From Nitrososphaeria archaeon (GTDB lineage: Archaea > Thermoproteota > Nitrososphaeria > JACIWG01): a stretch of DNA of 64,000 bases. Position 1 is the stretch's first letter. Every line of letters begins with the position of its first letter. Below are positions 1 through 64,000 of the stretch, piece after piece. The DNA lies in contig JBMFNX010000004.1 of the NCBI GenBank assembly GCA_049969935.1, forward strand, positions 2,366 to 66,365. Reading direction: 5' to 3'. The translations under genes were made by a program, and so were the position numbers. The notes under the pieces are model-generated. The model had not been told where the DNA came from and searched no databases. It saw nothing but the letters and a program-made list of their open reading frames with translations.

Positions 1-115
1 ATCTTTAGCTGAATCCCTAAAAAGGAGAGCGAGAGAAGATGTTGAAAAATATTTCAGCTGGTCTGCTATCGCTGAAAAAACTATTGAAGTCTACAAGGAT
101 TCGCTTGTGAGGTAA
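1..115 (+). CDS. Glycosyltransferase family 1 (GT4), C-terminal fragment; gene starts upstream of window
   Basis: Frame 2 reads SLAESLKRRAREDVEKYFSWSAIAEKTIEVYKDSLVR then TAA at 113-115, a typical GT4 C-terminal tail (..FSW..IA..T..VY). Confidence 0.5.
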   Translation, partial: SLAESLKRRAREDVEKYFSWSAIAEKTIEVYKDSLVR

Positions 116-116
116 T

Positions 117-341
117 TTGATGGAACCTTATAGGATTCTTGTAATTTTAAGATATGCTAACGCATTAGATGAAAACAGGGCACTTTCAATGAAAGAAATT
201 GTAGACTATTTGAGATTGGACTATAATATTGTTAAAAAAATTGTTGAAAAACTTTATGGAGAGGAAATGATATTTTTTGATGGAGAAAGAGTTTGGCTTT
301 CTCCTAAAGGATTTCTTTCAGCATTGAAAAGCTATAGTTGA
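117..341 (+). CDS. Small putative winged-helix DNA-binding protein (hypothetical)
   Basis: 74-aa ORF in the gap after the GT gene; helix-rich; weak wHTH-like pattern. Confidence 0.3.
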   Translation: MMEPYRILVILRYANALDENRALSMKEIVDYLRLDYNIVKKIVEKLYGEEMIFFDGERVWLSPKGFLSALKSYS

Positions 342-346
342 TCAAA

Positions 347-1444
347 CTATTCGACACCATATAGTTTCGCATACTCTTTTCTTGCAGCAACAGCTAGAGT
401 GCTGCAGGCCTGCTCTGGAGGAACTGGGTTCACATATATTCCTGAACCAAGTTCGAGGCCAGCATATGTTGTTAATCTAGGATAAACTTCAATATGCCAG
501 TGCAGTAGTTTGGTGGTCTTCTTTTCTGGAGAAATGTGGAAGACCATGTTGAATGGCACATCACCTAATACTGTGCCCAGTGCACCGAACATTATCTTAA
601 GCATTATACCTAAATCCTCTATACGTTCAGAATTTATTTCAGAAAACTTTGTTTCATGCCTTACAGGGTATATCCAGAATTCGTATGGGTTAAAGGACGC
701 CCAAGGAGCTATGGACATAAAATGTTTTGTGGAAAAAATGTGCCTAGGACCACCAGTTTCAGCTCTAATAATACTACAGTGAGCACATCTTTCGAAAAGA
801 GGCTGTTTCTTGTAGGCCATTATTTCGTTTAAAATTATTGGAGGAATGTTTTGGGTGGTTACTATTTGTGCGTGAGGATGCCTTATTGATGCCCCAGCCA
901 CTTTACCATTATTAATGAATATTGAAACATATCCGACACCCTTAACCTTGTTTCCGTACAAGAATTGTGTAATGTCTCTTAAAACTTCAACGAATATAAC
1001 CCACTGCTCTTTTGAGAACGTGATGAACTTATCTTCATGCTTGGGTGTTGGTACTACAACATAGTGGTACCCGTATGCTGGTTCACTTTCAGTCGGATAA
1101 CTTGTGTGCTCAGCGTTAGGTTCTGGAGACACTATTGGAAACTTGTTTGGAAACACTCTAACAGTCCAATTCTTAACCCTTTCCTCATCACTATCCTGCT
1201 TTTTTATAAAAATATTGTTTTCAAGCACAAGCGTGTATATTGAGGGGGGTGTAAGATGCTCGTTACCTGGGCAAAAGTAGCAGACGCCTTCCTTAACTTC
1301 ATCCACTTCCCTTTGAAAGTCTGATGGCCTTTTAGCCCTCGCCGGCTCTATCACAACCCACCTTTCAAGAAAATAGTCTTTTCTAAGTTCACCCAAAATA
1401 GGTTCAGCCTCCAACAATTTCACTGTACACTTTAATCGTCTCAT
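347..1444 (-). CDS. Galactose-1-phosphate uridylyltransferase-like HIT-family nucleotidyltransferase (GalT-like)
   Basis: Motifs RWVVIEPARAKRP, CYFCPGNE, VRVFPNKFP, HPHAQI (HxHxQ); 365 aa; 41-nt overlap with upstream GT gene. Confidence 0.7.
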   Translation of the reverse strand: MRRLKCTVKLLEAEPILGELRKDYFLERWVVIEPARAKRPSDFQREVDEVKEGVCYFCPGNEHLTPPSIYTLVLENNIFIKKQDSDEERVKNWTVRVFPNKFPIVSPEPNAEHTSYPTESEPAYGYHYVVVPTPKHEDKFITFSKEQWVIFVEVLRDITQFLYGNKVKGVGYVSIFINNGKVAGASIRHPHAQIVTTQNIPPIILNEIMAYKKQPLFERCAHCSIIRAETGGPRHIFSTKHFMSIAPWASFNPYEFWIYPVRHETKFSEINSERIEDLGIMLKIMFGALGTVLGDVPFNMVFHISPEKKTTKLLHWHIEVYPRLTTYAGLELGSGIYVNPVPPEQACSTLAVAARKEYAKLYGVE

Positions 1445-2648
1445 CTACAGCATGATCCCATGTGAACCTTTCAAGCACTCTTCTTCTACCATTTCTTCCA
1501 AACTGTCTCGAGCGTTCTAGGTCCTCTAGAAGCACATTTATGCCCCAAGCGATGTCAGATGGATCATATGGGTTAATATGGACACCGCACTGGTTAGGTC
1601 CAGATGGGACAACAATTTCCCTCAGACCAGATACACCTCTAGCTCCTACAACAACAGGCTTTTCCATACTCATCGCCTCAAGTGCGACTATACCAAAAGG
1701 TTCGTAGAGGCTTGGAAATACAGCCATATCGCAGGCGGCATAATGTAATATCCTTTCTTCTTCGTCTATGAACTCGAACCTTGCTTTAACACAATCATTT
1801 AAGCATAGATTAGATATAAGACTCGAGTAGTATGCTTCATTTTCTGAAGTTCCTACAAGCACAAGTTTTGCTTTAGGATACTTTTCTTTGACATGCTTCA
1901 TTGCATAAATCAGTTTATCAACACCTTTTACTGGAACAAGTCTTCCAACAAACAATATCATCTGCTCATCATCTTTTATATCATATCTTCTTCTAATATA
2001 CTGTTTTGCATCGTCACTTACAGTTCTAGGATCATACTTTTTCGGGTCAACACCATTGTATACAACTCTAACCTTTTCTCTTGAAATTTCAAGATTTGCT
2101 AGATCGTCTAGCATGGCATTAGATACTGTTACTATCCTGTCAGCAACCCTTCCACCCATCATCTCCAATTCAACAATCGTCTTAGAACCGTTTCCTAGAC
2201 TTCTACCCTTTTCTGTCGAGTGAAAGTGTGTTACAAGAGGAAGCTTTAGTTCCCTCTTGCTTATTATGCCTCCGATAAAAGATAGCCAATCGTGGGCTAC
2301 TATAAGGTCAAATTCTCTACCATCTAATTTAACAAGCTGATTTATTAGTTTAGTTGCACATAGAATATTACTTGTCATGACGTTGGCGAAAAAATGTATT
2401 CCGCTCCCCCATCTTGTAATATCCTCCCTTACAACAGATGGGAATATGTCTTCAATGTCCACAATCGTGGGCCTATGAACTTCAACACCCTTATACATTT
2501 CATGAGTTTTAAGTTTACCGTCGTTGAAGGTGAAGAGGCTTACATCATTGCCTCTTGCAACAATTCTTGGAGCTATCTCCGAAATGTAGGAGCCCAAGCC
2601 TCCGACAATACGTGGGGGAAATTCCCAGCAGAAGACTGCAAGTTTCAA
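1404..2648 (-). CDS. Glycosyltransferase family 1 (GT4/GT5-like), glycogen/alpha-glucan synthase-like
   Basis: N-terminal EFPPRIVGGLGSY glycine-rich motif, C-terminal E-x7-E-like region (PSLYEPFGIVALEAM); adjacent to GH57. Confidence 0.65.
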   Translation of the reverse strand: MKLAVFCWEFPPRIVGGLGSYISEIAPRIVARGNDVSLFTFNDGKLKTHEMYKGVEVHRPTIVDIEDIFPSVVREDITRWGSGIHFFANVMTSNILCATKLINQLVKLDGREFDLIVAHDWLSFIGGIISKRELKLPLVTHFHSTEKGRSLGNGSKTIVELEMMGGRVADRIVTVSNAMLDDLANLEISREKVRVVYNGVDPKKYDPRTVSDDAKQYIRRRYDIKDDEQMILFVGRLVPVKGVDKLIYAMKHVKEKYPKAKLVLVGTSENEAYYSSLISNLCLNDCVKARFEFIDEEERILHYAACDMAVFPSLYEPFGIVALEAMSMEKPVVVGARGVSGLREIVVPSGPNQCGVHINPYDPSDIAWGINVLLEDLERSRQFGRNGRRRVLERFTWDHAVDETIKVYSEIVGG

Positions 2649-2791
2649 AACTATCCTTTTAGGGTTACTTTTTCCTTTTTATAAAAATTTAGAAAGCATC
2701 AAATTTTTGTTTTGTGTAAAAAAATTTTGACACACCATTATATTATTTTCCAAGTAAACTTTATTAGTGATAGTAGAGCATATGATGTGAA
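2649..2791. promoter_or_regulatory. Divergent AT-rich promoter region with TATA-like boxes (TTTTTATAAAAATTT at 2676-2690; TTTATTAG at about 2760)
   Basis: Palindromic TATA-like element about 35 nt upstream of the minus-strand ATG (2648); a second TATA-like element about 28 nt upstream of the GH57 ATG (2792). Confidence 0.3.
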
Positions 2792-4114
2792 ATGACATAC
2801 ACCGTTTTAGCATTTGAAATACATCAGCCAAGACGCTTGAATAGAATGTTTCCCTACGAGAGAATAAAGAGGATTGCTTTAGGAGAATCGGTTATGGAAA
2901 GATATTTTGATGACAAACTTAATAAGGAAATATTTGAGAGAGTTTCAAAAAAATGCTATAATCCAACTTTTGACATACTACTTGAATTGATAAAAGAAAC
3001 TTCTGGAACAGATAAGCCTTTTAAGGTTACACTAGGAATGAGTGGAATGTTCCTGTATCAGGCAGCCTTGTATGAGCCACAGCTTATAGAAAAATTGAAG
3101 GCGCTTGTTGCTACAGGTAATGTGGAAATTTTGGGGGGAACATATTATCATTCACTGGCATCATTATCGAATCTTGGAATGAACGAGTTCATGCAGCAGG
3201 TTAAGGAGCATAGGGAGCTAATAAAACAGGTCTTCGGATACGAGGTTAAAGTCTTTGAAAACACAGAATATATTTATAATAATGAGATTGCAAAGGTTAT
3301 AGAAGGTTTAGGTTTTAAGGGTATACTTACTGAAGGTGTGCCAAAGATTCTAGAATGGCGTTCACCCACATACATATATTCAGCCATAGGAACAGATAGT
3401 ATAAAATTGCTCTTACGACACTATATATTATCTGACGACATAGGATTCAGGTTCTCATTAAAAACATGGAGTGAGTATCCGCTTACAGCTGAAAAGTATG
3501 CGACATGGCTTTCTCAAACAGGAGGGGACGTGATACTTGTGGCTGTAGACATTGAAACATTTGGAGAACATCATTGGAGTGATACTGGAATATTTGATTT
3601 CCTAAAATATCTGCCTAAAGAGGTTGCTAAAATGGGGAACCTGCAGTGGGCTACACCAACAGAAGTTATAACAAACACACCGTCTTCTGGAGCGATAAGC
3701 GTGCCAGTGGAAAAGACGATATCGTGGGCTGACATAGAAAAGGATGTGAGCGCATGGATAGACAATTCTATGCAACGGATAGCATTCGATAGACTATACA
3801 AGCTTGAACCCTATTTGAGGGAAATAAATGATGCCGGTATGTTCAAAATATGGCGATTTCTACAACAAAGCGACCACTTCTATTACATGTCAACAAAAGG
3901 TGGATCACCTGAAGCAGTGCACAAGTACTTTAGCCCATACAGTTCAGCCGCTGAAGCATATGCAACCTTCGACAGCATATTATCTGACTTTGAAGGAAAG
4001 ATAGGAGCCCTATACTATAGGATAAAGAAAGCTAGAACACCATCAACTCCAACAACCACAACAAGTCAGCCTCAAACAAAATATCCTCCAACATATGGAA
4101 CATATAATAGATGA
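2792..4114 (+). CDS. Glycoside hydrolase family 57 protein (alpha-amylase/alpha-glucanotransferase-like)
   Basis: N-terminal FEIHQPRRL motif typical of GH57; 440 aa; Thr/Pro-rich C-terminal tail. Confidence 0.75.
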   Translation: MTYTVLAFEIHQPRRLNRMFPYERIKRIALGESVMERYFDDKLNKEIFERVSKKCYNPTFDILLELIKETSGTDKPFKVTLGMSGMFLYQAALYEPQLIEKLKALVATGNVEILGGTYYHSLASLSNLGMNEFMQQVKEHRELIKQVFGYEVKVFENTEYIYNNEIAKVIEGLGFKGILTEGVPKILEWRSPTYIYSAIGTDSIKLLLRHYILSDDIGFRFSLKTWSEYPLTAEKYATWLSQTGGDVILVAVDIETFGEHHWSDTGIFDFLKYLPKEVAKMGNLQWATPTEVITNTPSSGAISVPVEKTISWADIEKDVSAWIDNSMQRIAFDRLYKLEPYLREINDAGMFKIWRFLQQSDHFYYMSTKGGSPEAVHKYFSPYSSAAEAYATFDSILSDFEGKIGALYYRIKKARTPSTPTTTTSQPQTKYPPTYGTYNR

Positions 4115-4195
4115 ATATAGTTTAAACAAAATAAAAAATAATTTTTAGCAAAAAAACTTTTAACTTGAAACATTGGAGGATAGAACGTTTGGAAT

Positions 4196-5464
4196 ATGAG
4201 AATACTTTATGTCATATTAGATGGTGCGGCTGACAGACCGATTCCCCAACTCAACTATATAACGACTTTAGAGGCAGCCTACACTCCAAACCTAGACTAT
4301 TTTGCAAGAAAGTCAATTGGAGGACTCGTTTATACAGTTGGAAAGGGTATAGCTCCAGAATCGGATATTGCAGTATATAGTATGCTTGGGTACAAGGTAA
4401 GAGAAGGATATGTTGGTAGAGGGGTTGTTGAAGCACTAGGTTCTGGACTTGAATTCTCTGATGGAAACCTAGCTTTAAGGGGAAACTTTGCTACAGTAAA
4501 AGAGGACATGAGTATAGTTGATAGGAGAGTGGGGAGGTCATTAACTTCTGAGGAAGCCAAAATTTTAGCTGAAGCAATAAATGATAAAATAGAATTATCT
4601 GATAAGAGGAAAAGTGTTACTGTAAAAGCAACTGTAGGCCATAGATGTGTGGTAGTTTTTAGGGCAGAGGATTTAAGATTAAGTGATAATATAACAAACA
4701 CGGATCCCGCATATCTTAAGGTGCATGGGATGGGTGTAGCGATTAAGGGGACGGAGAAGATGAAGGTTGCAAAATGTGAGCCATTGGATCAGACGATAGA
4801 GGCGAAGGTTTCAGCCGAGCTAGTAAACGAGTTTACAGAAAAAGTGTATAATATACTGGTGAACGAGGAAGTAAACCGAAAAAGGAGACGGGAAGGTAAG
4901 CTTGAGGCAAACATTATCCTATTAAGGGATGCTGGAAGCACGTTGCCAAAACTTACACCGTTAGAAGAAAAGTACGGCTTTAAGCCTGCAATAATTGCAG
5001 ATATGCCAGTAGAGATTGGAATAGCAAAAACAATAAAATCTGACGTCTTCACAGTAGGGTCGCCGTCAGCATTTAAAGAAAAGGCTGAGAAGGCAGTCCA
5101 GTTGCTTAAGGACTATGAACTCGTATACGTTCACCTCAAGGGACCTGATGAGCCAGCCCACGATGGAAACTATATTGCTAAAAAGGAAAGTATAGAGGAA
5201 ATTGATAGACAATTTTTTGGAACAATAAAGGAGACTGTGAACTTGAAAGAAACTTTGGTGATAGTGTCATCAGATCACACCACTGCTGTAACATTGAAAG
5301 CTCACACCGATGACCCAGTTCCATTCATCATCTCTTCAGAACTTTTTGGAAGAGACAATATCTGCAGGTTTACAGAAAGAGAGTGTTCAAAAGGCAGATT
5401 TGGAGTAATAGATGAGGGAAGCAAAATCTTATCTCTTACAAAATCACTTATTGAGAAAGTTTGA
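4196..5464 (+). CDS. apgM: 2,3-bisphosphoglycerate-independent phosphoglycerate mutase, archaeal type
   Basis: LDGAADRP N-terminus and VHLKGPDEPAHDG metal-binding motif; 422 aa. Confidence 0.85.
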   Translation: MRILYVILDGAADRPIPQLNYITTLEAAYTPNLDYFARKSIGGLVYTVGKGIAPESDIAVYSMLGYKVREGYVGRGVVEALGSGLEFSDGNLALRGNFATVKEDMSIVDRRVGRSLTSEEAKILAEAINDKIELSDKRKSVTVKATVGHRCVVVFRAEDLRLSDNITNTDPAYLKVHGMGVAIKGTEKMKVAKCEPLDQTIEAKVSAELVNEFTEKVYNILVNEEVNRKRRREGKLEANIILLRDAGSTLPKLTPLEEKYGFKPAIIADMPVEIGIAKTIKSDVFTVGSPSAFKEKAEKAVQLLKDYELVYVHLKGPDEPAHDGNYIAKKESIEEIDRQFFGTIKETVNLKETLVIVSSDHTTAVTLKAHTDDPVPFIISSELFGRDNICRFTERECSKGRFGVIDEGSKILSLTKSLIEKV

Positions 5465-5775
5465 CACTCTCCACGGCTGAAGCCGGGAGATTCTTGCACA
5501 CAGCCACTTCAACGCTTAGGGGCACATTCGTTTCAGCGTTCGCTCCCTCATTGTTCAGCGGCTGCCTGCAATGGGTGTGCCACCGCCCCGTTAACGGCTT
5601 CCGCAGGACTCAGGCCCTGAGCAAGCCCTATATTTTGCTGGAGCCTCGCATCCAATTCAGTCTGGAGCCTTATTCCAGCCTTTGGACATCCGGACCACAT
5701 TCGGGACAACTCGCCCAAAACTTTATCGTTAAACGCATACTTAAACACTTCGACAATTCATCCCAGAGCTAAAGC
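5461..5775 (-). ncRNA. GC-rich structured ncRNA, probably RNase P RNA (SRP RNA less likely); ends approximate
   Basis: About 300-nt GC-rich island in an AT-rich genome with meaningless ORFs on both strands. Minus strand has GUGGUCCGG (P4 5' strand with bulged U) and AAGAAUCUCCCGGCUUCA near the 3' end (CR-V-like, P4 3' strand). Multiple hairpins. Confidence 0.4.
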
Positions 5776-5908
5776 TCTAGGCTTTCTTGTCAAGTTTTTG
5801 TAAGAGGATAGAAGAAGACATTTTAATAAAAATTTAAAATGCTTTTATTAGGCTATACAATTTTTTTAACAAAATTTTTAAGACATCAAATGTCTGTGCC
5901 CATGCTAT

Positions 5909-7462
5909 ATGCGACAACTGGTACACCATGGCGTATATGTTCCAGAATACAGGCCTATTGGATTAAGTGTAAAATATAATGGTAGAAGTATTGAACTTGA
6001 TGCAGAAGCAGAGCAGATGGCTTTAGCTTTTGTTAAAAAATTTAATACCATATACGTCAAAGACAAGGTTTTTGTAGATAATTTTCTTGAAGATTTCTGT
6101 AGAAAGCTTGGAATAGATAAAGTTAACGATTTAAATGAGATAGACTGGAGTGAAGTAGAAGATTATATTGTTAAAGAGAAGAAGTTGAAAGAGAATATGG
6201 GTAAAGAGGAAAGAAGAAGGCTTACAGAAGAACGTAAAAGAATCCGTGAAAAGCTTAAGGAAAGATATGGTTACGCAATAGTTGATGGAAAAAGGATAGA
6301 GCTACAAAATTGGATTGTTGAACCAGCTGGAATTTTCATTTCTAAAGGCAGAAACCCCCTTAGAGGAAGGTGGAAAAAGGCGGTCAACCGAAGCGATATA
6401 ACATTAAATTTGAGTGAGGTGCCAGATGACCTTGATAAGGGATGGAAGAATATTGTTTGGAAAAGCGATTGCATGTGGATAGCCTGCTGGAGAAATCCCT
6501 TAAACGGTAAAATGAAGTATGTTTGGTTTTCACCCAAAAGTAGCCTAAGACAGGAGAGGGAGAGAGAAAAATGGGATAAGGCGATAGAGTTGGAGAAAAA
6601 GATTAAAGAGGTTGAAGCACACGTAAACAGGAACTTGAGATCAAGGGATATTTTGAGAAGGAAGGTTGCGACTGTAGTATACTTGATTAAAGAGACAGGA
6701 ATAAGGGTTGGAGATGAAAGGATTGCTGGAGAAACTGGTACAATAGGATGTACAACATTAAGGGCGGAGAATGTGATAGTGGAAAAGGATACAGTCATCT
6801 TAGATTTTATTGGAAAAGATTACGTGCATTGGCATCGTAAAATAAATTTGCCAAAAAAGGTTTTAAAAAACATTGTTGATTTTATGGAAAAGGCTAAAGA
6901 TAAGCCTATATTTGATGGAGTAGATTCCAGCAGAGTTTCAAAGTTTTTACAAGAAGTTGTTCCACACGTGTCAGCTAAAACGTTTAGAACAATGATAGCT
7001 GGACAAACTTTCAAGAAAGCGCTTAAAGAGACGAGAAAAGATTTTGGAAAAAACGAGTTCGAGAGCCTTATAAGGTTCAAATACATTAATTTGGCTGTAG
7101 CTAAAAGATTAAATCATAAAAGGAAAGTTCCAGAAAAGTTTGAGGAAAGGTTGAAGAAGAAGGAGTTGAAGGTTAAAGATAAGGAGCATAAGATTGAAAA
7201 AATTTTAAAGGAAATTAAGAATGCAAAGGAGAAAAGGAGAAGGTTACTGGAGAAGCGTCTGGAAAAGGCGAGGTTAGAGTATAGGAGGGCTTTGCTGGAA
7301 CTGAAACTTTACAGTGATACAGCTGAATGGAATCTTAATACTTCACTAACATCATACATTGACCCTAGACTAGTTGTTGAGTATGCGAGAAAGAATAGGG
7401 TTCCTATTGAAAGAATATATTCAAAAAGTCTTAGAGAAAAGTTTAGTTGGACAATAAAATAG
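5909..7462 (+). CDS. DNA topoisomerase IB (eukaryotic type)
   Basis: C-terminus TSLTSYIDPRLVVEYARKNRVPIERIYSKSLREKFSWTIK matches the topo I active-site Tyr region (LGTSKLNYLDPR...EKIYNKTQREKFAW). Lys/Glu-rich linker; 517 aa. Confidence 0.85.
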   Translation: MRQLVHHGVYVPEYRPIGLSVKYNGRSIELDAEAEQMALAFVKKFNTIYVKDKVFVDNFLEDFCRKLGIDKVNDLNEIDWSEVEDYIVKEKKLKENMGKEERRRLTEERKRIREKLKERYGYAIVDGKRIELQNWIVEPAGIFISKGRNPLRGRWKKAVNRSDITLNLSEVPDDLDKGWKNIVWKSDCMWIACWRNPLNGKMKYVWFSPKSSLRQEREREKWDKAIELEKKIKEVEAHVNRNLRSRDILRRKVATVVYLIKETGIRVGDERIAGETGTIGCTTLRAENVIVEKDTVILDFIGKDYVHWHRKINLPKKVLKNIVDFMEKAKDKPIFDGVDSSRVSKFLQEVVPHVSAKTFRTMIAGQTFKKALKETRKDFGKNEFESLIRFKYINLAVAKRLNHKRKVPEKFEERLKKKELKVKDKEHKIEKILKEIKNAKEKRRRLLEKRLEKARLEYRRALLELKLYSDTAEWNLNTSLTSYIDPRLVVEYARKNRVPIERIYSKSLREKFSWTIK

Positions 7463-7467
7463 CGTTA

Positions 7468-8583
7468 CTATGAAACAGGTTCATAAACTATGCCCAGCTT
7501 TCTAGCATAAGAATATGCTTCACGCATTTCCTCTGATGAAACACGCCTATAAAGGGACTTATACTTTTGCGGAAACCTTTCAACAAGATAATCTGGATGA
7601 TATTGGGCCATTATGTTTACCAAAACATTCGGAATATTTTCTGAAATCCATTTCAAGACAGGTTTTGTACAACATTCAATGTGTCCAGGTAAGACAAGAT
7701 GTCTTATAATCATGTCACCGTTCTCGTATGCTATCAAATGATTTCTCGAAACTATTTCAAAATAGTTGTCGACCTTAGAAAGCGATTTCGCACAAACATT
7801 ATTACCATACTTAAAGTCTGGAAGCCAAATGTCTATCACCTCAGACAAGAGTTTCATCGATTCAATAGAACAGTACATGTTACTGTTCCACAACTGTGCA
7901 ATATTATATTTCAAAAGCCCCATAGACTCTAATATTTTATGCAAGTTCGGTGTAGGCTCACCCCCAACATAATTTATGTTTGGCGCACCACCATCTTTAA
8001 GCTCCTCACAGATTAGAGACAACATTTTTGGAGAAACTTCAGCACCATTGTTAGGATTAGATGAGATATCCCAGTTTTGGCAATAAACACATGGGCCAAA
8101 ATTGCATCCTGCAAAGAAAATTGTGCCAGAGCCACCACGCCCTATAAGTGGACCCTCTTCACCAAAATGATGGAACCAAGTTGCAACCTTGGGCACATAT
8201 CCTACACCACAAAAGCCTTTAGATCCAGCCTTTCTGTTAACAGAACATCTACGTTCACATAGCACACAATGTTCTATAAGCCTTTCAGCCAATTCTATCT
8301 TAAGGTCCAAAAAGTTTGGTGAAACAGATTTCTCAAAATCTATCTTTTCAGAACCATCAACAATATTCTTATATAACTTTAGAAAGGAGCTTCTAGCCTT
8401 CTCATGCAGAATCCAAAGCTCATCTTCACTTAAACCATTGAAATCTTCAACTTGAACATTTTTACAGATCAAAAATTTTGCAGGACGTTCACCTAACATA
8501 ACACGCCTATACCATGAAAGCCTACGCTTCACTTCCTCATCATACCATACTGTTTCAGCATCAGGCCTAAAAACCCAAATCAT
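7468..8583 (-). CDS. Radical SAM protein, PflX/COG1313-like (pyruvate formate-lyase activase homolog; AmmeMemoRadiSam-type)
   Basis: CVLCERRCSVNRKAGSKGFCG N-terminal Cys motif followed by AGCNFGPCVYCQN (CX4CX2C variant of the SAM cluster motif); about 110-aa N-terminal extension. Confidence 0.55.
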   Translation of the reverse strand: MIWVFRPDAETVWYDEEVKRRLSWYRRVMLGERPAKFLICKNVQVEDFNGLSEDELWILHEKARSSFLKLYKNIVDGSEKIDFEKSVSPNFLDLKIELAERLIEHCVLCERRCSVNRKAGSKGFCGVGYVPKVATWFHHFGEEGPLIGRGGSGTIFFAGCNFGPCVYCQNWDISSNPNNGAEVSPKMLSLICEELKDGGAPNINYVGGEPTPNLHKILESMGLLKYNIAQLWNSNMYCSIESMKLLSEVIDIWLPDFKYGNNVCAKSLSKVDNYFEIVSRNHLIAYENGDMIIRHLVLPGHIECCTKPVLKWISENIPNVLVNIMAQYHPDYLVERFPQKYKSLYRRVSSEEMREAYSYARKLGIVYEPVS

Positions 8584-8738
8584 ACACCAGAAAATTGGTA
8601 GAAGTTATATAAAAATTCTAAGTGCTGATCCAATTTTATCATATAAAATTTTTACCAAAATGCTGTTCACAAAACCAGATTGGCAGTGATTGTCAACCTT
8701 TTTTAAGAAGTTTAAGAAAGGTTTAGTTGGTGTAGAAT

Positions 8739-8939
8739 ATGGTGGAAAGGTGCCCAGAATGTGGGGCCATAATGTCATATGAGATTTCCACTAAAAATTA
8801 TCTTTGCAAATCGTGCGGATTATATGCTACAAAAGAGCAGCTTGAAGAATTGCGTGAAAAAAAGAGGCAGTCTGATGAAAAGGATAAGAAAAAGAGGCAG
8901 CAGAGTGAAATTTTAAGCTGGTGGCTTTCTAAAAAATAG
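8739..8939 (+). CDS. Small zinc-ribbon protein with Lys/Glu-rich tail
   Basis: CPECG-x14-CKSCG four-Cys ribbon at the N-terminus; charged C-terminal tail; 66 aa. Confidence 0.45.
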   Translation: MVERCPECGAIMSYEISTKNYLCKSCGLYATKEQLEELREKKRQSDEKDKKKRQQSEILSWWLSKK

Positions 8940-8945
8940 TGGTAG

Positions 8946-9731
8946 ATGATGGACTGTAGGAACGTTTGTAGGATAGTATGTATTGGGAATGAACTTCTTA
9001 TAGGAGAAGTTGTTAATACTAATGCAACATATATTGCCAGGAATCTGAATAGAAGAGGATATTTTGTAGACAGAATATTATGCATTAGAGACGAATATGA
9101 TGAAATTTCATGGTCAATCAATGAAGCGATGAAGGATGGTGTTAATTACCTGTTTTTGACTGGTGGACTGGGGCCAACATATGATGATATAACAATGGAG
9201 AGTGTGGCGAAAACTCTGGGGCTAGAGCTTGTCCTCCATCCTGAAACATTGAGAAAGCTGGAGGAACGTGCTAAGGCAAGAGGACACCCTTTAGCTGAAG
9301 CAAGCAAGAAGATGGCTTACGTGCCAAAAGAGGGTAGGATAATACCTAACAGTAGGGGTGTAGCACCAGGTGTTGACATTAGCGTAAATGGGCTTAGAAT
9401 ATTCATATTACCTGGAGTACCCTCAGAAATGAAGAGTATGATAAGAGAGTATGTTCTTAAAGTATTACCTAACCTTGGAAAATATTATGAGAAAAAGTTG
9501 GTGGTTGAAGGTGTAGGCGAATCATGGCTTGCTGACACCGTAAAAGAGATTGCGAAAAAGTATACGGACATATATTTGAAGACGCATCCGAGACCATATA
9601 GGGGAAAATATAGGCTAATAGTGCACATATACGTTAGAAATACACAGTCGCCTGAGGCAATAGAGCATGTGAAGGATGCAGTAAAGGTGATTGAGCAAAA
9701 GTTTGGACAGTATTTGAAGAATATAAAATAG
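8946..9731 (+). CDS. CinA-like / molybdopterin-binding (MoCF biosynthesis) domain protein
   Basis: IGNELL, GGLGPTYDDIT signature of the MoaB/MogA-CinA N-domain fold; 261 aa. Confidence 0.6.
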   Translation: MMDCRNVCRIVCIGNELLIGEVVNTNATYIARNLNRRGYFVDRILCIRDEYDEISWSINEAMKDGVNYLFLTGGLGPTYDDITMESVAKTLGLELVLHPETLRKLEERAKARGHPLAEASKKMAYVPKEGRIIPNSRGVAPGVDISVNGLRIFILPGVPSEMKSMIREYVLKVLPNLGKYYEKKLVVEGVGESWLADTVKEIAKKYTDIYLKTHPRPYRGKYRLIVHIYVRNTQSPEAIEHVKDAVKVIEQKFGQYLKNIK

Positions 9732-9775
9732 TTTCTAAAAACTTTATATGAATCTTTAAGGTTTCGGAATAGAAT

Positions 9776-10534
9776 ATGTATATAATATTTTTAACTGGAA
9801 CAGCTGGTTCAGGAAAATCTACTCTCACATCAGTTTTAAAGAAATGGTATGAGGAAAGAGAATCTTATGCTATAACATTAAACTTGGACCCAGGCGCTAT
9901 TAAGCTTCCCTATGAACCTGATGTCGACATACGACAGTACATTGACGTTCAAGAAATAATGGAAGAATATGAGCTTGGGCCAAATGGTGCCATGGTCGCC
10001 GCATCAGACCTTATAGCAGTAAACTTGGAAAAGGTTAAAGAGGAAATTGAAGAATATAAGGCTGACTATGTTATAGTCGATACACCTGGACAGCTTGAAC
10101 TATTTGCTTTCAGAGAAAGCGGACCCTATGTTGCACATAACCTGAGTGGAGAAAACAGGGTTGTACTTTTCCTATTCGACTTTACCATATCATCAACACC
10201 ATTCAATTTTCTTTCCACAGCCCTATTATATAATTCGCTAAAGCTTAGATTGAACCTACCACAAATACCCGTGCTAACAAAGATTGACATGAACCGTAGA
10301 ATGGCTAAAAAGATCATGGACTGGTGCACAGACCCACATGCTCTAGAAAAGGATATTCTGATGGAAAAGGAGGGAGAAAGATATCTTTTGGCTACCGAAA
10401 TATTTAGAGCATTTTCAAGACTCTCACTAATACCTGTACCAGTACCTGTTTCATCAATAACATGGGATGGGATGCTAAATCTTGGTTCAGCAATAGCGAA
10501 CATCCTAAGAGGGGGGGAAGAGTATAGTGAATAG
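9776..10534 (+). CDS. GPN-loop GTPase
   Basis: P-loop GTAGSGKST, diagnostic GPNGA motif, DTPGQLE; 252 aa. Confidence 0.8.
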   Translation: MYIIFLTGTAGSGKSTLTSVLKKWYEERESYAITLNLDPGAIKLPYEPDVDIRQYIDVQEIMEEYELGPNGAMVAASDLIAVNLEKVKEEIEEYKADYVIVDTPGQLELFAFRESGPYVAHNLSGENRVVLFLFDFTISSTPFNFLSTALLYNSLKLRLNLPQIPVLTKIDMNRRMAKKIMDWCTDPHALEKDILMEKEGERYLLATEIFRAFSRLSLIPVPVPVSSITWDGMLNLGSAIANILRGGEEYSE

Positions 10535-10635
10535 CAGTTCAAATAAAACGTTATTAATGTTTAATGAAAAATTTTATATTTTAAAACCAAATAATTTATT
10601 TATTAATCTTTGATGGGTTATGGTAAGGACCCTGT

Positions 10636-11493
10636 TTGGAGCCGGCAACAAAAATTCTAGAGATAACAGAGAATATACAGCAGCTCTTTAATAGAAAAAG
10701 GGGGCTTGTAAGCGAATTTAATAGACTAAAAAGTAGACTGGAAGAGTTAAGCGAAAATATAAAGTTTAATAAAAGAAAACTAAATGATCTTTTTCTAAAA
10801 AGGGAAGAATTGGACAAACGTTTCAATGAACTTGTTGACGAAAAGAAAAAGCTTATTGAGGAAAAGAACGAGATAAGAAGTGCATTAAATAAAAAGCTTT
10901 CATCTTTCAGAGAATCAGGTAAAAAGGTGAGTTTAGAGGAGATAACTAACCTAGAAAAAAGGCTTGAGAGTATAGAGTGGAAGCTTCAGACTGAGCCGAA
11001 GGCTAAGGGTATGGAGCTAAAATATGCTGAGGAAGCTGATAGGTTAAGGAGAGAGTTGGCTAAAAAGAAGAAGGCGCTTGAGACAGATAATGAGATAAAA
11101 AGGTTAAAGGATGAACTTGAAGCACATGATAGGAAAATTGATGAAATAAACAATCAAATTGATGAAGTGAAAAAGAATATAGATGGTTTAAAGAATGAAA
11201 TAAGGCAGGTTAAGGAAGTGCTTAGCACATACATTAACCAAGAAAAAGAGTATTATGATAACATTACATTACTTCAGAGCGAGATTGAAAAGGTTCAATC
11301 TGAAATCAATAAACTAAGTGCACAGAAAAAAGAAGTCGCTTACAAGATTAGAGAGAAAGAGAATGCAGCATATAATAGGCTTCTAGCAAAAAGAAAACAG
11401 GAGGTTAAAGAGGAGATAAGGAAGAAGCTGGAGAGGGGAGAGAGTCTAACTTTCCAGGAACTACAGCTACTCTATGAAGACGAGAACGAATAA
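10636..11493 (+). CDS. Archaeal coiled-coil protein (Lys/Glu-rich, COG1340-like?)
   Basis: Heptad-rich K/E/L sequence throughout; no enzymatic motifs; start codon uncertain. Confidence 0.4.
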   Translation: MEPATKILEITENIQQLFNRKRGLVSEFNRLKSRLEELSENIKFNKRKLNDLFLKREELDKRFNELVDEKKKLIEEKNEIRSALNKKLSSFRESGKKVSLEEITNLEKRLESIEWKLQTEPKAKGMELKYAEEADRLRRELAKKKKALETDNEIKRLKDELEAHDRKIDEINNQIDEVKKNIDGLKNEIRQVKEVLSTYINQEKEYYDNITLLQSEIEKVQSEINKLSAQKKEVAYKIREKENAAYNRLLAKRKQEVKEEIRKKLERGESLTFQELQLLYEDENE

Positions 11494-11537
11494 TTTTTGG
11501 GAAAAAAATATATTTTGCCTTACACAGATCTTTTTAT

Positions 11538-12074
11538 GTGAAAAGATATAGACTGGATAAAGGATACGTGCATATTATTACTGGAGAAGGGCCTGGTAAG
11601 ACGACATCAGCCTTTGGAATTGCAGCAAGAGCGCTTGGAAGAGGGTTAAAGGTCTGTGTCATACAGTTTTTGAAAAGGAAGATTTCGGGTGAAATCCTTT
11701 TTTTTAGAAAATGCTCAAAAAATATTGTTATCAAACAGTTTGGAACAGCATCTTTTGTTAGAAAGGGCATTGTTGGACCGGAGGATATAAAACTTGCAGA
11801 AATGGGATTAGATTATGCAAAAAGGCAGGTTATGTCAGGCAAATTTGATCTAGTTATTTTGGATGAAATAAATGTGGCATTATATTTTGGCCTCTTAAAG
11901 GTTGAGGACGTGATATCATTAATAAATTCGCGACCAAAAAATGTGGAGCTAATTTTGACTGGAAGAAACGCGCCTCAAGAATTATTTGATTATGCAGACT
12001 ATTTGATTAAAATAGAGGCAATAAAGCATCCATTTGTTAGGGGAGAGGCAGCTCGAAAGGGTATAGAATTTTAG
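11538..12074 (+). CDS. Cob(I)alamin/cob(I)yrinic acid a,c-diamide adenosyltransferase (CobA/CobO family)
   Basis: ITGEGPGKTTSAFGIAARALG P-loop, VIQFLK, DLVILDEIN Walker B; 178 aa. Confidence 0.75.
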   Translation: MKRYRLDKGYVHIITGEGPGKTTSAFGIAARALGRGLKVCVIQFLKRKISGEILFFRKCSKNIVIKQFGTASFVRKGIVGPEDIKLAEMGLDYAKRQVMSGKFDLVILDEINVALYFGLLKVEDVISLINSRPKNVELILTGRNAPQELFDYADYLIKIEAIKHPFVRGEAARKGIEF

Positions 12075-12130
12075 ATTCTCCTGCAAACCTTACGTTTTTA
12101 AAGTTTTTAATTTAAGATAACGTATCTTGT

Positions 12131-13285
12131 TTGATGGCAGCAAATAGACGTGAAGGGTTACTGGTACTATGTGTGGACAGAGATAATGACCTATATCATA
12201 AGACTGGAATTTCTTCGCCAATAATTGGGAGAAGTGAATGCTTGAAGGCTGCAGAATCGCTTGCAATAGCTGATCCCGAAGAAGCTGATGCGAACGCAAT
12301 ATTTGCAGCTATAAAAGAATATGATAACCTTATTTCAAAAGGAGTTAAGGCTGAGATCGCGATTGTGACTGGAACATTTGAAGGAGGTATTGAAGCTGAC
12401 ATGAAGATAAGACGTGAAATGAGCATGATTCTAGAACGTTATAAAATAGAGGGTGTAATCTTTGTCAGCGATGGTGTCGAAGACGAGATCCTGGTTCCAG
12501 TAATACAGTCCCTCGCGCCGATTGTATCCGTTAAAAGAATTGTTATAAAGCATAGTGGGAGTGTCGAAGAATCTTATATGATTATTGGAAGATATCTTAA
12601 GATGCTTGTATTTGATCCAAGATATTCAAAATACTTTCTTGGATTACCTGGAATATTTCTATTAATATTTGCCACATTAATCTACTTTAACTTGGTTTCA
12701 GAGGCTTTGATAGGAGCCCTCTTCTTTCTAGGAATAATTTTTATTATTAGAGGATTTGGTGTAGATAAGACTGTTGGACAGGTTAGGAGGCTAACACCCT
12801 CAAGCTATATAAGAATCTTTTCAATTTTCGGAATGCTTATAATGTTTGTTATAGCATTTTATAGGGGATTTGTAGGCTTAGGCAATACTCTAGAATTTAA
12901 GACTGTAATCTTGGATCCATCACAGCTTCTAGAGAAGCTTCCTTTCCTCTTGGGAGTCTTTATAGAAAATGCTCTACTGTTCATATGGTCTGGTGCTGGA
13001 ATATATTATGTTGGACACATACTTTATTCTCTCATAAGAGGTACAGTGTATAGGGTTTTCAGGTACACGGTTGGAATTGTAACACTTGTACTACTCTATT
13101 TTCCATTTCTGGAACTTTCTCAGGTTCTAAAAGACCCTAATAGGAACCCGTTTTCAGTTGTTTCAACAATCTTAATAGGCTTGTCACTACTTTTTGTTCT
13201 AATCTCCTTCACATATATTAGGGTGAGTGAGAAGAGGAAGAGATCAGATGTTAAGGAAGATTCTGGAAATAGTGGGAGTTTATAA
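12131..13285 (+). CDS. Membrane protein, DUF373-like (soluble N-domain plus multi-TM C-domain)
   Basis: About 170-aa soluble N-terminal domain followed by 5-6 hydrophobic helices; TTG at 12131, likely true start ATG at 12134. Confidence 0.4.
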   Translation: MMAANRREGLLVLCVDRDNDLYHKTGISSPIIGRSECLKAAESLAIADPEEADANAIFAAIKEYDNLISKGVKAEIAIVTGTFEGGIEADMKIRREMSMILERYKIEGVIFVSDGVEDEILVPVIQSLAPIVSVKRIVIKHSGSVEESYMIIGRYLKMLVFDPRYSKYFLGLPGIFLLIFATLIYFNLVSEALIGALFFLGIIFIIRGFGVDKTVGQVRRLTPSSYIRIFSIFGMLIMFVIAFYRGFVGLGNTLEFKTVILDPSQLLEKLPFLLGVFIENALLFIWSGAGIYYVGHILYSLIRGTVYRVFRYTVGIVTLVLLYFPFLELSQVLKDPNRNPFSVVSTILIGLSLLFVLISFTYIRVSEKRKRSDVKEDSGNSGSL

Positions 13286-14030
13286 GGTTTACGAGTACTG
13301 GTTAAGTAAGCAGATATATGGAAAACCTGTGCCATCACATGTAGGACTAATATTGGATGGAAATAGGAGGTGGGCGGCTACAAGAGGATTACCTCCACAT
13401 GTCGGCCACGAGTTTGGAGCAAAAGTCGCTGAAAAGGTTTTGAAGTGGGCCAAAAGTTTAGGAATAAAGACCATGACATTGTACGTGCTTTCCACAGAGA
13501 ATTTGAAAAGAGACCCTGTCGAAGTTGAACACATAATATCTTTGACTGAAGAGTATATTTCAAAGATAAGAGATAGTAGAGAGGTTCATGAAAACAGGGT
13601 TAAGATCAAGTTTATTGGCAAGATTGAACTCCTTCCTGAAAAGATACAGAAGCTAATAAGAGAGGCTGAGGAAGCTACAAAAGAATATGATTCATTTTTC
13701 TTGAACATAGCCATGGCATATGGTGGAAGGCAGGAGATCGTAGACATGGTTAAGAGTGTGGCAAAGGATGTATTAGAGTCAAAGATAAAGGTAGAGGATA
13801 TAGATCAGCAGTTGATTTCAAGATACCTTTACACTTCACATCTTCCAAATCCTGAACCGGACATGATCATAAGAACTTCTGGAGAGGAAAGGTTAAGCGG
13901 ATTTCTTCTATGGCAGAGCGCATACAGTGAGCTCATATTTTTTGACGTTTACTGGCCTGATTTTAGAAAAATTGATTTGATGAGGGCAATAAGAATCTAT
14001 CAGAAGAGGAGTAGAAGGTTTGGGCTATGA
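13227..14030 (+). CDS. uppS: Undecaprenyl/polyprenyl diphosphate synthase (cis-prenyltransferase, UppS family)
   Basis: HVGLILDGNRRWA signature, ..YVLSTENLKR.., C-terminal RF(G) motif; real start probably internal Met (about 13248). Confidence 0.8.
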   Translation: MRRGRDQMLRKILEIVGVYKVYEYWLSKQIYGKPVPSHVGLILDGNRRWAATRGLPPHVGHEFGAKVAEKVLKWAKSLGIKTMTLYVLSTENLKRDPVEVEHIISLTEEYISKIRDSREVHENRVKIKFIGKIELLPEKIQKLIREAEEATKEYDSFFLNIAMAYGGRQEIVDMVKSVAKDVLESKIKVEDIDQQLISRYLYTSHLPNPEPDMIIRTSGEERLSGFLLWQSAYSELIFFDVYWPDFRKIDLMRAIRIYQKRSRRFGL

Positions 14031-15017
14031 AAAAATCTTCTTGAGACGCCACAGTTCGTCAACTGGACTTTTTTTGACAACAACATTTCTTTCCCTTCTA
14101 GCAATAAGCCGTTCACCTTTACTAAAGTAGCCTATACTGGAAACTTTTACACCATTCTTTTCTAACTCTTCTTTCACATAAATTTCACCTTTAGGGTCCA
14201 CTGCCATCAATAATACACCTGAACTGATCAGCTTTAGCGGGTCCACATTTAATATTCTACAAATTTTTTTAGTCTCTTCTGCAACAGGAATCTTTTCAGC
14301 GTAAACTTTAAAGCCAAGGTTTGAGGCAACACTCATTTCATATATTCCTCCAACCACGCCACCTTCAGTGGGATCATGCATTGCATGAACATATCCTGTT
14401 GAAAAGGCTGTTTCAGCTTCTTTTACAACACTAATTTCTTTAATCATGTTTAAAGCATTCTTTAAAGTCCCACTGTCTATACTGGTAAGATGGTTCATGT
14501 ATTCTCTTGCAAGTATACTTGTACCTTCTAGGCCAGCACATTTAGTCATCATGATCACATCACCTTCCACAGCATTTCTTGCTGTAACATACTTTTCTGC
14601 GAAAGTGAATGCTGTTACAACAAGAATAGTGTTCTCGATTCCTTTGACGACTTCACTGTGGCCGCCTACAACCATAATATCCAATAGCTTGCACGCCTCA
14701 TCCACGTCCTTAGAAATCTTCTTTATCGAAGAAGGTTTTTCATGATCTGATAAGAGTATAACGTTTACAACAAATTTTGGCCTATTACCGCTTGTTGCAA
14801 CATCGTTCGCGTTCACGTTAATCGCATACCATCCAATATCTTTTGAAACACCAGTTATGGGGTCAGTTGAAACTATCATAAACTTGTTCGAGCACCTTAT
14901 TACAGCAAAATCGACACCTATGCCAGCTGACTCTACAACATCTTCATGCCTAACTCCAAAGTATGGGAAAACATATTTTTTTAACAGGTTTTCACCAAGT
15001 TTACCGTATGTTTTCAC
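14025..15017 (-). CDS. AIR synthase-related (PurM superfamily) protein, ThiL/HypE-like
   Basis: GVDFAVI...MIVSTDPITG pattern (ThiL GDDAAV...TTD..VEGVHF), Gly-rich ATP-binding segments; 330 aa. Confidence 0.5.
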   Translation of the reverse strand: MKTYGKLGENLLKKYVFPYFGVRHEDVVESAGIGVDFAVIRCSNKFMIVSTDPITGVSKDIGWYAINVNANDVATSGNRPKFVVNVILLSDHEKPSSIKKISKDVDEACKLLDIMVVGGHSEVVKGIENTILVVTAFTFAEKYVTARNAVEGDVIMMTKCAGLEGTSILAREYMNHLTSIDSGTLKNALNMIKEISVVKEAETAFSTGYVHAMHDPTEGGVVGGIYEMSVASNLGFKVYAEKIPVAEETKKICRILNVDPLKLISSGVLLMAVDPKGEIYVKEELEKNGVKVSSIGYFSKGERLIARRERNVVVKKSPVDELWRLKKIFS

Positions 15018-15089
15018 ATTATATGCTATAAAGTATAATGGTTTTAACCTTTATATTATAAATTTACTCAGCCAAAGAGATGTTGGAAA

Positions 15090-16109
15090 ATGACCTGCAC
15101 AGTTATAGTAGGAGGATTTTTTGGAGACGAGGGAAAGGGTAAGATAATGTCATACCTTTCCCTAAAGGACAATCCGAAGATAGCGGTGAGAGGGGGAGTA
15201 GGCCCGAACGCTGGACATACAGTAGTGTTTGAGGGAAAAGAGTTTAAGCTGAGAATGCTTCCAAGCGCCATAATAAATAAGAGTACACAGCTTATGATTG
15301 GACCGGGTGTACTTGTAGACCCGAACGTTCTATTAAGGGAGATTGAAACCTTCAGCGCCCACGATAGGGTTAAGGTTGACAGACAATGTGGAGTTATAGA
15401 AGAAAAACATATTGAAATGGATAGAGCGGACGCTTATTTAAAGGGCAAGATAGGTACTACTGGAACAGGATGCGGTCCAGCAAATGTTGACAGAGTAAAA
15501 AGAGTTGGCAAAGTTTGCAGGGACATTGAGTCGCTTTCGAAGTATGTTGACGATGTACCATTTTTGGTTAACGAGGCAATCGCTAGGGGGGAGACGGTGC
15601 ATGTTGAGGGAACACAGGGAACATTCATTTCACTATTTCATGGAACATATCCGTTTGTTACTTCTAAGGATGTGACTGCTTCAGCAATATGCTCGGATGT
15701 GGGAATAGGGCCAAAGGTTGTGGACGATGTCATCGTAGTATTCAAGGCTTACGTTACAAGGGTTGGGGGAGGAGACTTGCCTGGAGAACTGCCTCCCGAA
15801 GAGGCTGAAAAAAGAGGGTGGCTTGAGAAGGCTACTGTCACTGGCAGAGTTAGGAGGAGTGCGCCATTCAACTTTGATTTGGCGAAGAGGGCTGTAATGT
15901 TAAATTCTGCAACACAGATTGCTATAACAAAATTTGATGTACTCTTCCCCCAGGCAAAAAATTTGCGTGAATTTTCTAGGCTACCTAGTGAGGCTAAAGA
16001 GATGATTGACAGAATAGAGGATGCTACAGGAGTTCCTGTAACCATAATAAGTACGGGAGCTGAGGCTGAGGCGACAATAGATAGGAGAAAGGAGCTAGGT
16101 TTTCTTTAA
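15090..16109 (+). CDS. purA: Adenylosuccinate synthetase (short archaeal form)
   Basis: GGFFGDEGKGK P-loop-like motif, GPNAGHTV, GTTGTGCGP; 339 aa. Confidence 0.85.
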   Translation: MTCTVIVGGFFGDEGKGKIMSYLSLKDNPKIAVRGGVGPNAGHTVVFEGKEFKLRMLPSAIINKSTQLMIGPGVLVDPNVLLREIETFSAHDRVKVDRQCGVIEEKHIEMDRADAYLKGKIGTTGTGCGPANVDRVKRVGKVCRDIESLSKYVDDVPFLVNEAIARGETVHVEGTQGTFISLFHGTYPFVTSKDVTASAICSDVGIGPKVVDDVIVVFKAYVTRVGGGDLPGELPPEEAEKRGWLEKATVTGRVRRSAPFNFDLAKRAVMLNSATQIAITKFDVLFPQAKNLREFSRLPSEAKEMIDRIEDATGVPVTIISTGAEAEATIDRRKELGFL

Positions 16110-17311
16110 ACTGCTTCCCACATTTTATGGTATAAACCGAACTCTTTGAAGGCCTCGCATGCAGCTCTAATGTTTTCTAATGGAACCTTTAAAGCTATAG
16201 TATCGCATGGGTCAATCCATCCAGCAATAAGGCCTCCGTTAAACCTTCCTAGGCAGTCGACAATCTTTTTGGCTTCAAACCTAATATTTTCATTTGAACT
16301 GTATATTGTTGTTTGATTATCAACACATGTTAGAAAACATATTTTTCCACCAAAATTTTCTCCCAAAAAAGGTAAAGTGAATAGTGATGTTGGTTGAGGA
16401 ATGTTAATCACATCCAAACCTACATCAATAAAATCTTCAATAATAGGGTGAATTTTTTCATCAGAATGTAATATTGCATGCATACCATACTTTGTCAAAA
16501 AGAACTTTGTATCTTGGCTTAAAAAATTGTCTAAATACGTTTGGGGAAACAAAGAGGCCTGCTGTGAAACGTTCTGTCCGAGCATTAACTTCCGTAACGC
16601 CTTCATCCTTCCCTCCTCTTTTCATGGGAGGGCTTTCGCCGTGAACGGTTGAAGACGGCACATCCCTCTAGTGCTCTAACCCCACATATCGCCCACAAGA
16701 GGGCATCGGGCTTTCTTCCCCCTATCCAGAGATCCCATGGAATTAATAAACTTAACGCGGGCTAGAAGCAGTTTCACACCCCAGTCATCAGTAAAAAATA
16801 TACCTTCAACATCAAGTTCACCCCATTGCTTGACAAGGTTCTCTTGCACTTCAAGAACATTGTCAGCCAAGACAGACACCTTTTCAGGATATTTGTAGAG
16901 GTCTAGTAGAAGATTTTTAAAGCCTCTCAAAAAATGCATCCTCTCAAAGAGTGTGAAGGGTACACTTCCAACCAAATACTTGTCCTTAAAAACTTGATCG
17001 CCATTAGAAGTTTTTAAAACAATTTTAAGCTTAGGAAACTCGTAGACGTCTAAATTTCTCCAATCTTTCAGAGGGTGACCAGTAACCATCTCCATTGTCC
17101 TCCATTCATTAACTGAAGGAATGGACCAATAGCAACCCCATTCATCTAAGCCTGAAATTCCATGATATGGATCCCATGATCTAGCATATTTGCCGACAAA
17201 ATTTGCTTGGACCTCAAGCACATCACTTTCATTTAGCTCAGTAAACCATAGTGGAACACGTTCTGGACCATTAAATTTTATGGTATCGATAACAATATTT
17301 CGACCGCCCAT
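16106..17311 (-). pseudogene. Uroporphyrinogen-decarboxylase-like (URO-D/MtaA family) gene interrupted by in-frame TAG (16676-16678) and TGA (16622-16624)
   Basis: N-part (16676-17311) aligns to URO-D through IFFTDDWG; C-part (16106-16606) aligns to the URO-D C-terminal third. Both are in the same frame, separated by two stops inside a GC-rich hairpin-rich roughly 110-nt segment. Confidence 0.5.
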
Positions 17312-17343
17312 ATAATCGCATCACTTTAGACAAATATTATTGT

Positions 17344-18333
17344 TTATTTTCTATAAAATTTTCTGGTTCCACTTCTAATCCTATTTACTACCGATTTTGT
17401 AAGCTTAAAATTATTTTCTTTCAAACACAATATGATTGCACCTTCAATTGTGGTTGGACTGGGTTTCTTTACTAAAGCTTTTGGCAGAAAGTGTTTGACA
17501 TAACGTCTAAAATATTGCCATACTATTGGCCCAGACCTGAACACGCCACCAGCACATCCAACGGTGACCTTAGAGGATTCCATTCCCAACTTTTTTGCAA
17601 CAGAATATGCTAGAAGGGCAAGTTCTTCACCAGCACTTTCAATAATCTTCTTAGCAACCCTGTCACCCATTTGATAGGCTTTAACAACAATTGGCGCAAG
17701 TGATGCAATCTTAGTCTTTCCAGTGTCTTCATAAATCTTTTCAATAAAGTCATCGAATTCTTTCACACCAAAGCCTTCCATAAAAAGCTTCAACAGAATC
17801 GTTCTTTCACATAGGCCGTCATAGGATTTTACAGCCATGGTAAGACCCTCTTTTGCAATAAAGTATGCGCTACCACCATCGCTAACAAGCCATTCCCAGC
17901 CGCCTGACCTAGCAGCATCACCCTTCACATTTACTCCATAGGCTATTGAACCAGTACCAGAAATAACGACAATACCCGGATAACCATAGGTCACGGTATA
18001 ATATGCTGTCACATGATCTCCTACAATAATCGGTTTCTTAACCACATTCAATTCGCTTAAAAGCTTTGTGAAAACTTCAAAATCCTTTTTAGTGTCTAGA
18101 GCTGCTACACCAAAACAGCCTGAATCTAGAACATGCTCTTCTATACCAGACGAGTTAAAAGCACTTTTTATTGATGTAAGCAAGTTTTCTTTAACATCTT
18201 TAAAGCTCATAACATGATGACTGCTTGGGCCTGAAAAACCCATACCGAAAACATTACCTCTTGAATCAAATATTGCGGAAACAGTATTTGATGCTCCACA
18301 TTCGACAGCCAAAAAGATATTAGAGTATTTCAA
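17344..18333 (-). CDS. BadF/BadG/BcrA/BcrD-type ATPase, N-acetylglucosamine/sugar kinase family
   Basis: ASKHA-fold motifs: GTGSIAYG, SGGWEWLVSDGGSAYFIA, CAGGVF; 329 aa; paralog of 22077-23051. Confidence 0.65.
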   Translation of the reverse strand: MKYSNIFLAVECGASNTVSAIFDSRGNVFGMGFSGPSSHHVMSFKDVKENLLTSIKSAFNSSGIEEHVLDSGCFGVAALDTKKDFEVFTKLLSELNVVKKPIIVGDHVTAYYTVTYGYPGIVVISGTGSIAYGVNVKGDAARSGGWEWLVSDGGSAYFIAKEGLTMAVKSYDGLCERTILLKLFMEGFGVKEFDDFIEKIYEDTGKTKIASLAPIVVKAYQMGDRVAKKIIESAGEELALLAYSVAKKLGMESSKVTVGCAGGVFRSGPIVWQYFRRYVKHFLPKALVKKPSPTTIEGAIILCLKENNFKLTKSVVNRIRSGTRKFYRK

Positions 18334-18409
18334 TTTAATTGTCCACCATCAATTTGTTAAAAAATTTTATAATAAAAATTTTTATTTCAAAAATTTAGTA
18401 GTCTTTCCC

Positions 18410-20197
18410 ATGACAATCTACTATTCTATAGAGGAGGCAGACAATAATGTAACTATTCCAGAAGAGAAGATTGAAAGTATATTGGTTGGATTAGATAAGT
18501 TTGTAGAAACTCTAATAGTGGAGGCGGTGGAGTTTAAGAAAAAGAGGAATAGGGGGTGCAGGATTGCTTTTGACGGATATCTTGGAATAGATTGGAACCA
18601 AATTGTTTCAAAGGTGAATAGGGAATCTCAAGGCAAACTAAAGATAAGGGTGTACAATTTTCTAGAATACTATGATACTAATGTATTGAATAAGGTTGTT
18701 GACAAAGCTCTTTCAGCTGACAAAAGTTTTGGCTACGTTTACAGAGGAAGGTTAAGTAAACTTCTTAAAATAGAAAGAGTTGAGAAACTTAAAACTGAAG
18801 TTTCAAAGAATGATAAGAAAGTTGATACAATCGTATGCATGGGCCCAGGTTCAGCAAACCCAACACTTAGAAGAGTATATGATAAAATATACTATTTTGA
18901 TATAACAAGGGAAACATTATTTAATAGTTCAGAAAAGAATCCAGTATATTTTATTGGAAGCGAAAATAGGATTCCAGTTCATCAGCTTATGAGAAGATTC
19001 TATTACGTGGACGGGCCTGTGCTTGACGCTCACAAAAAGTACATTCTAAAGCACACAGATTTTTATGTAGAATGTAATAGTATAGAAAATATGAAGGTTG
19101 TCCCTAAGGATGTATACTATTACATTCTTTCAAAGGTGGCTGAACAGCCCTTTAGAATAAAACCATTATATTATCCTGTGACATGGGGAGGAAATTGGTT
19201 AAAAAGGATAAAGGGGCTTCCTAAGGAAATGCCGAATTCTGGGCAAGGGTGTATAGTGGCGTCAGAGAACAGTATAAGAATAGTTGTTAATGAAAGGATT
19301 TTAATTGAGATACCTTTCCAAAATCTTCTTTGGGCATATCCAAGCAAGATATTGGGTGAAAAAGTGAATAGAAAGTTTGGTGGAGAATTTCCATTCACCT
19401 ACTGGTATGATGACCAGATCGGTGGAGGAGACATGGCTATACAGGTTCATGCAAGTGGAAAATATTTAAGGGAAAAGTTTAATGAAAAAATAAGGCAGGA
19501 TGAAAGCTATTATATAGTTTATACGGCAGAGGGGGCCAAAACATATCTTGGGCTCAGAGAAAATGCTGACGTAAGAGAATTTTATGAGAAAGCTTTATTG
19601 GCTGAAAGAGAGCATATTCCATTTGACCACAACCTCTACGTTTTCAGTATTCCCACAAAACCTGGAGACTATTTCCTAATACCAGCGGGTACAGTTCACG
19701 CTTCCGGAAGAAACCAGGTTGTTCTAGAAATAGATTGGGGCATAAGCGCATATAGTTCAGGGTACACGTTTCACATATACGATTACCTTAGACCAGACTT
19801 GGATGGAAGCCTCCGTGCAATACATCTTGAACATTCCTTTAAGGTTCTGAAAAGTTACAGGAGAGAGAAGTGGGTTCTAAAAAATTTGAGACAGGAGCCT
19901 AAACTTTTGAGGAAGGGTGAAGGGTGGGCGGAATATGCTATTGGAGAGAGGGAAGACATGTATTTTAAGACTCATAGGCTAGAGTTCAGGAAGGAAATTG
20001 AAGATGATACGGTTGGACAGTTTCATATGCTAACCCTTGTTGAAGGAGATAAGGTTTTGGTTACAACTGATGATGGTAAAAAGTATGTACTAGATTTTCC
20101 GGACACGCTGACGGTTCCAGCATGTGTTGGAAGATATAGGATTGTTAATCTTGGAGATGGTACAGCTAAGGTTGTTAAGGCACTGATAAGGTTATAG
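18410..20197 (+). CDS. Class I mannose-6-phosphate isomerase (cupin PMI) domain fused to an uncharacterized roughly 240-aa N-terminal domain
   Basis: C-terminal 350 aa match Bacillus-type ManA: [58 protein letters not shown]; N-domain has no recognisable motif. Confidence 0.6.
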
Positions 20198-20938
20198 TGG
20201 CTTTATTCTTCCAAAATATTCTTTATAGTATGCTATATTATGTTCGTCTCCACCTGGAACATTACCTTCCATCCATATCTTTGGCCTAACATTTTTTTCC
20301 ATCAGCTTTTCTACAACCCTCAATTCTATAGAATGTAGTATAAAAGAGTTCACGATCGTGGAAAGGGGGGCCATCCTCTGATTTAAGCCTTCAACATTTA
20401 CGGCGGCATCTCCTGTTGGAACCTTATTGTCAATAACAATGTCGGCAACCTCATACAATTTCTTATTTAACGGGTTTGATGCTGGAACACTTTTAGAATA
20501 TTCAAGAGACGTTAATGCTATAACATTAATGCCTCGAGATTTTGCTTCAAAAGCCATTTCAACTGGAACAGCATTTTTACCCGAATTGGATACGATAATC
20601 AACGTCGACCCAGGTTCAGGATTATAGTAATCCAATAGTGCCTTAGCATAGCCTGAAAGCCTTTCAACATATGTTGCTTTAAGTGCACCATTATAGCCTG
20701 ACACACTTAAGTCAAGGAAAGGATAAACTTGTACAAGCCCACCTGACCTAGTAAACATTTCCATAGCAAGCATCATAGAATGTCCTGTACCAAATATGTA
20801 TACAAGCTTATTGGAGGCTATAGAATCTACAATGCAGTCAGATGCCTTTTCGATTGAAGAGTACTCCTCCAAGTAGACTTTTTCTATAGTGTCCAAAATA
20901 TATTTTTTGTAAGTTTCAACTATTTTGCTCATACACAC
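20192..20938 (-). CDS. SIS-domain protein, UPF0309 family
   Basis: [46 protein letters not shown]-terminal GGDEHN; collinear with Bacillus UPF0309 proteins; 248 aa. Confidence 0.6.
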
Positions 20939-21021
20939 TTCTTAGAATTAAAGAAAATTTAAACTCTACGCTAAAGACATAGAAAATTTAATATATTTAA
21001 TGTAATCTGGATAATAATGTT

Positions 21022-22074
21022 ATGGTCCTAAAAGAGTATAATATGATAAAAGATATAAGGGAAACACCTTTTGCACTAAAATCCGTTTTAGAAGAGACAA
21101 AAAAATTTGATAGCTTGAAAGCCTCTGAATACAGGTTTAAAAAGGCATTCTTCATTGGATGTGGTTCATCATATTATGCAGCATTATATGGAATATGGCC
21201 GCTTCTTAAAAACGACAATATTTTAGCCTACGCGCTCCCATCGTCAGAACTTTTAATCAACTTTATGGACATGGTTGATGAAAAAAGTCTAATTGTTGGA
21301 ACATCAAGGTCAGGGAAGACTGCTGAAACTGTGACAGCTCTTGAAACTTGCAAGAAAAGGGGTGCATATACGTTAGGGTTCACAATAGAAAAAGAAACTA
21401 AAATATTCGATGTAACAGATGAGACAATTTTATTTGACATTGGAGGAGAAAAGAGTATTATTATGACAAAAAGTTTCACCTCGTTCTGTTTTGCCACAGC
21501 ACTGTTTTCAACAATTTTAAGTGAAAAAATTTCAGGCAAACGACATAAGCTTTTAGAAGAAAGTATAGAAATTGTTTCCTTGTCTGAAAAACTTTTAAGG
21601 GGAGAAGATAAAATTATACCTATTTCAAATAGGCTTGTTGCCGAAAATGTGGAGCGATTTGTTTTCCTAGGTTCTGGACCATCATATCCAATAGCATTAG
21701 AGGGGGCGTTAAAAATTAAGGAAACATCATATGCTGCAACAGAGGGACTTCACCTTCTTGAATTCCGACATGGTCCAATGGCAAGTGTTGGTGAAAAGCA
21801 GACGTTGGTTATCTCATGCTTTCTTGGAGAACATTATTCTTATCTGAAAAATTTTGTTACAGAGTTTACTGGCAAGCGTGCTGACCTAATATTGATAACT
21901 GATTCAAGAGAGTTTGGAGAAAATATTATAGAAATTCCTACAGAATATAGTGTTGAATGTAAAGCATTACTGTCTATTATTCCAATACAAATTTTAGCCT
22001 ACTATTATGCAGTAGGTAAAGGAAGAGACCCGGATAGGCCTAGAAACCTTTCCCGTTACATACCAAGGTTTTAG
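21022..22074 (+). CDS. Double-SIS sugar-phosphate isomerase/deaminase (GlmS isomerase-domain-like; AgaS/NagB-II/FrlB-type)
   Basis: Two SIS modules (FFIGCGSSYYAA...GTSRSGKTAETV; FLGSGPSYPIALEGALKIKE); 350 aa with no glutaminase domain. Confidence 0.7.
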   Translation: MVLKEYNMIKDIRETPFALKSVLEETKKFDSLKASEYRFKKAFFIGCGSSYYAALYGIWPLLKNDNILAYALPSSELLINFMDMVDEKSLIVGTSRSGKTAETVTALETCKKRGAYTLGFTIEKETKIFDVTDETILFDIGGEKSIIMTKSFTSFCFATALFSTILSEKISGKRHKLLEESIEIVSLSEKLLRGEDKIIPISNRLVAENVERFVFLGSGPSYPIALEGALKIKETSYAATEGLHLLEFRHGPMASVGEKQTLVISCFLGEHYSYLKNFVTEFTGKRADLILITDSREFGENIIEIPTEYSVECKALLSIIPIQILAYYYAVGKGRDPDRPRNLSRYIPRF

Positions 22075-22076
22075 AC

Positions 22077-23051
22077 ATGATCATACTCTGCATGGATATC
22101 GGTAAAACTAAAACGTTGGCAGTCTCTTTAAACGAGAACGGGAAAGTTTTCGGTAAGTTCATAGCAGGGCCTTCTGGAATGTGGTTGAAGGAAGAGATTA
22201 TTGTAAAAAATGTTAGAGAGGCTATAGAAGGGTGCCTAAAAATTTCGAACATACAATTAAAGGATGTTAGGTTAATTTCTATAAGCTGGGCTGACCTTGA
22301 TACGCCAAAGGATTGGGAGAACGCATGGAAGGTTATAGAAAAAGTAGGTATCGAAAAGGATAGGGTTTTGATCGAACATGATGCGGTAGCAGCATACTAT
22401 GCTATAACTTGGGGTGAACCAGGTGTAGCAGTTATTGGAGGAACAGGGAGCATAGCTTATGGAGTAAACAGGTGTGGTGAAAGGATGAGGTCAAGTGGTT
22501 GGGGTTGGCTTATTGGTGACGAGGGAAGCGCCTACTGGATAGCGGTCAAAGCGTTAAACGCTGTCTCTAGAGCACATGATGGCAGGGGGAGAGAAACAAT
22601 CTTATCCAAAATGATTATGGAATACTTTGGAGTAAGGGAGGAGCTTGAAATACTGCATAAAATTTACAAGGAGCTGGAAGGAGATCCTACAGAAATTTCA
22701 AGAATTGCAAAGATTGTTGATAAGGCTGCTTCTTTAGGAGATAGAGTTGCAATTGAAATATTAGAGGATGCTGGAAGGGAGTTGGCTTCAGCAATATTAT
22801 GTATTGTCAGAAAGCTTAACATGACAGATGATAGGATAATAGTTGGAGGATTAGGTGGAGTTTTCAGGTCAAATACTGTGAGAGAATCTTTTATCAAAGC
22901 CATTAGAGAAAATATTCCAAACGCCATTTTAAGGGGACCACTTGTAGGTGATCAAGCAATCCTTGGCCCAATAATTATAGCATTTAGAAGACTCGGTTTA
23001 ACAGTATCAGAAAAAAATGTAAGAGCAGTATTGGATGGGTTAGGTGAATAA
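22077..23051 (+). CDS. BadF/BadG/BcrA/BcrD-type ATPase, N-acetylglucosamine/sugar kinase family (paralog 2)
   Basis: GGTGSIAYG, SSGWGWLIGDEGSAYWIA, GGLGGVF; 3 nt downstream of SIS gene (operon). Confidence 0.65.
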   Translation: MIILCMDIGKTKTLAVSLNENGKVFGKFIAGPSGMWLKEEIIVKNVREAIEGCLKISNIQLKDVRLISISWADLDTPKDWENAWKVIEKVGIEKDRVLIEHDAVAAYYAITWGEPGVAVIGGTGSIAYGVNRCGERMRSSGWGWLIGDEGSAYWIAVKALNAVSRAHDGRGRETILSKMIMEYFGVREELEILHKIYKELEGDPTEISRIAKIVDKAASLGDRVAIEILEDAGRELASAILCIVRKLNMTDDRIIVGGLGGVFRSNTVRESFIKAIRENIPNAILRGPLVGDQAILGPIIIAFRRLGLTVSEKNVRAVLDGLGE

Positions 23052-23054
23052 TTT

Positions 23055-23849
23055 TTAGAAGAAGACAGTACCCTTCAGGTATCTTGTTCCAACAATTTTC
23101 AGGTACACAAATATTATTGTTAAAGATATTATCTGCAAGATAGAAGCTTCTGCTGCAACAAAACCGAGCATACCAGCATGTGATATGTCATCGAACACTT
23201 TCACTGGTGCGGTTAAGATGCCTGTTGGACCAGCTAGAAGGAAGGCTGTTATAAACTCGTTAAATGAGAGCACGAAGGTTAAGAGTATACCGGAGGTTAT
23301 ACCTGGACCTATAAGTGGTAGAACAATATAGATAAACCTCTTTAAACCTGTAGCACCTAAACATGCTGCCGCCTCCTCGTAGGAAACTTCCAATCTTCTA
23401 AAGGCAACTATAGAAGATAATAACATCATGGGAAGAAATCCTGTAGTATATGTTACAATAAATCCCAGTATACTTAAACACTGCTTGTATATTAGGTAAA
23501 AGGACAGTATAAGCGATAGAGCGTATGCAATTCCTGGAACATACCATACACCAATTAAAGTAAGAAGTATTGGCCTCTTACCTCTAAACTCGTATCTTGT
23601 TAAAGAGTATGCGGCAGGTATTGCTATGAGCAGATCCAGTACAACAGTTGCCAGTGAAAGTTGAAGGCTTAACCAGACCCTAGGCCAGAAGACTCCTGCC
23701 ATACTGAAATAGTTTGATAAACTAAGCTGACCCTCTGGAGACCAAAGTGAACGCCAGAAGGAGACCATAAAGGGAATAAAAATTAGTATTGATACAAAGA
23801 TTATGTAAATATATGATATTATAGTTGAAAATTCAACCTTTTCCCTCAA
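23055..23849 (-). CDS. ABC transporter permease (PotC-like)
   Basis: Six TM helices; EAA-like loop EAAACLGATGLKRFIYIVLPLIGPG; 264 aa. Confidence 0.75.
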   Translation of the reverse strand: MREKVEFSTIISYIYIIFVSILIFIPFMVSFWRSLWSPEGQLSLSNYFSMAGVFWPRVWLSLQLSLATVVLDLLIAIPAAYSLTRYEFRGKRPILLTLIGVWYVPGIAYALSLILSFYLIYKQCLSILGFIVTYTTGFLPMMLLSSIVAFRRLEVSYEEAAACLGATGLKRFIYIVLPLIGPGITSGILLTFVLSFNEFITAFLLAGPTGILTAPVKVFDDISHAGMLGFVAAEASILQIISLTIIFVYLKIVGTRYLKGTVFF

Positions 23850-24685
23850 ATCAGTACACCTCTAGAAACTTTAAGTGAAATGAACGTGAATATTAGTGAT
23901 ATAATTACTAGGGCTGAAGCGAGCGCGGCTGCGAGACCATAGTTCATCATCAAAAGGCCTACCATGCGAATCTGTATAGATAGAACTCTTTGGCCTACCA
24001 CAACACCGCCCATCAAATATGGTATAGCGTATGCGCCAATATTCCATCCGAAGGCCATAAACCATCCACCCATAAGACCCGGCAAGCTCAATGGAAGCAA
24101 AATATGCATGAACCTTCTAAACCGGTCTGCTCCAAGACAGCTTGAAGCCTCCTCTAAGACAGGGTCTATTTGGCTTATGTTTATACCCATCTGTAGGACA
24201 GCGAATGGTAGAGTGTATATTGCGAGAGCCAATGCGGCGGTTACTGGAGTATAGAGTATGGCAAAAGGGGATATGCCGATTGACTCGAGGAAGGATGAGA
24301 AGGGGCCCTTTGGTAGAAAAAGCCACCAGAAGCCGTATGCTATGTAAAGTTCTCCAAGCAATGGAACCATCAAAATTGACCTAAAAAAGTCTGAAAGAAA
24401 CCTTACCTTTCTAAGCAGCAGGTAGGCATATGGGTAGCCTACAATAACATCCAATGTTGCAGAGAAGGCGGCCAACATAAGTGTATTCCTGAAGTCTGGA
24501 ATATAGTTGGTTGTTATCTTAACATAGTTTTCTAAAGTGAATATTGGTTGGAAGAAGTAGCTTGAACCCTTTGTGAAGCTAACATAGAATAGTAGTATGA
24601 ATGGTATAATAAAGAATAGGACTGCAAATGTTAAGGCTGGAATAATAAATATTATTGGCTTAATTTTTTCAAAATATTCGTTCAT
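23846..24685 (-). CDS. ABC transporter permease (PotB-like)
   Basis: EASSCLGADRFRRFMHILLPLSLPGL EAA motif; multi-TM; 4-nt overlap with downstream permease. Confidence 0.75.
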   Translation of the reverse strand: MNEYFEKIKPIIFIIPALTFAVLFFIIPFILLFYVSFTKGSSYFFQPIFTLENYVKITTNYIPDFRNTLMLAAFSATLDVIVGYPYAYLLLRKVRFLSDFFRSILMVPLLGELYIAYGFWWLFLPKGPFSSFLESIGISPFAILYTPVTAALALAIYTLPFAVLQMGINISQIDPVLEEASSCLGADRFRRFMHILLPLSLPGLMGGWFMAFGWNIGAYAIPYLMGGVVVGQRVLSIQIRMVGLLMMNYGLAAALASALVIISLIFTFISLKVSRGVLI

Positions 24686-24719
24686 AATATTCTACCAAAA
24701 AATTTTTAGGAGCCAGAAG

Positions 24720-26048
24720 CTATCCACCTATAAGCTTCTGGTAGTATGAGACCCATTCTTCAGCATGCGCGTTAATGTATTCCCAGTCCAGAATCTGCAT
24801 AGATGGGTAAATGTATTTCTTGTACTGGTCTAGTGTTGGGAAAACCTTGTAAAAGTTTTCTTTTCCACCCCACCAGTCTGGTATAAACTGTTCATAGTAT
24901 GGGCCAAGCGGGCCTTCGATCATTCCAGCCCAAAGCTTCTTCGCTTCAGTTGGATTAAGTTCCTTAAAGCCTGGAGAATTGATGTCTGGGAACTGGAACT
25001 CTTTGCTCAGAAGCCAGTCAACATATATTTGGGCTAATACTGGATGCTGAGCCTTTTTAGGTATCCATGCAACACCAGGCAAGTTTGGCATGAACGGTTC
25101 AAGAAGCTTGGGACCAAGCCACTTGTTTCCAGCAGCCTGCTCCATTTCATAGCTGCAACACCAGTATGATGTTATCCATGTAACATTCTTTTCAGACAAT
25201 TCAATTATTTCCGCCTCATCACTTGTATACTTTAATACATTTGGATGAATGTTTTTTGCAACCCATTCTATTGCCTTCTTCATTTGCTCAGGATTCTTGT
25301 AATCGTATCCCAATGCTGTTGCAACAGTAGCCAAGAAGGCCCAGAAACCGTTATCTGAAAGAGACCATAAGGTGATTTTACCCTTAAGCCTGGGGTCTGC
25401 AAGATCAAGCCAGCTCTTAACAAAACCAGTCTTTTCTAGATTAAATACTGGTGTAACCATCGCATGCTGCTGGAACTGAACACCATATGGTGCAAATATG
25501 AAGACTGGGTCTACAAAGGCCAGGTTCGGGACAAGCGGCGAAGGCAGGAACGGTTCAGCAACATCCTTTGCCTTTGCCTCTTCAAAGAAGTTTATTTCTA
25601 TATGCATCACATCATATGGTGCCGGCAGTCCCGCTTGGTAGGCAGAGTAAAGTTGGTACATGAAGCCACCCTTAGCCTCCTGTGTGCCAACAAACTTTAC
25701 TTCAATATCGACACCATACTTGTTTTTCACATAGCTCTTGAACGATGGTATAAAATATGTGTCCACAAGGCCCCAGTAGGTCCAGTCCGCGATCGTTATA
25801 GAACCCTCCTTCTTTATTTCATCAACGATTTCTTCATATGACATGTACTTGTTTAATATTGGAACCCAGACTTTACCCTCATAAGGCCAAGGCTGAGGCT
25901 TTCCTGAAGTTTGTGTCACAGTCTTGGTTACAGTTGTTACGCCAGCCGCTGGTGCCGTAAGAAGGTAGATTGTGCTTCCAAGAAATATTAAGGCCAAAAC
26001 TGTTGAGACAAGAAACATGCTTTTCCAATTCATGATATTCACCGTCAA
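24720..26048 (-). CDS. ABC transporter substrate-binding protein (family 1 SBP) with N-terminal membrane anchor
   Basis: N-terminal hydrophobic helix then Thr/Val-rich linker (VTTVTKTVTQTSGKP); Trp/Tyr-rich periplasmic-binding-protein-like body; 442 aa. Confidence 0.6.
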   Translation of the reverse strand: MTVNIMNWKSMFLVSTVLALIFLGSTIYLLTAPAAGVTTVTKTVTQTSGKPQPWPYEGKVWVPILNKYMSYEEIVDEIKKEGSITIADWTYWGLVDTYFIPSFKSYVKNKYGVDIEVKFVGTQEAKGGFMYQLYSAYQAGLPAPYDVMHIEINFFEEAKAKDVAEPFLPSPLVPNLAFVDPVFIFAPYGVQFQQHAMVTPVFNLEKTGFVKSWLDLADPRLKGKITLWSLSDNGFWAFLATVATALGYDYKNPEQMKKAIEWVAKNIHPNVLKYTSDEAEIIELSEKNVTWITSYWCCSYEMEQAAGNKWLGPKLLEPFMPNLPGVAWIPKKAQHPVLAQIYVDWLLSKEFQFPDINSPGFKELNPTEAKKLWAGMIEGPLGPYYEQFIPDWWGGKENFYKVFPTLDQYKKYIYPSMQILDWEYINAHAEEWVSYYQKLIGG

Positions 26049-26163
26049 AGAATATTAAAGAGCATATTATTTAAATTTTTTCTTGCCGCGGAAACTTATT
26101 ATAAAAAATTGAGAAATTATAATTTTATAATATACATTTTGCATAAAATTTTTATAAAAAGGT

Positions 26164-27237
26164 TTAGGCCTTTTTAATGATCGTGAATCGTCTTATATGG
26201 AATTTTCTTGAGCCTACCGCGTCAACCATTTTAAACCTGTCAGGGCCATAGAGGTCGACCTTAAGAAGTCTATTCCCGAGGCTTATCATTAAACGAGTAT
26301 TTGTTCCAAGGAATGTAGAACGTTCAATCTTTGCCTCGAAAACATTATCCTTATCTTTAGGATCTTCTATAACTTCTATATCTTCCGGCCTTATGCTTAA
26401 AATTATGCTATCATTAACCTCGTATTCTTGAACATTGGGCATGGGATCGGATACAAGGGAGAGGTCTTGGACATTAATCTTCAACCTATTTCCTGTAACT
26501 TCAGCAATTGTTCCCTCGAGGAAATTGGATGTTCCAATAAAGTCTGCTACAAAGTCTGATTGAGGGTTTAGATATAGTTCTAAGGGTGTTCCAACCTGCT
26601 GAACCCGTCCATGATTCATGACATAAACTTTGTCCGATATCGCGAAGGCTTCAGCCTGATCGTGTGTGACATAAATTGCAGTCTTGCCAGTCTCCTTCTG
26701 GATGCGTCTAATCTCATATTTTAGATCATCTCTTAATTTTGCATCCAGATGGCCTAAGGGTTCATCGAAAAGTAGAACTTCAGGGTCTGTAGCCAGAACT
26801 CTTGCAATATCAATACGCTGTACTTGGCCACCGCTAAGCTGTGAGGGCATCCTCTCCTCGAAGCCTTCCATATGTACAAGTTTGAGAACCTCCTTAACCC
26901 TTGTATCAATCTCATTTTTTGGAAACTTTCTCATTTTAAGTCCGAAGGCAACATTCTTGTAAACGTTCATGTGTGGGAAAAGTGCGACCTTTTGGAAAAC
27001 GAAGCCGATGCTCCTCTTGTGGGGGGGCACGTTTGTTACATCCTTTTCACCAAAGTATACTTTTCCAGTATCAGGCTTAACCAGGCCAGAAATTATTCTT
27101 AACGTTGTAGTTTTACCGCATCCACTTGGACCAAGTAGTGTCACAAGCTCTTTATCTTTTGCTTCAATGTTCACATGATCGACGGCCAAAAAATCTCCAA
27201 AACGTTTAGATATGTCGACAGCCCTAACACTGACCAT
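26164..27237 (-). CDS. ABC transporter ATP-binding protein (PotA/MalK-like with C-terminal TOBE-like domain)
   Basis: Walker A LLGPSGCGKTT, signature LSGGQVQR, Walker B LLFDEPLGHLD; 357 aa. Confidence 0.85.
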   Translation of the reverse strand: MVSVRAVDISKRFGDFLAVDHVNIEAKDKELVTLLGPSGCGKTTTLRIISGLVKPDTGKVYFGEKDVTNVPPHKRSIGFVFQKVALFPHMNVYKNVAFGLKMRKFPKNEIDTRVKEVLKLVHMEGFEERMPSQLSGGQVQRIDIARVLATDPEVLLFDEPLGHLDAKLRDDLKYEIRRIQKETGKTAIYVTHDQAEAFAISDKVYVMNHGRVQQVGTPLELYLNPQSDFVADFIGTSNFLEGTIAEVTGNRLKINVQDLSLVSDPMPNVQEYEVNDSIILSIRPEDIEVIEDPKDKDNVFEAKIERSTFLGTNTRLMISLGNRLLKVDLYGPDRFKMVDAVGSRKFHIRRFTIIKKA

Positions 27238-27282
27238 ACATTCTATTTTCAGGTAAACATCTTATAAGTTTTAAGTACTATA

Positions 27283-28494
27283 TTAGCTTATGCTTGAAAT
27301 TAGTTTAGTAAACTCCTTTTCAGACACTCTCTTCTCCAGATACCATGCAAGATACTTTGAAAACGTTTCATAGAATTTGTTTGAAAATTTTTCGTTGAAA
27401 CAGTTTTTGTAGCTATTGTAAAATATCTTTTCCTCAAAATCCAATATATTACTTTCGAAAATTTTTGATGAACCTTTAATCGGGGGAAAGAATCCGGTTT
27501 CAATTAACCCTTTCAGGAAATTGGGCTCATATAGTTCCTCTAAAAATTTTATCGATAAGTGAACATTCTTTGAACTTTTGCATATTCCGAAAGCCATAAG
27601 GTAGCCAACCGAATTTGAGGACATTGAATTCGATGGAATCGGAGCGATTCCAATGTTTTCCATCCCACGATTGGATAGGGTGTGTACTGCGTAATTCCAT
27701 TGTATCATGATAGGAAACCTTTCTGCAATAAATTCGTCATCTAATACAGAAGATTCAAGATAAATGACTTCAGGGGGAGAAATTTTTTCTTTCATCAAAA
27801 AAGAATAGGTGTCTAGGAGACTTTCTATTGTTTCATTAGACAAAAATTTTATGGTCGAATTTGTTGCAAGAGTCTGGCCGCCAAGGTTTTCATAAAGTGA
27901 TTGAAATACTAGAGAAGAATGTCTTCCTTCAAGAGAGTAGATGGCGAGACCGTATTCGGTTGGAGAATTTGGATTACATGCTTTTGAAAAATTTTTTGCA
28001 ATTAGAATTAGTTGGTTAAAAGATTTCGGTGGTTCAATAATATAGTTTTTGTTATATACAAGGATTGGGAATGAGGTGTGGAATGGTAGAGCGTAAAGGC
28101 TTCCATTGCTATAGAAGGTGCGTACGGCTTTTTCATAAAATTGTTCAGTTAAACTAAGATTTAATGGTAGAAGATATGGTAAGATTTCTTTAAAATTAAA
28201 GTTTGTGACAACAATCATGTCTATTGAAGAATTTTTTGATGATAAAATAGTTGGAAGAATAGATTCTTTATCAAAATCTATTACATTAACATAGAAGCCC
28301 ATTTTTTGGAAACTAGGATTCCATCTTTCAATCAGATTCTTGAAGGCGATAGCGTCTGGAGCAAGATAATGTGATAGAAAAACAACATTAATTTCATTAG
28401 CTGGTTTAACATGATATTGATTATATAATAGAGGGAGTGTGATTATAGAAAGCAATAGTATGGATATGATTATAGCCAACCTTCTTGAACGCAT
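27283..28494 (-). CDS. Putative second substrate-binding protein (divergent family 1 SBP-like) with N-terminal membrane anchor
   Basis: N-terminal TM helix (LAIIISILLLSIITLPLL); Asn/Tyr/Phe-rich soluble body; first gene of the transporter operon. Confidence 0.4.
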   Translation of the reverse strand: MRSRRLAIIISILLLSIITLPLLYNQYHVKPANEINVVFLSHYLAPDAIAFKNLIERWNPSFQKMGFYVNVIDFDKESILPTILSSKNSSIDMIVVTNFNFKEILPYLLPLNLSLTEQFYEKAVRTFYSNGSLYALPFHTSFPILVYNKNYIIEPPKSFNQLILIAKNFSKACNPNSPTEYGLAIYSLEGRHSSLVFQSLYENLGGQTLATNSTIKFLSNETIESLLDTYSFLMKEKISPPEVIYLESSVLDDEFIAERFPIMIQWNYAVHTLSNRGMENIGIAPIPSNSMSSNSVGYLMAFGICKSSKNVHLSIKFLEELYEPNFLKGLIETGFFPPIKGSSKIFESNILDFEEKIFYNSYKNCFNEKFSNKFYETFSKYLAWYLEKRVSEKEFTKLISSIS

Positions 28495-28561
28495 TAAGCA
28501 TACATGTTACTGAATTGGATATAAGGTTTAAAAATTAAAAATGATAGAGGAGTAGGCTACG

Positions 28562-28816
28562 ATGATGATAAAAATGGTGACCGTCAAATTTGAGAAGATA
28601 AAGGATAAGGTTGAGGAATTTAATGCATTCGTTAAAGAGAAGAAAAATATTGAGGGAAAGGTTGACGGTGATACAATAGTGTTTGAAAACATTGATAGAG
28701 ACGATTTAAGGCTTCTCTTAAAAAAGTTTCTTCACAGGATCGATGGAGACGATTTTAGAGTGGTATCTAAAGTAGGCGTTCTGACCGTGGTGGAGAAAAG
28801 GAAGTTTAAAATGTAG
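28562..28816 (+). CDS. Small hypothetical protein (84 aa) with eL22-like sequence pattern
   Basis: FNAFVKEKKNIEGKVDG..IVFENIDR and DLRLLLKKFLHRIDGDDFRVV resemble the eL22 core (FEQFLQERIKVNGKAGN..VVTIER; KKYLKKNNLRDWLRVV); 43 nt upstream of argS. Confidence 0.35.
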   Translation: MMIKMVTVKFEKIKDKVEEFNAFVKEKKNIEGKVDGDTIVFENIDRDDLRLLLKKFLHRIDGDDFRVVSKVGVLTVVEKRKFKM

Positions 28817-28859
28817 GAGTTAGCTTTTTAAAGCTAGTAGGCATATAAAAGGGAAAGAT

Positions 28860-30758
28860 ATGCCGTTTAAGATTCTTAAAGAAGAAGTGAAATCGCTAAT
28901 AGAGAAGGCGTTAAAAGAGCTAGGGTATCCTTTAGTTGAATTTCTTGTTCAAGAGCCTCCATCACTTGAGTATGGTGAACTTTCATCTAATGTCGCGTTC
29001 GAGGTAGGGAGGAAAGTTAAAAGAGACCCTATTGAGGTAGCATTAAAAATTTCTTCAAAAATTATGGAGTTTGAGAGGAAAACTGTTAAACAGGTTTCAG
29101 TAGCTGGACCAGGTTACCTAAACTTTAGTGTGGATAGAATAAAGTATTTTGGGGAAACAATAAATCATCTACTACAAGAAAGGCCTGGATATGTTGATGT
29201 AGGTAAAGGTATTAGGGTTATAGTTGAGCATACGAGTGTTAACCCAAACAAGGCTCTACATATAGGGCATCTGAGAAATGTTGTTATAGGCGACATTGTT
29301 CACCGTCTACTAAAATATACTAATCATGAAGTTATAGTTTTAAATTATATTGACGATTCTGGAGCACAGGTTGCCGACATAATTGTGGGATTCAAGTTCC
29401 TCGGCTTCCCCGATAGACCAGGGGAAGACAGTATAAAATTTGACCAATACTGTGGAGACCATGTTTACGTTAAAGTTAACCAAATTTACGCACAAAATCC
29501 TCAGACAGAAAACTATAGAAGAATCGTTTTAAAGGAAATGGAGAACCCTAGTTCAGAAATATACAAGTTTGCAAAAGATATTATAGAAAAGGTTCTAATT
29601 GAACAGCTAAAGACATGCTCAGAAATTGGAGCATACTATGATTGCCTAAACTTTGAATCCCATATCATGTTCTCTAATACTTGGAAAAACATTTTCGAAC
29701 AGTTAAAGGAAAAAAAATTAATTTCATATTGTAGTGAAGGAAAGAATGTAGGATGCTGGGTGTATAGGGACGAAAGTGGACAGGAGAAGGTTATTATAAG
29801 AAGCGATGGGACAGCCACATACATTGCAAAGGACATACTTTATGCTGCATGGAAACTTGGACTCGTTGAAGACTTCTTCAAGTACGAGAAATTTATTGTT
29901 CAAAAAAATGGTAAAATTTTGTGGAGGACAACACTTTCTGAAGGTGAAAAAGAACATCCAATATTCAATAACGCTGAGGTAGCTATAAACGTTATCGACA
30001 TTAGACAAGCTTGGCTACAGAACATAATTTCAGAAATATTGAAAAAGTTTGTTGGCAGAGAGTCAAATAAAAGGTACATTCATTTAGGTTACGAGGTTGT
30101 ATCCTTAAGCAAGGATACGGCTAAGGAAATAGGTGTTGAGGTTAGCGATAAAGAGTTCGTTCACATGTCAGGTAGAAGTGGAATGTACATTAACGCTGAC
30201 ACAGTCCTAGAAAAGCTTTTCAAACTCTCTTACGAGGAGACAAAGAAAAGAAATCCTGACGCTGACGAGAAATGGTTGAATGAGGTAGCTCATTCTATAG
30301 CGGTTTCTGCAATAAGATACAGTTTGATAAGACAGGATCTTGGAAAGATACTTGTTTTTGACTTGAAGGAAGCCCTAAAATTGGAGGGTGACACAGGACC
30401 ATATCTACAGTACACGTATGCTAGAGCATATAATATTATAGAAAAGTATGGTAGGATTCCAGAAAAAGTGAAAGTCTTTGATAAGCTTAATGAGGATGAA
30501 GAGTATGTCCTTTTGATTGAACTGTCAAAGATTAGGGAGAAGGTGGAGGAGGCGGCTATAAAATTGCAGCCGAATAAGATTGCAGAATACGCTCACAAAC
30601 TTTGCTTATATTTTAACACATTTTATGAAAAACATCAAGTATTGCATGAGAAAGATGAATCTAAAAGGGAGCAGAGGATACTGCTCGTATATTCCTTTAC
30701 AAGAGCATTGAAAACATTAATGGACATACTTGGAATAGAAGCACACAAAAGAATATAA
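28860..30758 (+). CDS. argS: Arginyl-tRNA synthetase
   Basis: HTSVNPNKALHIGHLRN (HIGH), MSGRSG (KMSK-equivalent), DALR-type anticodon-binding C-domain; 632 aa. Confidence 0.9.
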   Translation: MPFKILKEEVKSLIEKALKELGYPLVEFLVQEPPSLEYGELSSNVAFEVGRKVKRDPIEVALKISSKIMEFERKTVKQVSVAGPGYLNFSVDRIKYFGETINHLLQERPGYVDVGKGIRVIVEHTSVNPNKALHIGHLRNVVIGDIVHRLLKYTNHEVIVLNYIDDSGAQVADIIVGFKFLGFPDRPGEDSIKFDQYCGDHVYVKVNQIYAQNPQTENYRRIVLKEMENPSSEIYKFAKDIIEKVLIEQLKTCSEIGAYYDCLNFESHIMFSNTWKNIFEQLKEKKLISYCSEGKNVGCWVYRDESGQEKVIIRSDGTATYIAKDILYAAWKLGLVEDFFKYEKFIVQKNGKILWRTTLSEGEKEHPIFNNAEVAINVIDIRQAWLQNIISEILKKFVGRESNKRYIHLGYEVVSLSKDTAKEIGVEVSDKEFVHMSGRSGMYINADTVLEKLFKLSYEETKKRNPDADEKWLNEVAHSIAVSAIRYSLIRQDLGKILVFDLKEALKLEGDTGPYLQYTYARAYNIIEKYGRIPEKVKVFDKLNEDEEYVLLIELSKIREKVEEAAIKLQPNKIAEYAHKLCLYFNTFYEKHQVLHEKDESKREQRILLVYSFTRALKTLMDILGIEAHKRI

Positions 30759-30808
30759 TCGTGCACTATACTAAAGCTTATATCCAGTAAACTGGTGAAG
30801 GAACTGTA

Positions 30809-31729
30809 ATGTTTTACGATTATGGTATGGAATTGAAGGATTTGGGTATAATATCAGATGAAAAGATTGAAGCCTTAAAAAAGGAGAATATTAGGACATG
30901 CATACAACTTTTGTTTGCTCCAAATGATGTAATAGAAAAGTATTTTAGCGAAAGTGAAAGGCAAGAAATTTTTATTAAAATTGAAGAACTTTTTCCAGCA
31001 GTCTACAGGTTTAGGGAGATAAAACTTGAGCCAGTGACTGTTAAAACTTCGATAAAAGAACTTGACAAAATACTTGGGGGAGGAATAAGCTCAGCTAATA
31101 TAACAGAAGTTTGTAGTGAGAAAAGGTATATAAGGACACTGTTTGCATACAATATAATACTAAATTTTCTACAATTGTTCGAGAAAACGGCAATATTGTA
31201 CAATGATTCAAACAAGATGTTCAGGCCTGAGGGACTATGTGAACTAGCACATTATAGGGGGATAGAGGAAAACTTTTTTCTTGAAAAAATTTTCGTCTTT
31301 AAGCCTTACACAGTTTTTCAGCAGTTCGAAGTATTCGAACTGTTAGAAAAAAATATTAAGTCAGATTTGAGAATACTATTTGTTATTGATGGAATTGGAG
31401 ACTTCTTTAAGTCTACTACAAAAAGAAAGGACATCACATTTTATAACCTTCGCATGCTTGAAAGCTTTGTTTTAAGAGCAAATTATTTTTCAATCAAATA
31501 TAATATGATAGTATTGCTGTTAAACAATTTAATAAGAGATTTTAAAACAGACGCTGTCGAACCACAATTTAATTCAATAATAGGAGAGGCTGTTGGAACA
31601 AGAATACTTTTTTATGAAGATAGCGATTCTGTAAGGGCTAAAGTTATAATAGGAGAGAATGTGAAGGAGATTAGGTTAAGTTTAACAGACTATGGCGTAA
31701 GTGATGCTGTTGATAGAAAATTTGGATAA
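30809..31729 (+). CDS. RadA/Rad51 paralog with N-terminal HhH-like domain and degenerate Walker A (likely non-catalytic)
   Basis: Collinear with radA (42058-43062): LDKILGGGI, MFRPEGL..YRG.., Walker B-like ILFVIDGIGDFF; P-loop GEFGSGKTQ replaced by CSEKRYIRT (31112-31138). Confidence 0.6.
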   Translation: MFYDYGMELKDLGIISDEKIEALKKENIRTCIQLLFAPNDVIEKYFSESERQEIFIKIEELFPAVYRFREIKLEPVTVKTSIKELDKILGGGISSANITEVCSEKRYIRTLFAYNIILNFLQLFEKTAILYNDSNKMFRPEGLCELAHYRGIEENFFLEKIFVFKPYTVFQQFEVFELLEKNIKSDLRILFVIDGIGDFFKSTTKRKDITFYNLRMLESFVLRANYFSIKYNMIVLLLNNLIRDFKTDAVEPQFNSIIGEAVGTRILFYEDSDSVRAKVIIGENVKEIRLSLTDYGVSDAVDRKFG

Positions 31730-32033
31730 GATAATAGATTTCATTGAAAGTGATAGGTGGGAGGAGGCAAAGGATATTGCAAAAAATTCTGTGGGAGCAA
31801 CATTAGCAGTAAATGCAATAAAATACCTGCAAAAGAACTCTTCTTTAGAGAAAGAGATTGATAAGATAAAACGTTTGAGAGAAAACTTTTCGAAACTGAT
31901 TGAGGGAAAATGGTTGCAGGAAACAGACTTAGACTATTTCACAGTCCTATTCACTTTCTTTGAACGTGTAGAAAAGAGGTTACAGGAAACCGCTTACGTG
32001 AAGAGTGTAGTAGAAGATCCAGACAAAGAGTGA
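31701..32033 (+). CDS. Hypothetical protein (110 aa), overlaps 3' end of RadA-paralog gene
   Basis: GTG/ATG start inside the stop region of the upstream gene (29-nt overlap); helical; no motif. Confidence 0.3.
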   Translation: MMLLIENLDKIIDFIESDRWEEAKDIAKNSVGATLAVNAIKYLQKNSSLEKEIDKIKRLRENFSKLIEGKWLQETDLDYFTVLFTFFERVEKRLQETAYVKSVVEDPDKE

Positions 32034-32261
32034 AAGCATTATGTACGTGCCGATGCCGGTTGTAAAAAGGGAACCATTGTCACCTTTATCTGAAAAGATA
32101 TAGTATTTGCCTATAAAATAGGAGAGGAGATAGAATAATATGATTGTTAGTACACCAAAAAATGAGGATTCATTACTAAAGTTCATTACTCCAGAAAATA
32201 GTCCAGCAAATATTGCAAAAACAACTCTTAGCCAAAAGAGCTTATTTTTATCCGTTACCAT
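31980..32261 (-). CDS. Small membrane protein (3 predicted TM helices)
   Basis: 93 aa, three hydrophobic segments; fills the gap before the NFACT gene. Confidence 0.3.
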   Translation of the reverse strand: MVTDKNKLFWLRVVFAIFAGLFSGVMNFSNESSFFGVLTIILFYLLSYFIGKYYIFSDKGDNGSLFTTGIGTYIMLSLFVWIFYYTLHVSGFL

Positions 32262-32267
32262 AGTAGG

Positions 32268-34178
32268 TTGACCCCCATGCGGGACCAGACAATGAACAAC
32301 ATAGAACTATTTCACCAGACACGATGGTTGAACACCAATCTTAGAGAATATTACGTTAATAATGTTTACTGGGCTATAGTGAACAGGGCTCTTGTAATAA
32401 GATTACATCATCCAACAAATCCAGAAAAAAGGTTAGTTATAGATAGTGGGAGAGCAATTTGGGTAACTGAAACAAAGTTAGAGGAAGAGGGTGCAGACCA
32501 ACTGTTAAGACAGTTTAGGAAATTTCTTTCTAGGGGAAAAATTTCTAGAATAGAACAATTTGGTACAGAACGAATAATAGGCATAGAATTTGTTGGAAGT
32601 ATAGCGAGACAGCTTATTGCAGAATTTTTTGGCAGAGGAAACATAGTTCTTGTTGACGAAAAAAATGTTATTTTAACAGCATTAGAATATTATCAGACAA
32701 GACATAGAATTATAGCTCCAGGAAAAGAGTATACAACACCACCTGAAAGGGGAATGGATCCACTTAAAATAGAAGCATATCATCTTAAACCAATACTGAA
32801 ATATGAGGATGATTTTAGAAAGTGGGTTGGAAAAAATTTAGCCTTACCCAAAAAATATGTTGACATACTGCCAAAGCTTATTGGAGTAAAAGATGGAACA
32901 TTGGGTAGGGAATTGGATGAAGAAAAGCTTTCGAAAATTTTGAATAAGATTAGAGAATTTTTTATGGAAGAAAACGTTAAACCTACAATCTATTTAGAAG
33001 ATAGTGAAGTTGTAGACTTTTCAATATTTCCATATAATTTTGAGGGATTAAAATGTGAGGAGGCCAAGAGTTTAAATGAGGCAGTGGAAAAAATTTTCAC
33101 TAAACTAATTTTGGAAGAAAAAGAAACTGGAAAAATGTATCCGATTATGAGAGAAAAAGAGAGAATAGAGCGGTCAATAGGAGACCTTAGCAGAAAAAAA
33201 GATGAAATGATAAAGGACAGCGAATTTTTGTCTGAGCTCGCTAAAAAAATAAGAGAGAACATTCAGCTAATATATCAAGACTATGAAGATTTTAAGAAAA
33301 GACTTTCTCCAGCAAAAATTACGTCAGAAGATGATTCAGAAAAGCTTGTCTACAAAGAATACATTTTTATATTTGATAGAAACAATCCACTTAAAACATG
33401 CTCAGAAATTTATAGTCGGGCAAAAACTCTTTTAGAAGATTCAAGAAAGATTGAGGAATCAATAAGAGGGTTACAGAATGAAATGGAAATATTGGAGAGG
33501 AAGATTAGAGAGAAGAAAAGAGTGTTTGAGAAAGAGTATAAGAAGGTTTATGAAAAGGAATGGTTTGAAAAATATAGATGGTTTTATACTACAGAAGGAT
33601 TTCTTGCAGTTGGAGGAAGAGATGCATCATCAAACGAGGCTATAATAAAAAAATATCTTGAGGAAGAGGATATCGTCTTTCATGCCGACATTGTTGGAGC
33701 ACCATTTTTTATCCTAAAAAAGGGTAAAATGGCTGGAGAAAATAGTTTAAGGGAGACAGCTACTGCGGCTGTGGCTTTCAGCAATTTCTGGAAGATGGGA
33801 GCTTCAGCTGGAGAAGCGTATTGGGTTTACAGAGATCAGATTTCAAAACAGGCACCCTCCGGCCAATATATGGGGAAGGGAGCCTTCATGATCACTGGAA
33901 GGAGAAACTATATTAGAAACCTGCCAATAGAATTAGCGGTAGGAATAATTAGGATAAAAGAACATTATTCAGTAGTATGCGGTCCAGTTGACGCGATAAA
34001 AAAGTATTGTGAAAAATATTTGGTGATTGTACCAGGTAATGAGGACAAGAATTCCATTGCAAAAAAGGTGGTAAGATACTTTTTTGAAAAAGTTGGTGAA
34101 AATGTTAAGGAAATATCTTTAGAAGAGTTTATACAGGCATTGCCTCCTGGAGGATGCAAGATCAAACGATATATTTGA
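32268..34178 (+). CDS. NFACT-family protein (RqcH/Rqc2/NEMF homolog; FbpA-like)
   Basis: NFACT-N-like N-terminus, central coiled coil, NFACT-R/DUF814 motif FLAVGGRDASSNEAIIKKYLEEEDIVFHADIVGAPFFILKKG; 636 aa. Confidence 0.7.
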   Translation: MTPMRDQTMNNIELFHQTRWLNTNLREYYVNNVYWAIVNRALVIRLHHPTNPEKRLVIDSGRAIWVTETKLEEEGADQLLRQFRKFLSRGKISRIEQFGTERIIGIEFVGSIARQLIAEFFGRGNIVLVDEKNVILTALEYYQTRHRIIAPGKEYTTPPERGMDPLKIEAYHLKPILKYEDDFRKWVGKNLALPKKYVDILPKLIGVKDGTLGRELDEEKLSKILNKIREFFMEENVKPTIYLEDSEVVDFSIFPYNFEGLKCEEAKSLNEAVEKIFTKLILEEKETGKMYPIMREKERIERSIGDLSRKKDEMIKDSEFLSELAKKIRENIQLIYQDYEDFKKRLSPAKITSEDDSEKLVYKEYIFIFDRNNPLKTCSEIYSRAKTLLEDSRKIEESIRGLQNEMEILERKIREKKRVFEKEYKKVYEKEWFEKYRWFYTTEGFLAVGGRDASSNEAIIKKYLEEEDIVFHADIVGAPFFILKKGKMAGENSLRETATAAVAFSNFWKMGASAGEAYWVYRDQISKQAPSGQYMGKGAFMITGRRNYIRNLPIELAVGIIRIKEHYSVVCGPVDAIKKYCEKYLVIVPGNEDKNSIAKKVVRYFFEKVGENVKEISLEEFIQALPPGGCKIKRYI

Positions 34179-34226
34179 CTTTAGAAATATTTTTTTACTT
34201 CCATCTTTTAACCAGATTACGATAGA

Positions 34227-34796
34227 ATGTCTGTGGAAACGAAGAGTACAAATCCTGCAAATTTGACAGTAAGGGAGGTAATGAATAGTCCAGTTATTAC
34301 TGGAAAGCCTGATGAAACTATTAGAATGATAGCGAAGAAGATGACAGAGAACGAGGTTGGAAGTATTGTGATAGTTGAGGATGGGAAGCCTGTCGGCATG
34401 GTTACAGATGGTGACATAATAGACAGGGTTGTCTCAAAGGGTTTAAACCCTGACGAAGTCAAGGCAAAAGATATTATGAGCAAACCAATCTTGACCGTCG
34501 ACGTAGAGACAACAATAGTTGACGCTGCAAAGTACATGAGAAAGAATAGGGTTAAGCGTGTTGGGGTAACTTATAGGGGTAGAATTGAGGGAATCCTCTC
34601 CATATGGGATATTATATCAGTTACACCAGAGATAGTTGAGATATTTTCTGAAAAACTTAACATACAGTCTTCACTATTACAGTCTGAGAAAGAGGCAGTT
34701 TATTTTGCAGGATACTGTGACACATGCTCAAGATGGTCTGACCTACTAATTGAAGTTGATGGAAAATACGTTTGTGAAGAGTGCAGAAGCGATTAG
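34227..34796 (+). CDS. CBS-pair protein with C-terminal zinc ribbon
   Basis: Two CBS motifs (VREVMNSPVIT.., GMVTDGDII..) and C-terminal CDTC-x15-CEEC. Confidence 0.7.
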   Translation: MSVETKSTNPANLTVREVMNSPVITGKPDETIRMIAKKMTENEVGSIVIVEDGKPVGMVTDGDIIDRVVSKGLNPDEVKAKDIMSKPILTVDVETTIVDAAKYMRKNRVKRVGVTYRGRIEGILSIWDIISVTPEIVEIFSEKLNIQSSLLQSEKEAVYFAGYCDTCSRWSDLLIEVDGKYVCEECRSD

Positions 34797-35707
34797 TTGA
34801 GAAGCTTAAACCAAAACAGTTTTTAATAAGATTTGGTAAATGTTATGTTAGTGAAAAATTTTTGCCTACCGTAGAAGATTTTATGACAAGTGAAGTTTTT
34901 GTTGTTAAACCCTCTGACACTTTGGCCCGTGCAAAAAATTTGATGCTTTCAAAAAAGATTGGAAGACTTGTTGTAGTAGAAGATGATAAGGTTGTTGGAA
35001 TTTTAACAAGAGAAGATATAGCGAAGGCTATTATATCATCTAAGCCTTCAATAAAATCTAGGCCAATAGACCAGCTTCTCGTATCCCATTTTATGAGAAA
35101 AGAAATTCTAACGGTTCAACGTACAACAAGCATTAGTGAGGCTGCAAAGATTATGCTTGACAAGGAAATTGGAGGATTGCCAGTAACAAGTGGGAAAAGG
35201 TTGATTGGAATAATAACAACACATGATATAACAAAGTATGTTGCCCAACTTCCACTAGAAAATTTGCTCGTAAAAGATTACATGTGCAAAGAAGTCGCCA
35301 CTGTATCACCATTTCATAGTATAGCTCATGTTGCAGAACTACTATTTAGGACGCCAACACATAGGGTGATAGTGTTAGATGCTAGAAAAAAGCCTGTTGG
35401 CATTATTACACCATCAAATCTAACATTCGTAAAATTTGCTACAACTAGAGCAGTAAGTTCAAAACGTTCTCTCTCAAGAGGGGGGGAGGCGACTCATGAG
35501 AGGATAAGCTATGTTGCCATAGCAACTGCAGAAGATATTATGACAACACCCCTTGTTATAGTGCACGAAAACGATAATGTCAGGCTTGCTGCATCTATTA
35601 TGGTGAAAAAGGATATAGGTGCGCTTCCAGTCCTTAACGTGGAAGGAAGTGTTAGTGGAATATTTTCTAAAAAGGAGGTTTTAGAAATTGCCTCAAAGAT
35701 GGGATAA
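34781..35707 (+). CDS. CBS-domain protein (four CBS motifs)
   Basis: Repeated hG(I/V)(I/L)T..D(I/L) CBS signatures; start codon uncertain (overlaps upstream gene). Confidence 0.7.
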   Translation: MQKRLVEKLKPKQFLIRFGKCYVSEKFLPTVEDFMTSEVFVVKPSDTLARAKNLMLSKKIGRLVVVEDDKVVGILTREDIAKAIISSKPSIKSRPIDQLLVSHFMRKEILTVQRTTSISEAAKIMLDKEIGGLPVTSGKRLIGIITTHDITKYVAQLPLENLLVKDYMCKEVATVSPFHSIAHVAELLFRTPTHRVIVLDARKKPVGIITPSNLTFVKFATTRAVSSKRSLSRGGEATHERISYVAIATAEDIMTTPLVIVHENDNVRLAASIMVKKDIGALPVLNVEGSVSGIFSKKEVLEIASKMG

Positions 35708-36494
35708 ACTGAAATCGGTTCCATTACAAAATGTTGGTCTGGTTTCAAAGTCAGACAAGATACCTATGATGTTTCATGAACTAAAACGGACGAGATTGGA
35801 TAGGGTTATAGTTAAAGATAACGAGAATCTTGTCGGCATAGTAACATTAAGAGACATTTTTACAAAACTGGCATCAAAAAAGTTCAGTAACATTTCTCCA
35901 AAGTCATTAAGTATAGCATCCTTTATGAGTGAAAATTTCTTCCATGTATTAGAGGATAATACAATCGATGACGTGATAAAGTTGATGGCTGAGAAAAATG
36001 TAAGCGGTGTACCCGTTTTAGACAAAAAAAGAAAGCTACTTGGAATAATTACTAAAAATTATTTAATAAACTTAGTAGCAAATGAGTTAAAAGGCTATGT
36101 TAGAGACTATATTATAAAAGTAGGTTACAAAATTTCAGTTGGAACAAGCTTGGCAACGTTATCAAACGAGATACTCAAAAATGTTGATGCAAGAGAATTT
36201 GTTGTAGTACAAGGGAACAGACTTTTAGGGGTTGTTGGCGAAAAGGAAATCGCATACTTCCTATTCAATTACCTTTCCGACGACAATATAGTAAACATGA
36301 GAAATGCTTTACACAATTATGTTGTAAACGATATACTAACTTTCATTAACGAACCGTTAAAGCCAAATGATCCAGTACAATATGCAGCAAAACTGTTCTC
36401 CAACACAAACCTCGTAATATACCCTGTAGCAGAAGATGATATCCTACTTGGAGTGATAAGGAGAAGAGAATTATTTAATCAACTTTCCAGGTAA
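35688..36494 (+). CDS. CBS-domain protein (four CBS motifs)
   Basis: LVGIVTLRDIF, VSGVPVLD, LLGIITKNYLI, LLGVVGEKEI; 268 aa. Confidence 0.7.
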   Translation: MPQRWDKLKSVPLQNVGLVSKSDKIPMMFHELKRTRLDRVIVKDNENLVGIVTLRDIFTKLASKKFSNISPKSLSIASFMSENFFHVLEDNTIDDVIKLMAEKNVSGVPVLDKKRKLLGIITKNYLINLVANELKGYVRDYIIKVGYKISVGTSLATLSNEILKNVDAREFVVVQGNRLLGVVGEKEIAYFLFNYLSDDNIVNMRNALHNYVVNDILTFINEPLKPNDPVQYAAKLFSNTNLVIYPVAEDDILLGVIRRRELFNQLSR

Positions 36495-36500
36495 CCGAGG

Positions 36501-37802
36501 TTGAGTACAAGAATAGTTAATGGAAGGATATGGAAAGATGGAAACATACTAGAGAAGGATATAATCATAGAAGATGATAAGATAGTAGGTATTGTGAGAA
36601 AAGGCCAACACATGCAAGTTGATAAAATAATGGATGCAGAAGGCGCACTCATATTGCCTGGACTGATAGACGCGCACACACATTTAAGGGATTCAAAGAT
36701 CTCCTACAAAGAAGATTTTGTGAGCGGAACATCAGCGGCGGTAGCGGGAGGATTTACTTTAGTATTAGATATGCCGAATACTGAGCCGCCGATAACAAGT
36801 CCAGAAAGGTTAAGGGAGCGTATCAGCTCGGCTGAAAAAAGGATATTATGTGATGTCGGATTCTATTCCATGCCACTTGACCTAGATTGTGTGAGCAAGC
36901 TTTCGGAAACAGGATGTGTAGGGTACAAGATTTTCACTCACAAAAGTTTTGAAAACAAAATTTTTTTTGAAGACGAAAATATAGAGGCGCTTTTGAAGGC
37001 TGTAGAAAGGACTGGGAAAACACTTTCAATTCATGCAGAAGATCCTTCAAAAATAGGATTTTTGGGAGAAAAGTATACTGCAATAGAGCATGCGAAAGCA
37101 CATACTGTAGATGCGGAAGCAAGCATGATAGAAAAGATTCTCAGACTTTCTAGAAAACATTTTACCAAGATCAGGTTCTGCCATGTAACTACAGCAAAGG
37201 GACTGCAAATGATAGTTGATGAGAAGAGGCAAAGCTTTAACTATTTTGTAGAAGTTACACCAGCACACCTTACATTAGATGAAAGCATTTTATTAGAATG
37301 TGATAAAATATGTGTGGTTGAACCACCTATAAGGGAAAAGAGTAATGTTATATTTTTGAGAAAAATGTTTTGGGATGGGGCTGTAGACGTTGTTGGAACA
37401 GACCATGCACCTCATACACTAGAAGAAAAGCTTTCAGACAAGCCTCCTGCAGGATTTCCAGGGCTTGAGACGGCGGTGCCAATCCTATTCACTCTAGCTA
37501 AAAAGGGTTTCATACCCTTCTCTAAACTGATTGAAAGCCTAACATCTAATCCAGCCAAAATATTTAACCTCAAAGGCTACGGCACCATAAGAGAAGGTAA
37601 TGTAGCGAACCTAACATTGATAAAATTTGTGCCAGAATATCGAATCGATTCATCAAAATTTTATTCGAAGGCAAAATTCACACCATTTGAAGGATACAAG
37701 GTTGAGGCTGCTGTAGCAAAAACTATCATCAGAGGAAAAACAGTTTACGAGAGAGGCGTAGGAATAGTTGACGAGAAAAGGGGTAAGGTTGTCAGAACAT
37801 AA
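36501..37802 (+). CDS. pyrC: Dihydroorotase (cyclic amidohydrolase family)
   Basis: LILPGLIDAHTHLRD, HAED, VVGTDHAPHT metal-ligand motifs; 433 aa. Confidence 0.8.
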   Translation: MSTRIVNGRIWKDGNILEKDIIIEDDKIVGIVRKGQHMQVDKIMDAEGALILPGLIDAHTHLRDSKISYKEDFVSGTSAAVAGGFTLVLDMPNTEPPITSPERLRERISSAEKRILCDVGFYSMPLDLDCVSKLSETGCVGYKIFTHKSFENKIFFEDENIEALLKAVERTGKTLSIHAEDPSKIGFLGEKYTAIEHAKAHTVDAEASMIEKILRLSRKHFTKIRFCHVTTAKGLQMIVDEKRQSFNYFVEVTPAHLTLDESILLECDKICVVEPPIREKSNVIFLRKMFWDGAVDVVGTDHAPHTLEEKLSDKPPAGFPGLETAVPILFTLAKKGFIPFSKLIESLTSNPAKIFNLKGYGTIREGNVANLTLIKFVPEYRIDSSKFYSKAKFTPFEGYKVEAAVAKTIIRGKTVYERGVGIVDEKRGKVVRT

Positions 37803-38301
37803 ATTTATTGTCGACTCCATGCATGGGAAACTTGCAAGAAAGATGAGGTTATATGGATTTGACACATTATATGATGTGAAATTTGATGACAGCAAAATAA
37901 TTGAGATAGCGAAAATTGAGGGTAGGACAATAATAACTTCGGATGAAGCGTTAATTGAAAGAGCTAAGTCCGAGAAACTTCAAGTGATATGGGTTCCATT
38001 AGATAGTGACCTTCCAAGAATGATTAAAATATTTGAGACAATAAAAATTTTGCCAAAGATAGACCCTAAAAAATCTCGATGCCCAAACTGTAATAGCCCA
38101 CTTGCTATAGTTAAAAAGGAGGATGTTAAAGACGTGCCTGAGAATGTTTTGAAGAGGAAAAGAATATTCTATAAGTGTACAGGATGTGGGAAAGTTTACT
38201 GGCATGGCTCCCACTGGAGAAAGATAAGGGAGTTTGAAAAAACACTTAAGAGGATGTTAAATGAATTAAGGGAAGGGAGAAAGAATGAACCTAAGCGATG
38301 A
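37768..38301 (+). CDS. Mut7-C/PIN-like RNase domain protein with zinc ribbon (COG1656-like)
   Basis: FIVDSMHGKLARKMRLYGFDT N-terminus, C-terminal CPNC-x26-CTGCG ribbon; overlaps pyrC stop. Confidence 0.5.
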   Translation: MTRKGVRLSEHKFIVDSMHGKLARKMRLYGFDTLYDVKFDDSKIIEIAKIEGRTIITSDEALIERAKSEKLQVIWVPLDSDLPRMIKIFETIKILPKIDPKKSRCPNCNSPLAIVKKEDVKDVPENVLKRKRIFYKCTGCGKVYWHGSHWRKIREFEKTLKRMLNELREGRKNEPKR

Positions 38302-38899
38302 TGATGGAAAAATTTTAGTTAAGTTAGCTAGAAAGGCGATAGAAGAGTATATAGTTAATGGAAGAAAATATGTTCCTCCAGAGGATATAAAGAACAGATT
38401 TTCTGAAAAGGCAGGAGTCTTTGTGACAATAAATAGTGTGGTTGGAGAAGAGAGGGAGTTGAGGGGATGCATAGGCTTTCCAGAGGCAATCTTGCCACTA
38501 TATGAGGCTGTTATAGAGGCTGCAATTGCTGCAGCAACAGAGGATCCAAGATTCGAGCCTCTAAAAAAAAGTGAACTTGACAAAATATTGATAGAGGTAA
38601 GTGTTTTAACACCACTTGAGCTTATAAAAGTTGATTCACCACTTCAGTATCCTGAAAAGATAAAGGTTGGAGAGGACGGGCTGATGCTTAGATGGAGATG
38701 GGGTTCAGGGCTACTACTTCCACAGGTTGCAGTAGAATATGGATGGGATGCAAGAGAATTTCTTGAAAACCTATGTCTTAAGGCAGGCACAACACCAGAT
38801 TCCTGGCTTAGAAAGGATGTGAAAATTTACAAGTTCCAGTGCCTGATTTGGGAAGAGAAAGGTAATGGGGAAATTGTTAGAAAGCGTTTGAAAGAATAA
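38285..38899 (+). CDS. AMMECR1-domain protein
   Basis: Diagnostic LRGCIGFPE motif; 204 aa. Confidence 0.8.
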   Translation: MNLSDDDGKILVKLARKAIEEYIVNGRKYVPPEDIKNRFSEKAGVFVTINSVVGEERELRGCIGFPEAILPLYEAVIEAAIAAATEDPRFEPLKKSELDKILIEVSVLTPLELIKVDSPLQYPEKIKVGEDGLMLRWRWGSGLLLPQVAVEYGWDAREFLENLCLKAGTTPDSWLRKDVKIYKFQCLIWEEKGNGEIVRKRLKE

Positions 38900-38942
38900 A
38901 AACAAATAAATACTAGTTTAACATTATAGCCTTCGAAAAAGT

Positions 38943-40658
38943 TTGAAACCATATGAAAATTTTATTGAGGCAAGAAACCTACTATTGAATGCTGAAGACT
39001 ATGAGGAAGCTAAAAAGGAATTTTTATGGCCTAATATAGTGGAATTTAATTGGGCAACAGACTATTTTGACAAAATAGCTGACGAAGAATCTAATCCCGC
39101 AATACTATATGTAGATGATTATGGAGTAGAGAAAAGTGTTAGCTTCCAAGAATTAAAGGTTAGATCCAACAAGGTTGCAAATTTTTTGAAAGAAAACGGT
39201 TTATTAAGGGGGGAAAGAATACTTTTACTATTAAGTAATCGAATAGAACTTTTTGAAACCTTTTTGGGTGCAATGAAAGCAGGATGCACAATAATACCTG
39301 CATCAATTCTCCTGACAGCCAAAGATATTGAGGATAGAATTTTAAGGGGAAAAATAAAATGCATTATAACAGAAAATGAGGTTATAGAGAAGGTTGATGC
39401 AGTTGGAGACTTACTAAAATTTTTAAAGTGCAAGATTGTTGTCGGAGAAAAAGTTGGGTCATGGAAAAGCTTTTACGAAATAGAAGACTGCAGTGGAGTG
39501 TTCAAGAGTTCTGAAAAATTTTCTGCATCAGATGAACTACTAATATATTTTACTTCAGGAACAACAGCAAAACCAAAACTTGTTTTACACACTCATGCAA
39601 GCTATCCTGTTGGACACTTGACTACAATGTACTGGATTGGCTTAAAAAGAGGATATTTACACTATAACATAAGTGCGCCAGGATGGGCTAAACATGCATG
39701 GAGCACCATCTTTGCCCCATGGAATGCTGGAGCAACAACATTCGTTTACAATTACAGGGGAAAATTTGATCCAAAAAAGGTGCTTGATAAAGTAGAAGAG
39801 TATGAGGTGAACAGCCTATGTGCACCTCCAACAGTCTGGAGACTATTCCTATTAGAAGATTTAAGCAGATACAATTTTTCATTAAAGGAGACAGTCAGCG
39901 CAGGAGAACCCTTAAACCAGGAAATTATAGAGAGAGTGCAAAAAGCAACTGGAATAACTGTAAGAGAAGGATATGGGCAAACAGAGACAACATTACAAAT
40001 TGGAACATTTCCTGGAATGAAAGTTAAACTAGGATCAATGGGAAAAGAGGCGCCTGGATTTAGAATAGGAATATTGGATAACGATAGAAGGGAATTGGGT
40101 GATGAGAAAGAGGGAATGATTGCGGTGAAGGTGAAGCCGACCAGGCCAGTGGGTTTAATGGAAGGCTACCTAGACCCTTTTGAGAAAAATTTTGAAGTTT
40201 TTGTCGGCCAATGGTATCTAACTGGTGACATGGCGTTTAAGGATAAGAATGGATACTTCTGGTTTATTGGTAGAGTTGATGATGTGTTCAAAAGTTCAGA
40301 CTATAGGATAAGCCCATTCGAGTTAGAAAGTGAGCTTCTAAAACATCCTACTGTTGTTGAGGCAGCGGTTGTAGCGAGTCCAGATAAAATAAGAGGCTTT
40401 ATACCAAAAGCGTACATAGTTTTAAAAAGGGAATATGCTGCAGACAATGAGACAGCATTTAAAATATTCAAGTTTATTAAAGATAACATTGCACCATACA
40501 AACGTCCAAGAATAATCGAGTTTGTTCCAGAACTTCCTAAAACAATAAGTGGTAAAATTAGAAGAAACGAGTTAAGAGAAAAAGAGAAGGAGCTTAGAGG
40601 CAGCGGTCAGAGAAAAGAAAACGAATATTTTGAAGAAGATTTTAGGGGAAAACTTTAA
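38943..40658 (+). CDS. AMP-forming acyl-CoA synthetase/ligase
   Basis: AMP-binding signature IYFTSGTTAKPKLV, EGYGQTET, C-terminal PKTISGKIRR; 571 aa. Confidence 0.8.
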   Translation: MKPYENFIEARNLLLNAEDYEEAKKEFLWPNIVEFNWATDYFDKIADEESNPAILYVDDYGVEKSVSFQELKVRSNKVANFLKENGLLRGERILLLLSNRIELFETFLGAMKAGCTIIPASILLTAKDIEDRILRGKIKCIITENEVIEKVDAVGDLLKFLKCKIVVGEKVGSWKSFYEIEDCSGVFKSSEKFSASDELLIYFTSGTTAKPKLVLHTHASYPVGHLTTMYWIGLKRGYLHYNISAPGWAKHAWSTIFAPWNAGATTFVYNYRGKFDPKKVLDKVEEYEVNSLCAPPTVWRLFLLEDLSRYNFSLKETVSAGEPLNQEIIERVQKATGITVREGYGQTETTLQIGTFPGMKVKLGSMGKEAPGFRIGILDNDRRELGDEKEGMIAVKVKPTRPVGLMEGYLDPFEKNFEVFVGQWYLTGDMAFKDKNGYFWFIGRVDDVFKSSDYRISPFELESELLKHPTVVEAAVVASPDKIRGFIPKAYIVLKREYAADNETAFKIFKFIKDNIAPYKRPRIIEFVPELPKTISGKIRRNELREKEKELRGSGQRKENEYFEEDFRGKL

Positions 40659-40705
40659 GGGCAAGACAAAATTTTTAAATCAATATACTTTGGATAGATT
40701 GCGAA

Positions 40706-42019
40706 TTGAGCACAAGATTTAAAGTTGGCGGAAGAACACATACAATAAGAGAACTCTTTTCAGAAAAGAGGGAGCTAGATACAACTATACTAGGATGGGT
40801 TCAAAACAAAAGTAGGGTTGGAGGAGTAATATTTCTGACATTAAGGGACGGTTCAGGGTACATTCAAGCCACCTTCAAAAAGGACCAAGTTTCAGCCGAA
40901 GTTTTCGAAAAGGTAAAAGAGGTTACAGTTGAGTCGGCTGTAAAGGTTTCAGGGAGAACAAAGATGGATAAGAGGGCTCCAGGAGGGCTTGAAATTGTTG
41001 GAAAAGATTTTGATATAATAGCTAAGGCTGACCCGTGGCCTATAGTCAAAAGTGCGGTTAAAGCACCATCCTTCCTCTATGACATAAGGCACCTTTCGAT
41101 AAGGGGGAAGAAGGCGTCTTCTGTTATAAAGATAAGGTCTAAGGTTATAGAGGCCGCCGCAGACTATTTTTTCAAAAACGGATTCTATCTTATAAGTGCA
41201 CCGACAATAGTACAATCAGCATGTGAAGGAGGAGCAACATTATTTGAGGTAAACTATTTCGGTAAAAAGGCATTTTTAACACAAAGTGCACAATTGTATG
41301 AAGAGGCTGCAATAGCTGCCTTAGAGAGAGTTTGGACGGTTGAACCATGCTTTAGAGCTGAAAAGTCCAAGACCTCCAAGCATCTTACAGAATTTTGGAT
41401 GATAGAGGCGGAAGTTGCCTTCGCAACACATGAGGATATAATGAAGCTTGAGGAAGAGCTTGTGGTTGAGATAACCAATAGGGTTGCCCAAGAATGTTCA
41501 CAGGAGCTTAATATTTTGGGAAGAAAGTTTAAGCCTCCAGAGCCACCATTCTATAGGATAACCTACGATGAGGCAAGAGAGTTGATAATGAAGAAGGGAG
41601 TATTTTTTGAATGGGGAGAAGATATTCCAACAGAGGGGGAGAAGATCATTTCCAATGAATTTGATAAGCCAGTCTTCATTAAAGAGTTCCCTCTTTCAGC
41701 AAGAAGCTTCTATCATATGACGAAGCCGGATAATGATAAAGTTACACTATCATCGGACCTGATAGCGCCAGAAGGCTATGGGGAGATAACTACAGGTGGA
41801 CAAAGGTTAAGCGACTATAGTGAACTTGAAAAACGGGTTATGCAACAGGAACTTCCAAGAGAAAGTTTCGAATGGTATCTTGAATTGAGAAAGTATGGGA
41901 TGCCGCCTCATTCAGGCTTCGGACTCGGTGTCGAGAGGACAGTCAGGTGGATAGCTGGATTAAAGCATATAAGGGCAGCATCACTATTCCCAAGAACAAT
42001 AACACGTCTCAACCCATAA
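40706..42019 (+). CDS. asnS: Asparaginyl-tRNA synthetase (class IIb)
   Basis: EPCFRAEKSKTSKHLTEFWMIEAEVAF and GGQR..PPHSGFGLGVER match AsnRS rather than archaeal AspRS; 437 aa. Confidence 0.75.
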   Translation: MSTRFKVGGRTHTIRELFSEKRELDTTILGWVQNKSRVGGVIFLTLRDGSGYIQATFKKDQVSAEVFEKVKEVTVESAVKVSGRTKMDKRAPGGLEIVGKDFDIIAKADPWPIVKSAVKAPSFLYDIRHLSIRGKKASSVIKIRSKVIEAAADYFFKNGFYLISAPTIVQSACEGGATLFEVNYFGKKAFLTQSAQLYEEAAIAALERVWTVEPCFRAEKSKTSKHLTEFWMIEAEVAFATHEDIMKLEEELVVEITNRVAQECSQELNILGRKFKPPEPPFYRITYDEARELIMKKGVFFEWGEDIPTEGEKIISNEFDKPVFIKEFPLSARSFYHMTKPDNDKVTLSSDLIAPEGYGEITTGGQRLSDYSELEKRVMQQELPRESFEWYLELRKYGMPPHSGFGLGVERTVRWIAGLKHIRAASLFPRTITRLNP

Positions 42020-42057
42020 AAAGTAGAAGTTAAAAGCAACCTATATTATACCCATAT

Positions 42058-43062
42058 ATGGTCAAGTTGGTTAAGGAAGAAGAAGTAGAAGATGAGCTTG
42101 ATGTAGAAAATATTGAGGGAGTGGGGCCGACTACTAGAGACAAATTTTATGCTGCCGGAATATATGATATAAGACAGGTTCTAACATTCAGCCCCCAAGA
42201 CCTTGTAGAAATATTGGGTATAAGCTACGATAAGGCAGTCGAGATCTCAAACAAGTCAAGAAAGAAGCTTGCAGAGCTTGGTCTAATGGAAAACTCCTTT
42301 TCAGTCGCAAGCGAAGTGCTTAAGAGGAGACTTTCGATAGACAGGATAACGACAGGCTCAAACAATCTCGACAACCTTCTCGGTGGAGGCATAGAAGTTG
42401 GAGCTTTAACAGAATTTTATGGAGAATTTGGAAGTGGAAAGACACAGATATGTCACACACTTTGCGTCACAGTACAGTTGCCTAGGGAAAAGAAGGGACT
42501 AAATGCTGGTGCAGTATACATTGATACAGAAAACACTTTCAGACCAGAAAGAATCGAGTCTATCGCAAAGTTTAGGGGACTAGACCCAGAACAGGTTTTG
42601 AAAAGAATATTTGTTGGAAAAGTGTATAATGCAAGCCACCAGGAACTTTTGACAAGAGAAATTCCAAACTATATTGAAAGGGAAGACTGTAAGCTTGTGA
42701 TAGTTGATTCAGCGATGACACACTTTAGAGCAGAATATGTTGGAAGGTCGATGCTTTCAGAAAGACAGCAGAAGCTTAACAGGTACCTTCACACACTTTT
42801 AAGGCTTGCAGAAATATATAAGGTTGCAGTCGTCATAACAAACCAAGTTCAGGCAGCACCAGACGTGTTCTTCGGAGACCCTACAAAGGCTTCCGGAGGA
42901 CATGTTATGGCCCACGCGAGCACGTACAGGATATATTTGAGAAAGTCTGGAAAAAATAGGATAGCTAGGATAGTTGATAGCCCATATCATGCTGAAGCAG
43001 ACGCAATATTCACTCTGACAGAGGCTGGAATAGGAGACCCGGAAGAAAATTCTAAAAAATAG
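42058..43062 (+). CDS. radA: DNA repair and recombination protein RadA
   Basis: N-terminal HhH domain, Walker A GEFGSGKTQ, Walker B LVIVDS; 334 aa. Confidence 0.9.
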   Translation: MVKLVKEEEVEDELDVENIEGVGPTTRDKFYAAGIYDIRQVLTFSPQDLVEILGISYDKAVEISNKSRKKLAELGLMENSFSVASEVLKRRLSIDRITTGSNNLDNLLGGGIEVGALTEFYGEFGSGKTQICHTLCVTVQLPREKKGLNAGAVYIDTENTFRPERIESIAKFRGLDPEQVLKRIFVGKVYNASHQELLTREIPNYIEREDCKLVIVDSAMTHFRAEYVGRSMLSERQQKLNRYLHTLLRLAEIYKVAVVITNQVQAAPDVFFGDPTKASGGHVMAHASTYRIYLRKSGKNRIARIVDSPYHAEADAIFTLTEAGIGDPEENSKK

Positions 43063-43084
43063 TGTTGGATATTGTATATATAGA

Positions 43085-45775
43085 TTGTCTTATGTAGGTT
43101 ATGGTATGGTGGGAAAAGCTTCAGCCTTAGCCATAATTTCTTTCATAATATTATCAACATTACCAATATCATATACTATTCAGTCGCCTGAATATTATGA
43201 GAATATAACATTATATGTTGTTGGAAAAAATGTTCTTGTAAGATACAATTTTACTGGAACAGGAGTTGGCTTGATAGAGGCTAAGATTTTAGAGGAAAAG
43301 TTTTCAGGAGTAGACTACTTTAAACTTTATGTAAGCCAATTTGACAGCTTTCCAACAGAATACGCGTACTTTAGTAGCATAGGATACAATATACTTTTAT
43401 GTGAATACAATATTCCAAGCGCTGCAATATTATATGTTCACTCGAAAACATTTCAAGAGGCAAGCTCGTTTGCTGAAGAAATAGAAAATCGTACAGGATT
43501 ATCGTTCACATACTATGGAAATAATGGAGAAATGTTCATGTTCATTTCACCCTCTTCCTTCGTTGACGTGCTAGAAAATTTTTTGTGGAAGACCATTCCA
43601 ACAGCATATGGTGGATTCACAAAATTATTAGATAAAAGAGATGTTGCATTTTCTGCAATAAGAGAAATTGGTTTTATAGGAAAAATGGTTGATGGAAAAG
43701 TTTCACAGAGTATAATAGTAGACATTCTTAAGACAAACGCTTTTTCCGGAAATAGTCTGAGGACAGGATTAGATATCTTCCTTTCAAGCAGGGTAAACAG
43801 TTCAGTCTACACAAACTTAGGCAGTTTCAAAATAATATCATATGGGCAGATTATAGAAAAAAGTGATGCAGGATATGTTAAAAATGATGTTGGCAAAAAA
43901 ACTTCAGAGCTAACTATAACGGTTCCAGGAAACGGTGTCCTACACTTTCCAAACATAACACTTGCTGAAGCCACACCAAGCTTAATTATAGAGAGAGAGT
44001 TTTCGAAGACAGCCTTAAAATTTGGTGAAGAATTTGAAGTACAAGTTAGGGTGAGAAACATTGGGACAGCGGATGCTGAAGACATAAAGTTTGAAGACAG
44101 CTGGTGGATGAAAGGAGGAAAGTTTACACTTACAGCAGGCAAATATTCTGACCAAGTAAGTAAACTTGGTCCAGGAGAAAATCGTACAATAGTTTACAGG
44201 CTAAAGGTTCAAACAAGAGATACTGAAAGCTTTTATGTTAAGCCATTGAATATAACATACTTTTGGGCCGTCAGTGGAGAAAGATTAGCTTTTAATGCAG
44301 TCTCAAACGACGCGTACATGCTTTTGAACCAAGACGGGCCATCAATATACACTATTGCAACATTATCCACTTCCCAAACAAGCTTTGGAGTCGGAAAGAA
44401 GGTGACGCTTGAGATAAAGAATAGGGGAAGCTGGACAGCATTCAACATAACATTGTATGGAGAAAGTATAGAGTTCCTGCCACCACAAGAAAGTGTGCAA
44501 AAGGTTATAGAAGTGGGTCTTGACAACATGAGCCAGCCGTTTAAGGAGAAAGTGTTCAGGTGCCAATGGAGTAATGGAAAAGAGGCTAAAGTTTCTGTAT
44601 CAAACAACATAGTTTTAGCTAACTCATATGATAAAATGGGTATCGCCATACTGAGCTTAAAAAGGAATATAGGACAAATTATTTCAGGAGACAAAATATA
44701 CCTTAACATAACATTAAATTTGAAAAACTTTGGGTCGAAAAGTGTGTCAAATACTACGGTTTGGGAGAACATTCCCAAGGGAATAAAGTATGTTAATGGA
44801 AGCCTTAAACAAGATGAAAAAGGACTTTACGTTTTCGAAGAAAGTATTGGGGCTAACAGTTCAAAAACATACAGGTACCTTTTTATGGTAGAAGATTTGA
44901 GCAAAAACTATGTTCTCGGACCAGCCTATGCAGAATACTTTTTGGATGGAAAAAAATATTCTAGCCTAAGCACATTAAATGGTGCTCCAATAGGGTTAAA
45001 GATAATATTGCACTTGGATGAAAACAACATCTTCCAAAACTATAATGTGAACGGATACTATTCTATAAAAAATTTAGGAGACAAGAACGTTTACAGGGTT
45101 TCGGCAAAAATACTTTACAATCCTTCAATAAATATTACAATATTAGGTAATCCAACAAATACGACTATACTAAGGCCAGGGTTTGAGGAAAAAGTGTACT
45201 TTAAAGTTAATGGCAAAAGTTTAGGCTTAAATAATAGCGTTAAACTTAATATAAGATACTTTTTTGGAGGAAGACAATATAATGTTAATTCAACAACAGT
45301 CTATGTTAACGTGTACACTCTTCCAGAAATAATATTCAATGTGCTAGGTGAAGCTGTTGAAGGAAAACCATTCGAACTCAATATAACTGTAAAAAATACT
45401 GCACCACTAGAAATTGAGAACATACACTTTAAGATCCTTATACCTCCACAGATTAAGATTATAGAAAATCTTTCACCATCTACAGCAAAAATTTCAAATA
45501 ATACGATAGAGATATCGATACCAAAAATGGGTGAAAGTAGTAAGGAGACTATAGCCTTAAAGCTAATTAGTGATACAGCAAGAGAATACACTTTAACCAG
45601 TTCAGAATTATCCTTCACCTATAAAGGGGAAAGCGTGACAGCACCTTCTCAGACAGCAAAGGTTAAAGTGTCTGACGACATAGTTTCAAGATACCTTATA
45701 CCATTAGCTATTGCAATAGCATTAATGGTTGGTGGAAGAATAGCCTTAGGATCGATAAAAAGGGGGAAAGAATAA
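43085..45775 (+). CDS. Large surface (glyco)protein with CARDB/DUF11-like repeats, N-terminal signal/anchor and C-terminal TM anchor
   Basis: Five or more repeats of the x(K/R)N.G...a.ni.(f/v) type (e.g. VRVRNIGTADAEDIKF, ITVKNTAPLEIENIHF); about 20 N-x-S/T sequons; C-terminal LIPLAIAIALMVGGRIALGSIKRGKE. Confidence 0.55.
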   Translation: MSYVGYGMVGKASALAIISFIILSTLPISYTIQSPEYYENITLYVVGKNVLVRYNFTGTGVGLIEAKILEEKFSGVDYFKLYVSQFDSFPTEYAYFSSIGYNILLCEYNIPSAAILYVHSKTFQEASSFAEEIENRTGLSFTYYGNNGEMFMFISPSSFVDVLENFLWKTIPTAYGGFTKLLDKRDVAFSAIREIGFIGKMVDGKVSQSIIVDILKTNAFSGNSLRTGLDIFLSSRVNSSVYTNLGSFKIISYGQIIEKSDAGYVKNDVGKKTSELTITVPGNGVLHFPNITLAEATPSLIIEREFSKTALKFGEEFEVQVRVRNIGTADAEDIKFEDSWWMKGGKFTLTAGKYSDQVSKLGPGENRTIVYRLKVQTRDTESFYVKPLNITYFWAVSGERLAFNAVSNDAYMLLNQDGPSIYTIATLSTSQTSFGVGKKVTLEIKNRGSWTAFNITLYGESIEFLPPQESVQKVIEVGLDNMSQPFKEKVFRCQWSNGKEAKVSVSNNIVLANSYDKMGIAILSLKRNIGQIISGDKIYLNITLNLKNFGSKSVSNTTVWENIPKGIKYVNGSLKQDEKGLYVFEESIGANSSKTYRYLFMVEDLSKNYVLGPAYAEYFLDGKKYSSLSTLNGAPIGLKIILHLDENNIFQNYNVNGYYSIKNLGDKNVYRVSAKILYNPSINITILGNPTNTTILRPGFEEKVYFKVNGKSLGLNNSVKLNIRYFFGGRQYNVNSTTVYVNVYTLPEIIFNVLGEAVEGKPFELNITVKNTAPLEIENIHFKILIPPQIKIIENLSPSTAKISNNTIEISIPKMGESSKETIALKLISDTAREYTLTSSELSFTYKGESVTAPSQTAKVKVSDDIVSRYLIPLAIAIALMVGGRIALGSIKRGKE

Positions 45776-45781
45776 AATTTT

Positions 45782-47239
45782 TTAACGTTTTAATGGAACA
45801 GAAAATGCTTCCTCAATCTTCTGCCTATGGATTGTGTTCATGCTACAGAAGGGTATTATTCTACCATCTGGGACAGCATAGTGTATGCTGCATCTTTCAA
45901 CCCTTTCAAGGTCAAAATTGTATGGGTCCATGAAATGCATGTCACCGACCATAACAATTTTTCTCATAAACTTTCCTAGAGAATGATATGAGCCGTTAGA
46001 GAGGAAGGCGCTTACAAGAGATGAAAGTGTACCTAGACTCAAATGTCTTAATGCTGAGGCAGCCTTAATCTTACCCAAAGTCTTCTTACCCGAGGACATG
46101 GTTTCAGCTGCACTTGACAGGGCTTCAACAAACTTTTCAACATTAGCATGCCTTGTTATTGGCTCATAATCATTCTTTTCCCTGTCGACAACAAGAAATG
46201 TTGCAGCACCACAGTTTTGGTGACAGGTAAAGGTGGGCTGAGGAGCGCCTTTAAGTTCTGCTATGAAGTCGGAAATTGGTGCAACAAATGGGATCGGATA
46301 CCAGTCCTCCATCCTAATCTTTCCATTAGTTTGCTTTTCAGCATTATTTATTACATCGGAGGTCGTTATCCTATATTCTAGAAGCTTAGAGGTGTCGATT
46401 CTGCCTGCAAATGAAACTGGCTGAAAGTTTACACATCTAACAACATCACTGTTTCTTACACCAAATTCTATCAGGGCACCTACTTCCCCGTCATTTATAC
46501 CCTTAACCACGGTTGGAACAAGTACAAGGCTTTCGTGGCCTAGAAACCTTAAATTTTCTACAGCCTTAAGCTTAATATCAAGCAGGTCAGCACCCTTCAT
46601 TTTAATATATGCTTCCCTTGTTAGACTATCAAATGATAGATAGAAGGTGCTTACACCCGCGTCAATAAGTTCCTTCAAATAGTCTATGTCCCTTGCTATT
46701 CTAACACCGTTGGTGTTAACTTCAACATGGTGTATTCCAATCTTTTTAGCGTATCTGACGATTTCAGGCAAATCGTCTCTTAAAGTTGGTTCTCCACCAC
46801 TCAACTGTACAGCGTACGTGGGCACAGGCCTATTATTTCGAAGATTATCTAGCATCTGCTTAACCTGATCCAGTGAAGGCTGATATAGGTAGCCTACAGC
46901 TGCTGCGTTTGCAAAACAAATGGGGCAACGAAGATTGCATGCGTTTGTCACGTCAACTATACCTAATATTGTATGAGACTTGTGTTCATTACATATTCCG
47001 CAGTCGAATGGGCAGCCTATTGACCTTTTTGTTCTAGGATTTTCTATACCATCGCCAACCCGCTCATACTGTTGAACACGCTTATACCATCTGTAGTCGG
47101 ACATGTAAATGTCCCTGAACTCTCCATGCTCTTCACATGATTTCCTCATGTAGACGACATTATCTTCAACATAAAGTTCTGCCTTAATCACTTTAAAGCA
47201 CACGGGGCAAAGGCTTCTTGTGAACTTAATATGCTCCAA
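45782..47239 (-). CDS. Radical SAM protein, COG1964 family (Tes/GDGT-MAS-like tetraether lipid synthase candidate)
   Basis: N-terminal CPVC...C..HG rubredoxin-like motif, GCPFDCGIC, radical SAM CNLRCPIC, SGGEPT; 485 aa. Confidence 0.5.
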   Translation of the reverse strand: MEHIKFTRSLCPVCFKVIKAELYVEDNVVYMRKSCEEHGEFRDIYMSDYRWYKRVQQYERVGDGIENPRTKRSIGCPFDCGICNEHKSHTILGIVDVTNACNLRCPICFANAAAVGYLYQPSLDQVKQMLDNLRNNRPVPTYAVQLSGGEPTLRDDLPEIVRYAKKIGIHHVEVNTNGVRIARDIDYLKELIDAGVSTFYLSFDSLTREAYIKMKGADLLDIKLKAVENLRFLGHESLVLVPTVVKGINDGEVGALIEFGVRNSDVVRCVNFQPVSFAGRIDTSKLLEYRITTSDVINNAEKQTNGKIRMEDWYPIPFVAPISDFIAELKGAPQPTFTCHQNCGAATFLVVDREKNDYEPITRHANVEKFVEALSSAAETMSSGKKTLGKIKAASALRHLSLGTLSSLVSAFLSNGSYHSLGKFMRKIVMVGDMHFMDPYNFDLERVERCSIHYAVPDGRIIPFCSMNTIHRQKIEEAFSVPLKR

Positions 47240-47339
47240 TCCACATCATCAAAAGTGACGAAGACTCTTCTATAAAAGATTTGTTTTTAACAGCATCCTA
47301 TTTTGACATACACATGGTTTTAATATTAAAAATTTTATA

Positions 47340-48080
47340 TTACCACGTCATATTTTTAATTTCTCTTGCAGAGGCCCTAACATTATTTGATTCTATAATT
47401 GCTCTAGCCACAATAAGATAGTCTGAGCCAGCTCGTACAGCCTCTCTAGGATCACCACCTTGAACAAAAATGCCTGGAGAGAATATTGGAATATCTTTAA
47501 CCCTAGCCCTCACATATTTTATGATAGAAGGGTTTGTGGCGCCAACAATCAGGCCGTCCACATTCCATTCTACAGCCCTTTCTATAAACAGGTCATACAT
47601 TTTAACGGAAACACCGCCCTTTAGAACATCAAGCCCATATCCTTCAACAGCACCCTTATGGCTCATATACGTTAAAGTTATTATGCCCCTGTCTTTGGAA
47701 TGCGCTTCCTGAATGCATGGGCCTAAACCTTCCTCGAAACCGACAAATGGATTACATATTACGGCATCAAATCCTATGTCCCACAAAATTTTTGTTGCAA
47801 CAACGTTGGTTGCTGAAATATCATTCAGTTTCAAGTCCGCTATAGCCTGAAGGTTATGAGCATGCGCTTTGCCTACAATTTCTTTTAACTCATTAAAGCC
47901 CAAGGGTATAATAAGGTGAAGATTCACTTTAATACCGCATACTTCATCACATACTTCGTCTAGAATCTTCAACGCCTTTGACATGAGATTTTCAGGAAGA
48001 TCTGGTTTTAGGTCTAAGCCTAAAACGATTCTACTCCTTTTCTCTAAACTAGAGTTTCTCATCCTTTCAGAAAAGGCCAT
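47340..48080 (-). CDS. pyrF: Orotidine 5'-phosphate decarboxylase
   Basis: IVLGLDL, DLKLNDISATN (DxKxxDIxxT), LIVARAI; 246 aa. Confidence 0.7.
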   Translation of the reverse strand: MAFSERMRNSSLEKRSRIVLGLDLKPDLPENLMSKALKILDEVCDEVCGIKVNLHLIIPLGFNELKEIVGKAHAHNLQAIADLKLNDISATNVVATKILWDIGFDAVICNPFVGFEEGLGPCIQEAHSKDRGIITLTYMSHKGAVEGYGLDVLKGGVSVKMYDLFIERAVEWNVDGLIVGATNPSIIKYVRARVKDIPIFSPGIFVQGGDPREAVRAGSDYLIVARAIIESNNVRASAREIKNMTW

Positions 48081-48814
48081 ATGTTACCCTTTTCAGGTAA
48101 ATGCTTCACCTTTATAATCTTTGCATACACAAAACCTGATTCATCAACATTGTTGGTGTATTCTAGCAGATTCTTTTCTGAAGAATATTTTATAAAATTT
48201 TTGTTGATAGTGTCTGTTATAACATAATATACTTTTGCTGGAAAACCTTCCCCGTAACTCAATATTGTAAACAGCATACTCACACCATGGCTGTTAACAT
48301 AGAATAGTGGTAAAATGGATTCTTCATAAAACATTTTATATGTTGCAACCCTTACGAGGCTACCTACATCCGCAAGCTCTACAAAAGAATTCTTTTTAAA
48401 TGGAAAAGTTTTACTCCTAAACCAGTTTCTAGGAGGATTTTTCAGAAATATTATTGGAGCATAAATGTATGACGCATTATGCACTGTAGTGAAAAAGTCA
48501 ACGGATTCCACACCATACACATTCTTGTATCCAAGATAGTTTCCAACCTTCTCTGAAACCACAAACATGTAGTCAACCCTTTTCACGTCAACCTGATATT
48601 GGATGAAAAGTGTCCAAAATCCATTGTTCCTGAAAGCGAATACAGGCTGTGGAACATGCTCGAATGAGCATACTAGTCTCGCAAAATCCTGTATTGATGA
48701 TAGTTCGAAGGCCATAATCTTGACATCAGCCTTAACAAGAGCATGATAAAAAATTTTAAACATAGCTAATGTAATGTGCAGAGCATGCAACGTGAACAGA
48801 AAATTCTGGAGCAC
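48059..48814 (-). CDS. Hypothetical protein (aromatic-rich, no recognisable domain)
   Basis: 251-aa ORF, 22-nt overlap with pyrF; true start may be internal. Confidence 0.3.
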   Translation of the reverse strand: MLQNFLFTLHALHITLAMFKIFYHALVKADVKIMAFELSSIQDFARLVCSFEHVPQPVFAFRNNGFWTLFIQYQVDVKRVDYMFVVSEKVGNYLGYKNVYGVESVDFFTTVHNASYIYAPIIFLKNPPRNWFRSKTFPFKKNSFVELADVGSLVRVATYKMFYEESILPLFYVNSHGVSMLFTILSYGEGFPAKVYYVITDTINKNFIKYSSEKNLLEYTNNVDESGFVYAKIIKVKHLPEKGNIWPFLKG

Positions 48815-49192
48815 ATAAATGCTTCCTTAGAGGCTATCGGGAAACTGGAAAAGAATATGATTTCAAGAAATTCGGTAATAGAATTCGATGAACTTGCATG
48901 GGAAGCTTACAGAAACTGTGAGGCAGCAATATTTCTTCTAAAAATTGAAATGAGGTCAGTGGATGAATTCGATGATTCGAAACTCGTATTTGACCAAGAT
49001 TATCCAGACTATAATATTTTTGTGGCAGAAGAACATATTAGAAACGCATTAACACATATTGAAAAGAGGAGTCTAAGAGAGGCTTTAAATGAGCTTAGAA
49101 TTGCAAGAAACATTTTGGCAGAACTTTTTGTCAGGTCAAGAAAAGAGAAAATTGATAGGATTAAAGCAAGTTTTAAGCAGAAAAAGTTTTAA
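48776..49192 (+). CDS. Hypothetical helical protein
   Basis: 138-aa ORF, Glu/Leu/Arg-rich; divergent from 48059-48814 with overlapping 5' ends. Confidence 0.3.
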   Translation: MQSMQREQKILEHINASLEAIGKLEKNMISRNSVIEFDELAWEAYRNCEAAIFLLKIEMRSVDEFDDSKLVFDQDYPDYNIFVAEEHIRNALTHIEKRSLREALNELRIARNILAELFVRSRKEKIDRIKASFKQKKF

Positions 49193-49256
49193 CATTTAAA
49201 AAACCTTTTATTTAGTAGATAAATGACTGTGTAAAAGGAGAAACGGGTGTCCTTGT

Positions 49257-50468
49257 TTGGATAGAATGTTTTGGATTGCAAAGGAAGAGGAAATAAAGAA
49301 GGCTGAAACAACAGACGTCTACTTCTCTTACACGAAAAAGGTTCTAGAAAAATATGGACTGCATAAGAAGGTTATAATGGAAGTTTATGCAAGAAACCTG
49401 CCCTTCGAGGGAAACTGGGGTGTACTTTTAGGAGTACACGACTGTATAAAGCTCCTTGAAGGCTTACCCTTTAAAGTTAAAAGTATGTGCGAGGGGGAAA
49501 TATTTCAAGTTAATCCGAATTCGGTAGTATATGAGCCTGTAATGCAGATAGAATGCTATTACGACGACTTTTGCCTATACGAAAACCCACTACTTGGACT
49601 GCTCGCAGAAAACACTGGTATAGCTTCAAAGGCTGCAAGATACAGGCTTATTGCAGGAAAAAAGATACTTTTCAGCTTCGGTTCCAGAAGAATACATCCA
49701 GTCCTAGCGCCTGCCTCAGAAAGGGCAATATATATTGCGGGATTCGATGGCGTTTCAAACATTCTAGCAGCAAAACTTATTGGCATAAAACCAGTCGGTA
49801 CAATGCCACATGCCCTGATACAGGTATTCGGGGACCAGAAAGAGGCATGGAAGGCTTTCGATTCAACATTATCTGAGGATGTTCCAAGAATAGCCTTGAT
49901 AGACACATTCTATGATGAAAAGGCTGAAGCGATAATGGCTTTAGAAACGTTAGGAGAAAAACTTGCTGGAGTAAGACTGGATACACCACGTTCAAGAAGA
50001 GGGGAATGGAGGAAGATTATTGAGGAAGTTAGATGGGAACTGAATGTTAGAGGTGGAAAGAATGTTAAAATATTTGTTAGTGGAAGCATAGATGAGAAGC
50101 TTATTCAGGAACTTAGTGATATAGTTGACGGCTTCGGAGTAGGCGCTTCAGTAAGTGCAGCGCCACCAGTAGATTTTAGTGCAAAGATTGTCGCAATTGA
50201 AGTCGATGGCAAAATGAAGCCTGTTGCAAAAAGAGGGGACATTGGTGGTGCGAAAAGCGTTTACAGAGACTGGAATTCGTTCACAGACTATGTTACGCTG
50301 AAAGAGAGTAAGCCGCCTTCAGAAAAGTTCACTCCACTACTTGAGGACGTGATAGTTGATGGAGAGGTTGTTAAAGAGTTAGAAGACACTAGGAGGATAA
50401 GGGAAAAGGTTTTACAAAAAATTTCTATATTAAGAAGCGTGCAGCCAAAGATAGTTTATTCAGTCTAA
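49257..50468 (+). CDS. Nicotinate phosphoribosyltransferase family protein
   Basis: PRTase type II fold motifs incl. GTMPHA, SGSID; 403 aa. Confidence 0.6.
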   Translation: MDRMFWIAKEEEIKKAETTDVYFSYTKKVLEKYGLHKKVIMEVYARNLPFEGNWGVLLGVHDCIKLLEGLPFKVKSMCEGEIFQVNPNSVVYEPVMQIECYYDDFCLYENPLLGLLAENTGIASKAARYRLIAGKKILFSFGSRRIHPVLAPASERAIYIAGFDGVSNILAAKLIGIKPVGTMPHALIQVFGDQKEAWKAFDSTLSEDVPRIALIDTFYDEKAEAIMALETLGEKLAGVRLDTPRSRRGEWRKIIEEVRWELNVRGGKNVKIFVSGSIDEKLIQELSDIVDGFGVGASVSAAPPVDFSAKIVAIEVDGKMKPVAKRGDIGGAKSVYRDWNSFTDYVTLKESKPPSEKFTPLLEDVIVDGEVVKELEDTRRIREKVLQKISILRSVQPKIVYSV

Positions 50469-50498
50469 AAATTTAAATCAAAATTTAGTGAGAAAAGT

Positions 50499-51053
50499 AT
50501 GGTTCCAGAAAATGTGGGAAAAAGATATTTTGAGACGTCTCTAATAATAGTTTTTGGATCACTTTATGCTGTCACAGGATACTTTACCTTTTTTGGAATA
50601 AACTTTTATGGAGTAAGATTTTGGCCAGCGGTTGTAGTGCCTGCAGTAGCTGCGGTACTGTTTGGTGAAAAGGTTGGAGGCTGTTCAGCGGCTCTTGGAA
50701 TACTTGTTTCAGACATTCTAGCACATGGCATGCTTTTCTTAAGTCTAACGGTTGGTGTGCCATCAAATTTTATCGCATTCTATATTATAGGAAAGGTTTG
50801 CAGAAGATATAGTCTAAAAAGGTACATGATTTCGGCAACAATAGGGTTGGCTGTTGGTTCAATAGTAATTGGTTTAGGATTATTTTTGTGGAGTCAAGCG
50901 TTCCCACTACCATTTAACAGTCAAATTACACCATTAGCCTTTGAGGCAATATTCTCCATATCAGCCTGGACCTTTATTTCAGAAATACCATTCTTATATA
51001 TTCTTGTGCCACCATTGGTTAGGATGATAAAGGGTAGAGTGGGGAAAGTTTGA
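50499..51053 (+). CDS. ECF-transporter S-component-like membrane protein (possible pantothenate/vitamin uptake)
   Basis: 184 aa, 5-6 TM helices, Gly/Ala-rich helix (PAVAAVLFGEKVGG) typical of S components; 4-nt overlap with downstream PanK gene. Confidence 0.45.
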   Translation: MVPENVGKRYFETSLIIVFGSLYAVTGYFTFFGINFYGVRFWPAVVVPAVAAVLFGEKVGGCSAALGILVSDILAHGMLFLSLTVGVPSNFIAFYIIGKVCRRYSLKRYMISATIGLAVGSIVIGLGLFLWSQAFPLPFNSQITPLAFEAIFSISAWTFISEIPFLYILVPPLVRMIKGRVGKV

Positions 51054-51883
51054 TGCTCATAGCCGGCTTAGATATTGGTGGAAGTGTTACAAAGGGGGTT
51101 CTAGTTGATAATGAAAAAATTATAGCATACTCTGAAGTTCAAGCTTCTGATTCGATAACGTCAGCATTAGGGTGTCTGGGAAGACTTTTAGCTGACACAG
51201 GAATGAGGATAAGAGATCTGCGCAAGGTTGCGCTCACAGGCTCTATAACAAGGAGACTAAAGTTGGATATGATTGAAATAGATTATAGGATTGTTGATGA
51301 GATAGAGGCTATAGGCTTAGGTGGACTCTATCTTTCAGGAAAAAATGAGGCAATAGTTGTTAGTGTTGGAACTGGAACAGCCATAGTATACGCTAGAAAG
51401 TATGGGAAAGAGTATAGTGTAGAACATTTAGGTGGGACAGGAGTTGGTGGAGGAACAATAGCAGGATTGGGAAAACTTCTTCTCAAAAAAGATTATCCTT
51501 CAAACATTTTCAAGGAAGCTTTAGGAGGAGACCTTTCTAGAGTAAACTTGCAGGTTAGGGATATAGTGGGTGGACCGATAGGGAGAATTCCAGCTGAAGC
51601 AACAGCATCAAATTTTGGTAAAGTCGGGGACGAGACTAGATCTGAGGACATTGCTTTAGGGCTGATTACAATGATAGCTGAAGTGATTGCAACTATAGCA
51701 TACTTTGCCGCTAAACAAAAGAGTTTAGAGGAAAATATAATATTTGTGGGAAAGCTACCGTCCCAGGAAATATTTTCGAAAAGGCTTTTGGACACCTTGA
51801 ATGTATTAGGTGGAAAGGCGGTTATACCAAAAAATGCTGAGTATGCGACAGCAATAGGAGCGGCTAAGGCTTTAAAAGTATAG
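51050..51883 (+). CDS. Type II (fumble/eukaryotic-type) pantothenate kinase
   Basis: Collinear with Staphylococcus-type CoaA: GLDIGGSVTKGV, VSVGTGTAIVY, HLGGTGVGGGTIAGLG, ATASNFGKV, EYATAIGAA; 277 aa. Confidence 0.65.
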   Translation: MMLIAGLDIGGSVTKGVLVDNEKIIAYSEVQASDSITSALGCLGRLLADTGMRIRDLRKVALTGSITRRLKLDMIEIDYRIVDEIEAIGLGGLYLSGKNEAIVVSVGTGTAIVYARKYGKEYSVEHLGGTGVGGGTIAGLGKLLLKKDYPSNIFKEALGGDLSRVNLQVRDIVGGPIGRIPAEATASNFGKVGDETRSEDIALGLITMIAEVIATIAYFAAKQKSLEENIIFVGKLPSQEIFSKRLLDTLNVLGGKAVIPKNAEYATAIGAAKALKV

Positions 51884-52588
51884 CTAATGAACTATCGTCT
51901 GCTTATATTTTTCTATACTATCATAGACTATGTTTCCCACAACAATGGTAGCATACTTGCTCATAATTTCAGCCTTTTCTCTACCATCTATTCCCCCACC
52001 ATAGAATAGGTGAGAGTAGCACAGATTTTCTTTAACAGCCTTAACAACGTTTGGGTCACCAAAACGGCCACTATATTCTATGTAAACGATTGGAGCATGC
52101 ATGATTCTATCAGCGTAAACTGCATGCGACAGAATCTGTTCCAACGACAAGTCAGTAATACTTTTTGTTAACCTTGCTACAGCACAATCTGGATTTAATA
52201 TAATATAGGCTTCTATAACAATCTTATCCCATGGAATGTTTTTAAAGTCTCCAAAAACATTTTTCATACTATTAATCCAGGCAACATGGGCGCCGCCAGA
52301 CCACCATTTCTCGTTAGTGTTCAATATTAGTGGCACAAAAAAGTAGTCGAAAGAGAAGTCTACAGCATCGGACTTTGAAGGCTCAAGTAGAATAGGAATA
52401 TTTGCACCCTCAAGCATCCTTTTCAGCCTTCTAACCTTATCTAAAGTAATACCCTGTGTACCTCCCACAAGTATAGCGTCAGTACCGTTTTCAAGCACTG
52501 CCTTAACTATTTCTCGAGTATTATTTTTATCTGGGTCAAGTTTTGTAACATGCTTCCACCTTCTCCAAGGACATTCAAGCGACAACAT
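51884..52588 (-). CDS. Geranylgeranylglyceryl phosphate synthase (PcrB family)
   Basis: WKHVTKLDPDK, ILVGGTQG, YGGGI; 234 aa. Confidence 0.8.
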   Translation of the reverse strand: MLSLECPWRRWKHVTKLDPDKNNTREIVKAVLENGTDAILVGGTQGITLDKVRRLKRMLEGANIPILLEPSKSDAVDFSFDYFFVPLILNTNEKWWSGGAHVAWINSMKNVFGDFKNIPWDKIVIEAYIILNPDCAVARLTKSITDLSLEQILSHAVYADRIMHAPIVYIEYSGRFGDPNVVKAVKENLCYSHLFYGGGIDGREKAEIMSKYATIVVGNIVYDSIEKYKQTIVH

Positions 52589-52678
52589 ACTTACACGCGT
52601 ACACCAAATATTCTAAAATAGTTAAACTTTTAAACTTAATTCCAGTATAATATAATGTTCTAGTATACGGTAAGGGTT

Positions 52679-53977
52679 ATGGGAGAAAAAGATAAGGTGC
52701 TGCCAGAGAATGTGAAGAGAATGTTTGAGGATACTGGAATTTCTTTTAGAGGAAAATTTTCTTCAATATGCATATACTGTAGGGGGGGAAGAAACTTATG
52801 TGGTAAAAGAGTTTGCCCTATAACGTTAAAGGCTATGGCTCTTCTAAAAATTTCTAAACCAGTCGTATCACAGAACATTTACGGGTCATCACCACCATCT
52901 GTTTTCGTTGGAAGATACGGGTATCCTAAGGTTTTTGTTGGACCAATGATTCCACCATTTTCAGGAGACACGGTGGTAATGGATTTACCTGAAGCATGGA
53001 TTGGAACACCTGTTGAAAAGATAGTGGAGTACAGGTATTCTCTTCTTAGAGGGAAAAGTTTAGCTTCTATAGAGGACGCTTGGAAGGGTGGACGCTTAAT
53101 AGAATCATTACATGAGCTTGCAATGAGCGAAAGACCTGTTGATGCTGAAGTCGAGTTTGAGAAGGCGCCTTCAGGAAACATATTCTTAGACGATAATTCT
53201 CAACCATTTGGTCCCGGAGCACCAATGAAGAAGCTTAAACTTTACAGTTTACCCTCTTCTAATAGGAAGATTGAAAAACTATACTATGATACTGACCTAC
53301 TTTCCTATAAAGCGGTTTGGGAACTCTATAGTTCCGGAGTTGAAGTTAGTAGGATACAGAGGGCCTTTAGTGTAGGCATGTTTGGTTTAAAAAGGAATAG
53401 GAAACTTGTTCCAACAAGATGGAGTATTACTGCAGTTGACAGTATAATTTCAGGCCAGTTAATAGAGAAGATAAAACAGTATGATACTGTGGACAAGTAT
53501 ATGCTCTACAGCTACAGGTACATGGACAATATTTTTGCAGCACTACTTTTTCCACAAAAATGGAGTTTCGAGTGGATGGAAGCATGGTTTCCTGGAACGT
53601 TCTGGAACCAAAATTCTTTGCAGGTGGATGTTGGAGGAGATTCTGAAGGATACAGGGGACGTACAACTTATCCAGGAATTGGAGGATGCTATTATGCTTC
53701 AAGGCTGGCTACAGTAGAGTTTTTGGATAGGATAAGAAGACAGGCTACAGCCTTGGTTTTGAGAGAAATACATCCACAGTTTCCATTACCGCTTGGAGTA
53801 TGGTTTGTAAGAGAATGTGTTAGAAGAATGTTTAACCAGAAACCTCAGACTTTCGAAGACATGTATGAGGCATTAGACGGACTATCAAAAACTTTAACAG
53901 TGCCACTTAAAAAATGGATTTTAAAAAGTGATATATTAAAAGAGTGCATTTTCCAGAGGAAGATAACAGAGTTCTAA
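52679..53977 (+). CDS. NreA-like archaeal DNA-repair protein (DUF650/651) with C-terminal PIP-like motif
   Basis: N-terminal Cys cluster CIYCRGGRNLCGKRVC, about 430 aa; extreme C-terminus QRKITEF resembles a PCNA-interacting peptide. Confidence 0.45.
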   Translation: MGEKDKVLPENVKRMFEDTGISFRGKFSSICIYCRGGRNLCGKRVCPITLKAMALLKISKPVVSQNIYGSSPPSVFVGRYGYPKVFVGPMIPPFSGDTVVMDLPEAWIGTPVEKIVEYRYSLLRGKSLASIEDAWKGGRLIESLHELAMSERPVDAEVEFEKAPSGNIFLDDNSQPFGPGAPMKKLKLYSLPSSNRKIEKLYYDTDLLSYKAVWELYSSGVEVSRIQRAFSVGMFGLKRNRKLVPTRWSITAVDSIISGQLIEKIKQYDTVDKYMLYSYRYMDNIFAALLFPQKWSFEWMEAWFPGTFWNQNSLQVDVGGDSEGYRGRTTYPGIGGCYYASRLATVEFLDRIRRQATALVLREIHPQFPLPLGVWFVRECVRRMFNQKPQTFEDMYEALDGLSKTLTVPLKKWILKSDILKECIFQRKITEF

Positions 53978-54132
53978 AGCGAAAAATTAGAATAAAAAAT
54001 ATGGCATATAAAAATGTTTTTTATGAAATAAATGTTGTGAAAGGTTGAAATTTTAGAGTATCATAAATGGTGCCAAAATTCTTGGTTGTAAAAGAAAATC
54101 TTTTAAAGGCAAAAAAATATTTTTTTTAACAG

Positions 54133-54939
54133 TTGAATAGTATAGTACAGTATAGGAGGATAAAATGTAAGAGTGCTGTTTCCAAAAGTACACTACCGGG
54201 ACTAGATTATACTATAAACCCATACCTTGGCTGCGAACATGGATGCATATACTGTTATGTGCCAGATGTATTGAGAAGTAAAGAGTTTCAGAATGGTTGG
54301 GGGACAATAGTTTATGCAAAAGAGAATATTGTTGAAGCGCTATTAAAGCAAGTTAGGGCAATAAGGCCTGGAGTTATTGGATACAGTACTGTTACAGACC
54401 CCTATCAGCCATATGAGAAAAGGATGTGTTTTGCTAGAAAGATAATAGAAACACTATTAAGCTACAGGTTTAGAATTTCATTTCAAACAAAGTCTTCGTT
54501 AATTTTAAGAGACATAGACGTAATAGGGGGAGATAATGTGGAAGTAGGCTTTACAATAACATCATTGGATAAAGAGTTTACAAAAAAATTTGAGCCAAAC
54601 TCTTCACTTCCAGAAGAAAGGGTCCAGGCTCTTGAAACATTTTCTGAAAAGGGGGTTAAAACTTGGATATTTTATGGCCCAATCATATGCGGATTCAACG
54701 ACAGCGATGAAAATATACATGATCTCGTTAATTTAGCCAAAAAAACTAGAAGCCACATATTGTATGATAAGATAAGGCTTAAACCTATACTTTCTAAGAG
54801 AATGGAAAAAGTTTTAGGTGAAAAAGTTTTCGAAGAAATTAAAAGGGGAGATTTAGAAAAGCATTTTAGGAAAGCATATTATAAGGTTATAAAATTGGGT
54901 AAAGAATATGGTGTGAAGGTTGAGCCAGCTTTCACGTGA
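54133..54939 (+). CDS. SPL/SplB-like radical SAM DNA-repair-photolyase family protein (COG1533)
   Basis: INPYLGCEHGCIYCYV radical SAM motif in the SPL-family context; 268 aa. Confidence 0.6.
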   Translation: MNSIVQYRRIKCKSAVSKSTLPGLDYTINPYLGCEHGCIYCYVPDVLRSKEFQNGWGTIVYAKENIVEALLKQVRAIRPGVIGYSTVTDPYQPYEKRMCFARKIIETLLSYRFRISFQTKSSLILRDIDVIGGDNVEVGFTITSLDKEFTKKFEPNSSLPEERVQALETFSEKGVKTWIFYGPIICGFNDSDENIHDLVNLAKKTRSHILYDKIRLKPILSKRMEKVLGEKVFEEIKRGDLEKHFRKAYYKVIKLGKEYGVKVEPAFT

Positions 54940-55436
54940 GAGTGTTTGGTTTGAGTGGAAAGTCTGAAAAGTATAGGGTTGTTGTCATAGGACCTCTGAT
55001 TTTAGCTATACTACCACAGCTGCTAATACATTACTTGGATAAAAGGAACCTAGCCTTTTCCCTCACAAGAGATAATGTTATGGGATTTTTGGGAACACTT
55101 TTTGTTGGAATATGGATAGGGTTAAGCATAATTTTTACAAAATATCTTTGGATCTTTTCATACATAATATTCTTTATTCTAATAGGCGCATATGGAATGC
55201 TAATAATCTTTAACACGTATGTTGAGGGAATAGTTTTTATTAGGAAAAAATGTAATAGTTGCAAGTTTAGGAACCTTATAATAGACCATGAGCGAATACA
55301 TTTGGGCTCAAATGTTTCAGAGGAGAAGGTGTGGGAGATGTTGAAAAAAGTTTATACGGCGCAAGAGTTTGACGTCTACGAGAATGGTACAATATGTGAC
55401 TACTGTCCAATACCAGCACATTTGATAGAAGAGTAA
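54936..55436 (+). CDS. Small membrane protein with C-terminal Cys4 zinc-ribbon-like motif
   Basis: Three hydrophobic helices then CNSC...CDYCP; GTG start overlapping upstream gene, true start may be internal. Confidence 0.35.
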   Translation: MRVFGLSGKSEKYRVVVIGPLILAILPQLLIHYLDKRNLAFSLTRDNVMGFLGTLFVGIWIGLSIIFTKYLWIFSYIIFFILIGAYGMLIIFNTYVEGIVFIRKKCNSCKFRNLIIDHERIHLGSNVSEEKVWEMLKKVYTAQEFDVYENGTICDYCPIPAHLIEE

Positions 55437-55450
55437 TGGAGTGGATTTAA

Positions 55451-57250
55451 TTGGTTCACAGGATAGCTGTAATCGATAAAGAATTATGTAATCCTAAAAA
55501 ATGTCCATACATTTGTGTAAACGTTTGCCCAATAAATAGAATGCGTAAGGAAACAGTTAAAAGGGGGGAAGACGGTTTCCCCGTTATCAGTGAAATACTC
55601 TGCACAGGATGCGGTATTTGTGTTAAAAGATGCCCCTTTAAGGCAATATCAATAGTAAACTTGGCTGAAGAGCTTTCAGAAGAAAAGATACACCAGTATG
55701 GTCCAAACAGTTATCGCCTCTACAGGCTTCCATCTCCCAAAGAGAGGACGGTTATAGGCCTTCTTGGAAGAAATGGTGTGGGAAAGTCTACGGTAATAAA
55801 CATATTATCTGGGCTTCTTAAGCCTAATCTTGGAAGAATTCCTGAGCCGTCATGGGATGAGGTGATAGAATATTTTAAGGGTACAGCATTAAAGGAGCAT
55901 TTTGAAAAAATTGCATCAGACGAGTTAAGGGTAAGTGTTAAGCCTCAGGCAGTATACAATCTGGCGAATGTATGGTCAGGTGATGGTTTAACACTATTGC
56001 ACATGATGGACCAACGTAATATAATGAAGGAGCTTATTTCAAAACTTAATCTAGAGAACGCTATAAGCAGGCCTGTTTCCCAATTGAGTGGAGGAGAGCT
56101 TCAGAGGCTTTCTATAGCCGTGGCAGCTGCAAAGGATGCTGACATATACTTTTTTGATGAACCATCATCCTACAATGATGTATACCAGAGGCTTGCTGTA
56201 GCAGAAGTTATAATGGATGTAGCAAAGACTGGAAAATGTGTCTTTGTTGTCGAACACGATTTAACCATCCTAGACTACCTGTGTGACCAAGTTCACATAA
56301 TATATGGTGAACCTGGAGTTTACGGTGTTGTTTCCGGTATAATGTCAACGAGAGCTGGAATAAACGCTTTCTTGGACGGATATCTTCCAGAAGAAAATGT
56401 TAGATTTAGAGATAAAAAGATAAACTTTGATGTTTATGCGCCGAAAGAGGATAAGATTGATACAGTACCACTGCTTGAATATAGTGAGCTGGAAAAAAGC
56501 TATGGAAGCTTCAGGTTAAAGGTTGCTCAAGGAAACCTAAGGCTTGGTGAAGTGGTCGGTGTTGTTGGAGCGAACGCGCTTGGTAAGACAACCTTCCTGA
56601 AAATGTTGGCGGGTGTGGAAAAGCCTGACAGTGGTAAAATTTCATCATTGTCTAAAATTTCCTATAAGCCACAGTATCTTTCTCCACCAAAGGGATTCCA
56701 GTACGTTAAAGAGCTTCTGGACCACGTGTGTGGAAAAGATGTTACAGCAGTACCAGAATTTAATGAGATAATTGTTCCACTTCATGTGGACAAACTTTTT
56801 GAAAAGGAAATTTCAAAATTAAGTGGTGGAGAGCTTCAAAAGGTGGCTGTGGCCGCAGCACTTTTGCAAAATGCAGACATTTACGCCCTAGACGAGCCTT
56901 CAGCCTTCATCGATGCCGAAGACAGGGTTGAACTTGCGAAAATAATACAAAGGTATATTCGTTTAAAGAGTAAGACGGCTATAGTTGTAGACCACGATGT
57001 CCAGTTGATAGACATTATTTCCGATAGGATGATCATATTCAGTGGCACACCTTCTGTATCAGGTTTTGCGGGAAAACCTTCTAACAAAGAAGATGGAATG
57101 AATAGTTTCCTTAAAACACTTCAGATAACATATAGAAGGGATTTATCTACTGGGAGGCCTAGAATAAACAAGCCTGGAAGCAAACTTGATAGACAGCAGA
57201 AGGAGGAGGGAAGATACTATTATCTTACAAGATTGGAGGAAAAAGAGTAA
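55451..57250 (+). CDS. ABCE1 (RNase L inhibitor / ribosome-recycling ATPase)
   Basis: N-terminal double 4Fe-4S ferredoxin (CNPKKCPYICVNVCP; CTGCGICVKRCP), two ABC cassettes with LSGGELQ signatures; 599 aa. Confidence 0.9.
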   Translation: MVHRIAVIDKELCNPKKCPYICVNVCPINRMRKETVKRGEDGFPVISEILCTGCGICVKRCPFKAISIVNLAEELSEEKIHQYGPNSYRLYRLPSPKERTVIGLLGRNGVGKSTVINILSGLLKPNLGRIPEPSWDEVIEYFKGTALKEHFEKIASDELRVSVKPQAVYNLANVWSGDGLTLLHMMDQRNIMKELISKLNLENAISRPVSQLSGGELQRLSIAVAAAKDADIYFFDEPSSYNDVYQRLAVAEVIMDVAKTGKCVFVVEHDLTILDYLCDQVHIIYGEPGVYGVVSGIMSTRAGINAFLDGYLPEENVRFRDKKINFDVYAPKEDKIDTVPLLEYSELEKSYGSFRLKVAQGNLRLGEVVGVVGANALGKTTFLKMLAGVEKPDSGKISSLSKISYKPQYLSPPKGFQYVKELLDHVCGKDVTAVPEFNEIIVPLHVDKLFEKEISKLSGGELQKVAVAAALLQNADIYALDEPSAFIDAEDRVELAKIIQRYIRLKSKTAIVVDHDVQLIDIISDRMIIFSGTPSVSGFAGKPSNKEDGMNSFLKTLQITYRRDLSTGRPRINKPGSKLDRQQKEEGRYYYLTRLEEKE

Positions 57251-57311
57251 ATTTTTTACAAAACTTTATAAATACAGGGTTTGCTCGAGGAACACAAAAG
57301 TGTAACATGAT

Positions 57312-58163
57312 TTGAGTAGACTTATTAAGAAGATATTGGCGGATAAACTTTCACCAGAAGAATTGAATGAGGTTATTTCAGGCTTTGATATTATAGGAGA
57401 TATAGCAGTATTAAAGATTCCAGACAGACTTTTATCTAAAAAATATTTGATTGCGAAAACATTATTGGATAATGTTAAAAGTATCAGATGTGTTTTTAGA
57501 CAGGTTTCTCCAGTGTCAGGAGAATATCGGCTTATGGAGCTCGAACATTTGGCTGGAGAAGATAGGACCTTTACAGAATATAGGGAAAGTGGATGCAGAT
57601 TTTATGTCGACATTGCAAAAGTATACTTTTCTCCAAGATTGTCTGGTGAAAGATTACGTATAGCAAACCTTGTTAAAGACAATGAGGTAATCGTTAACAT
57701 GTTTGCTGGCGTTGGAACATTTTCTATAGTAATTGCTAAAAAGCGTAAGACAACAAGACATTATGCGATTGACTTGAACCCTGACGCTTACCAGCTTATT
57801 CTAAAGAACGCTTACCTGAATAAGGTTGAGGATAGGGTTACAGCATTTCTGGGGGACGCGGGAAGGATAATAGAATATTATTTAAGCGGATGCGCTGACA
57901 GAGTACTTATGCCCTACCCTGAAAGGGCTCTAGAATATTTTCCCTTCGCCCTAAAAGCTTTGAAGGAAGATGGTGGAACAGTACACGTTTACCTTCATGT
58001 AAAAAGTAAGCCTATTGAAGAGGTTATTGAAGAAGTTTTGCCCAAACTTGATTTTGGAAAAAAATTTGTAGTCGAAGATGTTAGTGGAAGAGTTGTCAGA
58101 GAGGTTGGGCCAAGAATAGATCAGGTGGTGCTGGATATTAGGCTTAGAAAGGTGGAAGACTAA
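57312..58163 (+). CDS. tRNA methyltransferase, Trm5/Taw2 (Met-10+) family
   Basis: NMFAGVGTFSI SAM-binding motif, DLNPDA; TTG start; 283 aa. Confidence 0.65.
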   Translation: MSRLIKKILADKLSPEELNEVISGFDIIGDIAVLKIPDRLLSKKYLIAKTLLDNVKSIRCVFRQVSPVSGEYRLMELEHLAGEDRTFTEYRESGCRFYVDIAKVYFSPRLSGERLRIANLVKDNEVIVNMFAGVGTFSIVIAKKRKTTRHYAIDLNPDAYQLILKNAYLNKVEDRVTAFLGDAGRIIEYYLSGCADRVLMPYPERALEYFPFALKALKEDGGTVHVYLHVKSKPIEEVIEEVLPKLDFGKKFVVEDVSGRVVREVGPRIDQVVLDIRLRKVED

Positions 58164-58164
58164 A

Positions 58165-58223
58165 TTTAAACAAAATTTATAAACACGAGTTTTATAGGGT
58201 TTCTGGATTTTGGTGAGAAAATT
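58165..58223 (+). promoter_or_regulatory. Putative thermosome promoter (TATA-like TTTATAAA / TTTTATAG) with GGTGA SD-like element 8 nt upstream of ATG
   Basis: AT-rich boxes 30-46 nt upstream of ATG at 58224. Confidence 0.3.
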
Positions 58224-59885
58224 ATGTCTACAACAGCAATACCTGCGGTAACCTCTACTGGGCAACCCGTTCTAATACTAAAAGAGGGTACAGCCCAGAC
58301 GAGAGGTAAGGAGGCGCAGAGAAACAATATTCTTGCAGCAAAACTTGTTGGAGAAATTGTTAGGACTTCACTTGGACCACGTGGCATGGACAAGATGCTT
58401 GTCGACAGCCTCGGCGATGTCACAGTTACAAACGATGGTGCAACAATATTGAAGGAGATAGATGTACAGCATCCAGCCGCTAAAGCCATGGTAGAAATTT
58501 CTAAGGCAACAGATAACGAGGTAGGTGATGGAACAACCTCTGCAGTAGTGTTGGCGTCAGCGCTGCTAGAGAAGGCTGAAGAGCTTTTGGATAAGGATGT
58601 TCACCCGACAGTCATAGTTGACGGCTACAAGAAGGCAGCTGAGAAGGCTAAAGAGATACTATCGTCTATAGCTATAAAGGTTGATCCAAAGGATAGAGAA
58701 TGGTTAAATAAGATTGCTAAAACAAGCATGGCCACAAAGCTCGTTTCATCTGAAGGAAAATATTTGGCGACACTGGTTGTTGACGCACTGCTTCTAGTTG
58801 CAGAAGAACAGAATGGTAAGCTTAAGGTTGACATCGACGACGTAAAGGTTGAAAAGAAGCCTGGTGGAAGCATAACAGACAGCAAACTTATTCAGGGAAT
58901 AGTACTTGATAAGGAGGTTGTTCACAGTGGCATGCCTAAGAGGGTTACCAATGCCAAGATTGCATTACTAAACTGTCCACTAGAGATTGAGAAGACAGAG
59001 TTTGATGCAAAGATAAACATAAACAATCCAGAACAGATCAAAATGTTCTTGGATGAAGAAAACAGAATGTTAAGGGAAATGGTTGAGAAGATTGCTTCAA
59101 CAGGAGCTAATGTTGTAATATGCCAGAAGGGTATAGATGACATAGCACAACACTATCTAGCAAAAGCAGGAATACTTGCAGTAAGAAGGGCGAAAGAAAG
59201 TGACATGACAAAGCTTGCTAAGGCTACAGGAGGAAGAGTTGTAACAAGCCTAGAAGAATTAAGTTCAAGCGATCTAGGATACGCTGAACTAGTTGAAGAA
59301 AGAAGAGTGGAGGAGGACAAGTGGGTTTTCGTTGAAGGATGCAAGAACCCCAAGGCAGTAACAATATTCTTGAGAGGGGGGACACAGAGGATCGTTGACG
59401 AATGTGAAAGGTCCGTGCACGATGCACTATGTGTTGTTAGAGATGTAATGCATAAGCCATATATTGTTGTAGGAGCTGGAGCCCCTGAAGCTGAAGTAGC
59501 TTCAAGACTATTTGATTGGGCTCAGACACTTTCTGGAAGAGAGCAGCTTGCAGTACAGAAGTTTGCTGAAGCAGTTGAATCAATACCATTGGCTTTAGCT
59601 GAAAACGCTGGAATGGATCCCATAGACACACTAGTAGAATTAAGGGCGAGACATAGTAAGGGAGAAAAGACTGCTGGAGTCAATGCAGTAGAGGGAAAGA
59701 TAGAGGATGCTACAAAATTTGAAGTGTACGAGCCATTAGCGGTAAAGGAACAGGTACTCGCAGCCGCAACAGAAGCTGCAACAATGATATTGAGAATAGA
59801 CGATATTATAGCCGCAAGTAGGATGAAGGAAACGCCATCGAGAGGTAGGGGTGGAGAAGGCGGAGAAATGCCTCCGATGGAATAG
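58224..59885 (+). CDS. ths: Thermosome subunit (group II chaperonin)
   Basis: [27 protein letters not shown]-terminal GGEM..PPME tail; 553 aa. Confidence 0.9.
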
Positions 59886-59895
59886 AAGCTTTCCT

Positions 59896-59925
59896 TCCCT
59901 TTATTTTATTTTTTAAAATTCTCTT
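59896..59925 (+). terminator. Oligo-T tract downstream of thermosome gene (archaeal intrinsic terminator candidate)
   Basis: CCCTTTATTTTATTTTTTAAAATT immediately after stop codon. Confidence 0.3.
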
Positions 59926-59969
59926 ATATCTAGAAAATTTTTTAAGAAGGAGCTTATAGTCTCATAAGC

Positions 59970-61322
59970 ATGGATTCCCTTGAATATGATGCTGTGATTG
60001 TTGGAGCTGGAACAGCTGGATCACTTGCAGCCTTAGCTTTAGCTGAAAGAGGAGCTAAAGTTCTTTTAGTCGACTCAAAACCTAGGGAGTTGATTGGAAA
60101 GAAAGTTTGTGGAGACGCTTTAGGAGTACATCATATAAGAGAAGTTTTAATTCCATTTCCTCCAAAAGAAGCCTACGATGGCATATTTAGTGCTGTAAGA
60201 GTATATTCTCCTTCAAAAAAATATTCTGTGAAAGTTGAAGGTGAAGGTTTAGCCTTAAACAGGCACGCGTTCGGCCAATGGCTACTAAGTTTAGCACTGG
60301 ATAGGGGTGTGGAACTTCGAGACAGCACTAGAGCGGAAACGTTAAAGTTCGAAGATAATAGAGCAAGAGAGTTAAAGATAGTTGACCTAAAAGGTAATAT
60401 AACATGTTATGTTAGAGGAAAATATTTTATTGACGCCTCAGGATATTATGGAATTTTAAGAAGACAGGTTCCAGAAACTTTCGGACTAGAGAAAGAAATA
60501 GCCCAGAAGGACGTTTGTGTAACATATAGGGAAATAAGAAGAGTAAATGGTGTTGAAGAACCTGATGTTGCAAGAATATTTTTAGACGAAAACATGGCTC
60601 CAGGAGGATACTGGTGGTATTTTCCAAAAGACACCAAGACAGTAAACTTTGGCGTCGGAGTTCAAGGTGGAAGAGGCATAAACCCCAAAAAAAATCTTTA
60701 TGAAATATTAAGGAAAAATGATATATTAAAGGATTCTGAGGTCATAGATGCTGGGGGAGGGATTGTTCCAACAAGAAGGAACCTTTACACTTTAGTCGCA
60801 TATAATGTGCTTTTCGCTGGAGATGCAGCATGCACAGCTAACCCAATCCACGGTGGAGGGATAGGGCCATCAATGCTTTCAGGCAGATTATGTGGGGAGG
60901 CTGTAGCAGAAGCATTAGCTGACCCTGAAAATGAAGATGAAAGGCTTTGGGAGGCGAACAAAAGGTATGTTAGCCTCTATGGGGCGAAGGCTGCATCATT
61001 GGACATATTCAGAATATTTTTACAAAATCTGACAAATGATGAGATAGAGTTTGGAATGAGTAAGGGGCTGGTTACAGATGATGATATCGCGGACATAGGA
61101 TATGGTAGGGCAGACTTTACAGTTAGAGAGAAGGCGCTAAAGATTATTAGGGGTATAACAAGGCCTACAATGCTCAAAAACTTGGCTGAAACAGCAAAGT
61201 ATATGAAGATTGTGAAACAAGAGTATCTGAATTATCCAGACCATACACTGTTTCCACAGTGGGTTAGAAGGGTGGAAGGCATATTTAACGAGTACATTCA
61301 AAAGTTTATTATAAAAAGTTAG
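59970..61322 (+). CDS. Geranylgeranyl reductase family flavoprotein
   Basis: N-terminal FAD-binding YDAVIVGAGTAGSLAALALAERGAKVLLVD; GGR-like body; 450 aa. Confidence 0.65.
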   Translation: MDSLEYDAVIVGAGTAGSLAALALAERGAKVLLVDSKPRELIGKKVCGDALGVHHIREVLIPFPPKEAYDGIFSAVRVYSPSKKYSVKVEGEGLALNRHAFGQWLLSLALDRGVELRDSTRAETLKFEDNRARELKIVDLKGNITCYVRGKYFIDASGYYGILRRQVPETFGLEKEIAQKDVCVTYREIRRVNGVEEPDVARIFLDENMAPGGYWWYFPKDTKTVNFGVGVQGGRGINPKKNLYEILRKNDILKDSEVIDAGGGIVPTRRNLYTLVAYNVLFAGDAACTANPIHGGGIGPSMLSGRLCGEAVAEALADPENEDERLWEANKRYVSLYGAKAASLDIFRIFLQNLTNDEIEFGMSKGLVTDDDIADIGYGRADFTVREKALKIIRGITRPTMLKNLAETAKYMKIVKQEYLNYPDHTLFPQWVRRVEGIFNEYIQKFIIKS

Positions 61323-61337
61323 GGAGAGAGTTTAAGC

Positions 61338-62786
61338 CTACTCCCCTGGCAAGATGATGTCGTGAGGCTTAAGCTCCTCCATTCCAGAAAACGTTACAAG
61401 ACCGAACCTAGCCTTATTCCAGAGGTCTCTAATATTTCTTGCACCAGCATAGCCTAATGAAGCCTTCAAACCTAGTGAGAATTCTTCGATCACAATTTGG
61501 GCGTCACCACGATATGGAACATATCCTTCAACACCCTCGGCAATACCTTTAGCCACTGTAGCATAGCGGTCAACTACAAAACGCTTTTGTCTCGCGGAAA
61601 GGCTGCCCATACCACGCAAAGGCTTATAGTACTTTCCTCCAATCTTGATAAGCTCCCCTGGTGATTCACTGCAGCCAGCGAAGACCATGCCCATCATAAC
61701 AGTTGAGGCGCCAGCGGCTAGAGCGAGCATCGCATCACCAGGACTTCTTACACCACCATCAGCTATAATTGGTATGCTTAAGTTAAGTTCTTCGAGTGCG
61801 TCAGCAACCTCTGATACAGCAAAAAGTGTTGGAGCAGCGGCTTTGGTAACCAGTGATGTTATACATGTGGAGCCTGAACCTATTCCAACCCTAACAGCTT
61901 CAAACCTTTCAACAGTTTCAACTGAATCCTTTAATGCTTCACCAGTACCTATATTTCCAATAACAAACTCGGCTGAAACCTCCTTAACAAGCTTTCTAGC
62001 AGATTTTAGGACATTTGAATTGTGAAAGTGTGCAACATCACATACGAGTGCATCAACATACCTGTCTAAAGCCTTAGCTCTTTCTAAATCGAATGGGGAA
62101 ATTGCAGCAGCAACCCTCAACCTTCCCTCAGAATCTCTTGTAGCATGAACATACTTTTCTCTAGAATAGATGTCTTTTATTGTTATAAGCCCAAGAAGCC
62201 TACCACCTTCATCTACAACAGGAAGCTTTTCAATCCTATGGTCATGCATTATCTTCTTCGCTTCCTCGACAGTCACATTCGGTGGAGCGGTCACAACCTT
62301 TTTCGTCATAACATCTCTGACAACACAATTTTGGTCAGCGAAGGCAACATCCCTTTTAGTAAGTATTCCAACAAGCCTTCCTCCTTCAACAACCGGAAGA
62401 CCTGAAATATTATATTTTTTCATAACAGAAATTGCTTCACCAACGGTTGAGCCAGGCTCGATAGTGTAAACGTCTTTGATTATAAAGGATTCAGCCCTCT
62501 TAACCCTCTTAACCTCCTCAACCTGCTCTTCTACGGTCATGTTACGGTGTATGACTCCGATGCCTCCGAGGCGGGCGATGGCTATAGCCATGTCACTGCC
62601 AGTAACCGTGTCCATTGGACTAGAAACAAAGGGCAGGGATACAGGAATGTTCTTTGTAAAATATGAGCTCAAATCTATTTCTGAAGGTTCAACCTCAGAC
62701 CTTCTAGGCAATATTATAAAATCCTTGAATGTGAAGACGTTTGTTGCCTCAACCAATTTTTTATAAAACTTATTTGGCAAGGACAC
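61338..62786 (-). CDS. guaB: Inosine-5'-monophosphate dehydrogenase (with CBS pair)
   Basis: CBS pair in N-terminal third; catalytic loop VRVGIGSGSTCIT; GGVRSPGD; 482 aa. Confidence 0.9.
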   Translation of the reverse strand: MSLPNKFYKKLVEATNVFTFKDFIILPRRSEVEPSEIDLSSYFTKNIPVSLPFVSSPMDTVTGSDMAIAIARLGGIGVIHRNMTVEEQVEEVKRVKRAESFIIKDVYTIEPGSTVGEAISVMKKYNISGLPVVEGGRLVGILTKRDVAFADQNCVVRDVMTKKVVTAPPNVTVEEAKKIMHDHRIEKLPVVDEGGRLLGLITIKDIYSREKYVHATRDSEGRLRVAAAISPFDLERAKALDRYVDALVCDVAHFHNSNVLKSARKLVKEVSAEFVIGNIGTGEALKDSVETVERFEAVRVGIGSGSTCITSLVTKAAAPTLFAVSEVADALEELNLSIPIIADGGVRSPGDAMLALAAGASTVMMGMVFAGCSESPGELIKIGGKYYKPLRGMGSLSARQKRFVVDRYATVAKGIAEGVEGYVPYRGDAQIVIEEFSLGLKASLGYAGARNIRDLWNKARFGLVTFSGMEELKPHDIILPGE

Positions 62787-62835
62787 TATCCCCTTGCCAC
62801 AATATTAGATATTAATGTGGTAATTAACTCTTTTG

Positions 62836-63387
62836 CTAAGACTTTTCAAGCATCTTTTCAAAAGTCCAGGTTATAAGATTCAATATTTCCTTAAGCCTAC
62901 TTTTAGTCCTATAATTTTCTATAGTAATCTTTTTTATAACACCCTCAGAATCTTCTTCAACAGAAAATTTTAGAACCTCATCATCCTTTAGCATGCCACT
63001 CTTAACCTGAGCCCTATCAACTTCAACCATCTGTGGAAGCTTTTTACCCATCAAATATGATGTGAAAGGTGGAGTGGAACTCTTCAACTTTATAGATGAT
63101 GCTGGAACAACGATAACATTCTTTGACGAAATGTATGCTGTAGCAATAATCCTGCCATCCTTAGCCTTTAAAGGCGTAACCTCCTCACCCACAACCTCCT
63201 TAGCCTCCTCCTTCACTTCAGCAACTTGCTTGATTTCTTCAGCAGGCCGAAACCCCTTCTGTAGAAGGAAACTGTCTATAACTGCCAGAGTTTCACGTAA
63301 TGCTTCAATCTCCCTTTCAAGAGACTTTATCCTCTCTTCAATCCAAAGCTTTGTTTCAGCAACCTTCTTAATTTCATCCTCACTCAA
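62836..63387 (-). CDS. Hypothetical protein (N-terminal coiled coil, C-terminal beta-rich domain)
   Basis: 183-aa ORF, no recognisable catalytic motif. Confidence 0.3.
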   Translation of the reverse strand: MSEDEIKKVAETKLWIEERIKSLEREIEALRETLAVIDSFLLQKGFRPAEEIKQVAEVKEEAKEVVGEEVTPLKAKDGRIIATAYISSKNVIVVPASSIKLKSSTPPFTSYLMGKKLPQMVEVDRAQVKSGMLKDDEVLKFSVEEDSEGVIKKITIENYRTKSRLKEILNLITWTFEKMLEKS

Positions 63388-63412
63388 AGATTCTCACACA
63401 CTATATGCTATA

Positions 63413-64000
63413 CTATGTATATAACGTTTTTTGTTCAAGAAAAAATTTTTGACCAAAATACTTTTCCAACGCAATTAGAATAAGGAAGGAAACTAATGTC
63501 GAAACCGTACGCTCATAGAGCATAAGGGGAAAGCTTATTACAAGAAAACTAGCGTTAATGTTCAAAAGAAAAATGGCTAACATTGTTCCAGTAGCATGCT
63601 GAAAAAATGTAGATGAGAACGTGTTCAAAAGAATCCTAAACTTTCCTCTAACAATATAGTATAAAAGAGATGAAATAGAAGCAATCGTATGAGGTATTAT
63701 GAACCACCAGACTTCACTATAGTAGTATATGAGAAAAGCTGAAAATAGTAGAAGGTAAAGGAAGACGATATAGGATAACCGCCTACGATTTAAGCCTGAC
63801 GCTAACGCACCAGCCATCGGCACAATTGGAGTAAGAAAACCGAAAAAAGAAGTTGGATTAAAGAAGAGGTAAGCCAGTGCACCAATAAGCATAGAAAAGG
63901 GACCATATATGGGGCCGAGAAGATATCCTGCTACTGGAGGAATAGCTAGGGACAGGGAAAATGAGCCTTGTCCGCCAACCAAGCCTGTGCCTACAGGTAT
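63413..64000 (-). CDS. Multi-TM membrane protein, ECF-S-component-like; N-terminus probably beyond window edge
   Basis: Reading frame stays open to position 64000; Gly/Pro-rich first helix (PPVAGYLLGPIYGPF) similar in style to 50499-51053. Confidence 0.4.
   Translation of the reverse strand: MPVGTGLVGGQGSFSLSLAIPPVAGYLLGPIYGPFSMLIGALAYLFFNPTSFFGFLTPIVPMAGALASGLNRRRLSYIVFLYLLLFSAFLIYYYSEVWWFIIPHTIASISSLLYYIVRGKFRILLNTFSSTFFQHATGTMLAIFLLNINASFLVISFPLMLYERTVSTLVSFLILIALEKYFGQKFFLEQKTLYT

Follow-up and report, generated by a model that had tools for sequence, protein, structure and literature searches.

In the window, the 64,000-nucleotide stretch of archaeal DNA analysed here, a gene of the URO-D family has very probably been inactivated recently by a 210-bp non-autonomous miniature element of the IS607 family. 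The insertion has defined boundaries, the element belongs to a family of related copies, its right end encodes an RNA scaffold whose helices covary across the family, and the host gene is a pseudogene with three lesions relative to intact syntenic orthologs. The case is an ordinary pseudogene combined with a mobile-element insertion, and is not one of recoding or splicing.

The interrupted URO-D-family gene

The remains of the gene appear as two minus-strand open reading frames, of 211 aa (16676..17311) and 166 aa (16106..16606), that share one frame, as had been described from the sequence alone. Either half matches PF01208 weakly, and each by itself falls below the Pfam cut-off. The orthologs are uninterrupted, 334 aa long and fully syntenic with the window gene. 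The gene order BadF-like, URO-D, PurA, AIRS-like and UPP synthase is the same in the window and in its relatives, and the genes neighbouring the pseudogene are intact and of ortholog length. The pseudogene sits in a sugar-related gene cluster of a hot-spring archaeon.

Alignment of the DNA with the orthologs identified three lesions, namely a 210-bp insertion, a 1-nt deletion and an 8-nt deletion. When the insert was taken out and both deletions were padded, the reconstructed gene measured exactly 1005 nt, as does the ortholog in locus L001, and was 85–86% identical to the 334-aa ortholog P0001. The parts of the pseudogene are as follows.

16106..17311, minus strand (gene read 17311..16106): whole extent of the URO-D-family (PF01208) pseudogene, from the ORFs and read-through translation
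16779..17311, minus strand: 5′ part, codons 1–178, ending ...FFTDDWG; ortholog alignment without gaps as far as GACTGGGG
16106..16568, minus strand: 3′ part, from ortholog alignment and frame reading
16558..16560, minus strand: site of the 1-nt deletion, within a short G run; CAGCAG-GCC versus CAGCAAGGCC in orthologs, with the frame shift visible
16493-16558, minus strand: segment in which GLFVSPNVFRQFFKPRYKVLFD has its true frame, which differs from that of the parts on either side, from ortholog alignment
16492..16493, minus strand: site of the 8-nt deletion, which removed the TAH codons; GACA|AAGTATGG versus GATACAGCACACAAATATGG in orthologs

Measured from the right end of the insert, the two deletions are 10 and 76 nt further downstream. 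The two halves look in frame because the net length change from the three lesions is a multiple of three. Between the deletions, 22 conserved codons are out of frame, nine invariant residues (P190 to L204) among them, and the gene has no uninterrupted frame across the conserved URO-D core (DDWG...LFxxP..R..FKPRY...HSDG), as a functional gene would. The peptide SLFPQTY, previously taken for enzyme sequence, arises where the conserved GLFVSPNVF segment is read out of frame; with the two deletions, that segment lies in another frame. The two in-frame stops reported by the sequence-only reading, TAG at 16678-16676 and TGA at 16624-16622, are exactly placed, but both lie inside the insert instead of flanking it. 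The insert itself had been put at about 110 nt; the comparison with orthologs that the same reading had proposed delimits it as 210 nt (16778..16569). Among the explanations offered there, a decaying pseudogene agrees with the three lesions found.

The dN/dS ratio of the reconstructed gene against its ortholog was 0.137, compared with 0.11–0.135 for the neighbouring genes, and relaxed selection on the pseudogene was not detected in this comparison. Because the ratio of the pseudogene resembles that of its neighbours, the inactivation is considered recent.

An alternative would leave the gene functional, with the insert bypassed at the level of RNA or translation by a BHB intron, self-splicing or programmed recoding. 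The shared frame of the two halves fits such a bypass, and IS607 and IS605 IStrons are indeed spliced from mRNAs in Clostridia (bioRxiv 10.1101/2023.11.20.567912). In addition, an 8-bp inverted repeat, UGUGAAAC/GUUUCACA, joins the junctions, where the sequence would allow a GUGA/UCAC helix of 4 bp with bulges of 3 nt. This junction BHB, however, has outer and inner helices of 0 bp each and consists only of its central 4 bp, and an explicit motif scan of the same 450 nt returned 57 chance BHB motifs that were equal or better. The inverted repeat takes in flank sequence and is unique to the window copy rather than a feature of the family, the other copies ending in GG followed by unrelated flanks. 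No group I or group II intron, ribozyme or other Rfam family was matched, even at E ≤ 10. Exact removal of the insert also leaves both frameshifting deletions in place, with the 22 conserved codons still misframed. The probability of a bypass is therefore taken to be close to nil, and the recoding or processing site that had been suggested earlier is set aside in favour of an inactivated gene.

It is hardly more conceivable that the interruption is an artefact of assembly or sequencing, caused for instance by chimeric joining at a repeat or by homopolymer errors. Certain observations would fit an artefact: position 16621, within the element, is where MAG contig L110 (GCA_023256095.1) begins to differ from the window, Logan contig L112 stops at 16635, likewise within the element, and the 1-nt deletion falls in a G run. 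Both contigs nevertheless match the window exactly up to the repeated core, and L111, from a separate JGI assembly, shows 100% identity across a stretch of 2547 nt that covers the insert and both deletions. Independent assemblies therefore give exactly the sequence of the window. The truncated 211-aa product is moreover recorded from several contigs, including three 50–200 kb blocks, the orthologous locus is collinear with the window on either side of the insert, and the neighbouring genes retain their full ortholog length.

The insert and its relatives

The insert is missing from the orthologous loci L001-L005. Their empty site reads GACTGGGG|CTCCCAG, and the window adds 210 nt at that point with no duplicated flank. 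The alignment leaves the insert boundary ambiguous by 1 nt, and blastn places the boundaries at 16567/16779. The GC-rich stretch noticed earlier was reproduced as an island of 55–59% GC at about 16597-16741, against 38% GC for the window. The following parts were distinguished.

16569..16778, minus strand: 210-bp protein-less miniature element, very probably of the IS607 family, running from left end to right end in the direction of the host gene
16779..16783, minus strand: TGGGG target, or transposon-adjacent motif, from the Trp-Gly codons of the conserved DDWG, by left-end junction comparison
16739..16778, minus strand: left end (TGTGAAACTGCTTCTAGCCCGCGTTAAGTTTATTAATTCC), matching the left ends of L043, L097, L033, L036, L037 and L040
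16680..16738, minus strand: middle segment (GCCCGATGCC...GGGCGATATGTGGGG), conserved among miniature copies only
16676..16678, minus strand: first in-frame stop, TAG, brought by the element, from ORFs and translation
16608..16673, minus strand: remnant of the last ~20 tnpB codons (..VPSSTVHGESPPMKRGGK), out of the host-gene frame, from tblastn
16622-16624, minus strand: second in-frame stop, TGA, in the loop of ωRNA helix 2, from ORFs and translation

The window and the six loci listed for the left end have the pattern ..GAAACTG(C/T)TTC..AGCGTAAGTTTATTAA in common. The tnpB remnant was matched by tblastn with 82–89% identity (E = 1e-7) to C-terminal TnpB fragments of L009 and L023, which carry PF07282 (TnpB/Cas12f TNB domain). 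Exact matches between the middle segment and the CPxCG region of tnpB are 12–15 nt long, and this segment may, tentatively, derive by rearrangement from the part of tnpB that encodes the zinc ribbon. A tblastn search of the 64-kb window with TnpB and resolvase fragments found nothing of tnpA or tnpB beyond the 20-codon tail. Neither self-comparison nor a full-sensitivity search with the family covariance model revealed a second copy of the insert in the window, and exact scans gave no match in GTDB representative genomes (41-mers) or in viral contigs.

A 20-mer from the core matched 24 metagenome contigs. By blastn, the right half of the insert was 88–96% identical to other copies, every one of which ends ...CAGAACGG; similarity stops at ...GAACGG in all copies, with unrelated flanks thereafter. 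Protein-less miniatures with the same left end, middle segment and right end were found at unrelated loci (L006, L007, L014/L022 and L017), two of them on the single contig L007. Many copies have the core as the 3′-terminal part of an ORF that encodes PF07282, the TnpB TNB/zinc-ribbon domain. Two loci, L043 and L097, contain a TnpA with HTH_17/MerR and PF00239 (Resolvase) domains directly upstream of a PF07282 TnpB, and lie between left-end and right-end sequences that they share with the window element; in L019 a resolvase ORF is fused to the tnpB tail. Since many relatives have tnpB without tnpA, the assignment to a serine recombinase comes from part of the copies. The family comprises full IS607-type elements, tnpB-only elements and protein-less miniatures of 190–250 bp, and according to MAG labels it extends over Bathyarchaeia, Nitrososphaeria, Methanomethylicia, Korarchaeia-related lineages, Thermococci and Archaeoglobi. 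Among thermophilic archaea, many genomes and metagenomes contain miniatures and full elements at loci that are unrelated to one another. Judged from these sequence comparisons, the insert family is mobile, with 66 covariance-model matches among 98 related loci, unrelated flanks, and orthologous loci that are empty of a copy.

The element adjoins TGGGG on its 3′ side, and comparison of filled with empty sites showed no target-site duplication. GGGG stands directly beside the left end in 17/17 distinct family junctions (GGGG|LE). At the opposite end, 30 of 31 aligned copies have GG as their last bases and the window copy has GT (...AACGT versus ...AACGG), a terminus that requires either a G>T change or a non-canonical exchange. 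The motif AAGTT(T)A occurs in direct orientation at both ends (GCGTTAAGTTTATTAA at the left, GGAAGTTAATGC at the right), hardly varies in either alignment, and may mark TnpA binding sites. Beyond the region of this motif, no terminal inverted repeats were found in the family ends. The GGGG|LE junctions agree with IS607, which has GG at its ends and makes no target duplication, and for which 5′-TGGG with a strict GG is both the TnpA target and the TnpB TAM (bioRxiv 10.1101/2023.11.20.567912; PMC6188088).

The insert was initially assigned as a PATE of the IS200/IS605 type, an assignment that was dropped for IS607 on the finding of resolvase-type TnpA genes within the same ends. Such a miniature would have been moved as single-stranded DNA by a Y1 (HUH) TnpA, and its attraction lies in the predominance of tnpB alone, without an adjacent transposase, at most related loci, in the fact that IS200/IS605 elements also insert 3′ of a short motif without target duplication, and in the description of ωRNA-encoding PATEs for IS200/IS605 (PMC10055086). 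The transposases found inside the same ends are nonetheless HTH plus Resolvase serine recombinases (L043, L097 and L033), serine-recombinase remnants occur in L019, L032, L034 and L036, and a Y1 transposase was found in none of the loci. The G-rich TGGGG target and the right end in GG also agree with IS607, the targets of IS605 being TA-rich. A PATE origin is thus regarded as decidedly unlikely relative to an IS607-family miniature.

The ωRNA scaffold of the right end

A covariance model of the right end, R1, was applied to the window and to 98 related loci. The structural features of the window copy are listed below.

16569..16679, minus strand: right end with the ωRNA scaffold, from covariance model R1
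16638..16659, minus strand: ωRNA helix 1, GCCG 16659-16656 pairing with CGGC 16641-16638
16611..16632, minus strand: ωRNA helix 2, CCCUCC 16632-16627 pairing with GGAGGG 16616-16611
16549..16568, minus strand: flank directly 3′ of the right end, predicted to be the guide segment if the ωRNA is made, from copy-end comparison

R1 matched the window once, at full length, with 103 bits (E = 1e-23). Its 66 matches among the related loci always lie at the tnpB 3′ end where tnpB is present, and in the tnpB-carrying relatives the TnpB reading frame passes through helices 1 and 2. Over 31 copies, 95.8% of the cells were paired and 20 cells had both sides changed; 0/500 shuffles reached the observed score or the count of cells changed on both sides, and slid controls were at most 67% paired. 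In helix 1, 3/5 pairs are changed on both sides across the family (variants GCCG/CGGC, GGGG/CCCC and GCCC/GGGC). Helix 2 is paired in 95% of cells in the 31 copies, and its loop carries a 20-nt insertion in the L007/L014 subfamily. The 3′ hairpin is weakened in the window copy, which has GGCG/UGCU compared with GAGCG/CGCUC in close relatives.

What was noted earlier as GC-rich hairpins corresponds to conserved helices in the ωRNA of a transposon from a thermophile. Both the CCCUCC/GGAGGG and the GCCG/CGGC pairings of the sequence-only reading are conserved in the family, the latter with covariation. The outer GAGGG/CCCUC extension, because of which the two looked mutually exclusive, is peculiar to the window copy and is not conserved.

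The folding energy of the whole insert was not unusual against shuffled sequences (z = −0.7 for the gene strand, −2.0 for the opposite one). Thermodynamics alone would miss the element, since its minimum-free-energy fold is no better than that of shuffled sequence. Rfam at the gathering score gave nothing relevant in the whole window and only unrelated tRNAs in 20 related loci. The proposed Rfam search of the insert produced no relevant family even at E ≤ 10, its lone match being spurious and the RAGATH families also going unmatched. ARAGORN found no tRNA or tmRNA.

The preserved core, at 103 bits with helices 1 and 2 intact, could be read as a sign that the host has taken over the miniature as a stand-alone small RNA gene or regulator, and the middle segment is common to the miniatures and missing from full elements. 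Against such retention, occurrence at unrelated loci with unrelated flanks is the signature of mobility, and the orthologous site is empty in relatives. The window copy, moreover, lies in a dead gene, its 3′ hairpin is weakened and its last base is changed. Host takeover is considered highly improbable compared with a selfish remnant.

Known systems, insertion mechanism and implications

The window family resembles IS607 of Helicobacter pylori and CboIStron of Clostridium botulinum in the absence of target duplication, in a (T)GGG-type target with GG at the element end and in the target (the window copy ending GT), in the tnpA(Ser)-tnpB layout of the autonomous relatives, and in an ωRNA that overlaps the tnpB 3′ end and finishes ...CGG at the right-end boundary. 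It differs from them in being archaeal and thermophilic, with a four-G target logo and no group I intron; the window copy, further, is without both genes, only 210 bp long, and has T rather than G as its last base.

PATEs are protein-less IS200/IS605 derivatives known from Haloquadratum walsbyi and Geobacillus stearothermophilus (PMC10055086; see also PMC3119063). Like the window element, they are miniatures that keep both ends of a TnpB-type IS and often an ωRNA, and they depend on transposase and TnpB in trans (PMC10055086). PATE parents, however, have a Y1 HUH transposase, subterminal hairpins and TA-rich targets, whereas the autonomous relatives of the window element have a serine recombinase and a TGGGG target.

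As in the ISDra2 ωRNA and the RAGATH-18-derived IS607 reRNAs, the scaffold extends from the tnpB 3′ end through the right end and has conserved helices with compensatory changes, and a guide would be expected in the flank. It differs in matching no Rfam family, RAGATH included, even at E ≤ 10.

Classical archaeal MITEs, such as Sulfolobus SM1-SM4, carry terminal inverted repeats, and the DDE transposases that move them duplicate the target site. The window element is similarly a short, multi-copy, non-coding IS derivative of a kind that disrupts genes, but a classical MITE is ruled out by the lack of target duplication and of family terminal inverted repeats. The earlier suggestion of a structured RNA or MITE-like element consequently stands as regards a mobile element with an RNA module, and fails as regards the two hallmarks of MITEs.

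The proposed structure and origin are as follows. The element consists of both ends, a short internal segment that is tentatively a rearranged remnant, and the last ~20 tnpB codons; it has neither tnpA nor tnpB, and the tnpB-tail codons together with the right end encode the ωRNA scaffold. It would have been mobilised in trans by a TnpA of the serine-recombinase type from another locus, with recombination between the GG where the element ends are joined and a GG of the TGGGG supplied by the Trp-Gly codons of DDWG. A simple insertion without target duplication would result, with the element supplying the two in-frame stops, TAG and TGA.

TnpB systems take their guide from the sequence that directly follows the right end (bioRxiv 10.1101/2023.11.20.567912; PMC10055086). 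Read-through transcription from the host gene could accordingly give an ωRNA with the flank 16568-16549 as its guide, and a TnpB from elsewhere could use this RNA in trans to re-cut empty TGGGG sites, a form of homing. That the miniature is a working guide-only module, expressed by read-through from the host promoter, served by TnpB in trans and maintained by RNA-guided homing, is nevertheless rated as rather unlikely. Two independent deletions both within 80 nt of the insert would be expected in less than about 3% of cases if randomly placed in the 1-kb gene. Because random clustering is so improbable, the two small deletions could have been left by repair after TnpB cut its own guide-matching flank or a site close to it.

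The main value of the finding is for genome annotation; no concept is altered, and the element type was already known. The 211-aa and 166-aa "genes" should be merged and annotated as a single pseudogene with a mobile-element insertion. The family lies behind contig breaks and one mis-join in MAG assemblies. It was previously uncatalogued, with its TGGGG target and an ωRNA that has no Rfam model, and it could interest those who mine for thermostable TnpB/ωRNA editors with G-rich TAMs.

Three lesions in a URO-D-family gene

The URO-D-family gene is carried as two ORFs that share one frame, as the sequence-only reading had proposed, and both in-frame stops were found at the positions it gave. The GC island at ~16597-16741 reaches 55-59% GC, compared with 38% for the window overall. 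Either half alone produced only sub-threshold matches to PF01208 (URO-D).

17311..16106, minus strand: URO-D-family gene, two ORFs in one frame
16676..17311, minus strand: upstream ORF, 211 aa
16106..16606, minus strand: downstream ORF, 166 aa
16678-16676, minus strand: in-frame stop TAG
16624-16622, minus strand: in-frame stop TGA

A query protein was reconstructed by taking out the insert and tracing the frame by eye. The reconstruction matched its best ortholog over the full length (334 aa, 85% identity), with further relatives at 73%, 71% and lower identity. All relatives found were uninterrupted and contained PF01208, and the ortholog alignment delimited the insert in the window gene. The window and the loci of the two best matches have a common gene order (BadF-like ATPase, URO-D, adenylosuccinate synthase, AIRS-like, UPP synthase), with SIS-domain genes and an ABC permease upstream. 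The window is collinear with the orthologous locus L001 at ~88% DNA identity, and the sole break in the blastn match lies between 16567 and 16779. Three lesions were identified:

16778..16569, minus strand: lesion 1, a 210-nt insertion between GACTGGGG and TTCACAG in the DNA alignment, its placement ambiguous by one base
9-11 nt beyond the insertion: lesion 2, a 1-nt deletion (CAGCAG-GCC versus CAGCAAGGCC in the ortholog)
between 16493 and 16492: lesion 3, an 8-nt deletion, T-A-H codons lost

The net length change (210 - 1 - 8 = 201) is divisible by three, and the halves therefore appear in frame. The conserved GLFVSPNVFRQFFKPRYKVLFD segment between both deletions sits in another frame, and the "SLFPQTY" first read as enzyme sequence proved to be this segment translated out of frame. 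Once the insert is taken out and both deletions are padded, the gene measures exactly 1005 nt, equal to the ortholog. Because the two deletions shift a conserved segment out of frame, the gene is a pseudogene irrespective of the fate of the insert at the RNA level.

A sequence artefact was ruled out by independent assemblies of the locus. The JGI contig (L111) matches the window at 100% identity for 2547 nt, across the insert and both deletions, and the Logan contig (L112) is identical until its end inside the element, at 16635. The NCBI MAG contig (L110; GCA_023256095.1, JAGDWQ010000101.1) is identical up to 16621, its position 2128, beyond which its sequence is that of an unrelated creatininase-like gene, entered in mid-gene. 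The simplest account of this junction is mis-joining at a repeat, and the element repeat evidently breaks or mis-joins assemblies.

Identity and target of the insert

Rfam and ARAGORN returned no match for the insert, and intron and ribozyme families were rejected on the Rfam result. A bulge-helix-bulge intron was also rejected; the junction offers the central 4 bp alone, flanking helices are absent, and equally good chance motifs abound. Within the 64-kb window, neither tnpA nor tnpB was found, nor was a second element copy (self-comparison and covariance model). A 20-mer from the insert core matched 24 metagenome contigs, and the 3' 65-105 nt of the insert (gene orientation) were 88-96% identical by blastn to sequence at many unrelated loci, with similarity ending at ...CAGAACGG in every copy. 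In many copies an ORF ends in this core; it reads ...SSLCPKCRGRLSPSGYRLMKCPRCGLEEDRDIVAVKNLLQRIQIDVPASTVHGESPPMKGGGKR before its stop and carries PF07282 (TnpB/Cas12f TNB zinc-ribbon domain). The window copy contains a remnant:

16673-16608, minus strand: tnpB tail remnant ..VPSSTVHGESPPMKRGGK, in a frame different from that of the host gene

A protein-guided scan of representative genomes with the TnpB tail (best 80 loci of 112 confirmed relatives) gave relatives from MAGs labelled Bathyarchaeia, Nitrososphaeria, Methanomethylicia, Methanodesulfokora, Thermococci, Archaeoglobi and others. In two full elements (L043 and L097), the gene before tnpB encodes 206 aa, with an HTH at the N-terminus and then a resolvase catalytic domain, the inverted order typical of IS607 TnpA; remnants of this gene occur at four further loci (L019, L032, L034 and L036). 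The left ends upstream of tnpA in L043 (TGGGG|TTTTGAAACTGCTTCCACTTAGCGTAAGTTTATAAAC) and L097 (TGGGG|TTACGAAGCAGTTTCTCCCTAGCGTAAGTTTATTAAC) are homologous to the window insert at its 5' end, TGGGG|TGTGAAACTGCTTCTAGCCCGCGTTAAGTTTATTAAT. Protein-less copies of 188-248 bp (L006, L007 with two on one contig, L014/L022 and L017) share the left end, middle segment and right end of the window insert; the middle segment has only short matches to the tnpB zinc-ribbon coding region. Since its ends are shared with tnpA/tnpB elements and protein-less copies occur elsewhere, the insert is, on sequence comparison, a miniature, non-autonomous derivative of an IS607-family element. An IS200/IS605 PATE is the less likely assignment, as the transposases found within these ends are serine recombinases only and the target is G-rich.

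The IS607 assignment matches published behaviour in target and duplication-free insertion, and largely in the ends. IS607 inserts at GG, preferably (G)GG, has GG at its termini, and shows neither duplication nor terminal inverted repeats (PMC6188088). For the C. botulinum IS607 IStron, the TnpA target is 5'-TGGG, the TnpB TAM is identical, and the ωRNA scaffold ends ...UCGG (bioRxiv 10.1101/2023.11.20.567912). Here, GGGG, most often preceded by T, adjoins the element at 17/17 distinct left-end junctions recovered, a right-end GG is present in 30/31 aligned copies, and DNA alignment with the ortholog showed no target duplication at the window insertion. The window copy departs from the GG terminus, ending ...AACGT. 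This last-base change also yields an 8-bp inverted repeat (TGTGAAAC/GTTTCACA), found in the window copy alone, whose 3' arm extends into host sequence.

16779-16783, minus strand: TGGGG target, from the Trp-Gly codons of the invariant DDWG

In this enzyme family the Trp-Gly dipeptide is invariant and necessarily encodes TGGGG, the target of the transposon family, and the conserved DDWG motif is thus a built-in insertion site.

Other loci held further forms. At L019 (1472-2091, minus strand), a resolvase-type tnpA lacking its N-terminal part continues in frame into the last ~50 tnpB codons; this decayed copy appears to be an intermediate between full and mini element. At L011 1152-1251 and L026 3591-3692, right-end/ωRNA segments of ~100 nt, starting CCAGAT, stand alone, lacking both a left end and an upstream tnpB remnant; they represent additional deletion products or else a distinct ωRNA-only class. 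The 7.9-kb contig L007 (Ga0080004_1166876), whose source metagenome also gave Ca. Methanodesulfokora washburnensis, carries mini copies in minus-strand orientation at 623-841 and from 7794, the second cut by the contig end, which shows that a genome or community contains several minis.

Conserved helices of the right end

Thirty-one distinct right ends were aligned (alignment A4) and evaluated by RNAalifold and explicit pair counting, which supported two helices.

16659-16656 with 16641-16638, minus strand: helix 1, GCCG/CGGC, other copies having GGGG/CCCC or GCCC/GGGC instead
16632-16627 with 16616-16611, minus strand: helix 2, CCCUCC/GGAGGG, conserved pairing, with a 20-nt loop insertion in one subfamily

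Across these ends 95.8% of cells were paired, with both-side changes in 20 cells; 0/500 shuffles attained the observed covariation score, and slid controls were at most 67% paired. Both helices proved conserved; the GAGGG/CCCUC pairing, which had given the hairpins their mutually exclusive look, did not. The compensatory changes also alter TnpB C-terminal residues in a coordinated way (PA..HG, GA..HP, PS..QG), helix 1 (A4 columns 25-28 and 44-47; window 16659-16638) encoding ..VPAS..HGES.., ..VGAS..HPES.. or ..VPSS..QGES.., so that the RNA structure constrains the protein tail. In position and behaviour the helices match what is expected of the scaffold of the TnpB guide RNA (ωRNA). A covariance model built from the alignment scored the window copy at 103 bits and gave 66 matches in 98 loci, located at the tnpB 3' end whenever tnpB was present; the empty orthologous loci gave no match. 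Compared with its closest relatives, the window copy has a weaker 3' hairpin.

Other GC-rich stretches were observed in the window. A ~250-nt intergenic island at 5465-5712 (60-64% GC versus 38%), between a phosphoglycerate-mutase-like ORF and a 517-aa ORF, had no Rfam match at gathering score or E <= 1; its minus-strand fold (-103.9 kcal/mol, z = -3.5) is probably that of an uncatalogued structured RNA of a thermophile. Two more stretches, 61634-61767 and 62503-62646 (56-58% GC), had no Rfam match at E <= 1.

Timing of inactivation

The dN/dS of the reconstructed gene versus the ortholog was 0.137 at dS ~0.5, similar to neighbouring genes (0.11-0.135; PurA 0.023). The divergence thus arose mostly under selection, and inactivation is recent. 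All three lesions fall within ~290 nt (16492-16778) of the 1.2-kb region, the -1 and -8 deletions lying ~10 nt and ~76 nt from the right end of the element; the remainder of the pseudogene is intact, with no sign of relaxed selection. Both deletions may be linked to element activity, for example TnpB cutting and repair, or may simply be later decay. Host take-over of the element found no support. The case is an ordinary and cleanly resolved one, a URO-D-family gene recently inactivated by a 210-bp IS607-derived mini that keeps its ωRNA scaffold. The element family to which it belongs has a TGGGG target and no Rfam model, and is widely spread in thermophilic archaea.

Follow-up and report, generated by a model that had tools for sequence, protein, structure and literature searches.

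Gene content and layout of the locus

The window analysed here, a stretch of 64,000 nucleotides, carries eleven adjacent genes at positions 16106-28494, flanked by the housekeeping genes for PurA (15090-16109) and ArgRS (28860-30758). The cluster was delimited from the list of open reading frames and from Pfam and NCBIfam searches, and the families assigned hold for all eleven genes. The original prediction had described a sugar or amino-sugar locus with a Pot-type ABC importer in a Thaumarchaeota-like genome, and all of the genes that it named are confirmed in place. Its view of the source also agrees with our data: the 595-residue protein of the cluster is 100% identical to an NCBI protein from "Nitrososphaeria archaeon", and a eukaryote-type TopoIB is encoded in the window. 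The host is a thermophilic archaeon of the Nitrososphaeria (Thaumarchaeota/Aigarchaeota-like).

The first gene (16106-17311, minus strand) codes for a URO-D/MtaA-like protein and is split into two ORF fragments, 16106-16606 and 16676-17311. It carries a 210-nt insertion (16568-16777; 51% G+C) with in-frame stops, and 8 nt are deleted after position 16493. With the Pfam URO-D model, the 3' fragment reaches no more than 20.6 bits. Orthologues of 334-343 residues are intact in four related loci (L003, L004, L006 and L148); the one from L003 reaches 66.8 bits with PF01208. As read from these lesions, the gene is a pseudogene in the source genome, and therefore contributes no active step there. The URO-D-like member of the original set is thus present but broken; it is a putative accessory gene.

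It is followed by the gene for a BadF-type ATP-dependent sugar kinase (kinase 1; 17344-18333, minus strand; PF01869, E = 8e-33), by that for the 595-residue phosphomannose isomerase (PMI) fusion, PMI595 (18410-20197, plus strand), and by a UPF0309 gene for a SIS_2 phosphosugar enzyme related to NagS and MurQ (20192-20938, minus strand; NF002805, 276 bits against a cut-off of 135). A stand-alone double-SIS protein with two SIS stretches in Pfam, similar to GlmD and to the isomerase domain of GlmS (21022-22074, plus strand), precedes a second BadF-type ATP-dependent sugar kinase (kinase 2; 22077-23051, plus strand; PF01869, E = 2e-40). The 2-nt gap between these two genes suggests that they are probably co-transcribed.

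The remaining five genes, all on the minus strand, encode an ABC system. Two BPD_transp_1 permeases have PotC (23055-23849) and PotB (23846-24685; 102 bits) as their top NCBIfam matches. They are followed by SBP1, a membrane-anchored SBP_bac_6 binding protein with a cluster-D (PotD/AfuA/FbpA-like) fold (24720-26048), by an ATPase of the PotA/PhnT/MalK class with ABC_tran and TOBE_2 domains (26164-27237; PhnT2, 359 bits; PotA, 339 bits), and by SBP2, a membrane-anchored SBP_bac_8, MalE-like (CUT1-type) sugar-binding protein (27283-28494). The order SBP1-ATPase-SBP2 differs from that first listed, and the ATPase gene therefore lies between those of the two binding proteins.

Conservation and chromosomal position

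The full cluster is syntenic in seven Nitrososphaeria and Wolframiiraptor relatives (L148, L003, L004, L006, L009, L092 and L093). In L148, all eleven genes are intact and the locus is colinear, with 88.5% nucleotide identity. A core formed by SBP1, the two permeases, the ATPase, kinase 2, the double-SIS protein and the SIS_2 protein is found again in Thermofilaceae (L086, L107 and L146). Because the same gene order occurs on independent public contigs, the arrangement is neither due to chance nor an assembly artefact. The ortholog and synteny search proposed originally thus finds the core across archaeal classes, which disposes of the idea that the genes might be co-conserved nowhere else. 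In the archaeon HR01, moreover, the SBP1 homologue and its ABC genes adjoin a double-SIS gene and a PfkB kinase.

The locus also lies between purA and argS in L003, L004 and L006, where PMI595 is 75-92% identical, and in L148, and the G+C content of the cluster is unremarkable. This shared position and composition speak against an island acquired by horizontal transfer, and the term "island" is not retained. Breakage is seen in relatives as well: the first permease is split in L003, and L006 has a shortened SBP1 and no ATPase. That different genes are broken in different relatives may reflect relaxed selection or errors in the assembly of metagenome-derived genomes (MAGs).

Predicted enzymes and binding proteins

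By sequence, the cluster is built from known enzyme families. Three of its parts, however, belong to groups without a characterised member: the UPF0309 clade of archaea, the PMI fusion, whose P-loop-kinase-like domain is degenerate, and the SBP1 family. No published description of this gene combination was found in the literature, in line with the earlier statement that it does not represent a described pathway.

The best solved relatives of both kinases are the broad-specificity hexokinase of S. tokodaii (2e2n; 2e-40 for kinase 1, 1e-38 for kinase 2), which acts on Glc, Man, GlcN and GlcNAc, and the MurNAc/GlcNAc kinase MurK (8zo3; 5e-38 and 7e-33, respectively). No CoA-enzyme activase was among their PDB matches at E <= 1e-3. 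The double-SIS protein is closest to 2cb0 of P. furiosus (1e-36); PH0510 of P. horikoshii, T. maritima 1j5x ("glucosamine-6-phosphate deaminase") and the isomerase domains of GFAT are other close relatives. It is stand-alone, conserved and GlmD-like, and not a fragment of GlmS. Both reservations attached to the original prediction, that the kinases could be CoA-enzyme activases and the SIS protein a piece of GlmS, are thereby removed.

Against the curated NCBIfam models, the double-SIS protein reaches 184 bits with the GlmS C-terminal model, 147 with GlmD (equivalog cut-off 580), 63 with NagB_SO3506 (430) and 45 with FrlB (430). The kinases reach about 79-88 bits with NagK_SO3507 (370), and the PMI part of PMI595 30 bits with ManA (116). 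Every enzyme lies far under the equivalog cut-off, and substrates are therefore not readable from the scores. The pairing of a BadF kinase with an adjoining double-SIS protein, both matched by the models, recalls the Shewanella-type GlcNAc pathway (NagK, NagA and NagB-II). The cluster differs from it not only in those scores but also in having no NagA, in using Pot-type ABC uptake and in carrying the additional UPF0309 and PMI-fusion genes. It likewise resembles the end steps of chitin and GlcN utilisation in the Thermococcales (GlcN kinase and GlmD), where a double-SIS protein works alongside a sugar kinase and an ABC importer. That pathway, however, employs an ADP-dependent kinase, the deacetylase Dac, the glucosaminidase GlmA and a Dpp-type transporter, whereas the cluster has BadF-type kinases, neither Dac nor GlmA, and a Pot-type transporter.

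Residues 246-595 of PMI595 form a class I PMI bicupin which, unlike the enzymes of B. subtilis (1qwr) and A. fulgidus (1zx5), scores under the Pfam and TIGR cut-offs and is preceded by an extra domain. This 245-residue alpha/beta domain (residues 1-245) resembles P-loop kinases in fold, lacks a Walker A motif and is almost confined to the fusion family. In bacterial homologues a ROK sugar kinase is adjoining or fused in 46 of 77 loci, and sugar ABC transporters and glycosidases, GH38 alpha-mannosidase among them, lie around these genes.

The UPF0309 protein matches 3cvj and 9eol in the PDB. The latter is NagS (SCO4393), the GlcNAc-6-P dehydratase of Streptomycetaceae and the sole UPF0309 protein characterised so far (PMC12680351). 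At 32% identity, the cluster protein retains the full catalytic and binding set of NagS: its residues H53, S54, R64, E92, S117, S119, D177 and N226 align with active-site residues of NagS, and the NagS residues H53, R64, E94, D179, S91 (Thr in the cluster protein) and N228, which are essential or important, are kept. The nagS gene, however, stands alone, and the cluster gene sits in a catabolic transporter and kinase locus and lacks the dmdR1 synteny. When the neighbours of UPF0309 genes were counted without bias in 80 metagenomic loci, the specific ones met most often were NagA (19), double-SIS (13), PTS EI (12), BadF (11), EIIA (11), a ceramidase-like amidase (10) and the GH84 beta-N-acetylglucosaminidase (5); two NagA copies tested from these neighbourhoods passed the NagA equivalog cut-off.

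In a structural model of SBP1 (pLDDT 85.9), the N terminus forms a helix and a linker is disordered. The model has the cluster-D fold; in Foldseek, PotD, SpuD, MctA, FutA and AfuA tie near E = 1e-12. Since the ligands of these proteins range from polyamines, iron and metal-citrate to sugar phosphates and the scores are equal, no single ligand class is picked out. Invariant positions in the SBP1 family carry aromatic, acidic and polar residues but never Lys, Arg or His, a pattern that would suit a neutral or cationic sugar more than an anion. Thermofilum and HR01 have SBP1 orthologues in sugar loci. SBP2 is closest to Thermotoga MalE1 (6dtu, 2gha; 5e-10), and its gene occupies the equivalent place in the operons of L148, L092 and L093. 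The importer thus shares PotB-, PotC- and PotA-like subunits and a cluster-D protein with the PotABCD (spermidine/putrescine) and AfuABC (hexose-phosphate) systems, but combines binding proteins of two families in one operon, in a consistently sugar-catabolic context.

A candidate pathway and its alternatives

We give slightly better than even chances to the view that the locus is a vertically inherited, multi-operon system for the uptake of free hexosamines and mannose-type hexoses and their catabolism to fructose-6-P. The sugars would enter through the Pot-type translocator, served by both binding proteins, and be converted to 6-phosphates by the two kinases; three phosphosugar enzymes would then converge on fructose-6-P. 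The double-SIS protein would deaminate and isomerise 2-amino-2-deoxy-hexose-6-P (GlcN-6-P to Fru-6-P and NH3), and the PMI domain would interconvert Man-6-P and Fru-6-P. The UPF0309 protein may open the ring of a hexosamine-6-P that is N-acylated, or otherwise modified at C2/C3, and deprotonate it at C2; elimination or epimerisation would follow, as it does with NagS and MurQ. The data show the families, conserved active sites, gene order and co-conservation directly; the identity of the sugars, the pairing of kinases and binding proteins with each branch, and the UPF0309 reaction are inferred.

Several observations speak against this pathway. The enzymes score far under the equivalog cut-offs, the fold matches of SBP1 tie across ligand classes, and the broken genes differ from relative to relative. 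No N-acetylhexosamine-6-P deacetylase, NagA or ceramidase-like, is found in the cluster or among the window ORFs scanned, whose sole amidohydrolase is a dihydroorotase. In addition, UPF0309 homologues 26-36% identical to NagS show negligible or no GlcNAc-6-P dehydratase activity (PMC12680351). Nor does the cluster encode a glycosidase; among the window ORFs scanned, the only one is an unrelated GH57 (2792-4114). Because the cluster has neither glycosidase nor deacetylase, free monosaccharides are a more likely cargo than the glycans first suggested.

It is unlikely, in our view, that the locus salvages peptidoglycan-derived MurNAc and GlcNAc. One BadF kinase would then be MurK-like and act on MurNAc/GlcNAc, and a MurQ-like UPF0309 etherase would strip the 3-O-substituent to give GlcNAc-6-P, to be deacetylated elsewhere and deaminated by the double-SIS protein. 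The MurK matches of both kinases are consistent with this, as are the frequent NagA and GH84 neighbours of UPF0309 and the position of NagS beside MurQ in the SIS phylogeny, MurQ catalysis corresponding in its first half to the NagS chemistry (PMC12680351). However, the window lacks NagA, etherase activity is known for no UPF0309 protein, and the MurQ NCBIfam model misses the SIS_2 protein at E <= 1e-3, matching only the double-SIS protein, weakly (21.6 bits). The PMI fusion would also be left unexplained.

Distinctly unlikely is the use of Amadori products (fructosamines), also suggested originally, in which glycated amines would be imported, phosphorylated at position 6 and cleaved by a double-SIS deglycase to Glc-6-P or Fru-6-P and the amine. 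The B. subtilis frlBONMD-yurJ genes encode a binding protein, two permeases, an ATPase, a kinase and a double-SIS protein, an architecture that the cluster parallels. The PfkB kinase in HR01 is of the FrlD family type, a DJ-1/PfpI protein is repeatedly found close to PMI595 homologues in bacteria, and hot habitats would favour Maillard chemistry. Yet the FrlB score is well under those of the GlmS C-terminal and GlmD models, the FrlB-like entry 3eua matches at 9e-11 against 1e-36 for 2cb0, the FrlB and FrlD equivalogs are not reached, and the cluster kinases belong to the BadF type and not to PfkB. UPF0309 is surrounded by NagA, GH84 and PTS parts rather than by amino-acid enzymes.

We find it quite improbable that the transporter is unrelated to the enzymes, importing polyamines or iron, or that it takes up hexose-6-phosphates as AfuA does. 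The best PDB sequence match of SBP1 is indeed AfuA (4r72-4r75; E = 4e-4), described as binding G6P and F6P, and the permeases and ATPase score highest on Pot/Phn models. Against this, SBP1, the permeases and the ATPase are linked to BadF, double-SIS and UPF0309 genes in Nitrososphaeria, Wolframiiraptor and Thermofilaceae, and to a double-SIS protein and a kinase in HR01. The SBP1 family has no invariant basic residue, and two kinases would be superfluous for phosphorylated cargo. Improbable to the same degree is a decaying locus that has lost its function in the source lineage, as the broken URO-D-like gene and the damage in L003 and L006 might suggest: the other ten genes in the window are full-length with conserved active-site residues, L148 is intact, and an isolated frameshift in a MAG can stem from misassembly. 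Reactions of the GlmD/GlmS and PMI types can run in both directions, and a full GlmS adjoins UPF0309 in Infirmifilum and Thermofilum, but it is very improbable that the locus serves biosynthesis by providing GlcN-6-P and Man-6-P for glycosylation or for precursors of the cell envelope: GlmM, GlmU, phosphomannomutase and nucleotidyltransferase are all absent by Pfam, and the locus embeds a binding-protein-dependent importer and two kinases.

An eleven-gene cluster and its relatives

Open reading frames, their translations and Pfam and NCBIfam searches confirmed that all of the genes listed in the original prediction are present at 16106-28494. We think it reasonably likely that this cluster of eleven adjacent genes imports sugars, phosphorylates them at C6 and converts them to fructose-6-P. 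Free sugars would enter via two binding proteins, and two hexokinase/MurK-like kinases would phosphorylate them. Three enzymes would then convert the products to fructose-6-P, with a GlmD-like double-SIS enzyme working on a 2-amino sugar-6-P, the PMI domain of a fusion protein on Man-6-P, and a UPF0309 protein on a hexosamine-6-P with an N-acyl or other modification. The analysis shows to which families the proteins belong, that their catalytic residues are conserved and that the genes are kept together; the sugars and the assignment of enzymes to branches are predictions.

The objection that these genes might not be co-conserved anywhere else proved false, as synteny was found in the genomes of relatives, in metagenomes and, for a core of genes, in Thermofilaceae. 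A scan of a species-representative genome collection returned 301 stretches with relatives of the 595-residue PMI fusion (PMI595). The complete cluster is syntenic in the loci L003 (92% identity), L004 and L006 (both 75%) and in a Wolframiiraptor MAG (L009, 59%). A metagenome scan added L148, which is colinear with the window over 14036-30000 at 88.5% nucleotide identity and has all eleven genes intact, and two further syntenic loci, L092 and L093. The core SBP1-permease-permease-ATPase-BadF2-double-SIS-UPF0309 (SBP1 being a binding protein and BadF2 a kinase) also occurs in three loci of the Thermofilaceae, a different archaeal class (L086, L107, L146), where it is accompanied by NagA, a GatZ/KbaZ-like gene and PTS components. 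The gene order of the cluster is repeated on independent Logan and JGI contigs, and PMI595 is 100% identical to an NCBI protein from a 'Nitrososphaeria archaeon' MAG. The G+C content of the cluster is unremarkable. Housekeeping genes lie on both sides of it (PurA, an AIR-synthase-like gene, UPP synthase and ArgRS) and make up the remaining window (TopoIB, RadA, thermosome, IMPDH, ABCE1, dihydroorotase and others).

Some relatives carry broken genes. The permease gene Perm1 is split into two ORFs in L003 (9854-10553 of that locus), and in L006 (16308-18033) SBP1 is shortened to 217 aa and no ATPase gene is present; that different genes are broken in different relatives reflects either relaxed selection on the locus or MAG assembly errors. 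Separately, among the Thermofilaceae, Infirmifilum uzonense (CP009961, 846-865 kb; L083) and the Thermofilum MAG of L086 possess all parts of a mannose-family PTS (EI, HPr, EIIA-man, IIB-sorb and IIC/IID-AGA). Clustered with these parts are genes for NagA, GlmS, UPF0309, a neutral-ceramidase-like amidase, a GFO/IDH/MocA oxidoreductase and DUF7916, and the whole looks like an archaeal PTS-based amino-sugar locus.

Kinases, SIS proteins and the isomerase fusion

The two kinases, BadF1 (17344-18333, minus strand; Pfam BadF/BcrAD, E = 8e-33) and BadF2 (22077-23051, plus strand; same family in Pfam), both have the broad-specificity ATP-hexokinase of Sulfolobus tokodaii, 2e2n, as their best PDB match (E = 2e-40 and 1e-38, respectively). 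A MurNAc/GlcNAc kinase (MurK, 8zo3) and human GlcNAc kinase (NAGK) are further closest solved relatives of both, and no CoA-enzyme ([4Fe-4S]) activase was among the PDB matches of either at E <= 1e-3. Since the closest solved relatives are sugar kinases, the identity as CoA-enzyme activases, which would have spoken against the original prediction, can be set aside. The kinases score 87.8 and 79.4 bits against the NagK_SO3507 equivalog, the cut-off of which is 370. That the cluster is a variant of MurNAc/GlcNAc (peptidoglycan) salvage seems to us unlikely. A third ASKHA-type kinase in the window lies outside the cluster, at 51050-51883; this 277-aa protein has a match to Fumble (type II pantothenate kinase-like) and a weak one to BcrAD_BadFG.

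The double-SIS protein (21022-22074, plus strand) has 350 residues with two SIS domains in Pfam and no glutaminase domain, and it remains a stand-alone protein of 343-360 aa in L003, L004, L006, L009 and L086. Its best solved relatives are two stand-alone proteins, 2cb0 of P. furiosus and 2dec of P. horikoshii, and 1j5x of T. maritima, which was deposited under the name 'glucosamine-6-phosphate deaminase'; they are followed by GFAT isomerase domains. The suspicion that this gene might be a fragment of GlmS is dispelled by its conserved length, its stand-alone state in every relative and its closeness to 2cb0. The protein has the architecture of GlmD (NF041128; stand-alone, about 330-360 aa) and scores 147.5 bits against an equivalog cut-off of 580. 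It is a member of a GlmD-like family and not a broken glmS.

The UPF0309 protein (20192-20938, minus strand) belongs to its family with 276.3 bits to NF002805 (cut-off 135) and has an SIS_2 domain at residues 10-144 (149.9 bits). Its solved relatives are 3cvj and 9eol, the latter being NagS (SCO4393) of Streptomyces. NagS, described in 2025, is the only studied member of UPF0309, and it dehydrates GlcNAc-6-P and ManNAc-6-P to 6P-chromogen I (PMC12680351). Over 232 residues, the window protein shares 32% identity with NagS. The catalytic H53, R64, E94 and D179 of NagS, together with S91 and N228, align to H53, R64, E92, D177, T89 and N226, and the phosphate-binding serines are also kept, so that every residue essential or important in NagS is retained (with S91 replaced by T89). 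Orthologues of NagS are defined by an identity of at least 58.7% and by nagS-dmdR1 synteny, and are limited to Streptomycetaceae, while UPF0309 homologues at 26-36% identity showed negligible or no activity on GlcNAc-6-P (PMC12680351). The window protein falls outside this definition, at 32% identity and with PMI and double-SIS genes as neighbours. The shared residues, together with the negligible or absent activity of the 26-36% homologues, suggest that the protein probably shares the chemistry of NagS (ring opening and C2 deprotonation of a hexosamine-6-P) with a different substrate or outcome.

An unbiased census of UPF0309 neighbours in 80 metagenomic loci, mostly from hot springs, firmly places the archaeal UPF0309 clade in N-acetylhexosamine/hexosamine-phosphate metabolism. 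NagA-like amidohydrolases and ABC ATPases were each found in 19 of the 80 loci, and the two NagA-like copies tested pass the NagA equivalog cut-off. Double-SIS/GlmS proteins (13 loci), PTS enzyme I (12), BadF kinases and EIIA (11 each), a neutral-ceramidase-like amidase (10), the PMI fusion (6), GH84 beta-N-acetylglucosaminidase (5) and URO-D-like proteins (5) complete the picture. The NagA/GH84/PTS neighbourhood narrows the candidate substrates to a few hexosamine 6-phosphates. It also bears on the idea that the cluster degrades Amadori compounds by a frl-like pathway. This is improbable, because the double-SIS protein scores low with the FrlB model (45 bits) relative to GlmS-C (184) and GlmD (147), and because UPF0309 has NagA/GH84 neighbourhoods. 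The frl fructosamine operon differs from the cluster further in that an FrlB is expected at 430 bits or more and in its PfkB (FrlD-type) kinase, which the cluster lacks.

In PMI595 (18410-20197, plus strand), Pfam and NCBIfam detect a weak class I PMI/cupin signal in the C-terminal half. The AlphaFold model (pLDDT 91.9) has two domains, and the C-terminal one shows the bicupin fold and the Gln/His/Glu/His metal ligands of class I PMI. The curated PMI models give scores below their cut-offs (TIGR00218, 30 vs 116 bits; MPI_cupin_dom, 16.6 vs 27). The N-terminal domain, P-loop-kinase-like and without a Walker A motif, was found in only 90 cluster representatives in an exhaustive HMMER search. Nearly all of these are the fusion of about 600 aa, N-terminal pieces, possibly fragments, of 100-350 aa, or versions of about 900-990 aa in which the additional N-terminal extension is, in the aligned examples, a ROK-like sugar kinase. 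The family of the ~600-aa fusion comprises more than 600 database proteins. A ROK kinase lies immediately adjacent to bacterial homologues in 46 of 77 loci, and the surroundings include sugar ABC transporters, RpiR regulators, GH38 alpha-mannosidase, GH42-like and DUF6259 proteins. This constant partnership with a kinase supports, from gene context, a putative pair of hexose kinase and hexose-6-P isomerase; more speculatively, the N-terminal domain may dock or regulate the kinase. Directly upstream of the bacterial fusions, in 33 of the 77 loci (L055, 8125-9555, and 32 others), lies a family of about 477 aa with no Pfam or NCBIfam match.

The importer and the URO-D-like gene

The importer has a Pot-type architecture, with PotB/PotC-like permeases, a TOBE ATPase and a cluster-D binding protein, all encoded on the minus strand. 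The BPD_transp_1 permeases have PotC (23055-23849, 66 bits) and PotB (23846-24685, 102 bits) as their best NCBIfam matches, and the ATPase (26164-27237), with a TOBE_2 domain, has PhnT2 and PotA (339 bits); all scores are lower than the Pot equivalog cut-offs (PotA 482, PotB 348, PotC 326). SBP1 (24720-26048; SBP_bac_6) was modeled with a pLDDT of 85.9 and has an N-terminal helix followed by a disordered Thr/Val-rich linker, consistent with predicted anchoring in the membrane. In Foldseek its fold neighbours score alike (E near 1e-12 for each, at roughly 15% identity) and bind different ligands: polyamines (PotD/SpuD, TM up to 0.78), metal-citrate (MctA), iron (FbpA/FutA) and hexose phosphates (AfuA/VcA0625). 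The residues that never vary in the SBP1 family include aromatic, acidic and polar ones and none that is basic, which weakly favours a neutral or cationic sugar as the putative ligand. Elsewhere, too, homologues of SBP1 have sugar-related surroundings: one in the archaeon HR01 is encoded with a double-SIS gene and a PfkB kinase, and one in a bacterium with LacI, dehydrogenases and a HAD hydrolase.

SBP2 (27283-28494; SBP_bac_8) is MalE-like, with the Thermotoga MalE1 entries 6dtu and 2gha as best matches, and L148, L092 and L093 retain it in the corresponding operon. The two binding proteins of the region 24720-28494, one cluster-D (PotD/AfuA-like) and one MalE-like, thus belong to an operon that encodes just one PotB/PotC/PotA-type translocator. 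This arrangement with two binding proteins is conserved in the same three loci, and one Pot-type translocator appears, from gene content, to serve binding proteins of two different families. That the transporter is unrelated to the enzymes, or imports sugar phosphates, is quite improbable.

The URO-D/MtaA-like gene (16106-17311, minus strand) was recognized by Pfam and NCBIfam in two ORF fragments. Relative to intact orthologues of 334-343 aa it has two lesions. Immediately behind the DDWG codons, at 16568-16777, it carries a 210-nt insertion; about 75 nt downstream of this, after position 16493, 8 nt are deleted. The window fragment scores 20.6 bits to PF01208 (cut-off 23.9) and the intact orthologue of L003 66.8 bits; with its broken frame, the copy lies outside the URO-D/MtaA-CmuA family as delimited by that cut-off. 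The two lesions indicate that the gene is a pseudogene here, predicted to be so even with the insertion removed from the transcript. That the locus as a whole has decayed into a non-functional state is quite improbable.

The insertion has a G+C content of 51% vs 37% and is absent from the colinear L148, L003 and L006. It contains no ORF and no tRNA, has no Rfam match at the gathering threshold or at E <= 10, and on neither strand folds better than shuffled sequence. No second copy was found in the window and 88 fetched loci, and an exact 43-mer was not found in JGI metagenome contigs. The first 4 nt of the insertion can pair with the first 4 nt that follow it; this junction pairing lacks 3-nt bulges, which excludes a canonical archaeal (bulge-helix-bulge) intron. 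A 332-aa protein in the Thermofilum ABC operon was considered as a URO-D homologue and rejected for want of similarity. In Ignisphaera MAGs (L084/L085, 7124-9738), and also in L127 and L168, UPF0309 is encoded next to a URO-D/MtaA-like protein and a B12-binding corrinoid protein, and three of the five URO-D-like census loci have such a B12-binding partner. This recurrence in an unrelated lineage hints at a link between URO-D-like proteins and UPF0309, possibly through methyl transfer.

The proposed route and known systems

The main weakness of the proposed import and conversion to fructose-6-P is the missing deacetylase or glycosidase. Neither is encoded in the cluster, and the scan of window ORFs detected no deacetylase, NagA included, and no glycosidase for the pathway. 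The single amidohydrolase of the window (Amidohydro_1, 36501-37802) is a dihydroorotase (TIGR00857, 363 bits) and not NagA. An N-acetylated substrate would therefore need a NagA elsewhere in the genome; otherwise, the substrates would be non-acetylated (GlcN, ManN, mannose).

The cluster follows the logic of importer, kinase and sugar-6-P isomerase/deaminase known from the classical nag, Thermococcus GlcN and frl systems. It differs from all of them in that no cluster enzyme reaches a curated equivalog threshold, and from the canonical nag pathway in the NagA step, not found among the window ORFs scanned. Three of its components belong to uncharacterised families or subfamilies. The locus does not represent a novel and surprising kind of system; the logic is known, and our literature search found no paper describing the combination, in agreement with the original view that it is not a described pathway. 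A search on the UPF0309 name returned nothing, and the Wolframiiraptor paper does not mention the cluster. Only tentatively do we entertain an undescribed archaeal amino-sugar catabolic route with three new elements. In such a route, the NagS/MurQ-related UPF0309 protein would convert an N-acyl- or C3-modified hexosamine-6-phosphate in a new way, either by epimerisation or by an elimination that bypasses or precedes deacetylation; the pseudokinase-PMI fusion would take the manno-configured product; and a polyamine-type cluster-D protein would have been recruited for cationic amino sugars, with a translocator common to it and the MalE-type protein. A biosynthetic role for the cluster is very improbable.

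Heterotrophic thermophilic Nitrososphaeria (Caldarchaeales, Wolframiiraptor relatives) have barely been cultivated, and knowing which sugars they take up would help to cultivate them and to model the carbon cycle of hot springs. For substrate use by these uncultivated thermophiles, and for the function of UPF0309 and the pseudokinase-PMI fusion, the locus offers a useful lead. It provides genomic context for three uncharacterised families: UPF0309 outside Streptomyces, the PMI fusion and a sugar-associated branch of the PotD/AfuA fold. Elsewhere in the window, a eukaryote-type DNA topoisomerase IB (5909-7462; Topoisom_I_N, Topoisom_I and Topo_C_assoc domains) is consistent with an origin in the Nitrososphaeria (Thaumarchaeota/Aigarchaeota). 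A glycogen or alpha-glucan metabolism cluster, unrelated to the locus at 16106-28494, may lie at 347-4114, where a GalT-like/DUF4921 protein is encoded together with a GH57 enzyme and a GT4 glycosyltransferase that weakly matches a starch-synthase domain.

Follow-up and report, generated by a model that had tools for sequence, protein, structure and literature searches.

Two RecA-family genes at the locus

The window analysed here is a stretch of 64,000 nucleotides from a Nitrososphaeria archaeon, with a G+C content of 38%, in which an Rfam scan returned no matches. When all ORFs of the window were scanned with hidden Markov models (HMMs), just two members of the RecA family were found: a RadA-like paralog and, 11.2 kb downstream on the same strand, the genuine radA gene (Table 1). 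According to the ORF list and its translations, the paralog reads from an ATG start codon through 306 amino acids with no interruption, and its product holds the segments LDKILGGGI, MFRPEGL, YRGIEE, LFVIDG and LSLTDYGVSDA. The resident RadA carries the loop GEFGSGKTQ and scores 432.9 bits on the NCBIfam RadA model NF003301, for which the cut-off is 259.

Table 1. Features of the paralog locus, in positions of the window
Feature	Coordinates	Strand	Basis
TATA-like box AAAGCTTATATCC, 24-36 nt upstream of the paralog ATG; candidate own promoter	30773..30785	+	read from sequence
RadA-like pseudo-ATPase CDS, 306 aa, stop codon included	30809..31729	+	intact ORF, Pfam Rad51, Foldseek, dN/dS
N-terminal helical domain and linker, residues 1-72; RadA N-domain homologue with degenerate HhH glycine hairpins	30809..31024	+	hhalign
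Former Walker A region ITEVCSEKRYIRTL, residues 98-111; S103, E104 and R109 invariant, R109 replacing the Walker lysine	31100..31141	+	alignments A1, A3
YNDSNKMFRPE, residues 131-141; RadA catalytic Glu (IDTE) now Asn (NDSN), FRPE kept	31199..31231	+	alignments
Walker B-like strand ILFVID, residues 189-194; Asp194 invariant	31373..31390	+	alignments
IVLLLNNLI, residues 234-242; RadA/Rad51 NQ glutamine now Asn (NN)	31508..31534	+	alignments
109-aa all-helical protein, start overlapping the paralog 3' end; conserved partner gene of the cassette	31704..32033	+	synteny, dN/dS, AlphaFold
Downstream block: NFACT, three CBS genes, amidohydrolase, Mut7-C, AMMECR1; synteny anchor	32268..38899	+	window ORFs
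Genuine RadA recombinase, 334 aa, all motifs intact; presumed functional partner	42058..43062	+	NF003301

Fold and N-terminal domain of the paralog

The paralog matches the Pfam Rad51 family (PF08423) over residues 76-272 with 54.9 bits, well over the gathering cut-off of 22 (E=9.6e-15), and BLASTP gives 28% identity to the resident RadA across 131 amino acids (E=1e-11), the alignments of the two proteins ranging from 21 to 28% identity. An NCBIfam RadA model aligns to residues 8-276 and the Dmc1 model to residues 10-299, matches that take in practically the entire protein but lie far under their equivalog cut-offs; on the two archaeal RadA models the paralog reaches 62.6 bits against a cut-off of 259 (NF003301) and 53.5 against 361 (TIGR02236). 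Only residues 78-120 align to the Pfam KaiC-type ATPase family (PF06745), at 14.6 bits against a cut-off of 26.6 (E=0.021). An AlphaFold model of the paralog (mean pLDDT 75.9, the core at 80-94 and residues 1-70 at 36-59) was searched with Foldseek, where Dmc1, RadA and Rad51 matched it along their full length (E about 1e-19 to 1e-20). Because Pfam, BLASTP, NCBIfam and Foldseek all return such matches, the likeness of the paralog to RadA is well above chance. A profile built from the paralog and its close relatives, which we refer to as the degenerate family, detects DMC1 (E=9.5e-21), RAD51 (from profile position 9), RadA and RadB among solved structures, and RAD51B, C and D more weakly (E=1.8e-7 to 8e-5).

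The first 72 residues have the right length for the (HhH)2 domain of RadA, and their five predicted helices are collinear with it, albeit in a part of the model with low pLDDT. In hhalign comparisons this segment matches the N-domain of a paralog from Nitrososphaerales with E=2e-7, and canonical RadA weakly but collinearly (E=0.0036). The helix-hairpin-helix domain that the original prediction had described as retained appears to be present as a domain, with a homology that is significant only by way of the Nitrososphaerales paralog, but its HhH glycine signatures, GVGP and GIS in RadA, have not been kept. The linker that follows reads LF[PKR][AG][VI]YRF in close orthologs, VGGVYRV in the distant relative P0007 and TKGISRG in P0008. 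Across the degenerate family the FxxA polymerization motif of RadA is not conserved: F62 occurs in close orthologs only, and hhalign places Y66 of the paralog opposite the RadA phenylalanine of FxxA.

Loss of the nucleotide site

The Walker A sequence of RadA, YGEFGSGKT, aligns without gaps to CSEKRYIRT in the paralog, a segment with no glycines and no lysine. The original prediction, of a full-length RadA paralog that retains its N-terminal domain and has a destroyed P-loop, is borne out both by this alignment and by the Pfam, NCBIfam and Foldseek matches. Nor is the replacement a local sequencing error, one of the outcomes that would have told against the original prediction: an intact GxxxxGKT occurs in none of eight orthologs, and all nine family sequences conform to [CF]SE[KRQ][RH][YHF]xR[TSAI]. 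Position 110 within this pattern is Thr or Ser in seven of the nine, Ala in P0002 and Ile in P0007.

The earlier description of the lost Walker A motif, although correct, understated the change, because the catalytic glutamate, the NQ glutamine, the GGH motif and the ATP cap have gone as well. In the degenerate family the L2 motif GGH is absent (the equivalent is QFNS, in a loop three residues shorter), as is the DSP ATP cap, whose equivalent is IGE (IIGE in the paralog). What is kept from RadA is the Walker B aspartate, D194, and the FRPE motif. Nowhere is the protein better conserved, nonetheless, than in the segments of its former nucleotide site: column identity reaches 0.81 in the former P-loop, 0.80-0.88 in YNDSNxxFRPE and 0.86 in LLLNNL, where the average over the protein is 0.68; L2 is poorly conserved, at 0.56. 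Invariant residues of this remodelled pocket are S103, E104, R109, N132, D133 and N239. The AlphaFold model has the helix that follows strand 1 beginning at residue 106, three positions ahead of the lysine-equivalent R109, so that the phosphate loop would be absorbed into the helix, leaving no open loop. At the level of sequence, then, these comparisons demonstrate a paralog without a canonical or functional nucleotide site.

A further change lies in the strand of the Phe-acceptor pocket, which is an invariant VFKPY in the degenerate family, compared with YARAY in DMC1 and VGKVY in the RadA of the window; here an invariant phenylalanine and proline take the place of small residues. From RAD51 structures, too, we take these strand positions to have a Phe-acceptor role. 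Their role in the pocket has been described (PMC5480776).

Relatives of the paralog and selection on the gene

Three independent assemblies (ENA ERZ3623746, NCBI GCA_023256095.1 and JGI 3300019821) carry the 918-nt gene without a single difference. A word-index search of 5.8 billion proteins found six relatives at 55-92% identity, and another two, P0007 and P0008, at about 40%, came from an exhaustive HMM search through 1.84 billion representatives, in which scores beyond the family fall sharply from about 267 to 89 bits. The eight relatives thus span 39-92% identity and, with the window protein, make nine members from separate samples, every one with an intact reading frame. Pairwise dN/dS ratios for close pairs were 0.28, 0.16, 0.17 and 0.15, similar to that of the neighbouring NFACT gene (0.13) and above that of the neighbouring ArgRS gene (0.04). 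The paralog is a stable, selected protein of the RadA/Rad51 fold, in which a helical domain at the N-terminus precedes the RecA core.

The degenerate clade is rare, amounting to three 50%-identity clusters among the 1.84 billion representatives and to four GTDB species representatives in a pattern scan keyed to the N-terminus of close orthologs. All its members are labelled either as Nitrososphaeria metagenome-assembled genomes or as 'uncultured archaeon'; some isolate names (DRTY7, SKW303) resemble hot-spring sample codes, although this is a guess on our part.

Relationship to a class-wide Nitrososphaeria paralog

After the degenerate family, the next-best matches in the search of representatives were RadA-like proteins of roughly 300 amino acids with an intact GxxxxGKTQ. 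In all of the roughly 60 clusters of this kind examined, labelled Nitrososphaerales, Thaumarchaeota or Nitrososphaerota, Walker A is kept (GxxxxGK[TS]Q). These proteins have no catalytic glutamate (FVD[ST]xGTFRPER), have NT for NQ and GGN..Q for GGH, and are without an ATP cap. Like the window family, they consist of an N-domain and a RecA core in about 300 amino acids, are encoded at the head of the same downstream cassette, and lack the catalytic glutamate, NQ, the GGH histidine, the DSP cap and FxxA; they are also its best profile match. The window family differs from them in that Walker A is replaced, in its great divergence and in its shorter L2.

Profile comparison by hhalign scored the degenerate family at 234 against the Walker-A-intact family (E=8e-34) and at 200 against canonical RadA (E=1e-28), while the alignment of the Walker-A-intact family (A4) scored 508 against RadA. 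In a neighbour-joining tree of 66 sequences the degenerate clade was recovered in 100 of 100 bootstraps and was joined by the Walker-A-intact family, with RadA left outside, in 71 of 100. A second such tree, of 142 RecA-family hits, again gave a monophyletic degenerate family (50 of 50) but an unstable sister, the family attaching to other long branches such as P0010 and P0150. The smaller of these crude neighbour-joining trees lends no more than moderate support to a sister relationship of the two families. Taking shared gene order (below), profile comparisons and the rough tree together, we conclude that, as far as such comparisons reach, the window gene is orthologous by position to a RadA paralog found throughout the class Nitrososphaeria, or is at any rate its closest sister.

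The Walker-A-intact family appears to have been met before. Wu et al. (2011) described 'Unknown 2' as a novel subfamily of the RecA superfamily from ocean metagenomes, into which the RadA-like proteins from Cenarchaeum symbiosum and Nitrosopumilus maritimus fall; in four assemblies its genes lie beside one for S-adenosylmethionine synthetase and one for an Sm-like snRNP protein (PMC3060911, Table 2). Genes for S-adenosylmethionine synthetase and an Sm-like protein also lie immediately upstream of the Walker-A-intact paralog P0042 at loci L009 and L010, and from these shared neighbours we take 'Unknown 2' to be the Walker-A-intact family. In the literature searched, only Wu et al. (2011) mentions the wider Nitrososphaeria paralog family, and we found neither a functional study of it nor a description of the Walker-A-less branch; the genome paper of the thermophilic ammonia oxidizer Nitrosocaldus simply lists 'RadA and RadB'.

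A partner gene and a conserved neighbourhood

A small gene follows the paralog directly in every locus examined, those of Nitrososphaerales included. It encodes about 93-110 amino acids, overlaps the paralog by 4-29 nt depending on the locus and is the only ORF that does so. Its dN/dS is 0.14, its AlphaFold model has a pLDDT of 80 (from a shallow alignment), and the product from the window is 27% identical to that from the Nitrososphaerales locus of P0042 (BLASTP E=1e-5). Pfam returned only sub-threshold noise for this ORF and for the 93-aa ORF on the minus strand that lies beyond it. PADLOC matched neither the paralog nor its partner, and a reading of the pair as a defence system was dropped for that reason. 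The overlap of the 3' end of one gene with the start of the other suggests coupled translation. An overlap of this kind with a small gene, where it is conserved, is characteristic of genes whose products belong to the same complex, and we infer that the paralog and the 109-aa protein form such a complex. The TATA-like box upstream of the paralog, which recurs unchanged in locus L002 and in near-identical form (AAGCTTTTATATTCC) in L001, may serve as its own promoter.

Gene order after the paralog is the overlapping small ORF, the opposite-strand ORF of about 93 amino acids, NFACT, three CBS genes, an amidohydrolase gene, Mut7-C and AMMECR1. This order is the same in the window and in orthologous loci whose paralogs are 84%, 55% and about 40% identical, and P0042 stands in the same cassette, with both small ORFs; the downstream block is likewise in order in L001, L002, L003, L009, L010 and L011. 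NFACT, the CBS genes and their neighbours offer no recombination context.

Comparison with known RadA and Rad51 paralogs

With archaeal RadA (NF003301 / TIGR02236) the window family shares the two-domain architecture, the fold, FRPE and the Walker B aspartate, but it has no Walker A, catalytic glutamate, NQ, GGH, ATP cap or conserved FxxA. RadB of Euryarchaeota (TIGR02237), aRadC and Sulfolobus Ral are further RecA-fold paralogs, with accessory roles beside RadA; RadB has been proposed to mediate recombination and to bind RadA (PMC5480776). RadB and aRadC/Ral are core-only proteins of about 220-260 amino acids (about 210-240 is typical of RadB), RadB with Walker A, whereas the window protein has 306 amino acids and an N-domain, and on the RadB model it scores 36.8 bits against a cut-off of 172.4. 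The KaiC-type ATPase domain that marks aRadC and other KaiC-like archaeal paralogs, which have no RadA N-domain, is likewise matched below its cut-off. Duplicated clades of full-length RadA have been described in Asgard archaea, a different phylum, with no mention of motif loss in the text consulted (PMC12722695). The premise of the original prediction that archaeal RadA paralogs lack the N-terminal domain thus holds for RadB and aRadC but not for the Nitrososphaeria family of about 300 amino acids nor, by report, for the Asgard duplicates.

The Rad51 paralogs of eukaryotes, too, are non-recombinase RecA-fold proteins, and are obligate partners of the recombinase. Some of them are nucleotide-independent, and Csm2-Psy3 of the Shu complex has no Walker motifs. 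RAD51B, C and D keep an N-terminal domain, as the window protein does, and complexes of RAD51B, RAD51C, RAD51D, XRCC2 and XRCC3 cap the ends of RAD51 filaments (PMC7618403; PDB 9svx, 9q29). There is, however, no specific kinship between these proteins and the window family, whose profile matches DMC1, RAD51 and RadA much better; its origin is separate, and archaeal. Its partner is a small helical protein, unlike the Shu and RAD51 paralog complexes, in which the partner is another RecA fold. The Shu-type likeness suggested by the original prediction would be one of functional analogy only.

A proposed non-catalytic accessory factor of RadA and its alternatives

The interpretation towards which we lean is that the paralog and the 109-aa protein make up a non-catalytic accessory factor, a mediator or regulator, of the resident RadA. 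The presumed link of the paralog to recombination is one of homology. The class-wide RadA paralog of about 300 amino acids has Walker A, with the catalytic glutamate and NQ already gone; one narrow group of Nitrososphaeria, perhaps mostly from hot springs, then appears to have given up ATP binding, and in it conservation is still highest in the remodelled pocket. On the interpretation favoured here, the products of the two overlapping genes would join in a complex and work through protein-protein, and possibly DNA, contacts with no turnover of ATP, in the manner of the nucleotide-independent Rad51 paralogs of eukaryotes (Csm2-Psy3). How such a factor might engage RadA is constrained by its interfaces. 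The lack of a conserved FxxA, together with the phenylalanine and proline in the Phe-acceptor strand, argues against the simplest version of the filament capping proposed originally, and insertion into a RadA filament in the canonical manner is doubtful because FxxA, the Phe-acceptor strand and the ATP-cap face are all changed. Canonical insertion or capping is not what the sequence predicts, and the paralog may instead dock differently or have a role away from filaments.

Less probable, but deserving of some weight, is that the paralog has become a RecA-fold scaffold with a new function outside recombination, possibly tied to NFACT, a ribosome quality-control factor, or to the CBS proteins, its pocket binding another ligand or a partner peptide. 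The loss of all ATP motifs and most DNA-loop motifs and the alteration of both canonical polymerization interfaces would fit such a change, the invariant pocket residues S103, E104, R109, N132, D133 and N239 suggest a new and specific role, and the gene order with NFACT is kept across the class. That adjacency may, however, be mere inheritance, because about 10 kb of unrelated housekeeping genes are kept in order; the only ORF that overlaps the paralog is the small one, and in the literature consulted paralogs of the RadA/Rad51 family act in recombination (PMC5480776, PMC7618403).

It is unlikely that the pocket still binds a nucleotide or phosphate in some non-canonical way, with Arg109 standing in for the Walker lysine and Thr110, Asp194 and Arg106 retained, as an atypical protein that binds ATP but does not hydrolyse it, like its Nitrososphaerales counterpart. 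R109 and the Walker B Asp194 are invariant, Thr or Ser occupies position 110 in seven of nine sequences and the loop is strongly conserved, all of which such binding would explain. P-loop NTPases, however, depend on the glycines of the P-loop for their backbone anion hole, and all three are gone from the paralog, which leaves it without one; in the AlphaFold model the helix extends into the loop, the two remaining sequences have Ala (P0002) or Ile (P0007) at position 110, and the catalytic glutamate, the NQ glutamine and the ATP cap supplied in trans are also missing.

We reject the view, implicit in the original prediction, that the paralog arose from the neighbouring radA by a recent duplication within this lineage and was relaxed afterwards. 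The two genes do lie 11 kb apart on the same strand and are collinear in their similarity, but such an origin is very improbable at an identity of only 21-28%. The paralog shares its position, partner ORF, cassette and derived losses with the Nitrososphaerales paralog, on whose HMM it scores 109 bits against 86 on that of RadA, and is instead the positional counterpart of the class-wide Nitrososphaeria paralog. Decay to a pseudogene, or an error of assembly or sequencing, for which the loss of motifs alone would speak, is the least credible reading and is ruled out, because the DNA is identical in three assemblies, the loop is common to eight relatives and conserved above the protein mean, dN/dS ratios lie at 0.15-0.28 and none of the nine members, which come from separate samples, has a broken frame; nor is this a unique, decaying duplicate, the other outcome that would have told against the original prediction.

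Coming back to the accessory factor of RadA, a bolder version, which we offer only tentatively, is that the two-gene module is an independently evolved archaeal counterpart of the Rad51-paralog regulators, in which the former ATP pocket (S103, E104, R106, R109, N132, D133 and N239) docks the partner or RadA. If that were so, this lineage would show, in nature, that the second RadA of Nitrososphaeria works without a nucleotide.

Implications

That archaea have full-length RadA paralogs is already known, since they have been seen in sequence from 2011 onwards, although we found no studies of them; what appears to be new is a clade in which ATP binding has, to judge from its motifs, been lost altogether. 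Contrary to what is commonly stated, not every archaeal RadA paralog is a core-only protein. The paralog amounts to a natural experiment in which the residues that handle ATP were discarded under a selection that preserved fold, N-domain and pocket together with the partner gene. It also offers biochemists a clean and presumably thermostable protein with which to study how a recombinase is modulated by a RecA fold that has no nucleotide, a question to which structures are now bringing answers for the human RAD51 paralogs. Nitrososphaeria, which include globally abundant ammonia oxidizers, carry a second full-length RadA homologue, and the degenerate clade predicts that the core job of this paralog family would be structural rather than enzymatic.

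Gene order and small ORFs around the RadA-like paralogue

The order of the genes from NFACT to AMMECR1 is constant from the hot-spring lineage of the window through to the Nitrososphaerales, a stability that is unusual given that these are unrelated housekeeping genes. Upstream of this block, the minus-strand ORF overlaps the 3' end of the gene for the all-helical partner protein, and its product gave a weak match to Pfam EMC6 (E=0.026). An ORF of 93–98 aa is called at the same position and on the same strand in five of the compared loci (L002, L003, L014, L009 and L011); in L001 and L012, for which the gene callers differ, a 43-aa plus-strand ORF takes its place.

The product of the ORF behind radA is hydrophobic at its N-terminus; at its other end a second hydrophobic stretch precedes a run of basic residues. 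It is possibly a surface protein. A scan of window positions 1..64000 at Rfam gathering thresholds found no RNA families in the 64 kb, and the window therefore contains no tRNA or rRNA genes.

Features of the window and of the Nitrososphaerales loci
Feature	Position	Strand	Context
93-aa hydrophobic ORF	31980..32261	-	Between partner ORF and NFACT
NFACT, three CBS-domain genes, amidohydrolase, Mut7-C, AMMECR1	32268..38899	+	Conserved order
896-aa ORF	43085..45775	+	Directly 3' of radA
Walker-A-intact paralogue neighbourhood	L009 6383..7840 (likewise L010)		AdoMet synthetase and LSM protein adjoining

Relationship to other RecA-family proteins

A further set of RecA-family proteins (P0041, P0053, P0073, P0081, P0098, P0117 and P0128) is core-only, at about 190–240 aa. 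Its members retain an intact Walker A and carry a TNMIRN motif but have no catalytic Glu; they resemble the Nitrososphaerales paralogue, except that the N-domain is absent from the short proteins.

Wu et al. 2011 (PMC3060911) reported AdoMet synthetase and an LSM protein as the neighbours of their 'Unknown 2' RecA subfamily. These neighbours are shared with the Walker-A-intact paralogue, which ties 'Unknown 2', an old metagenomic oddity, to this Nitrososphaerales family.

Follow-up and report, generated by a model that had tools for sequence, protein, structure and literature searches.

What do two overlapping genes, one for a small membrane protein and one for a kinase of the pantothenate kinase type, contribute to coenzyme A (CoA) synthesis in a Nitrososphaeria archaeon? 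Archaeal CoA synthesis is considered solved for lineages with pantoate kinase (PoK) and PPS, and the remark in the initial annotation that most archaea phosphorylate pantoate via this PoK/PPS route agrees with the literature (PMC6650551). The same source lists Korarchaeota, Bathyarchaeota and others as archaea without PoK and PPS (PMC6650551). For archaea of this kind there is no named replacement and no known system for uptake of a precursor. The two genes lie within the window, the whole stretch of 64 kb that was analyzed, and both open reading frames were found at the coordinates where they had initially been annotated. The locus is arranged as follows.

49257..50468, + strand: nicotinate phosphoribosyltransferase (NAPRT; NAD salvage), NF006415 475.6 bits against a cut-off of 243
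50469..50498, + strand: AT-rich spacer of 30 nt after the NAPRT stop, read directly from the sequence
50499..51053, + strand: carrier gene (S-component-like), encoding a 184-aa membrane protein with six predicted helices, of an archaea-restricted family
51050..51055, + strand: gene junction TTGATG, read directly from the sequence
51053..51883, + strand: kinase gene, encoding an ASKHA kinase (276 aa) that belongs to the type II pantothenate kinase (Fumble) family, His125/Ala110 subfamily
51884..52588, - strand: geranylgeranylglyceryl phosphate synthase, PF01884 204 bits, NF003199 267 bits

The stop codon of the carrier gene, TGA at 51051-51053, shares a single nucleotide with an ATG at 51053. 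As homologues begin MLIAGLD or MIVAGLD, this ATG is the likely start of the kinase, so that the overlap between the two genes stands as first described while its size is probably 1 nt; the 4 nt given initially would apply if the alternative start TTG at 51050 were used. The arrangement implies translational coupling of carrier and kinase, and the two genes are presumably co-transcribed. The convergent geranylgeranylglyceryl phosphate synthase gene abuts the kinase stop and marks the 3′ boundary of the two-gene unit. On the 5′ side, the NAPRT gene serves as context outside the core unit, and the spacer that follows it contains a TATA-like box (TTTAAAT, 50472-50478) some 24 nt 5′ of the carrier ATG, making it possible that the pair has its own promoter and a leaderless transcript. 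AT-rich boxes, poorly conserved, are also present upstream in the six closest loci. Rfam and tRNA scans of the window returned nothing relevant, tblastn gave no match to PoK, PPS or PPAT within its 64 kb, and no EcfA, EcfT, CoaBC or PPAT gene is found there.

The kinase was initially assigned to the type II pantothenate kinase (PanK) or Fumble family, and profile and fold comparisons bear this out. Pfam Fumble (PF03630) scores 77.7 bits (gathering threshold 28.5), covering kinase residues 102-242 only, and the NCBIfam model NF009842 for type II pantothenate kinase aligns end to end (kinase 1-274 with profile positions 1-271 of 277), in keeping with the collinearity over the whole length that had been claimed. 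The scores of 203 bits for NF009842 (cut-off 234) and 104.8 bits for TIGR00555 (cut-off 247.6) place the kinase by profile within the type II PanK family, yet not as an equivalog. Its best sequence match in the PDB is S. aureus PanK-II (E=1.4e-16), and the AF2 model (pLDDT 87.8) retrieves type II PanKs of S. aureus, yeast and human at all of ranks 1-41 in a Foldseek search of the PDB, with E down to 2.8e-19 and TM-scores of 0.70-0.80. In databases an archaeal kinase of this kind is not unusual: homologues from Korarchaeota, where they are numerous, and from Bathyarchaeia and Nitrososphaeria already carry the name "pantothenate kinase".

The catalytic Glu and the nucleotide-binding motifs of the family are conserved. 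All of the motifs that had been quoted are present as D7-I-G-G, G106-T-G-T109, G127-G-T-G-V-G-G-G-T135, A185-S-N-F-G189 and A267-I-G-A-A271, and E83 aligns with the catalytic glutamate of S. aureus (E70) and human PANK3 (E138) and is found in 150 of 152 kinase-family sequences. D7, G106-T-G-T109 and G127-G-T-G-x-G-G-G-T135 are invariant or nearly so, and the catalytic Glu, the phosphate and adenosine motifs and the TAxNFG loop, which contacts pantothenate through main-chain atoms, are kept across 36 archaeal homologues and 150 cluster representatives. The substrate-binding side chains are a different matter. In human PANK3, the side chains of Arg207 (S. aureus R113) and Ser195 form hydrogen bonds with pantothenate (PMC8366970). 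Alignment with hhalign to a PDB-verified PANK3 fragment sets H125 of the kinase opposite R207 and A110 opposite S195, so that two of the three pantothenate-bonding PANK3 side chains are replaced by invariant His125 and Ala110, and the equivalents of PANK3 Tyr254 and Tyr258 are not conserved in the kinase family. These replacements, together with scores below the NCBIfam cut-offs, speak against the proposed equivalence to the Staphylococcus or eukaryotic type. Position 125 is His in 143 of the 152 representatives and Arg in three. Human PANK4 is inactive and has lost both the Arg and the Glu. A type II PanK homologue of B. anthracis has been reported as inactive (PMC8366970). The idea that the His-type kinase is specific to archaea was rejected, as many homologues with this His are found among bacterial genes, with neither a transporter nor a CoA gene linked to them. 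A literature search found no biochemical data for any member of the His125/Ala110 kinase subfamily or of the carrier family, and the substrate of the kinase may be pantothenate, pantoate or pantetheine.

The carrier had been described as resembling ECF S components, and this description is sustained. It matches Pfam ECF_trnsprt (PF12822) with 34.8 bits against a threshold of 30.7 and ECF-ribofla_trS with 25.3 bits, slightly below the threshold of 26.7; no NCBIfam model matches. Its AF2 model (pLDDT 92.6) has six membrane helices, and the first 27 Foldseek matches in the PDB are all S components, with TM-scores of 0.40-0.67 and probabilities of 0.69-1.00 (at least 0.84 for 26 of the 27). The pantothenate S component PanT (6zg3_C) ranks fourth with 15% identity and is no closer than ThiT or HmpT. 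As searches of PDB sequences with the single protein or with a 38-sequence profile found nothing at E up to 10, PanT chains being present in that database, the relationship to S components is visible by fold comparison only. The predicted structure thus makes the carrier a member of the S-component fold, in a family restricted to archaea: relatives are encoded in at least 254 species genomes, all of them archaeal among the genomes found. About half of the family members have a two-helix insertion. Invariant polar residues are Y23, R/K40, W42, D72, H76, S82, N90, T158 and E162, and helix 1 carries the motif [AG]20-x-x-x-A24 (G20-S-L-Y-A24 in the window); of 75 aligned family members, 73 have [AG]20 and 65 have A24. 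In S components, as described for ThiT, an AxxxA-type motif in helix 1 serves for docking on EcfT. The substrate of the carrier is predicted to be a pantoyl-containing CoA precursor. Another small membrane open reading frame of the window, at 63413-63982 on the - strand, was considered as a second carrier and discarded as unrelated to the family (hhalign probability 0.8%).

Gene order gives a strong indication of function. Among 80 sampled carrier loci, a CoA-pathway kinase directly follows the carrier in about 71, the next gene being type II PanK-like in about 36 and PoK-like, of the GHMP family, in about 35. In 63 of the 69 cases measured, the two genes overlap or lie at most 20 nt apart (32 of 35 carrier-PanK pairs and 31 of 34 carrier-PoK pairs). 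This pairing is far beyond chance and extends across Nitrososphaeria, Korarchaeia, Bathyarchaeia, Thermofilaceae, Desulfurococcaceae and Asgard archaea. At one locus (L026), carrier and PoK are followed by PPS (PF02006 247 bits; NF010324 351 bits, above its cut-off). The 120 protein-database matches listed for this PPS are all 65-100% identical to it, and the named ones are from Bathyarchaeota or Bathyarchaeia. Further loci add other CoA genes: the order is carrier-PoK-PPAT in 13 Bathyarchaeia loci and carrier-PanK-PPAT in two (L045 and L086), and a kinase homologue of Nanoarchaeota lies near a CoaBC (DFP) gene. None of the 36 PanK-linked loci has a PPS gene within 10 kb. The EcfA and EcfT genes that the initial annotation suggested looking for follow the carrier-PoK pair in two genomes (L050 and L052), with EcfA scoring 177-184 bits with TIGR04521 and EcfT 70.7 bits with PF02361, above threshold; they adjoin the carrier at none of the other 78 loci. 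Elsewhere in archaea, there are contigs on which the same kinase is preceded by an OPT-family transporter instead of the carrier, which gives independent support for the logic of a transporter plus a kinase.

Taken together, the data point to a salvage cassette for a CoA precursor, and with a probability of roughly 0.6 the two genes serve for the import of what is most likely pantothenate and its phosphorylation by a divergent type II PanK. The carrier would act as an ECF-type S component that binds a pantoyl-containing precursor, in this Nitrososphaeria archaeon most likely pantothenate, outside the cell and moves it across the membrane. The coupled kinase would then use ATP and the conserved Glu83 to phosphorylate the 4′-hydroxyl, and the resulting 4′-phosphopantothenate would trap the vitamin in the cell and be passed to CoaBC, PPAT and DPCK. 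Of the salvage module proposed initially, the module itself is upheld by the conserved gene order with CoA genes, and the naming of pantothenate as the transported substrate is weakened, PoK being an equally frequent partner of the carrier. Also weighing against the favored reading are the kinase scores below both equivalog cut-offs, the loss of pantothenate ligands to a His125/Ala110 state of which the His is common in contexts with no CoA link, the likeness of carriers beside PanK and PoK, a locus (L090) whose kinase has no adjacent carrier, and the lack of EcfA, EcfT, CoaBC and PPAT in the 64-kb window.

A tentative alternative, possible and clearly less probable, retains the salvage of a CoA precursor with a different kinase substrate, either pantoate, where the kinase would replace the GHMP PoK and PPS would be encoded elsewhere, or pantetheine, which would feed PPAT directly and bypass CoaBC. 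The His125 and Ala110 replacements at the Arg207 and Ser195 positions favor it, as does the carrier itself, which belongs to the same family and has identical conserved polar residues in the half of the loci where it is coupled to PoK. Carriers linked to PanK and to PoK are intermixed in a similarity dendrogram, and no specificity-determining residues separate the two groups, the sole differing column being V/I at position 46; the carrier may thus transport one and the same substrate whichever kinase it accompanies, a pattern suggesting that the kinases are interchangeable and share a single imported compound. The carrier-PanK-PPAT order would suit pantetheine salvage, but PPAT follows PoK as well and its linkage is thus generic to the CoA pathway. 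Use of pantoate by the kinase is opposed by the 36 PanK-linked loci with no PPS within 10 kb, against one PoK-linked locus with an adjacent PPS, and by the Korarchaeota, which bear the kinase and are reported to have no PPS (PMC6650551). Conservation of the pantothenate-contacting TAxNFG loop likewise speaks for pantothenate.

A bolder proposal, which is regarded as rather unlikely, would make the carrier a new class of S-fold pantoate/pantothenate transporter, in most lineages without a dedicated ECF ATPase module and with uptake pulled by the translationally coupled kinase, much like the metabolic trapping of Pnu-type carriers. The His125/Ala110 kinases would be a specificity class of their own, for instance ASKHA kinases for pantoate or pantetheine that have taken over from the GHMP PoK. 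Such a class would explain why the carrier stays the same while either of two unrelated kinases follows it.

It is improbable that the carrier is instead a niacin-type (NiaX-like) S component working with the upstream NAPRT in NAD salvage, its adjacency to the kinase being incidental. This idea draws on the NAPRT gene, which in the window and its six closest relatives has the orientation of the carrier gene and lies 30 nt before it, on the Nudix and NMNAT genes that follow the carrier-PanK pair in Korarchaeia, and on locus L090, which has the same downstream synteny and the kinase and is devoid of both NAPRT and carrier. However, the NAPRT neighbor is confined to one shallow clade of Nitrososphaeria (L001-L006, six of 80 loci), against the roughly 71 loci in many lineages with a CoA kinase, whose codons usually overlap or nearly touch those of the carrier, and the operons in which carrier and PoK are joined by PPS or by EcfA and EcfT contain no NAD gene. 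Least probable is that the kinase is another ASKHA member (an activase of acyl-CoA dehydratase or benzoyl-CoA reductase, or a sugar kinase) and the carrier an unrelated small membrane protein or S-fold sensor: the S fold does occur in sensor kinases (PMC11109136), one distant kinase homologue adjoins galactokinase and glycogen phosphorylase genes, and there are weak matches to BcrAD_BadFG (PF01869, 31.4 bits, threshold 31.5) and to the acyl-CoA dehydratase activase model TIGR00241 (48.8 bits, cut-off 125.4), the next unrelated model after PanK, but PanK models cover the whole protein with fourfold scores, the dehydratase activase 4EHT first appears at fold rank 42 behind 41 PanKs, the single cysteine (C41) is not conserved in the family and leaves no cluster-bridging Cys pair as in activases, and EcfA and EcfT follow a carrier-kinase pair in two genomes.

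Apart from the database naming of the kinases, the carrier family and its link to two CoA kinases appear to be undescribed: no prior description was found, and none of the papers returned by the search deals with a type II PanK or coaW of archaea or with a pantoate kinase-linked S component, an earlier comparative-genomic mention being possible. The carrier and the divergent type II PanK form a concrete and testable candidate pair for archaea without PoK and PPS, and would identify those uncultured members of the TACK, Asgard and DPANN archaea that rely on the vitamin B5 or pantoate of their neighbors, a dependence relevant to cultivation media and cross-feeding models. The exchange of one kinase for an unrelated one behind the same carrier represents a clean natural experiment in non-orthologous gene displacement, and the His-for-Arg change marks a large uncharacterized branch of the Fumble family.

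Several known systems resemble parts of this cassette. Type II PanKs (CoaW/PanK-II; S. aureus 2EWS and 4M7X, human PANK1-3, yeast Cab1; PF03630) have the same ASKHA fold as the kinase and in common with it the DxGG, GTGT and GGxGxGGG nucleotide motifs, the catalytic Glu and the TAxNFG loop, and the S. aureus enzyme is similar in length (265-287 residues in the solved chains) with a TM-score of 0.76 and 26-27% identity. They differ in the substrate-positioning Arg (S. aureus R113, human R207) and Ser195, which are His and Ala in the archaeal kinase, and the latter is encoded behind a transporter gene. The ECF S components (ThiT, RibU, BioY, FolT, HmpT and PanT) share with the carrier the six-helix S fold, the PF12822 match and the small-xxx-small motif of helix 1, and EcfA and EcfT genes are adjacent in two related genomes. 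The solved members, PanT included, have no detectable sequence similarity to the carrier and reach 10-18% identity in structural alignments, and the carrier family differs in its restriction to archaea and in having a kinase rather than an ECF module as its defining partner. The archaeal PoK/PPS route (T. kodakarensis TK2141 and TK1686) arrives at the same product, 4′-phosphopantothenate, and about 35 loci have a PoK-like gene behind a carrier of this family, followed in one of them immediately by PPS, whereas the window has an ASKHA kinase in place of the GHMP kinase. Similar in operon logic are the Pnu-type carriers, such as PnuC with NadR, in which a small vitamin carrier is encoded together with a kinase and metabolic trapping pulls uptake; the combination of a carrier with a vitamin-phosphorylating kinase is alike, and the fold of the Pnu carriers is unrelated to that of the archaeal carrier.

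The main new result of the comparison is the coupling, across archaeal genomes, of the ECF S-component-like membrane carrier to a kinase of coenzyme A (CoA) synthesis. The pair and its immediate neighbors are arranged as follows:

49257-50468, nicotinate phosphoribosyltransferase (NAPRT) gene, upstream of the carrier gene across a 30-nt AT-rich spacer
50499-51053, + strand, carrier (S), 184 aa, stop codon TGA at 51051-51053
51053-51883 (from ATG) or 51050-51883 (from TTG), + strand, kinase, two possible starts
downstream of the kinase gene, GGGP synthase gene, convergent and abutting

The carrier and kinase genes overlap, as stated in the initial annotation, probably by 1 nt and not by the 4 nt given there, since kinase homologues begin with MLIAGLD, MLVAGLD or MIVAGLD and thereby favor ATG 51053 as the start. 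Genes for GGGP synthase, Nre, ABCE1/RLI, a thermosome subunit and geranylgeranyl reductase lie near the pair, the DNA of the window is archaeal, and its closest public relative is a contig (L001) of a hot-spring "Nitrososphaeria archaeon" MAG with 96-98% protein identity across the locus (tblastn). The window also encodes a 485-aa radical SAM protein (45782-47239, -) with an N-terminal HMPTM-type zinc ribbon (PF23545) and four ORFs without a Pfam family (48059-48814, -; 48776-49192, +; 54936-55436, +; 62836-63387, -), the first two of which (clusters c15 and c16) stay beside NAPRT in the six nearest relatives. At the edge of the window, a hydrophobic ORF of 189 aa (63413-63982, -) matches nothing in Pfam or NCBIfam and is ruled out as a carrier-family member by an hhalign probability of 0.8%.

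When one genome was scanned for each GTDB species, the carrier family turned up in 254 genomes, and the best 80 loci belong to Nitrososphaeria, Korarchaeia, Methanodesulfokora, Bathyarchaeia, Thermofilaceae, Desulfurococcaceae, Odinarchaeia and Borrarchaeum. The gene directly downstream on the same strand encodes a type II pantothenate kinase (PanK)-like protein in about 36 of the 80 (junction of at most 20 nt or overlapping in 32/35) and, in about 35, a GHMP kinase closest to pantoate kinase (PoK; 31/34 junctions), which scores 113-179 bits on pantoate kinase models versus 33-47 bits on the next family. Later steps of the pathway are joined to individual loci, with the order S-PoK-PPAT in 13 Bathyarchaeia loci, S-PanK-PPAT in L045 and L086, and S-PoK-PPS in L026 (2161-4493; phosphopantothenate synthetase, PF02006 247 bits, NF010324 351 bits), an operon that makes up a full "pantoate in, 4'-phosphopantothenate out" unit. 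Two Desulfurococcaceae MAG loci (L050:1961-5275 and L052:5396-8654) encode the carrier, a PoK-like kinase, an ECF-type ATPase (EcfA) and EcfT (CbiQ family). Nowhere else among the 80 does an ECF module adjoin the carrier, and these two have one A gene and not two. Taken together, the kinase neighbors and the individual PPS, PPAT and EcfA-EcfT loci tie the carrier family to the step of CoA synthesis at which the precursor is first phosphorylated. A DUF763 protein (PF05559, ~380 aa) follows S-PoK-PPAT in the Bathyarchaeia loci L053, L055, L061, L062, L064, L076 and L079, some 1.5-3 kb downstream of the carrier.

Seen from the kinase side, an OPT-family transporter (PF03169, 535-572 aa) replaces the S-type carrier in front of the PanK-like kinase in other archaeal contigs (L083:2366-3973, L084:2233-3951, L082:1616-3223; also L092, L094, L096, L101, L110, L140 and L146), directly upstream in several, apparently a case in which the uptake partner was exchanged for a non-orthologous one. 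Among 68 kinase loci sampled from metagenomes and having sufficient flanking sequence, the carrier lies within 500 nt in 21 and an OPT gene within 1.3 kb in seven, and the remaining loci are mostly bacterial contexts. In Nanoarchaeota, one homologue has a CoaBC gene nearby. The archaeal kinase is thus habitually paired with an uptake protein. One locus with a 69% identical PanK-like protein (L090:1-6031) shares the downstream synteny of the window (GGGPS, Nre, radical SAM), and upstream has two unrelated ORFs in place of carrier and NAPRT.

The kinase belongs to the type II PanK/Fumble family, and all the motifs originally quoted for it are found in the protein. The Fumble match is 77.7 bits, and NF009842 (NCBIfam type II pantothenate kinase) spans the whole protein at 203 bits, short of the 234 bits set for equivalogs. 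Its scores on the eukaryote-type model TIGR00555 and on a dehydratase activase model are 105 and 49 bits. Among proteins of solved structure, S. aureus PanK-II is the best match in sequence (E=1.4e-16), ahead of human PANK1-3 and yeast Cab1. An AlphaFold2 model built from 36 archaeal homologues (pLDDT 87.8, with confidence dropping only across the loop at 170-190) retrieves type II PanKs at Foldseek ranks 1-41, with activase 4EHT at rank 42, and matches the S. aureus enzyme with a TM-score of 0.76. The catalytic glutamate E83 (S. aureus E70) hardly ever varies among homologues.

The type II assignment therefore holds at family level and does not extend to a demonstrated equivalog of the characterized enzymes, given the score below cut-off and a departure at two positions. 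When a PANK3 fragment identical to the PDB sequence (245/245) is aligned to the archaeal kinase profile, His125 falls opposite Arg207 and Ala110 opposite Ser195, two of the three PANK3 side chains that hydrogen-bond pantothenate (PMC8366970). S. aureus PanK-II has Arg at the position of His125. Histidine is found there in 143/152 sequences, which cover the 150 nearest clusters at 50% identity, and is thus what a large subfamily normally has and not a lesion. The His-type subfamily also holds homologues in plainly bacterial gene contexts; many such more distant PanK-II-like proteins (L114-L169, 38-44% identity), neighbored by D-Ala-D-Ala ligase, sigma-70, SpoIIP and SepF, mostly have His at the Arg207 position, with Tyr in 9/52.

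In the proposed working, the carrier would bind a pantoyl-containing precursor outside the cell and move it inward, and the kinase, presumably translated from the same mRNA, would phosphorylate and thereby trap it. Pantothenate is the most economical candidate substrate for the window pair, because the kinase belongs to the pantothenate kinase family, because no PPS gene was found beside the PanK-linked loci while one PoK-linked locus has it, and because Korarchaeota, rich in the window-type kinase among protein database homologues, are reported to lack PoK and PPS (PMC6650551). Of the uptake and phosphorylation salvage module initially proposed, the linkage of carrier to CoA kinase is borne out in about 71 of the 80 loci, and pantothenate as substrate is what we infer. 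The PanK-linked and PoK-linked carriers have every conserved polar residue in common and are intermixed in a similarity dendrogram, so either the carrier recognizes the pantoyl part common to pantoate and pantothenate, or the substrate of one kinase differs from its name. The His125/Ala110 signature keeps pantoate or pantetheine as an option for the kinase here. A minor alternative, that the carrier serves niacin uptake, is suggested by NAD-salvage genes that recur nearby (NAPRT upstream in the window's clade; Nudix and NMN adenylyltransferase genes downstream in ~14 Korarchaeia loci, e.g., L008:11383-12792) and by the joint absence of NAPRT and carrier from the otherwise syntenic L090, but carries less weight than the broad and tight carrier-kinase linkage; the NAD genes beside the pair may form a cofactor-salvage supercluster. 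A shared EcfAA'T module could plausibly energize the uptake, given that modules of this type follow the carrier in two genomes; none was found within the 64-kb window.

Finding a type II PanK homologue in an archaeon is no discovery as such, since these archaeal proteins are already annotated publicly as "pantothenate kinase" or "type II pantothenate kinase", and KEGG K09680 is assigned to a marine one. The literature searched yielded no biochemical study of the archaeal homologues and no description of systematic coupling of the carrier to PanK or PoK. The carrier family is mostly unnamed in databases or called "hypothetical protein" or "uncharacterized membrane protein", with "ECF transporter S component" given to a few Bathyarchaeota members. 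The carrier is placed among ECF S components and the kinase in a type II PanK subfamily, and the function predicted for the pair is well supported.

A word-indexed search of 5.8 billion non-redundant proteins returned only 277 carrier relatives, and the organism names among the matches listed are all archaeal. The carrier matches Pfam ECF_trnsprt at 34.8 bits (threshold 30.7), narrowly misses the riboflavin S-component model and matches no NCBIfam model, and no sequence relatives were detected among solved structures, even with the family profile. In about half of the family (Bathyarchaeia, Thermofilaceae, Desulfurococcaceae), some 55-60 residues are inserted after helix 4 and before helix 5 (alignment A1 columns 125-190), probably as two extra membrane helices. 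Fixed polar residues embedded in the membrane are Y23, R/K40, W42, D72, H76, S82, N90, T158 and E162. The AlphaFold2 model (pLDDT 92.6) has six membrane helices, and its first 27 PDB matches in Foldseek are all S components (ThiT, HmpT, PanT, RibU, BioY, FolT and NikM), with TM-scores mostly of 0.5-0.67 (two chains at 0.40-0.44) and 10-18% identity. Its fold is no closer to PanT than to the other S components, and helix 1 of the family carries the small-xxx-small motif, as is usual in EcfT-docking S components.
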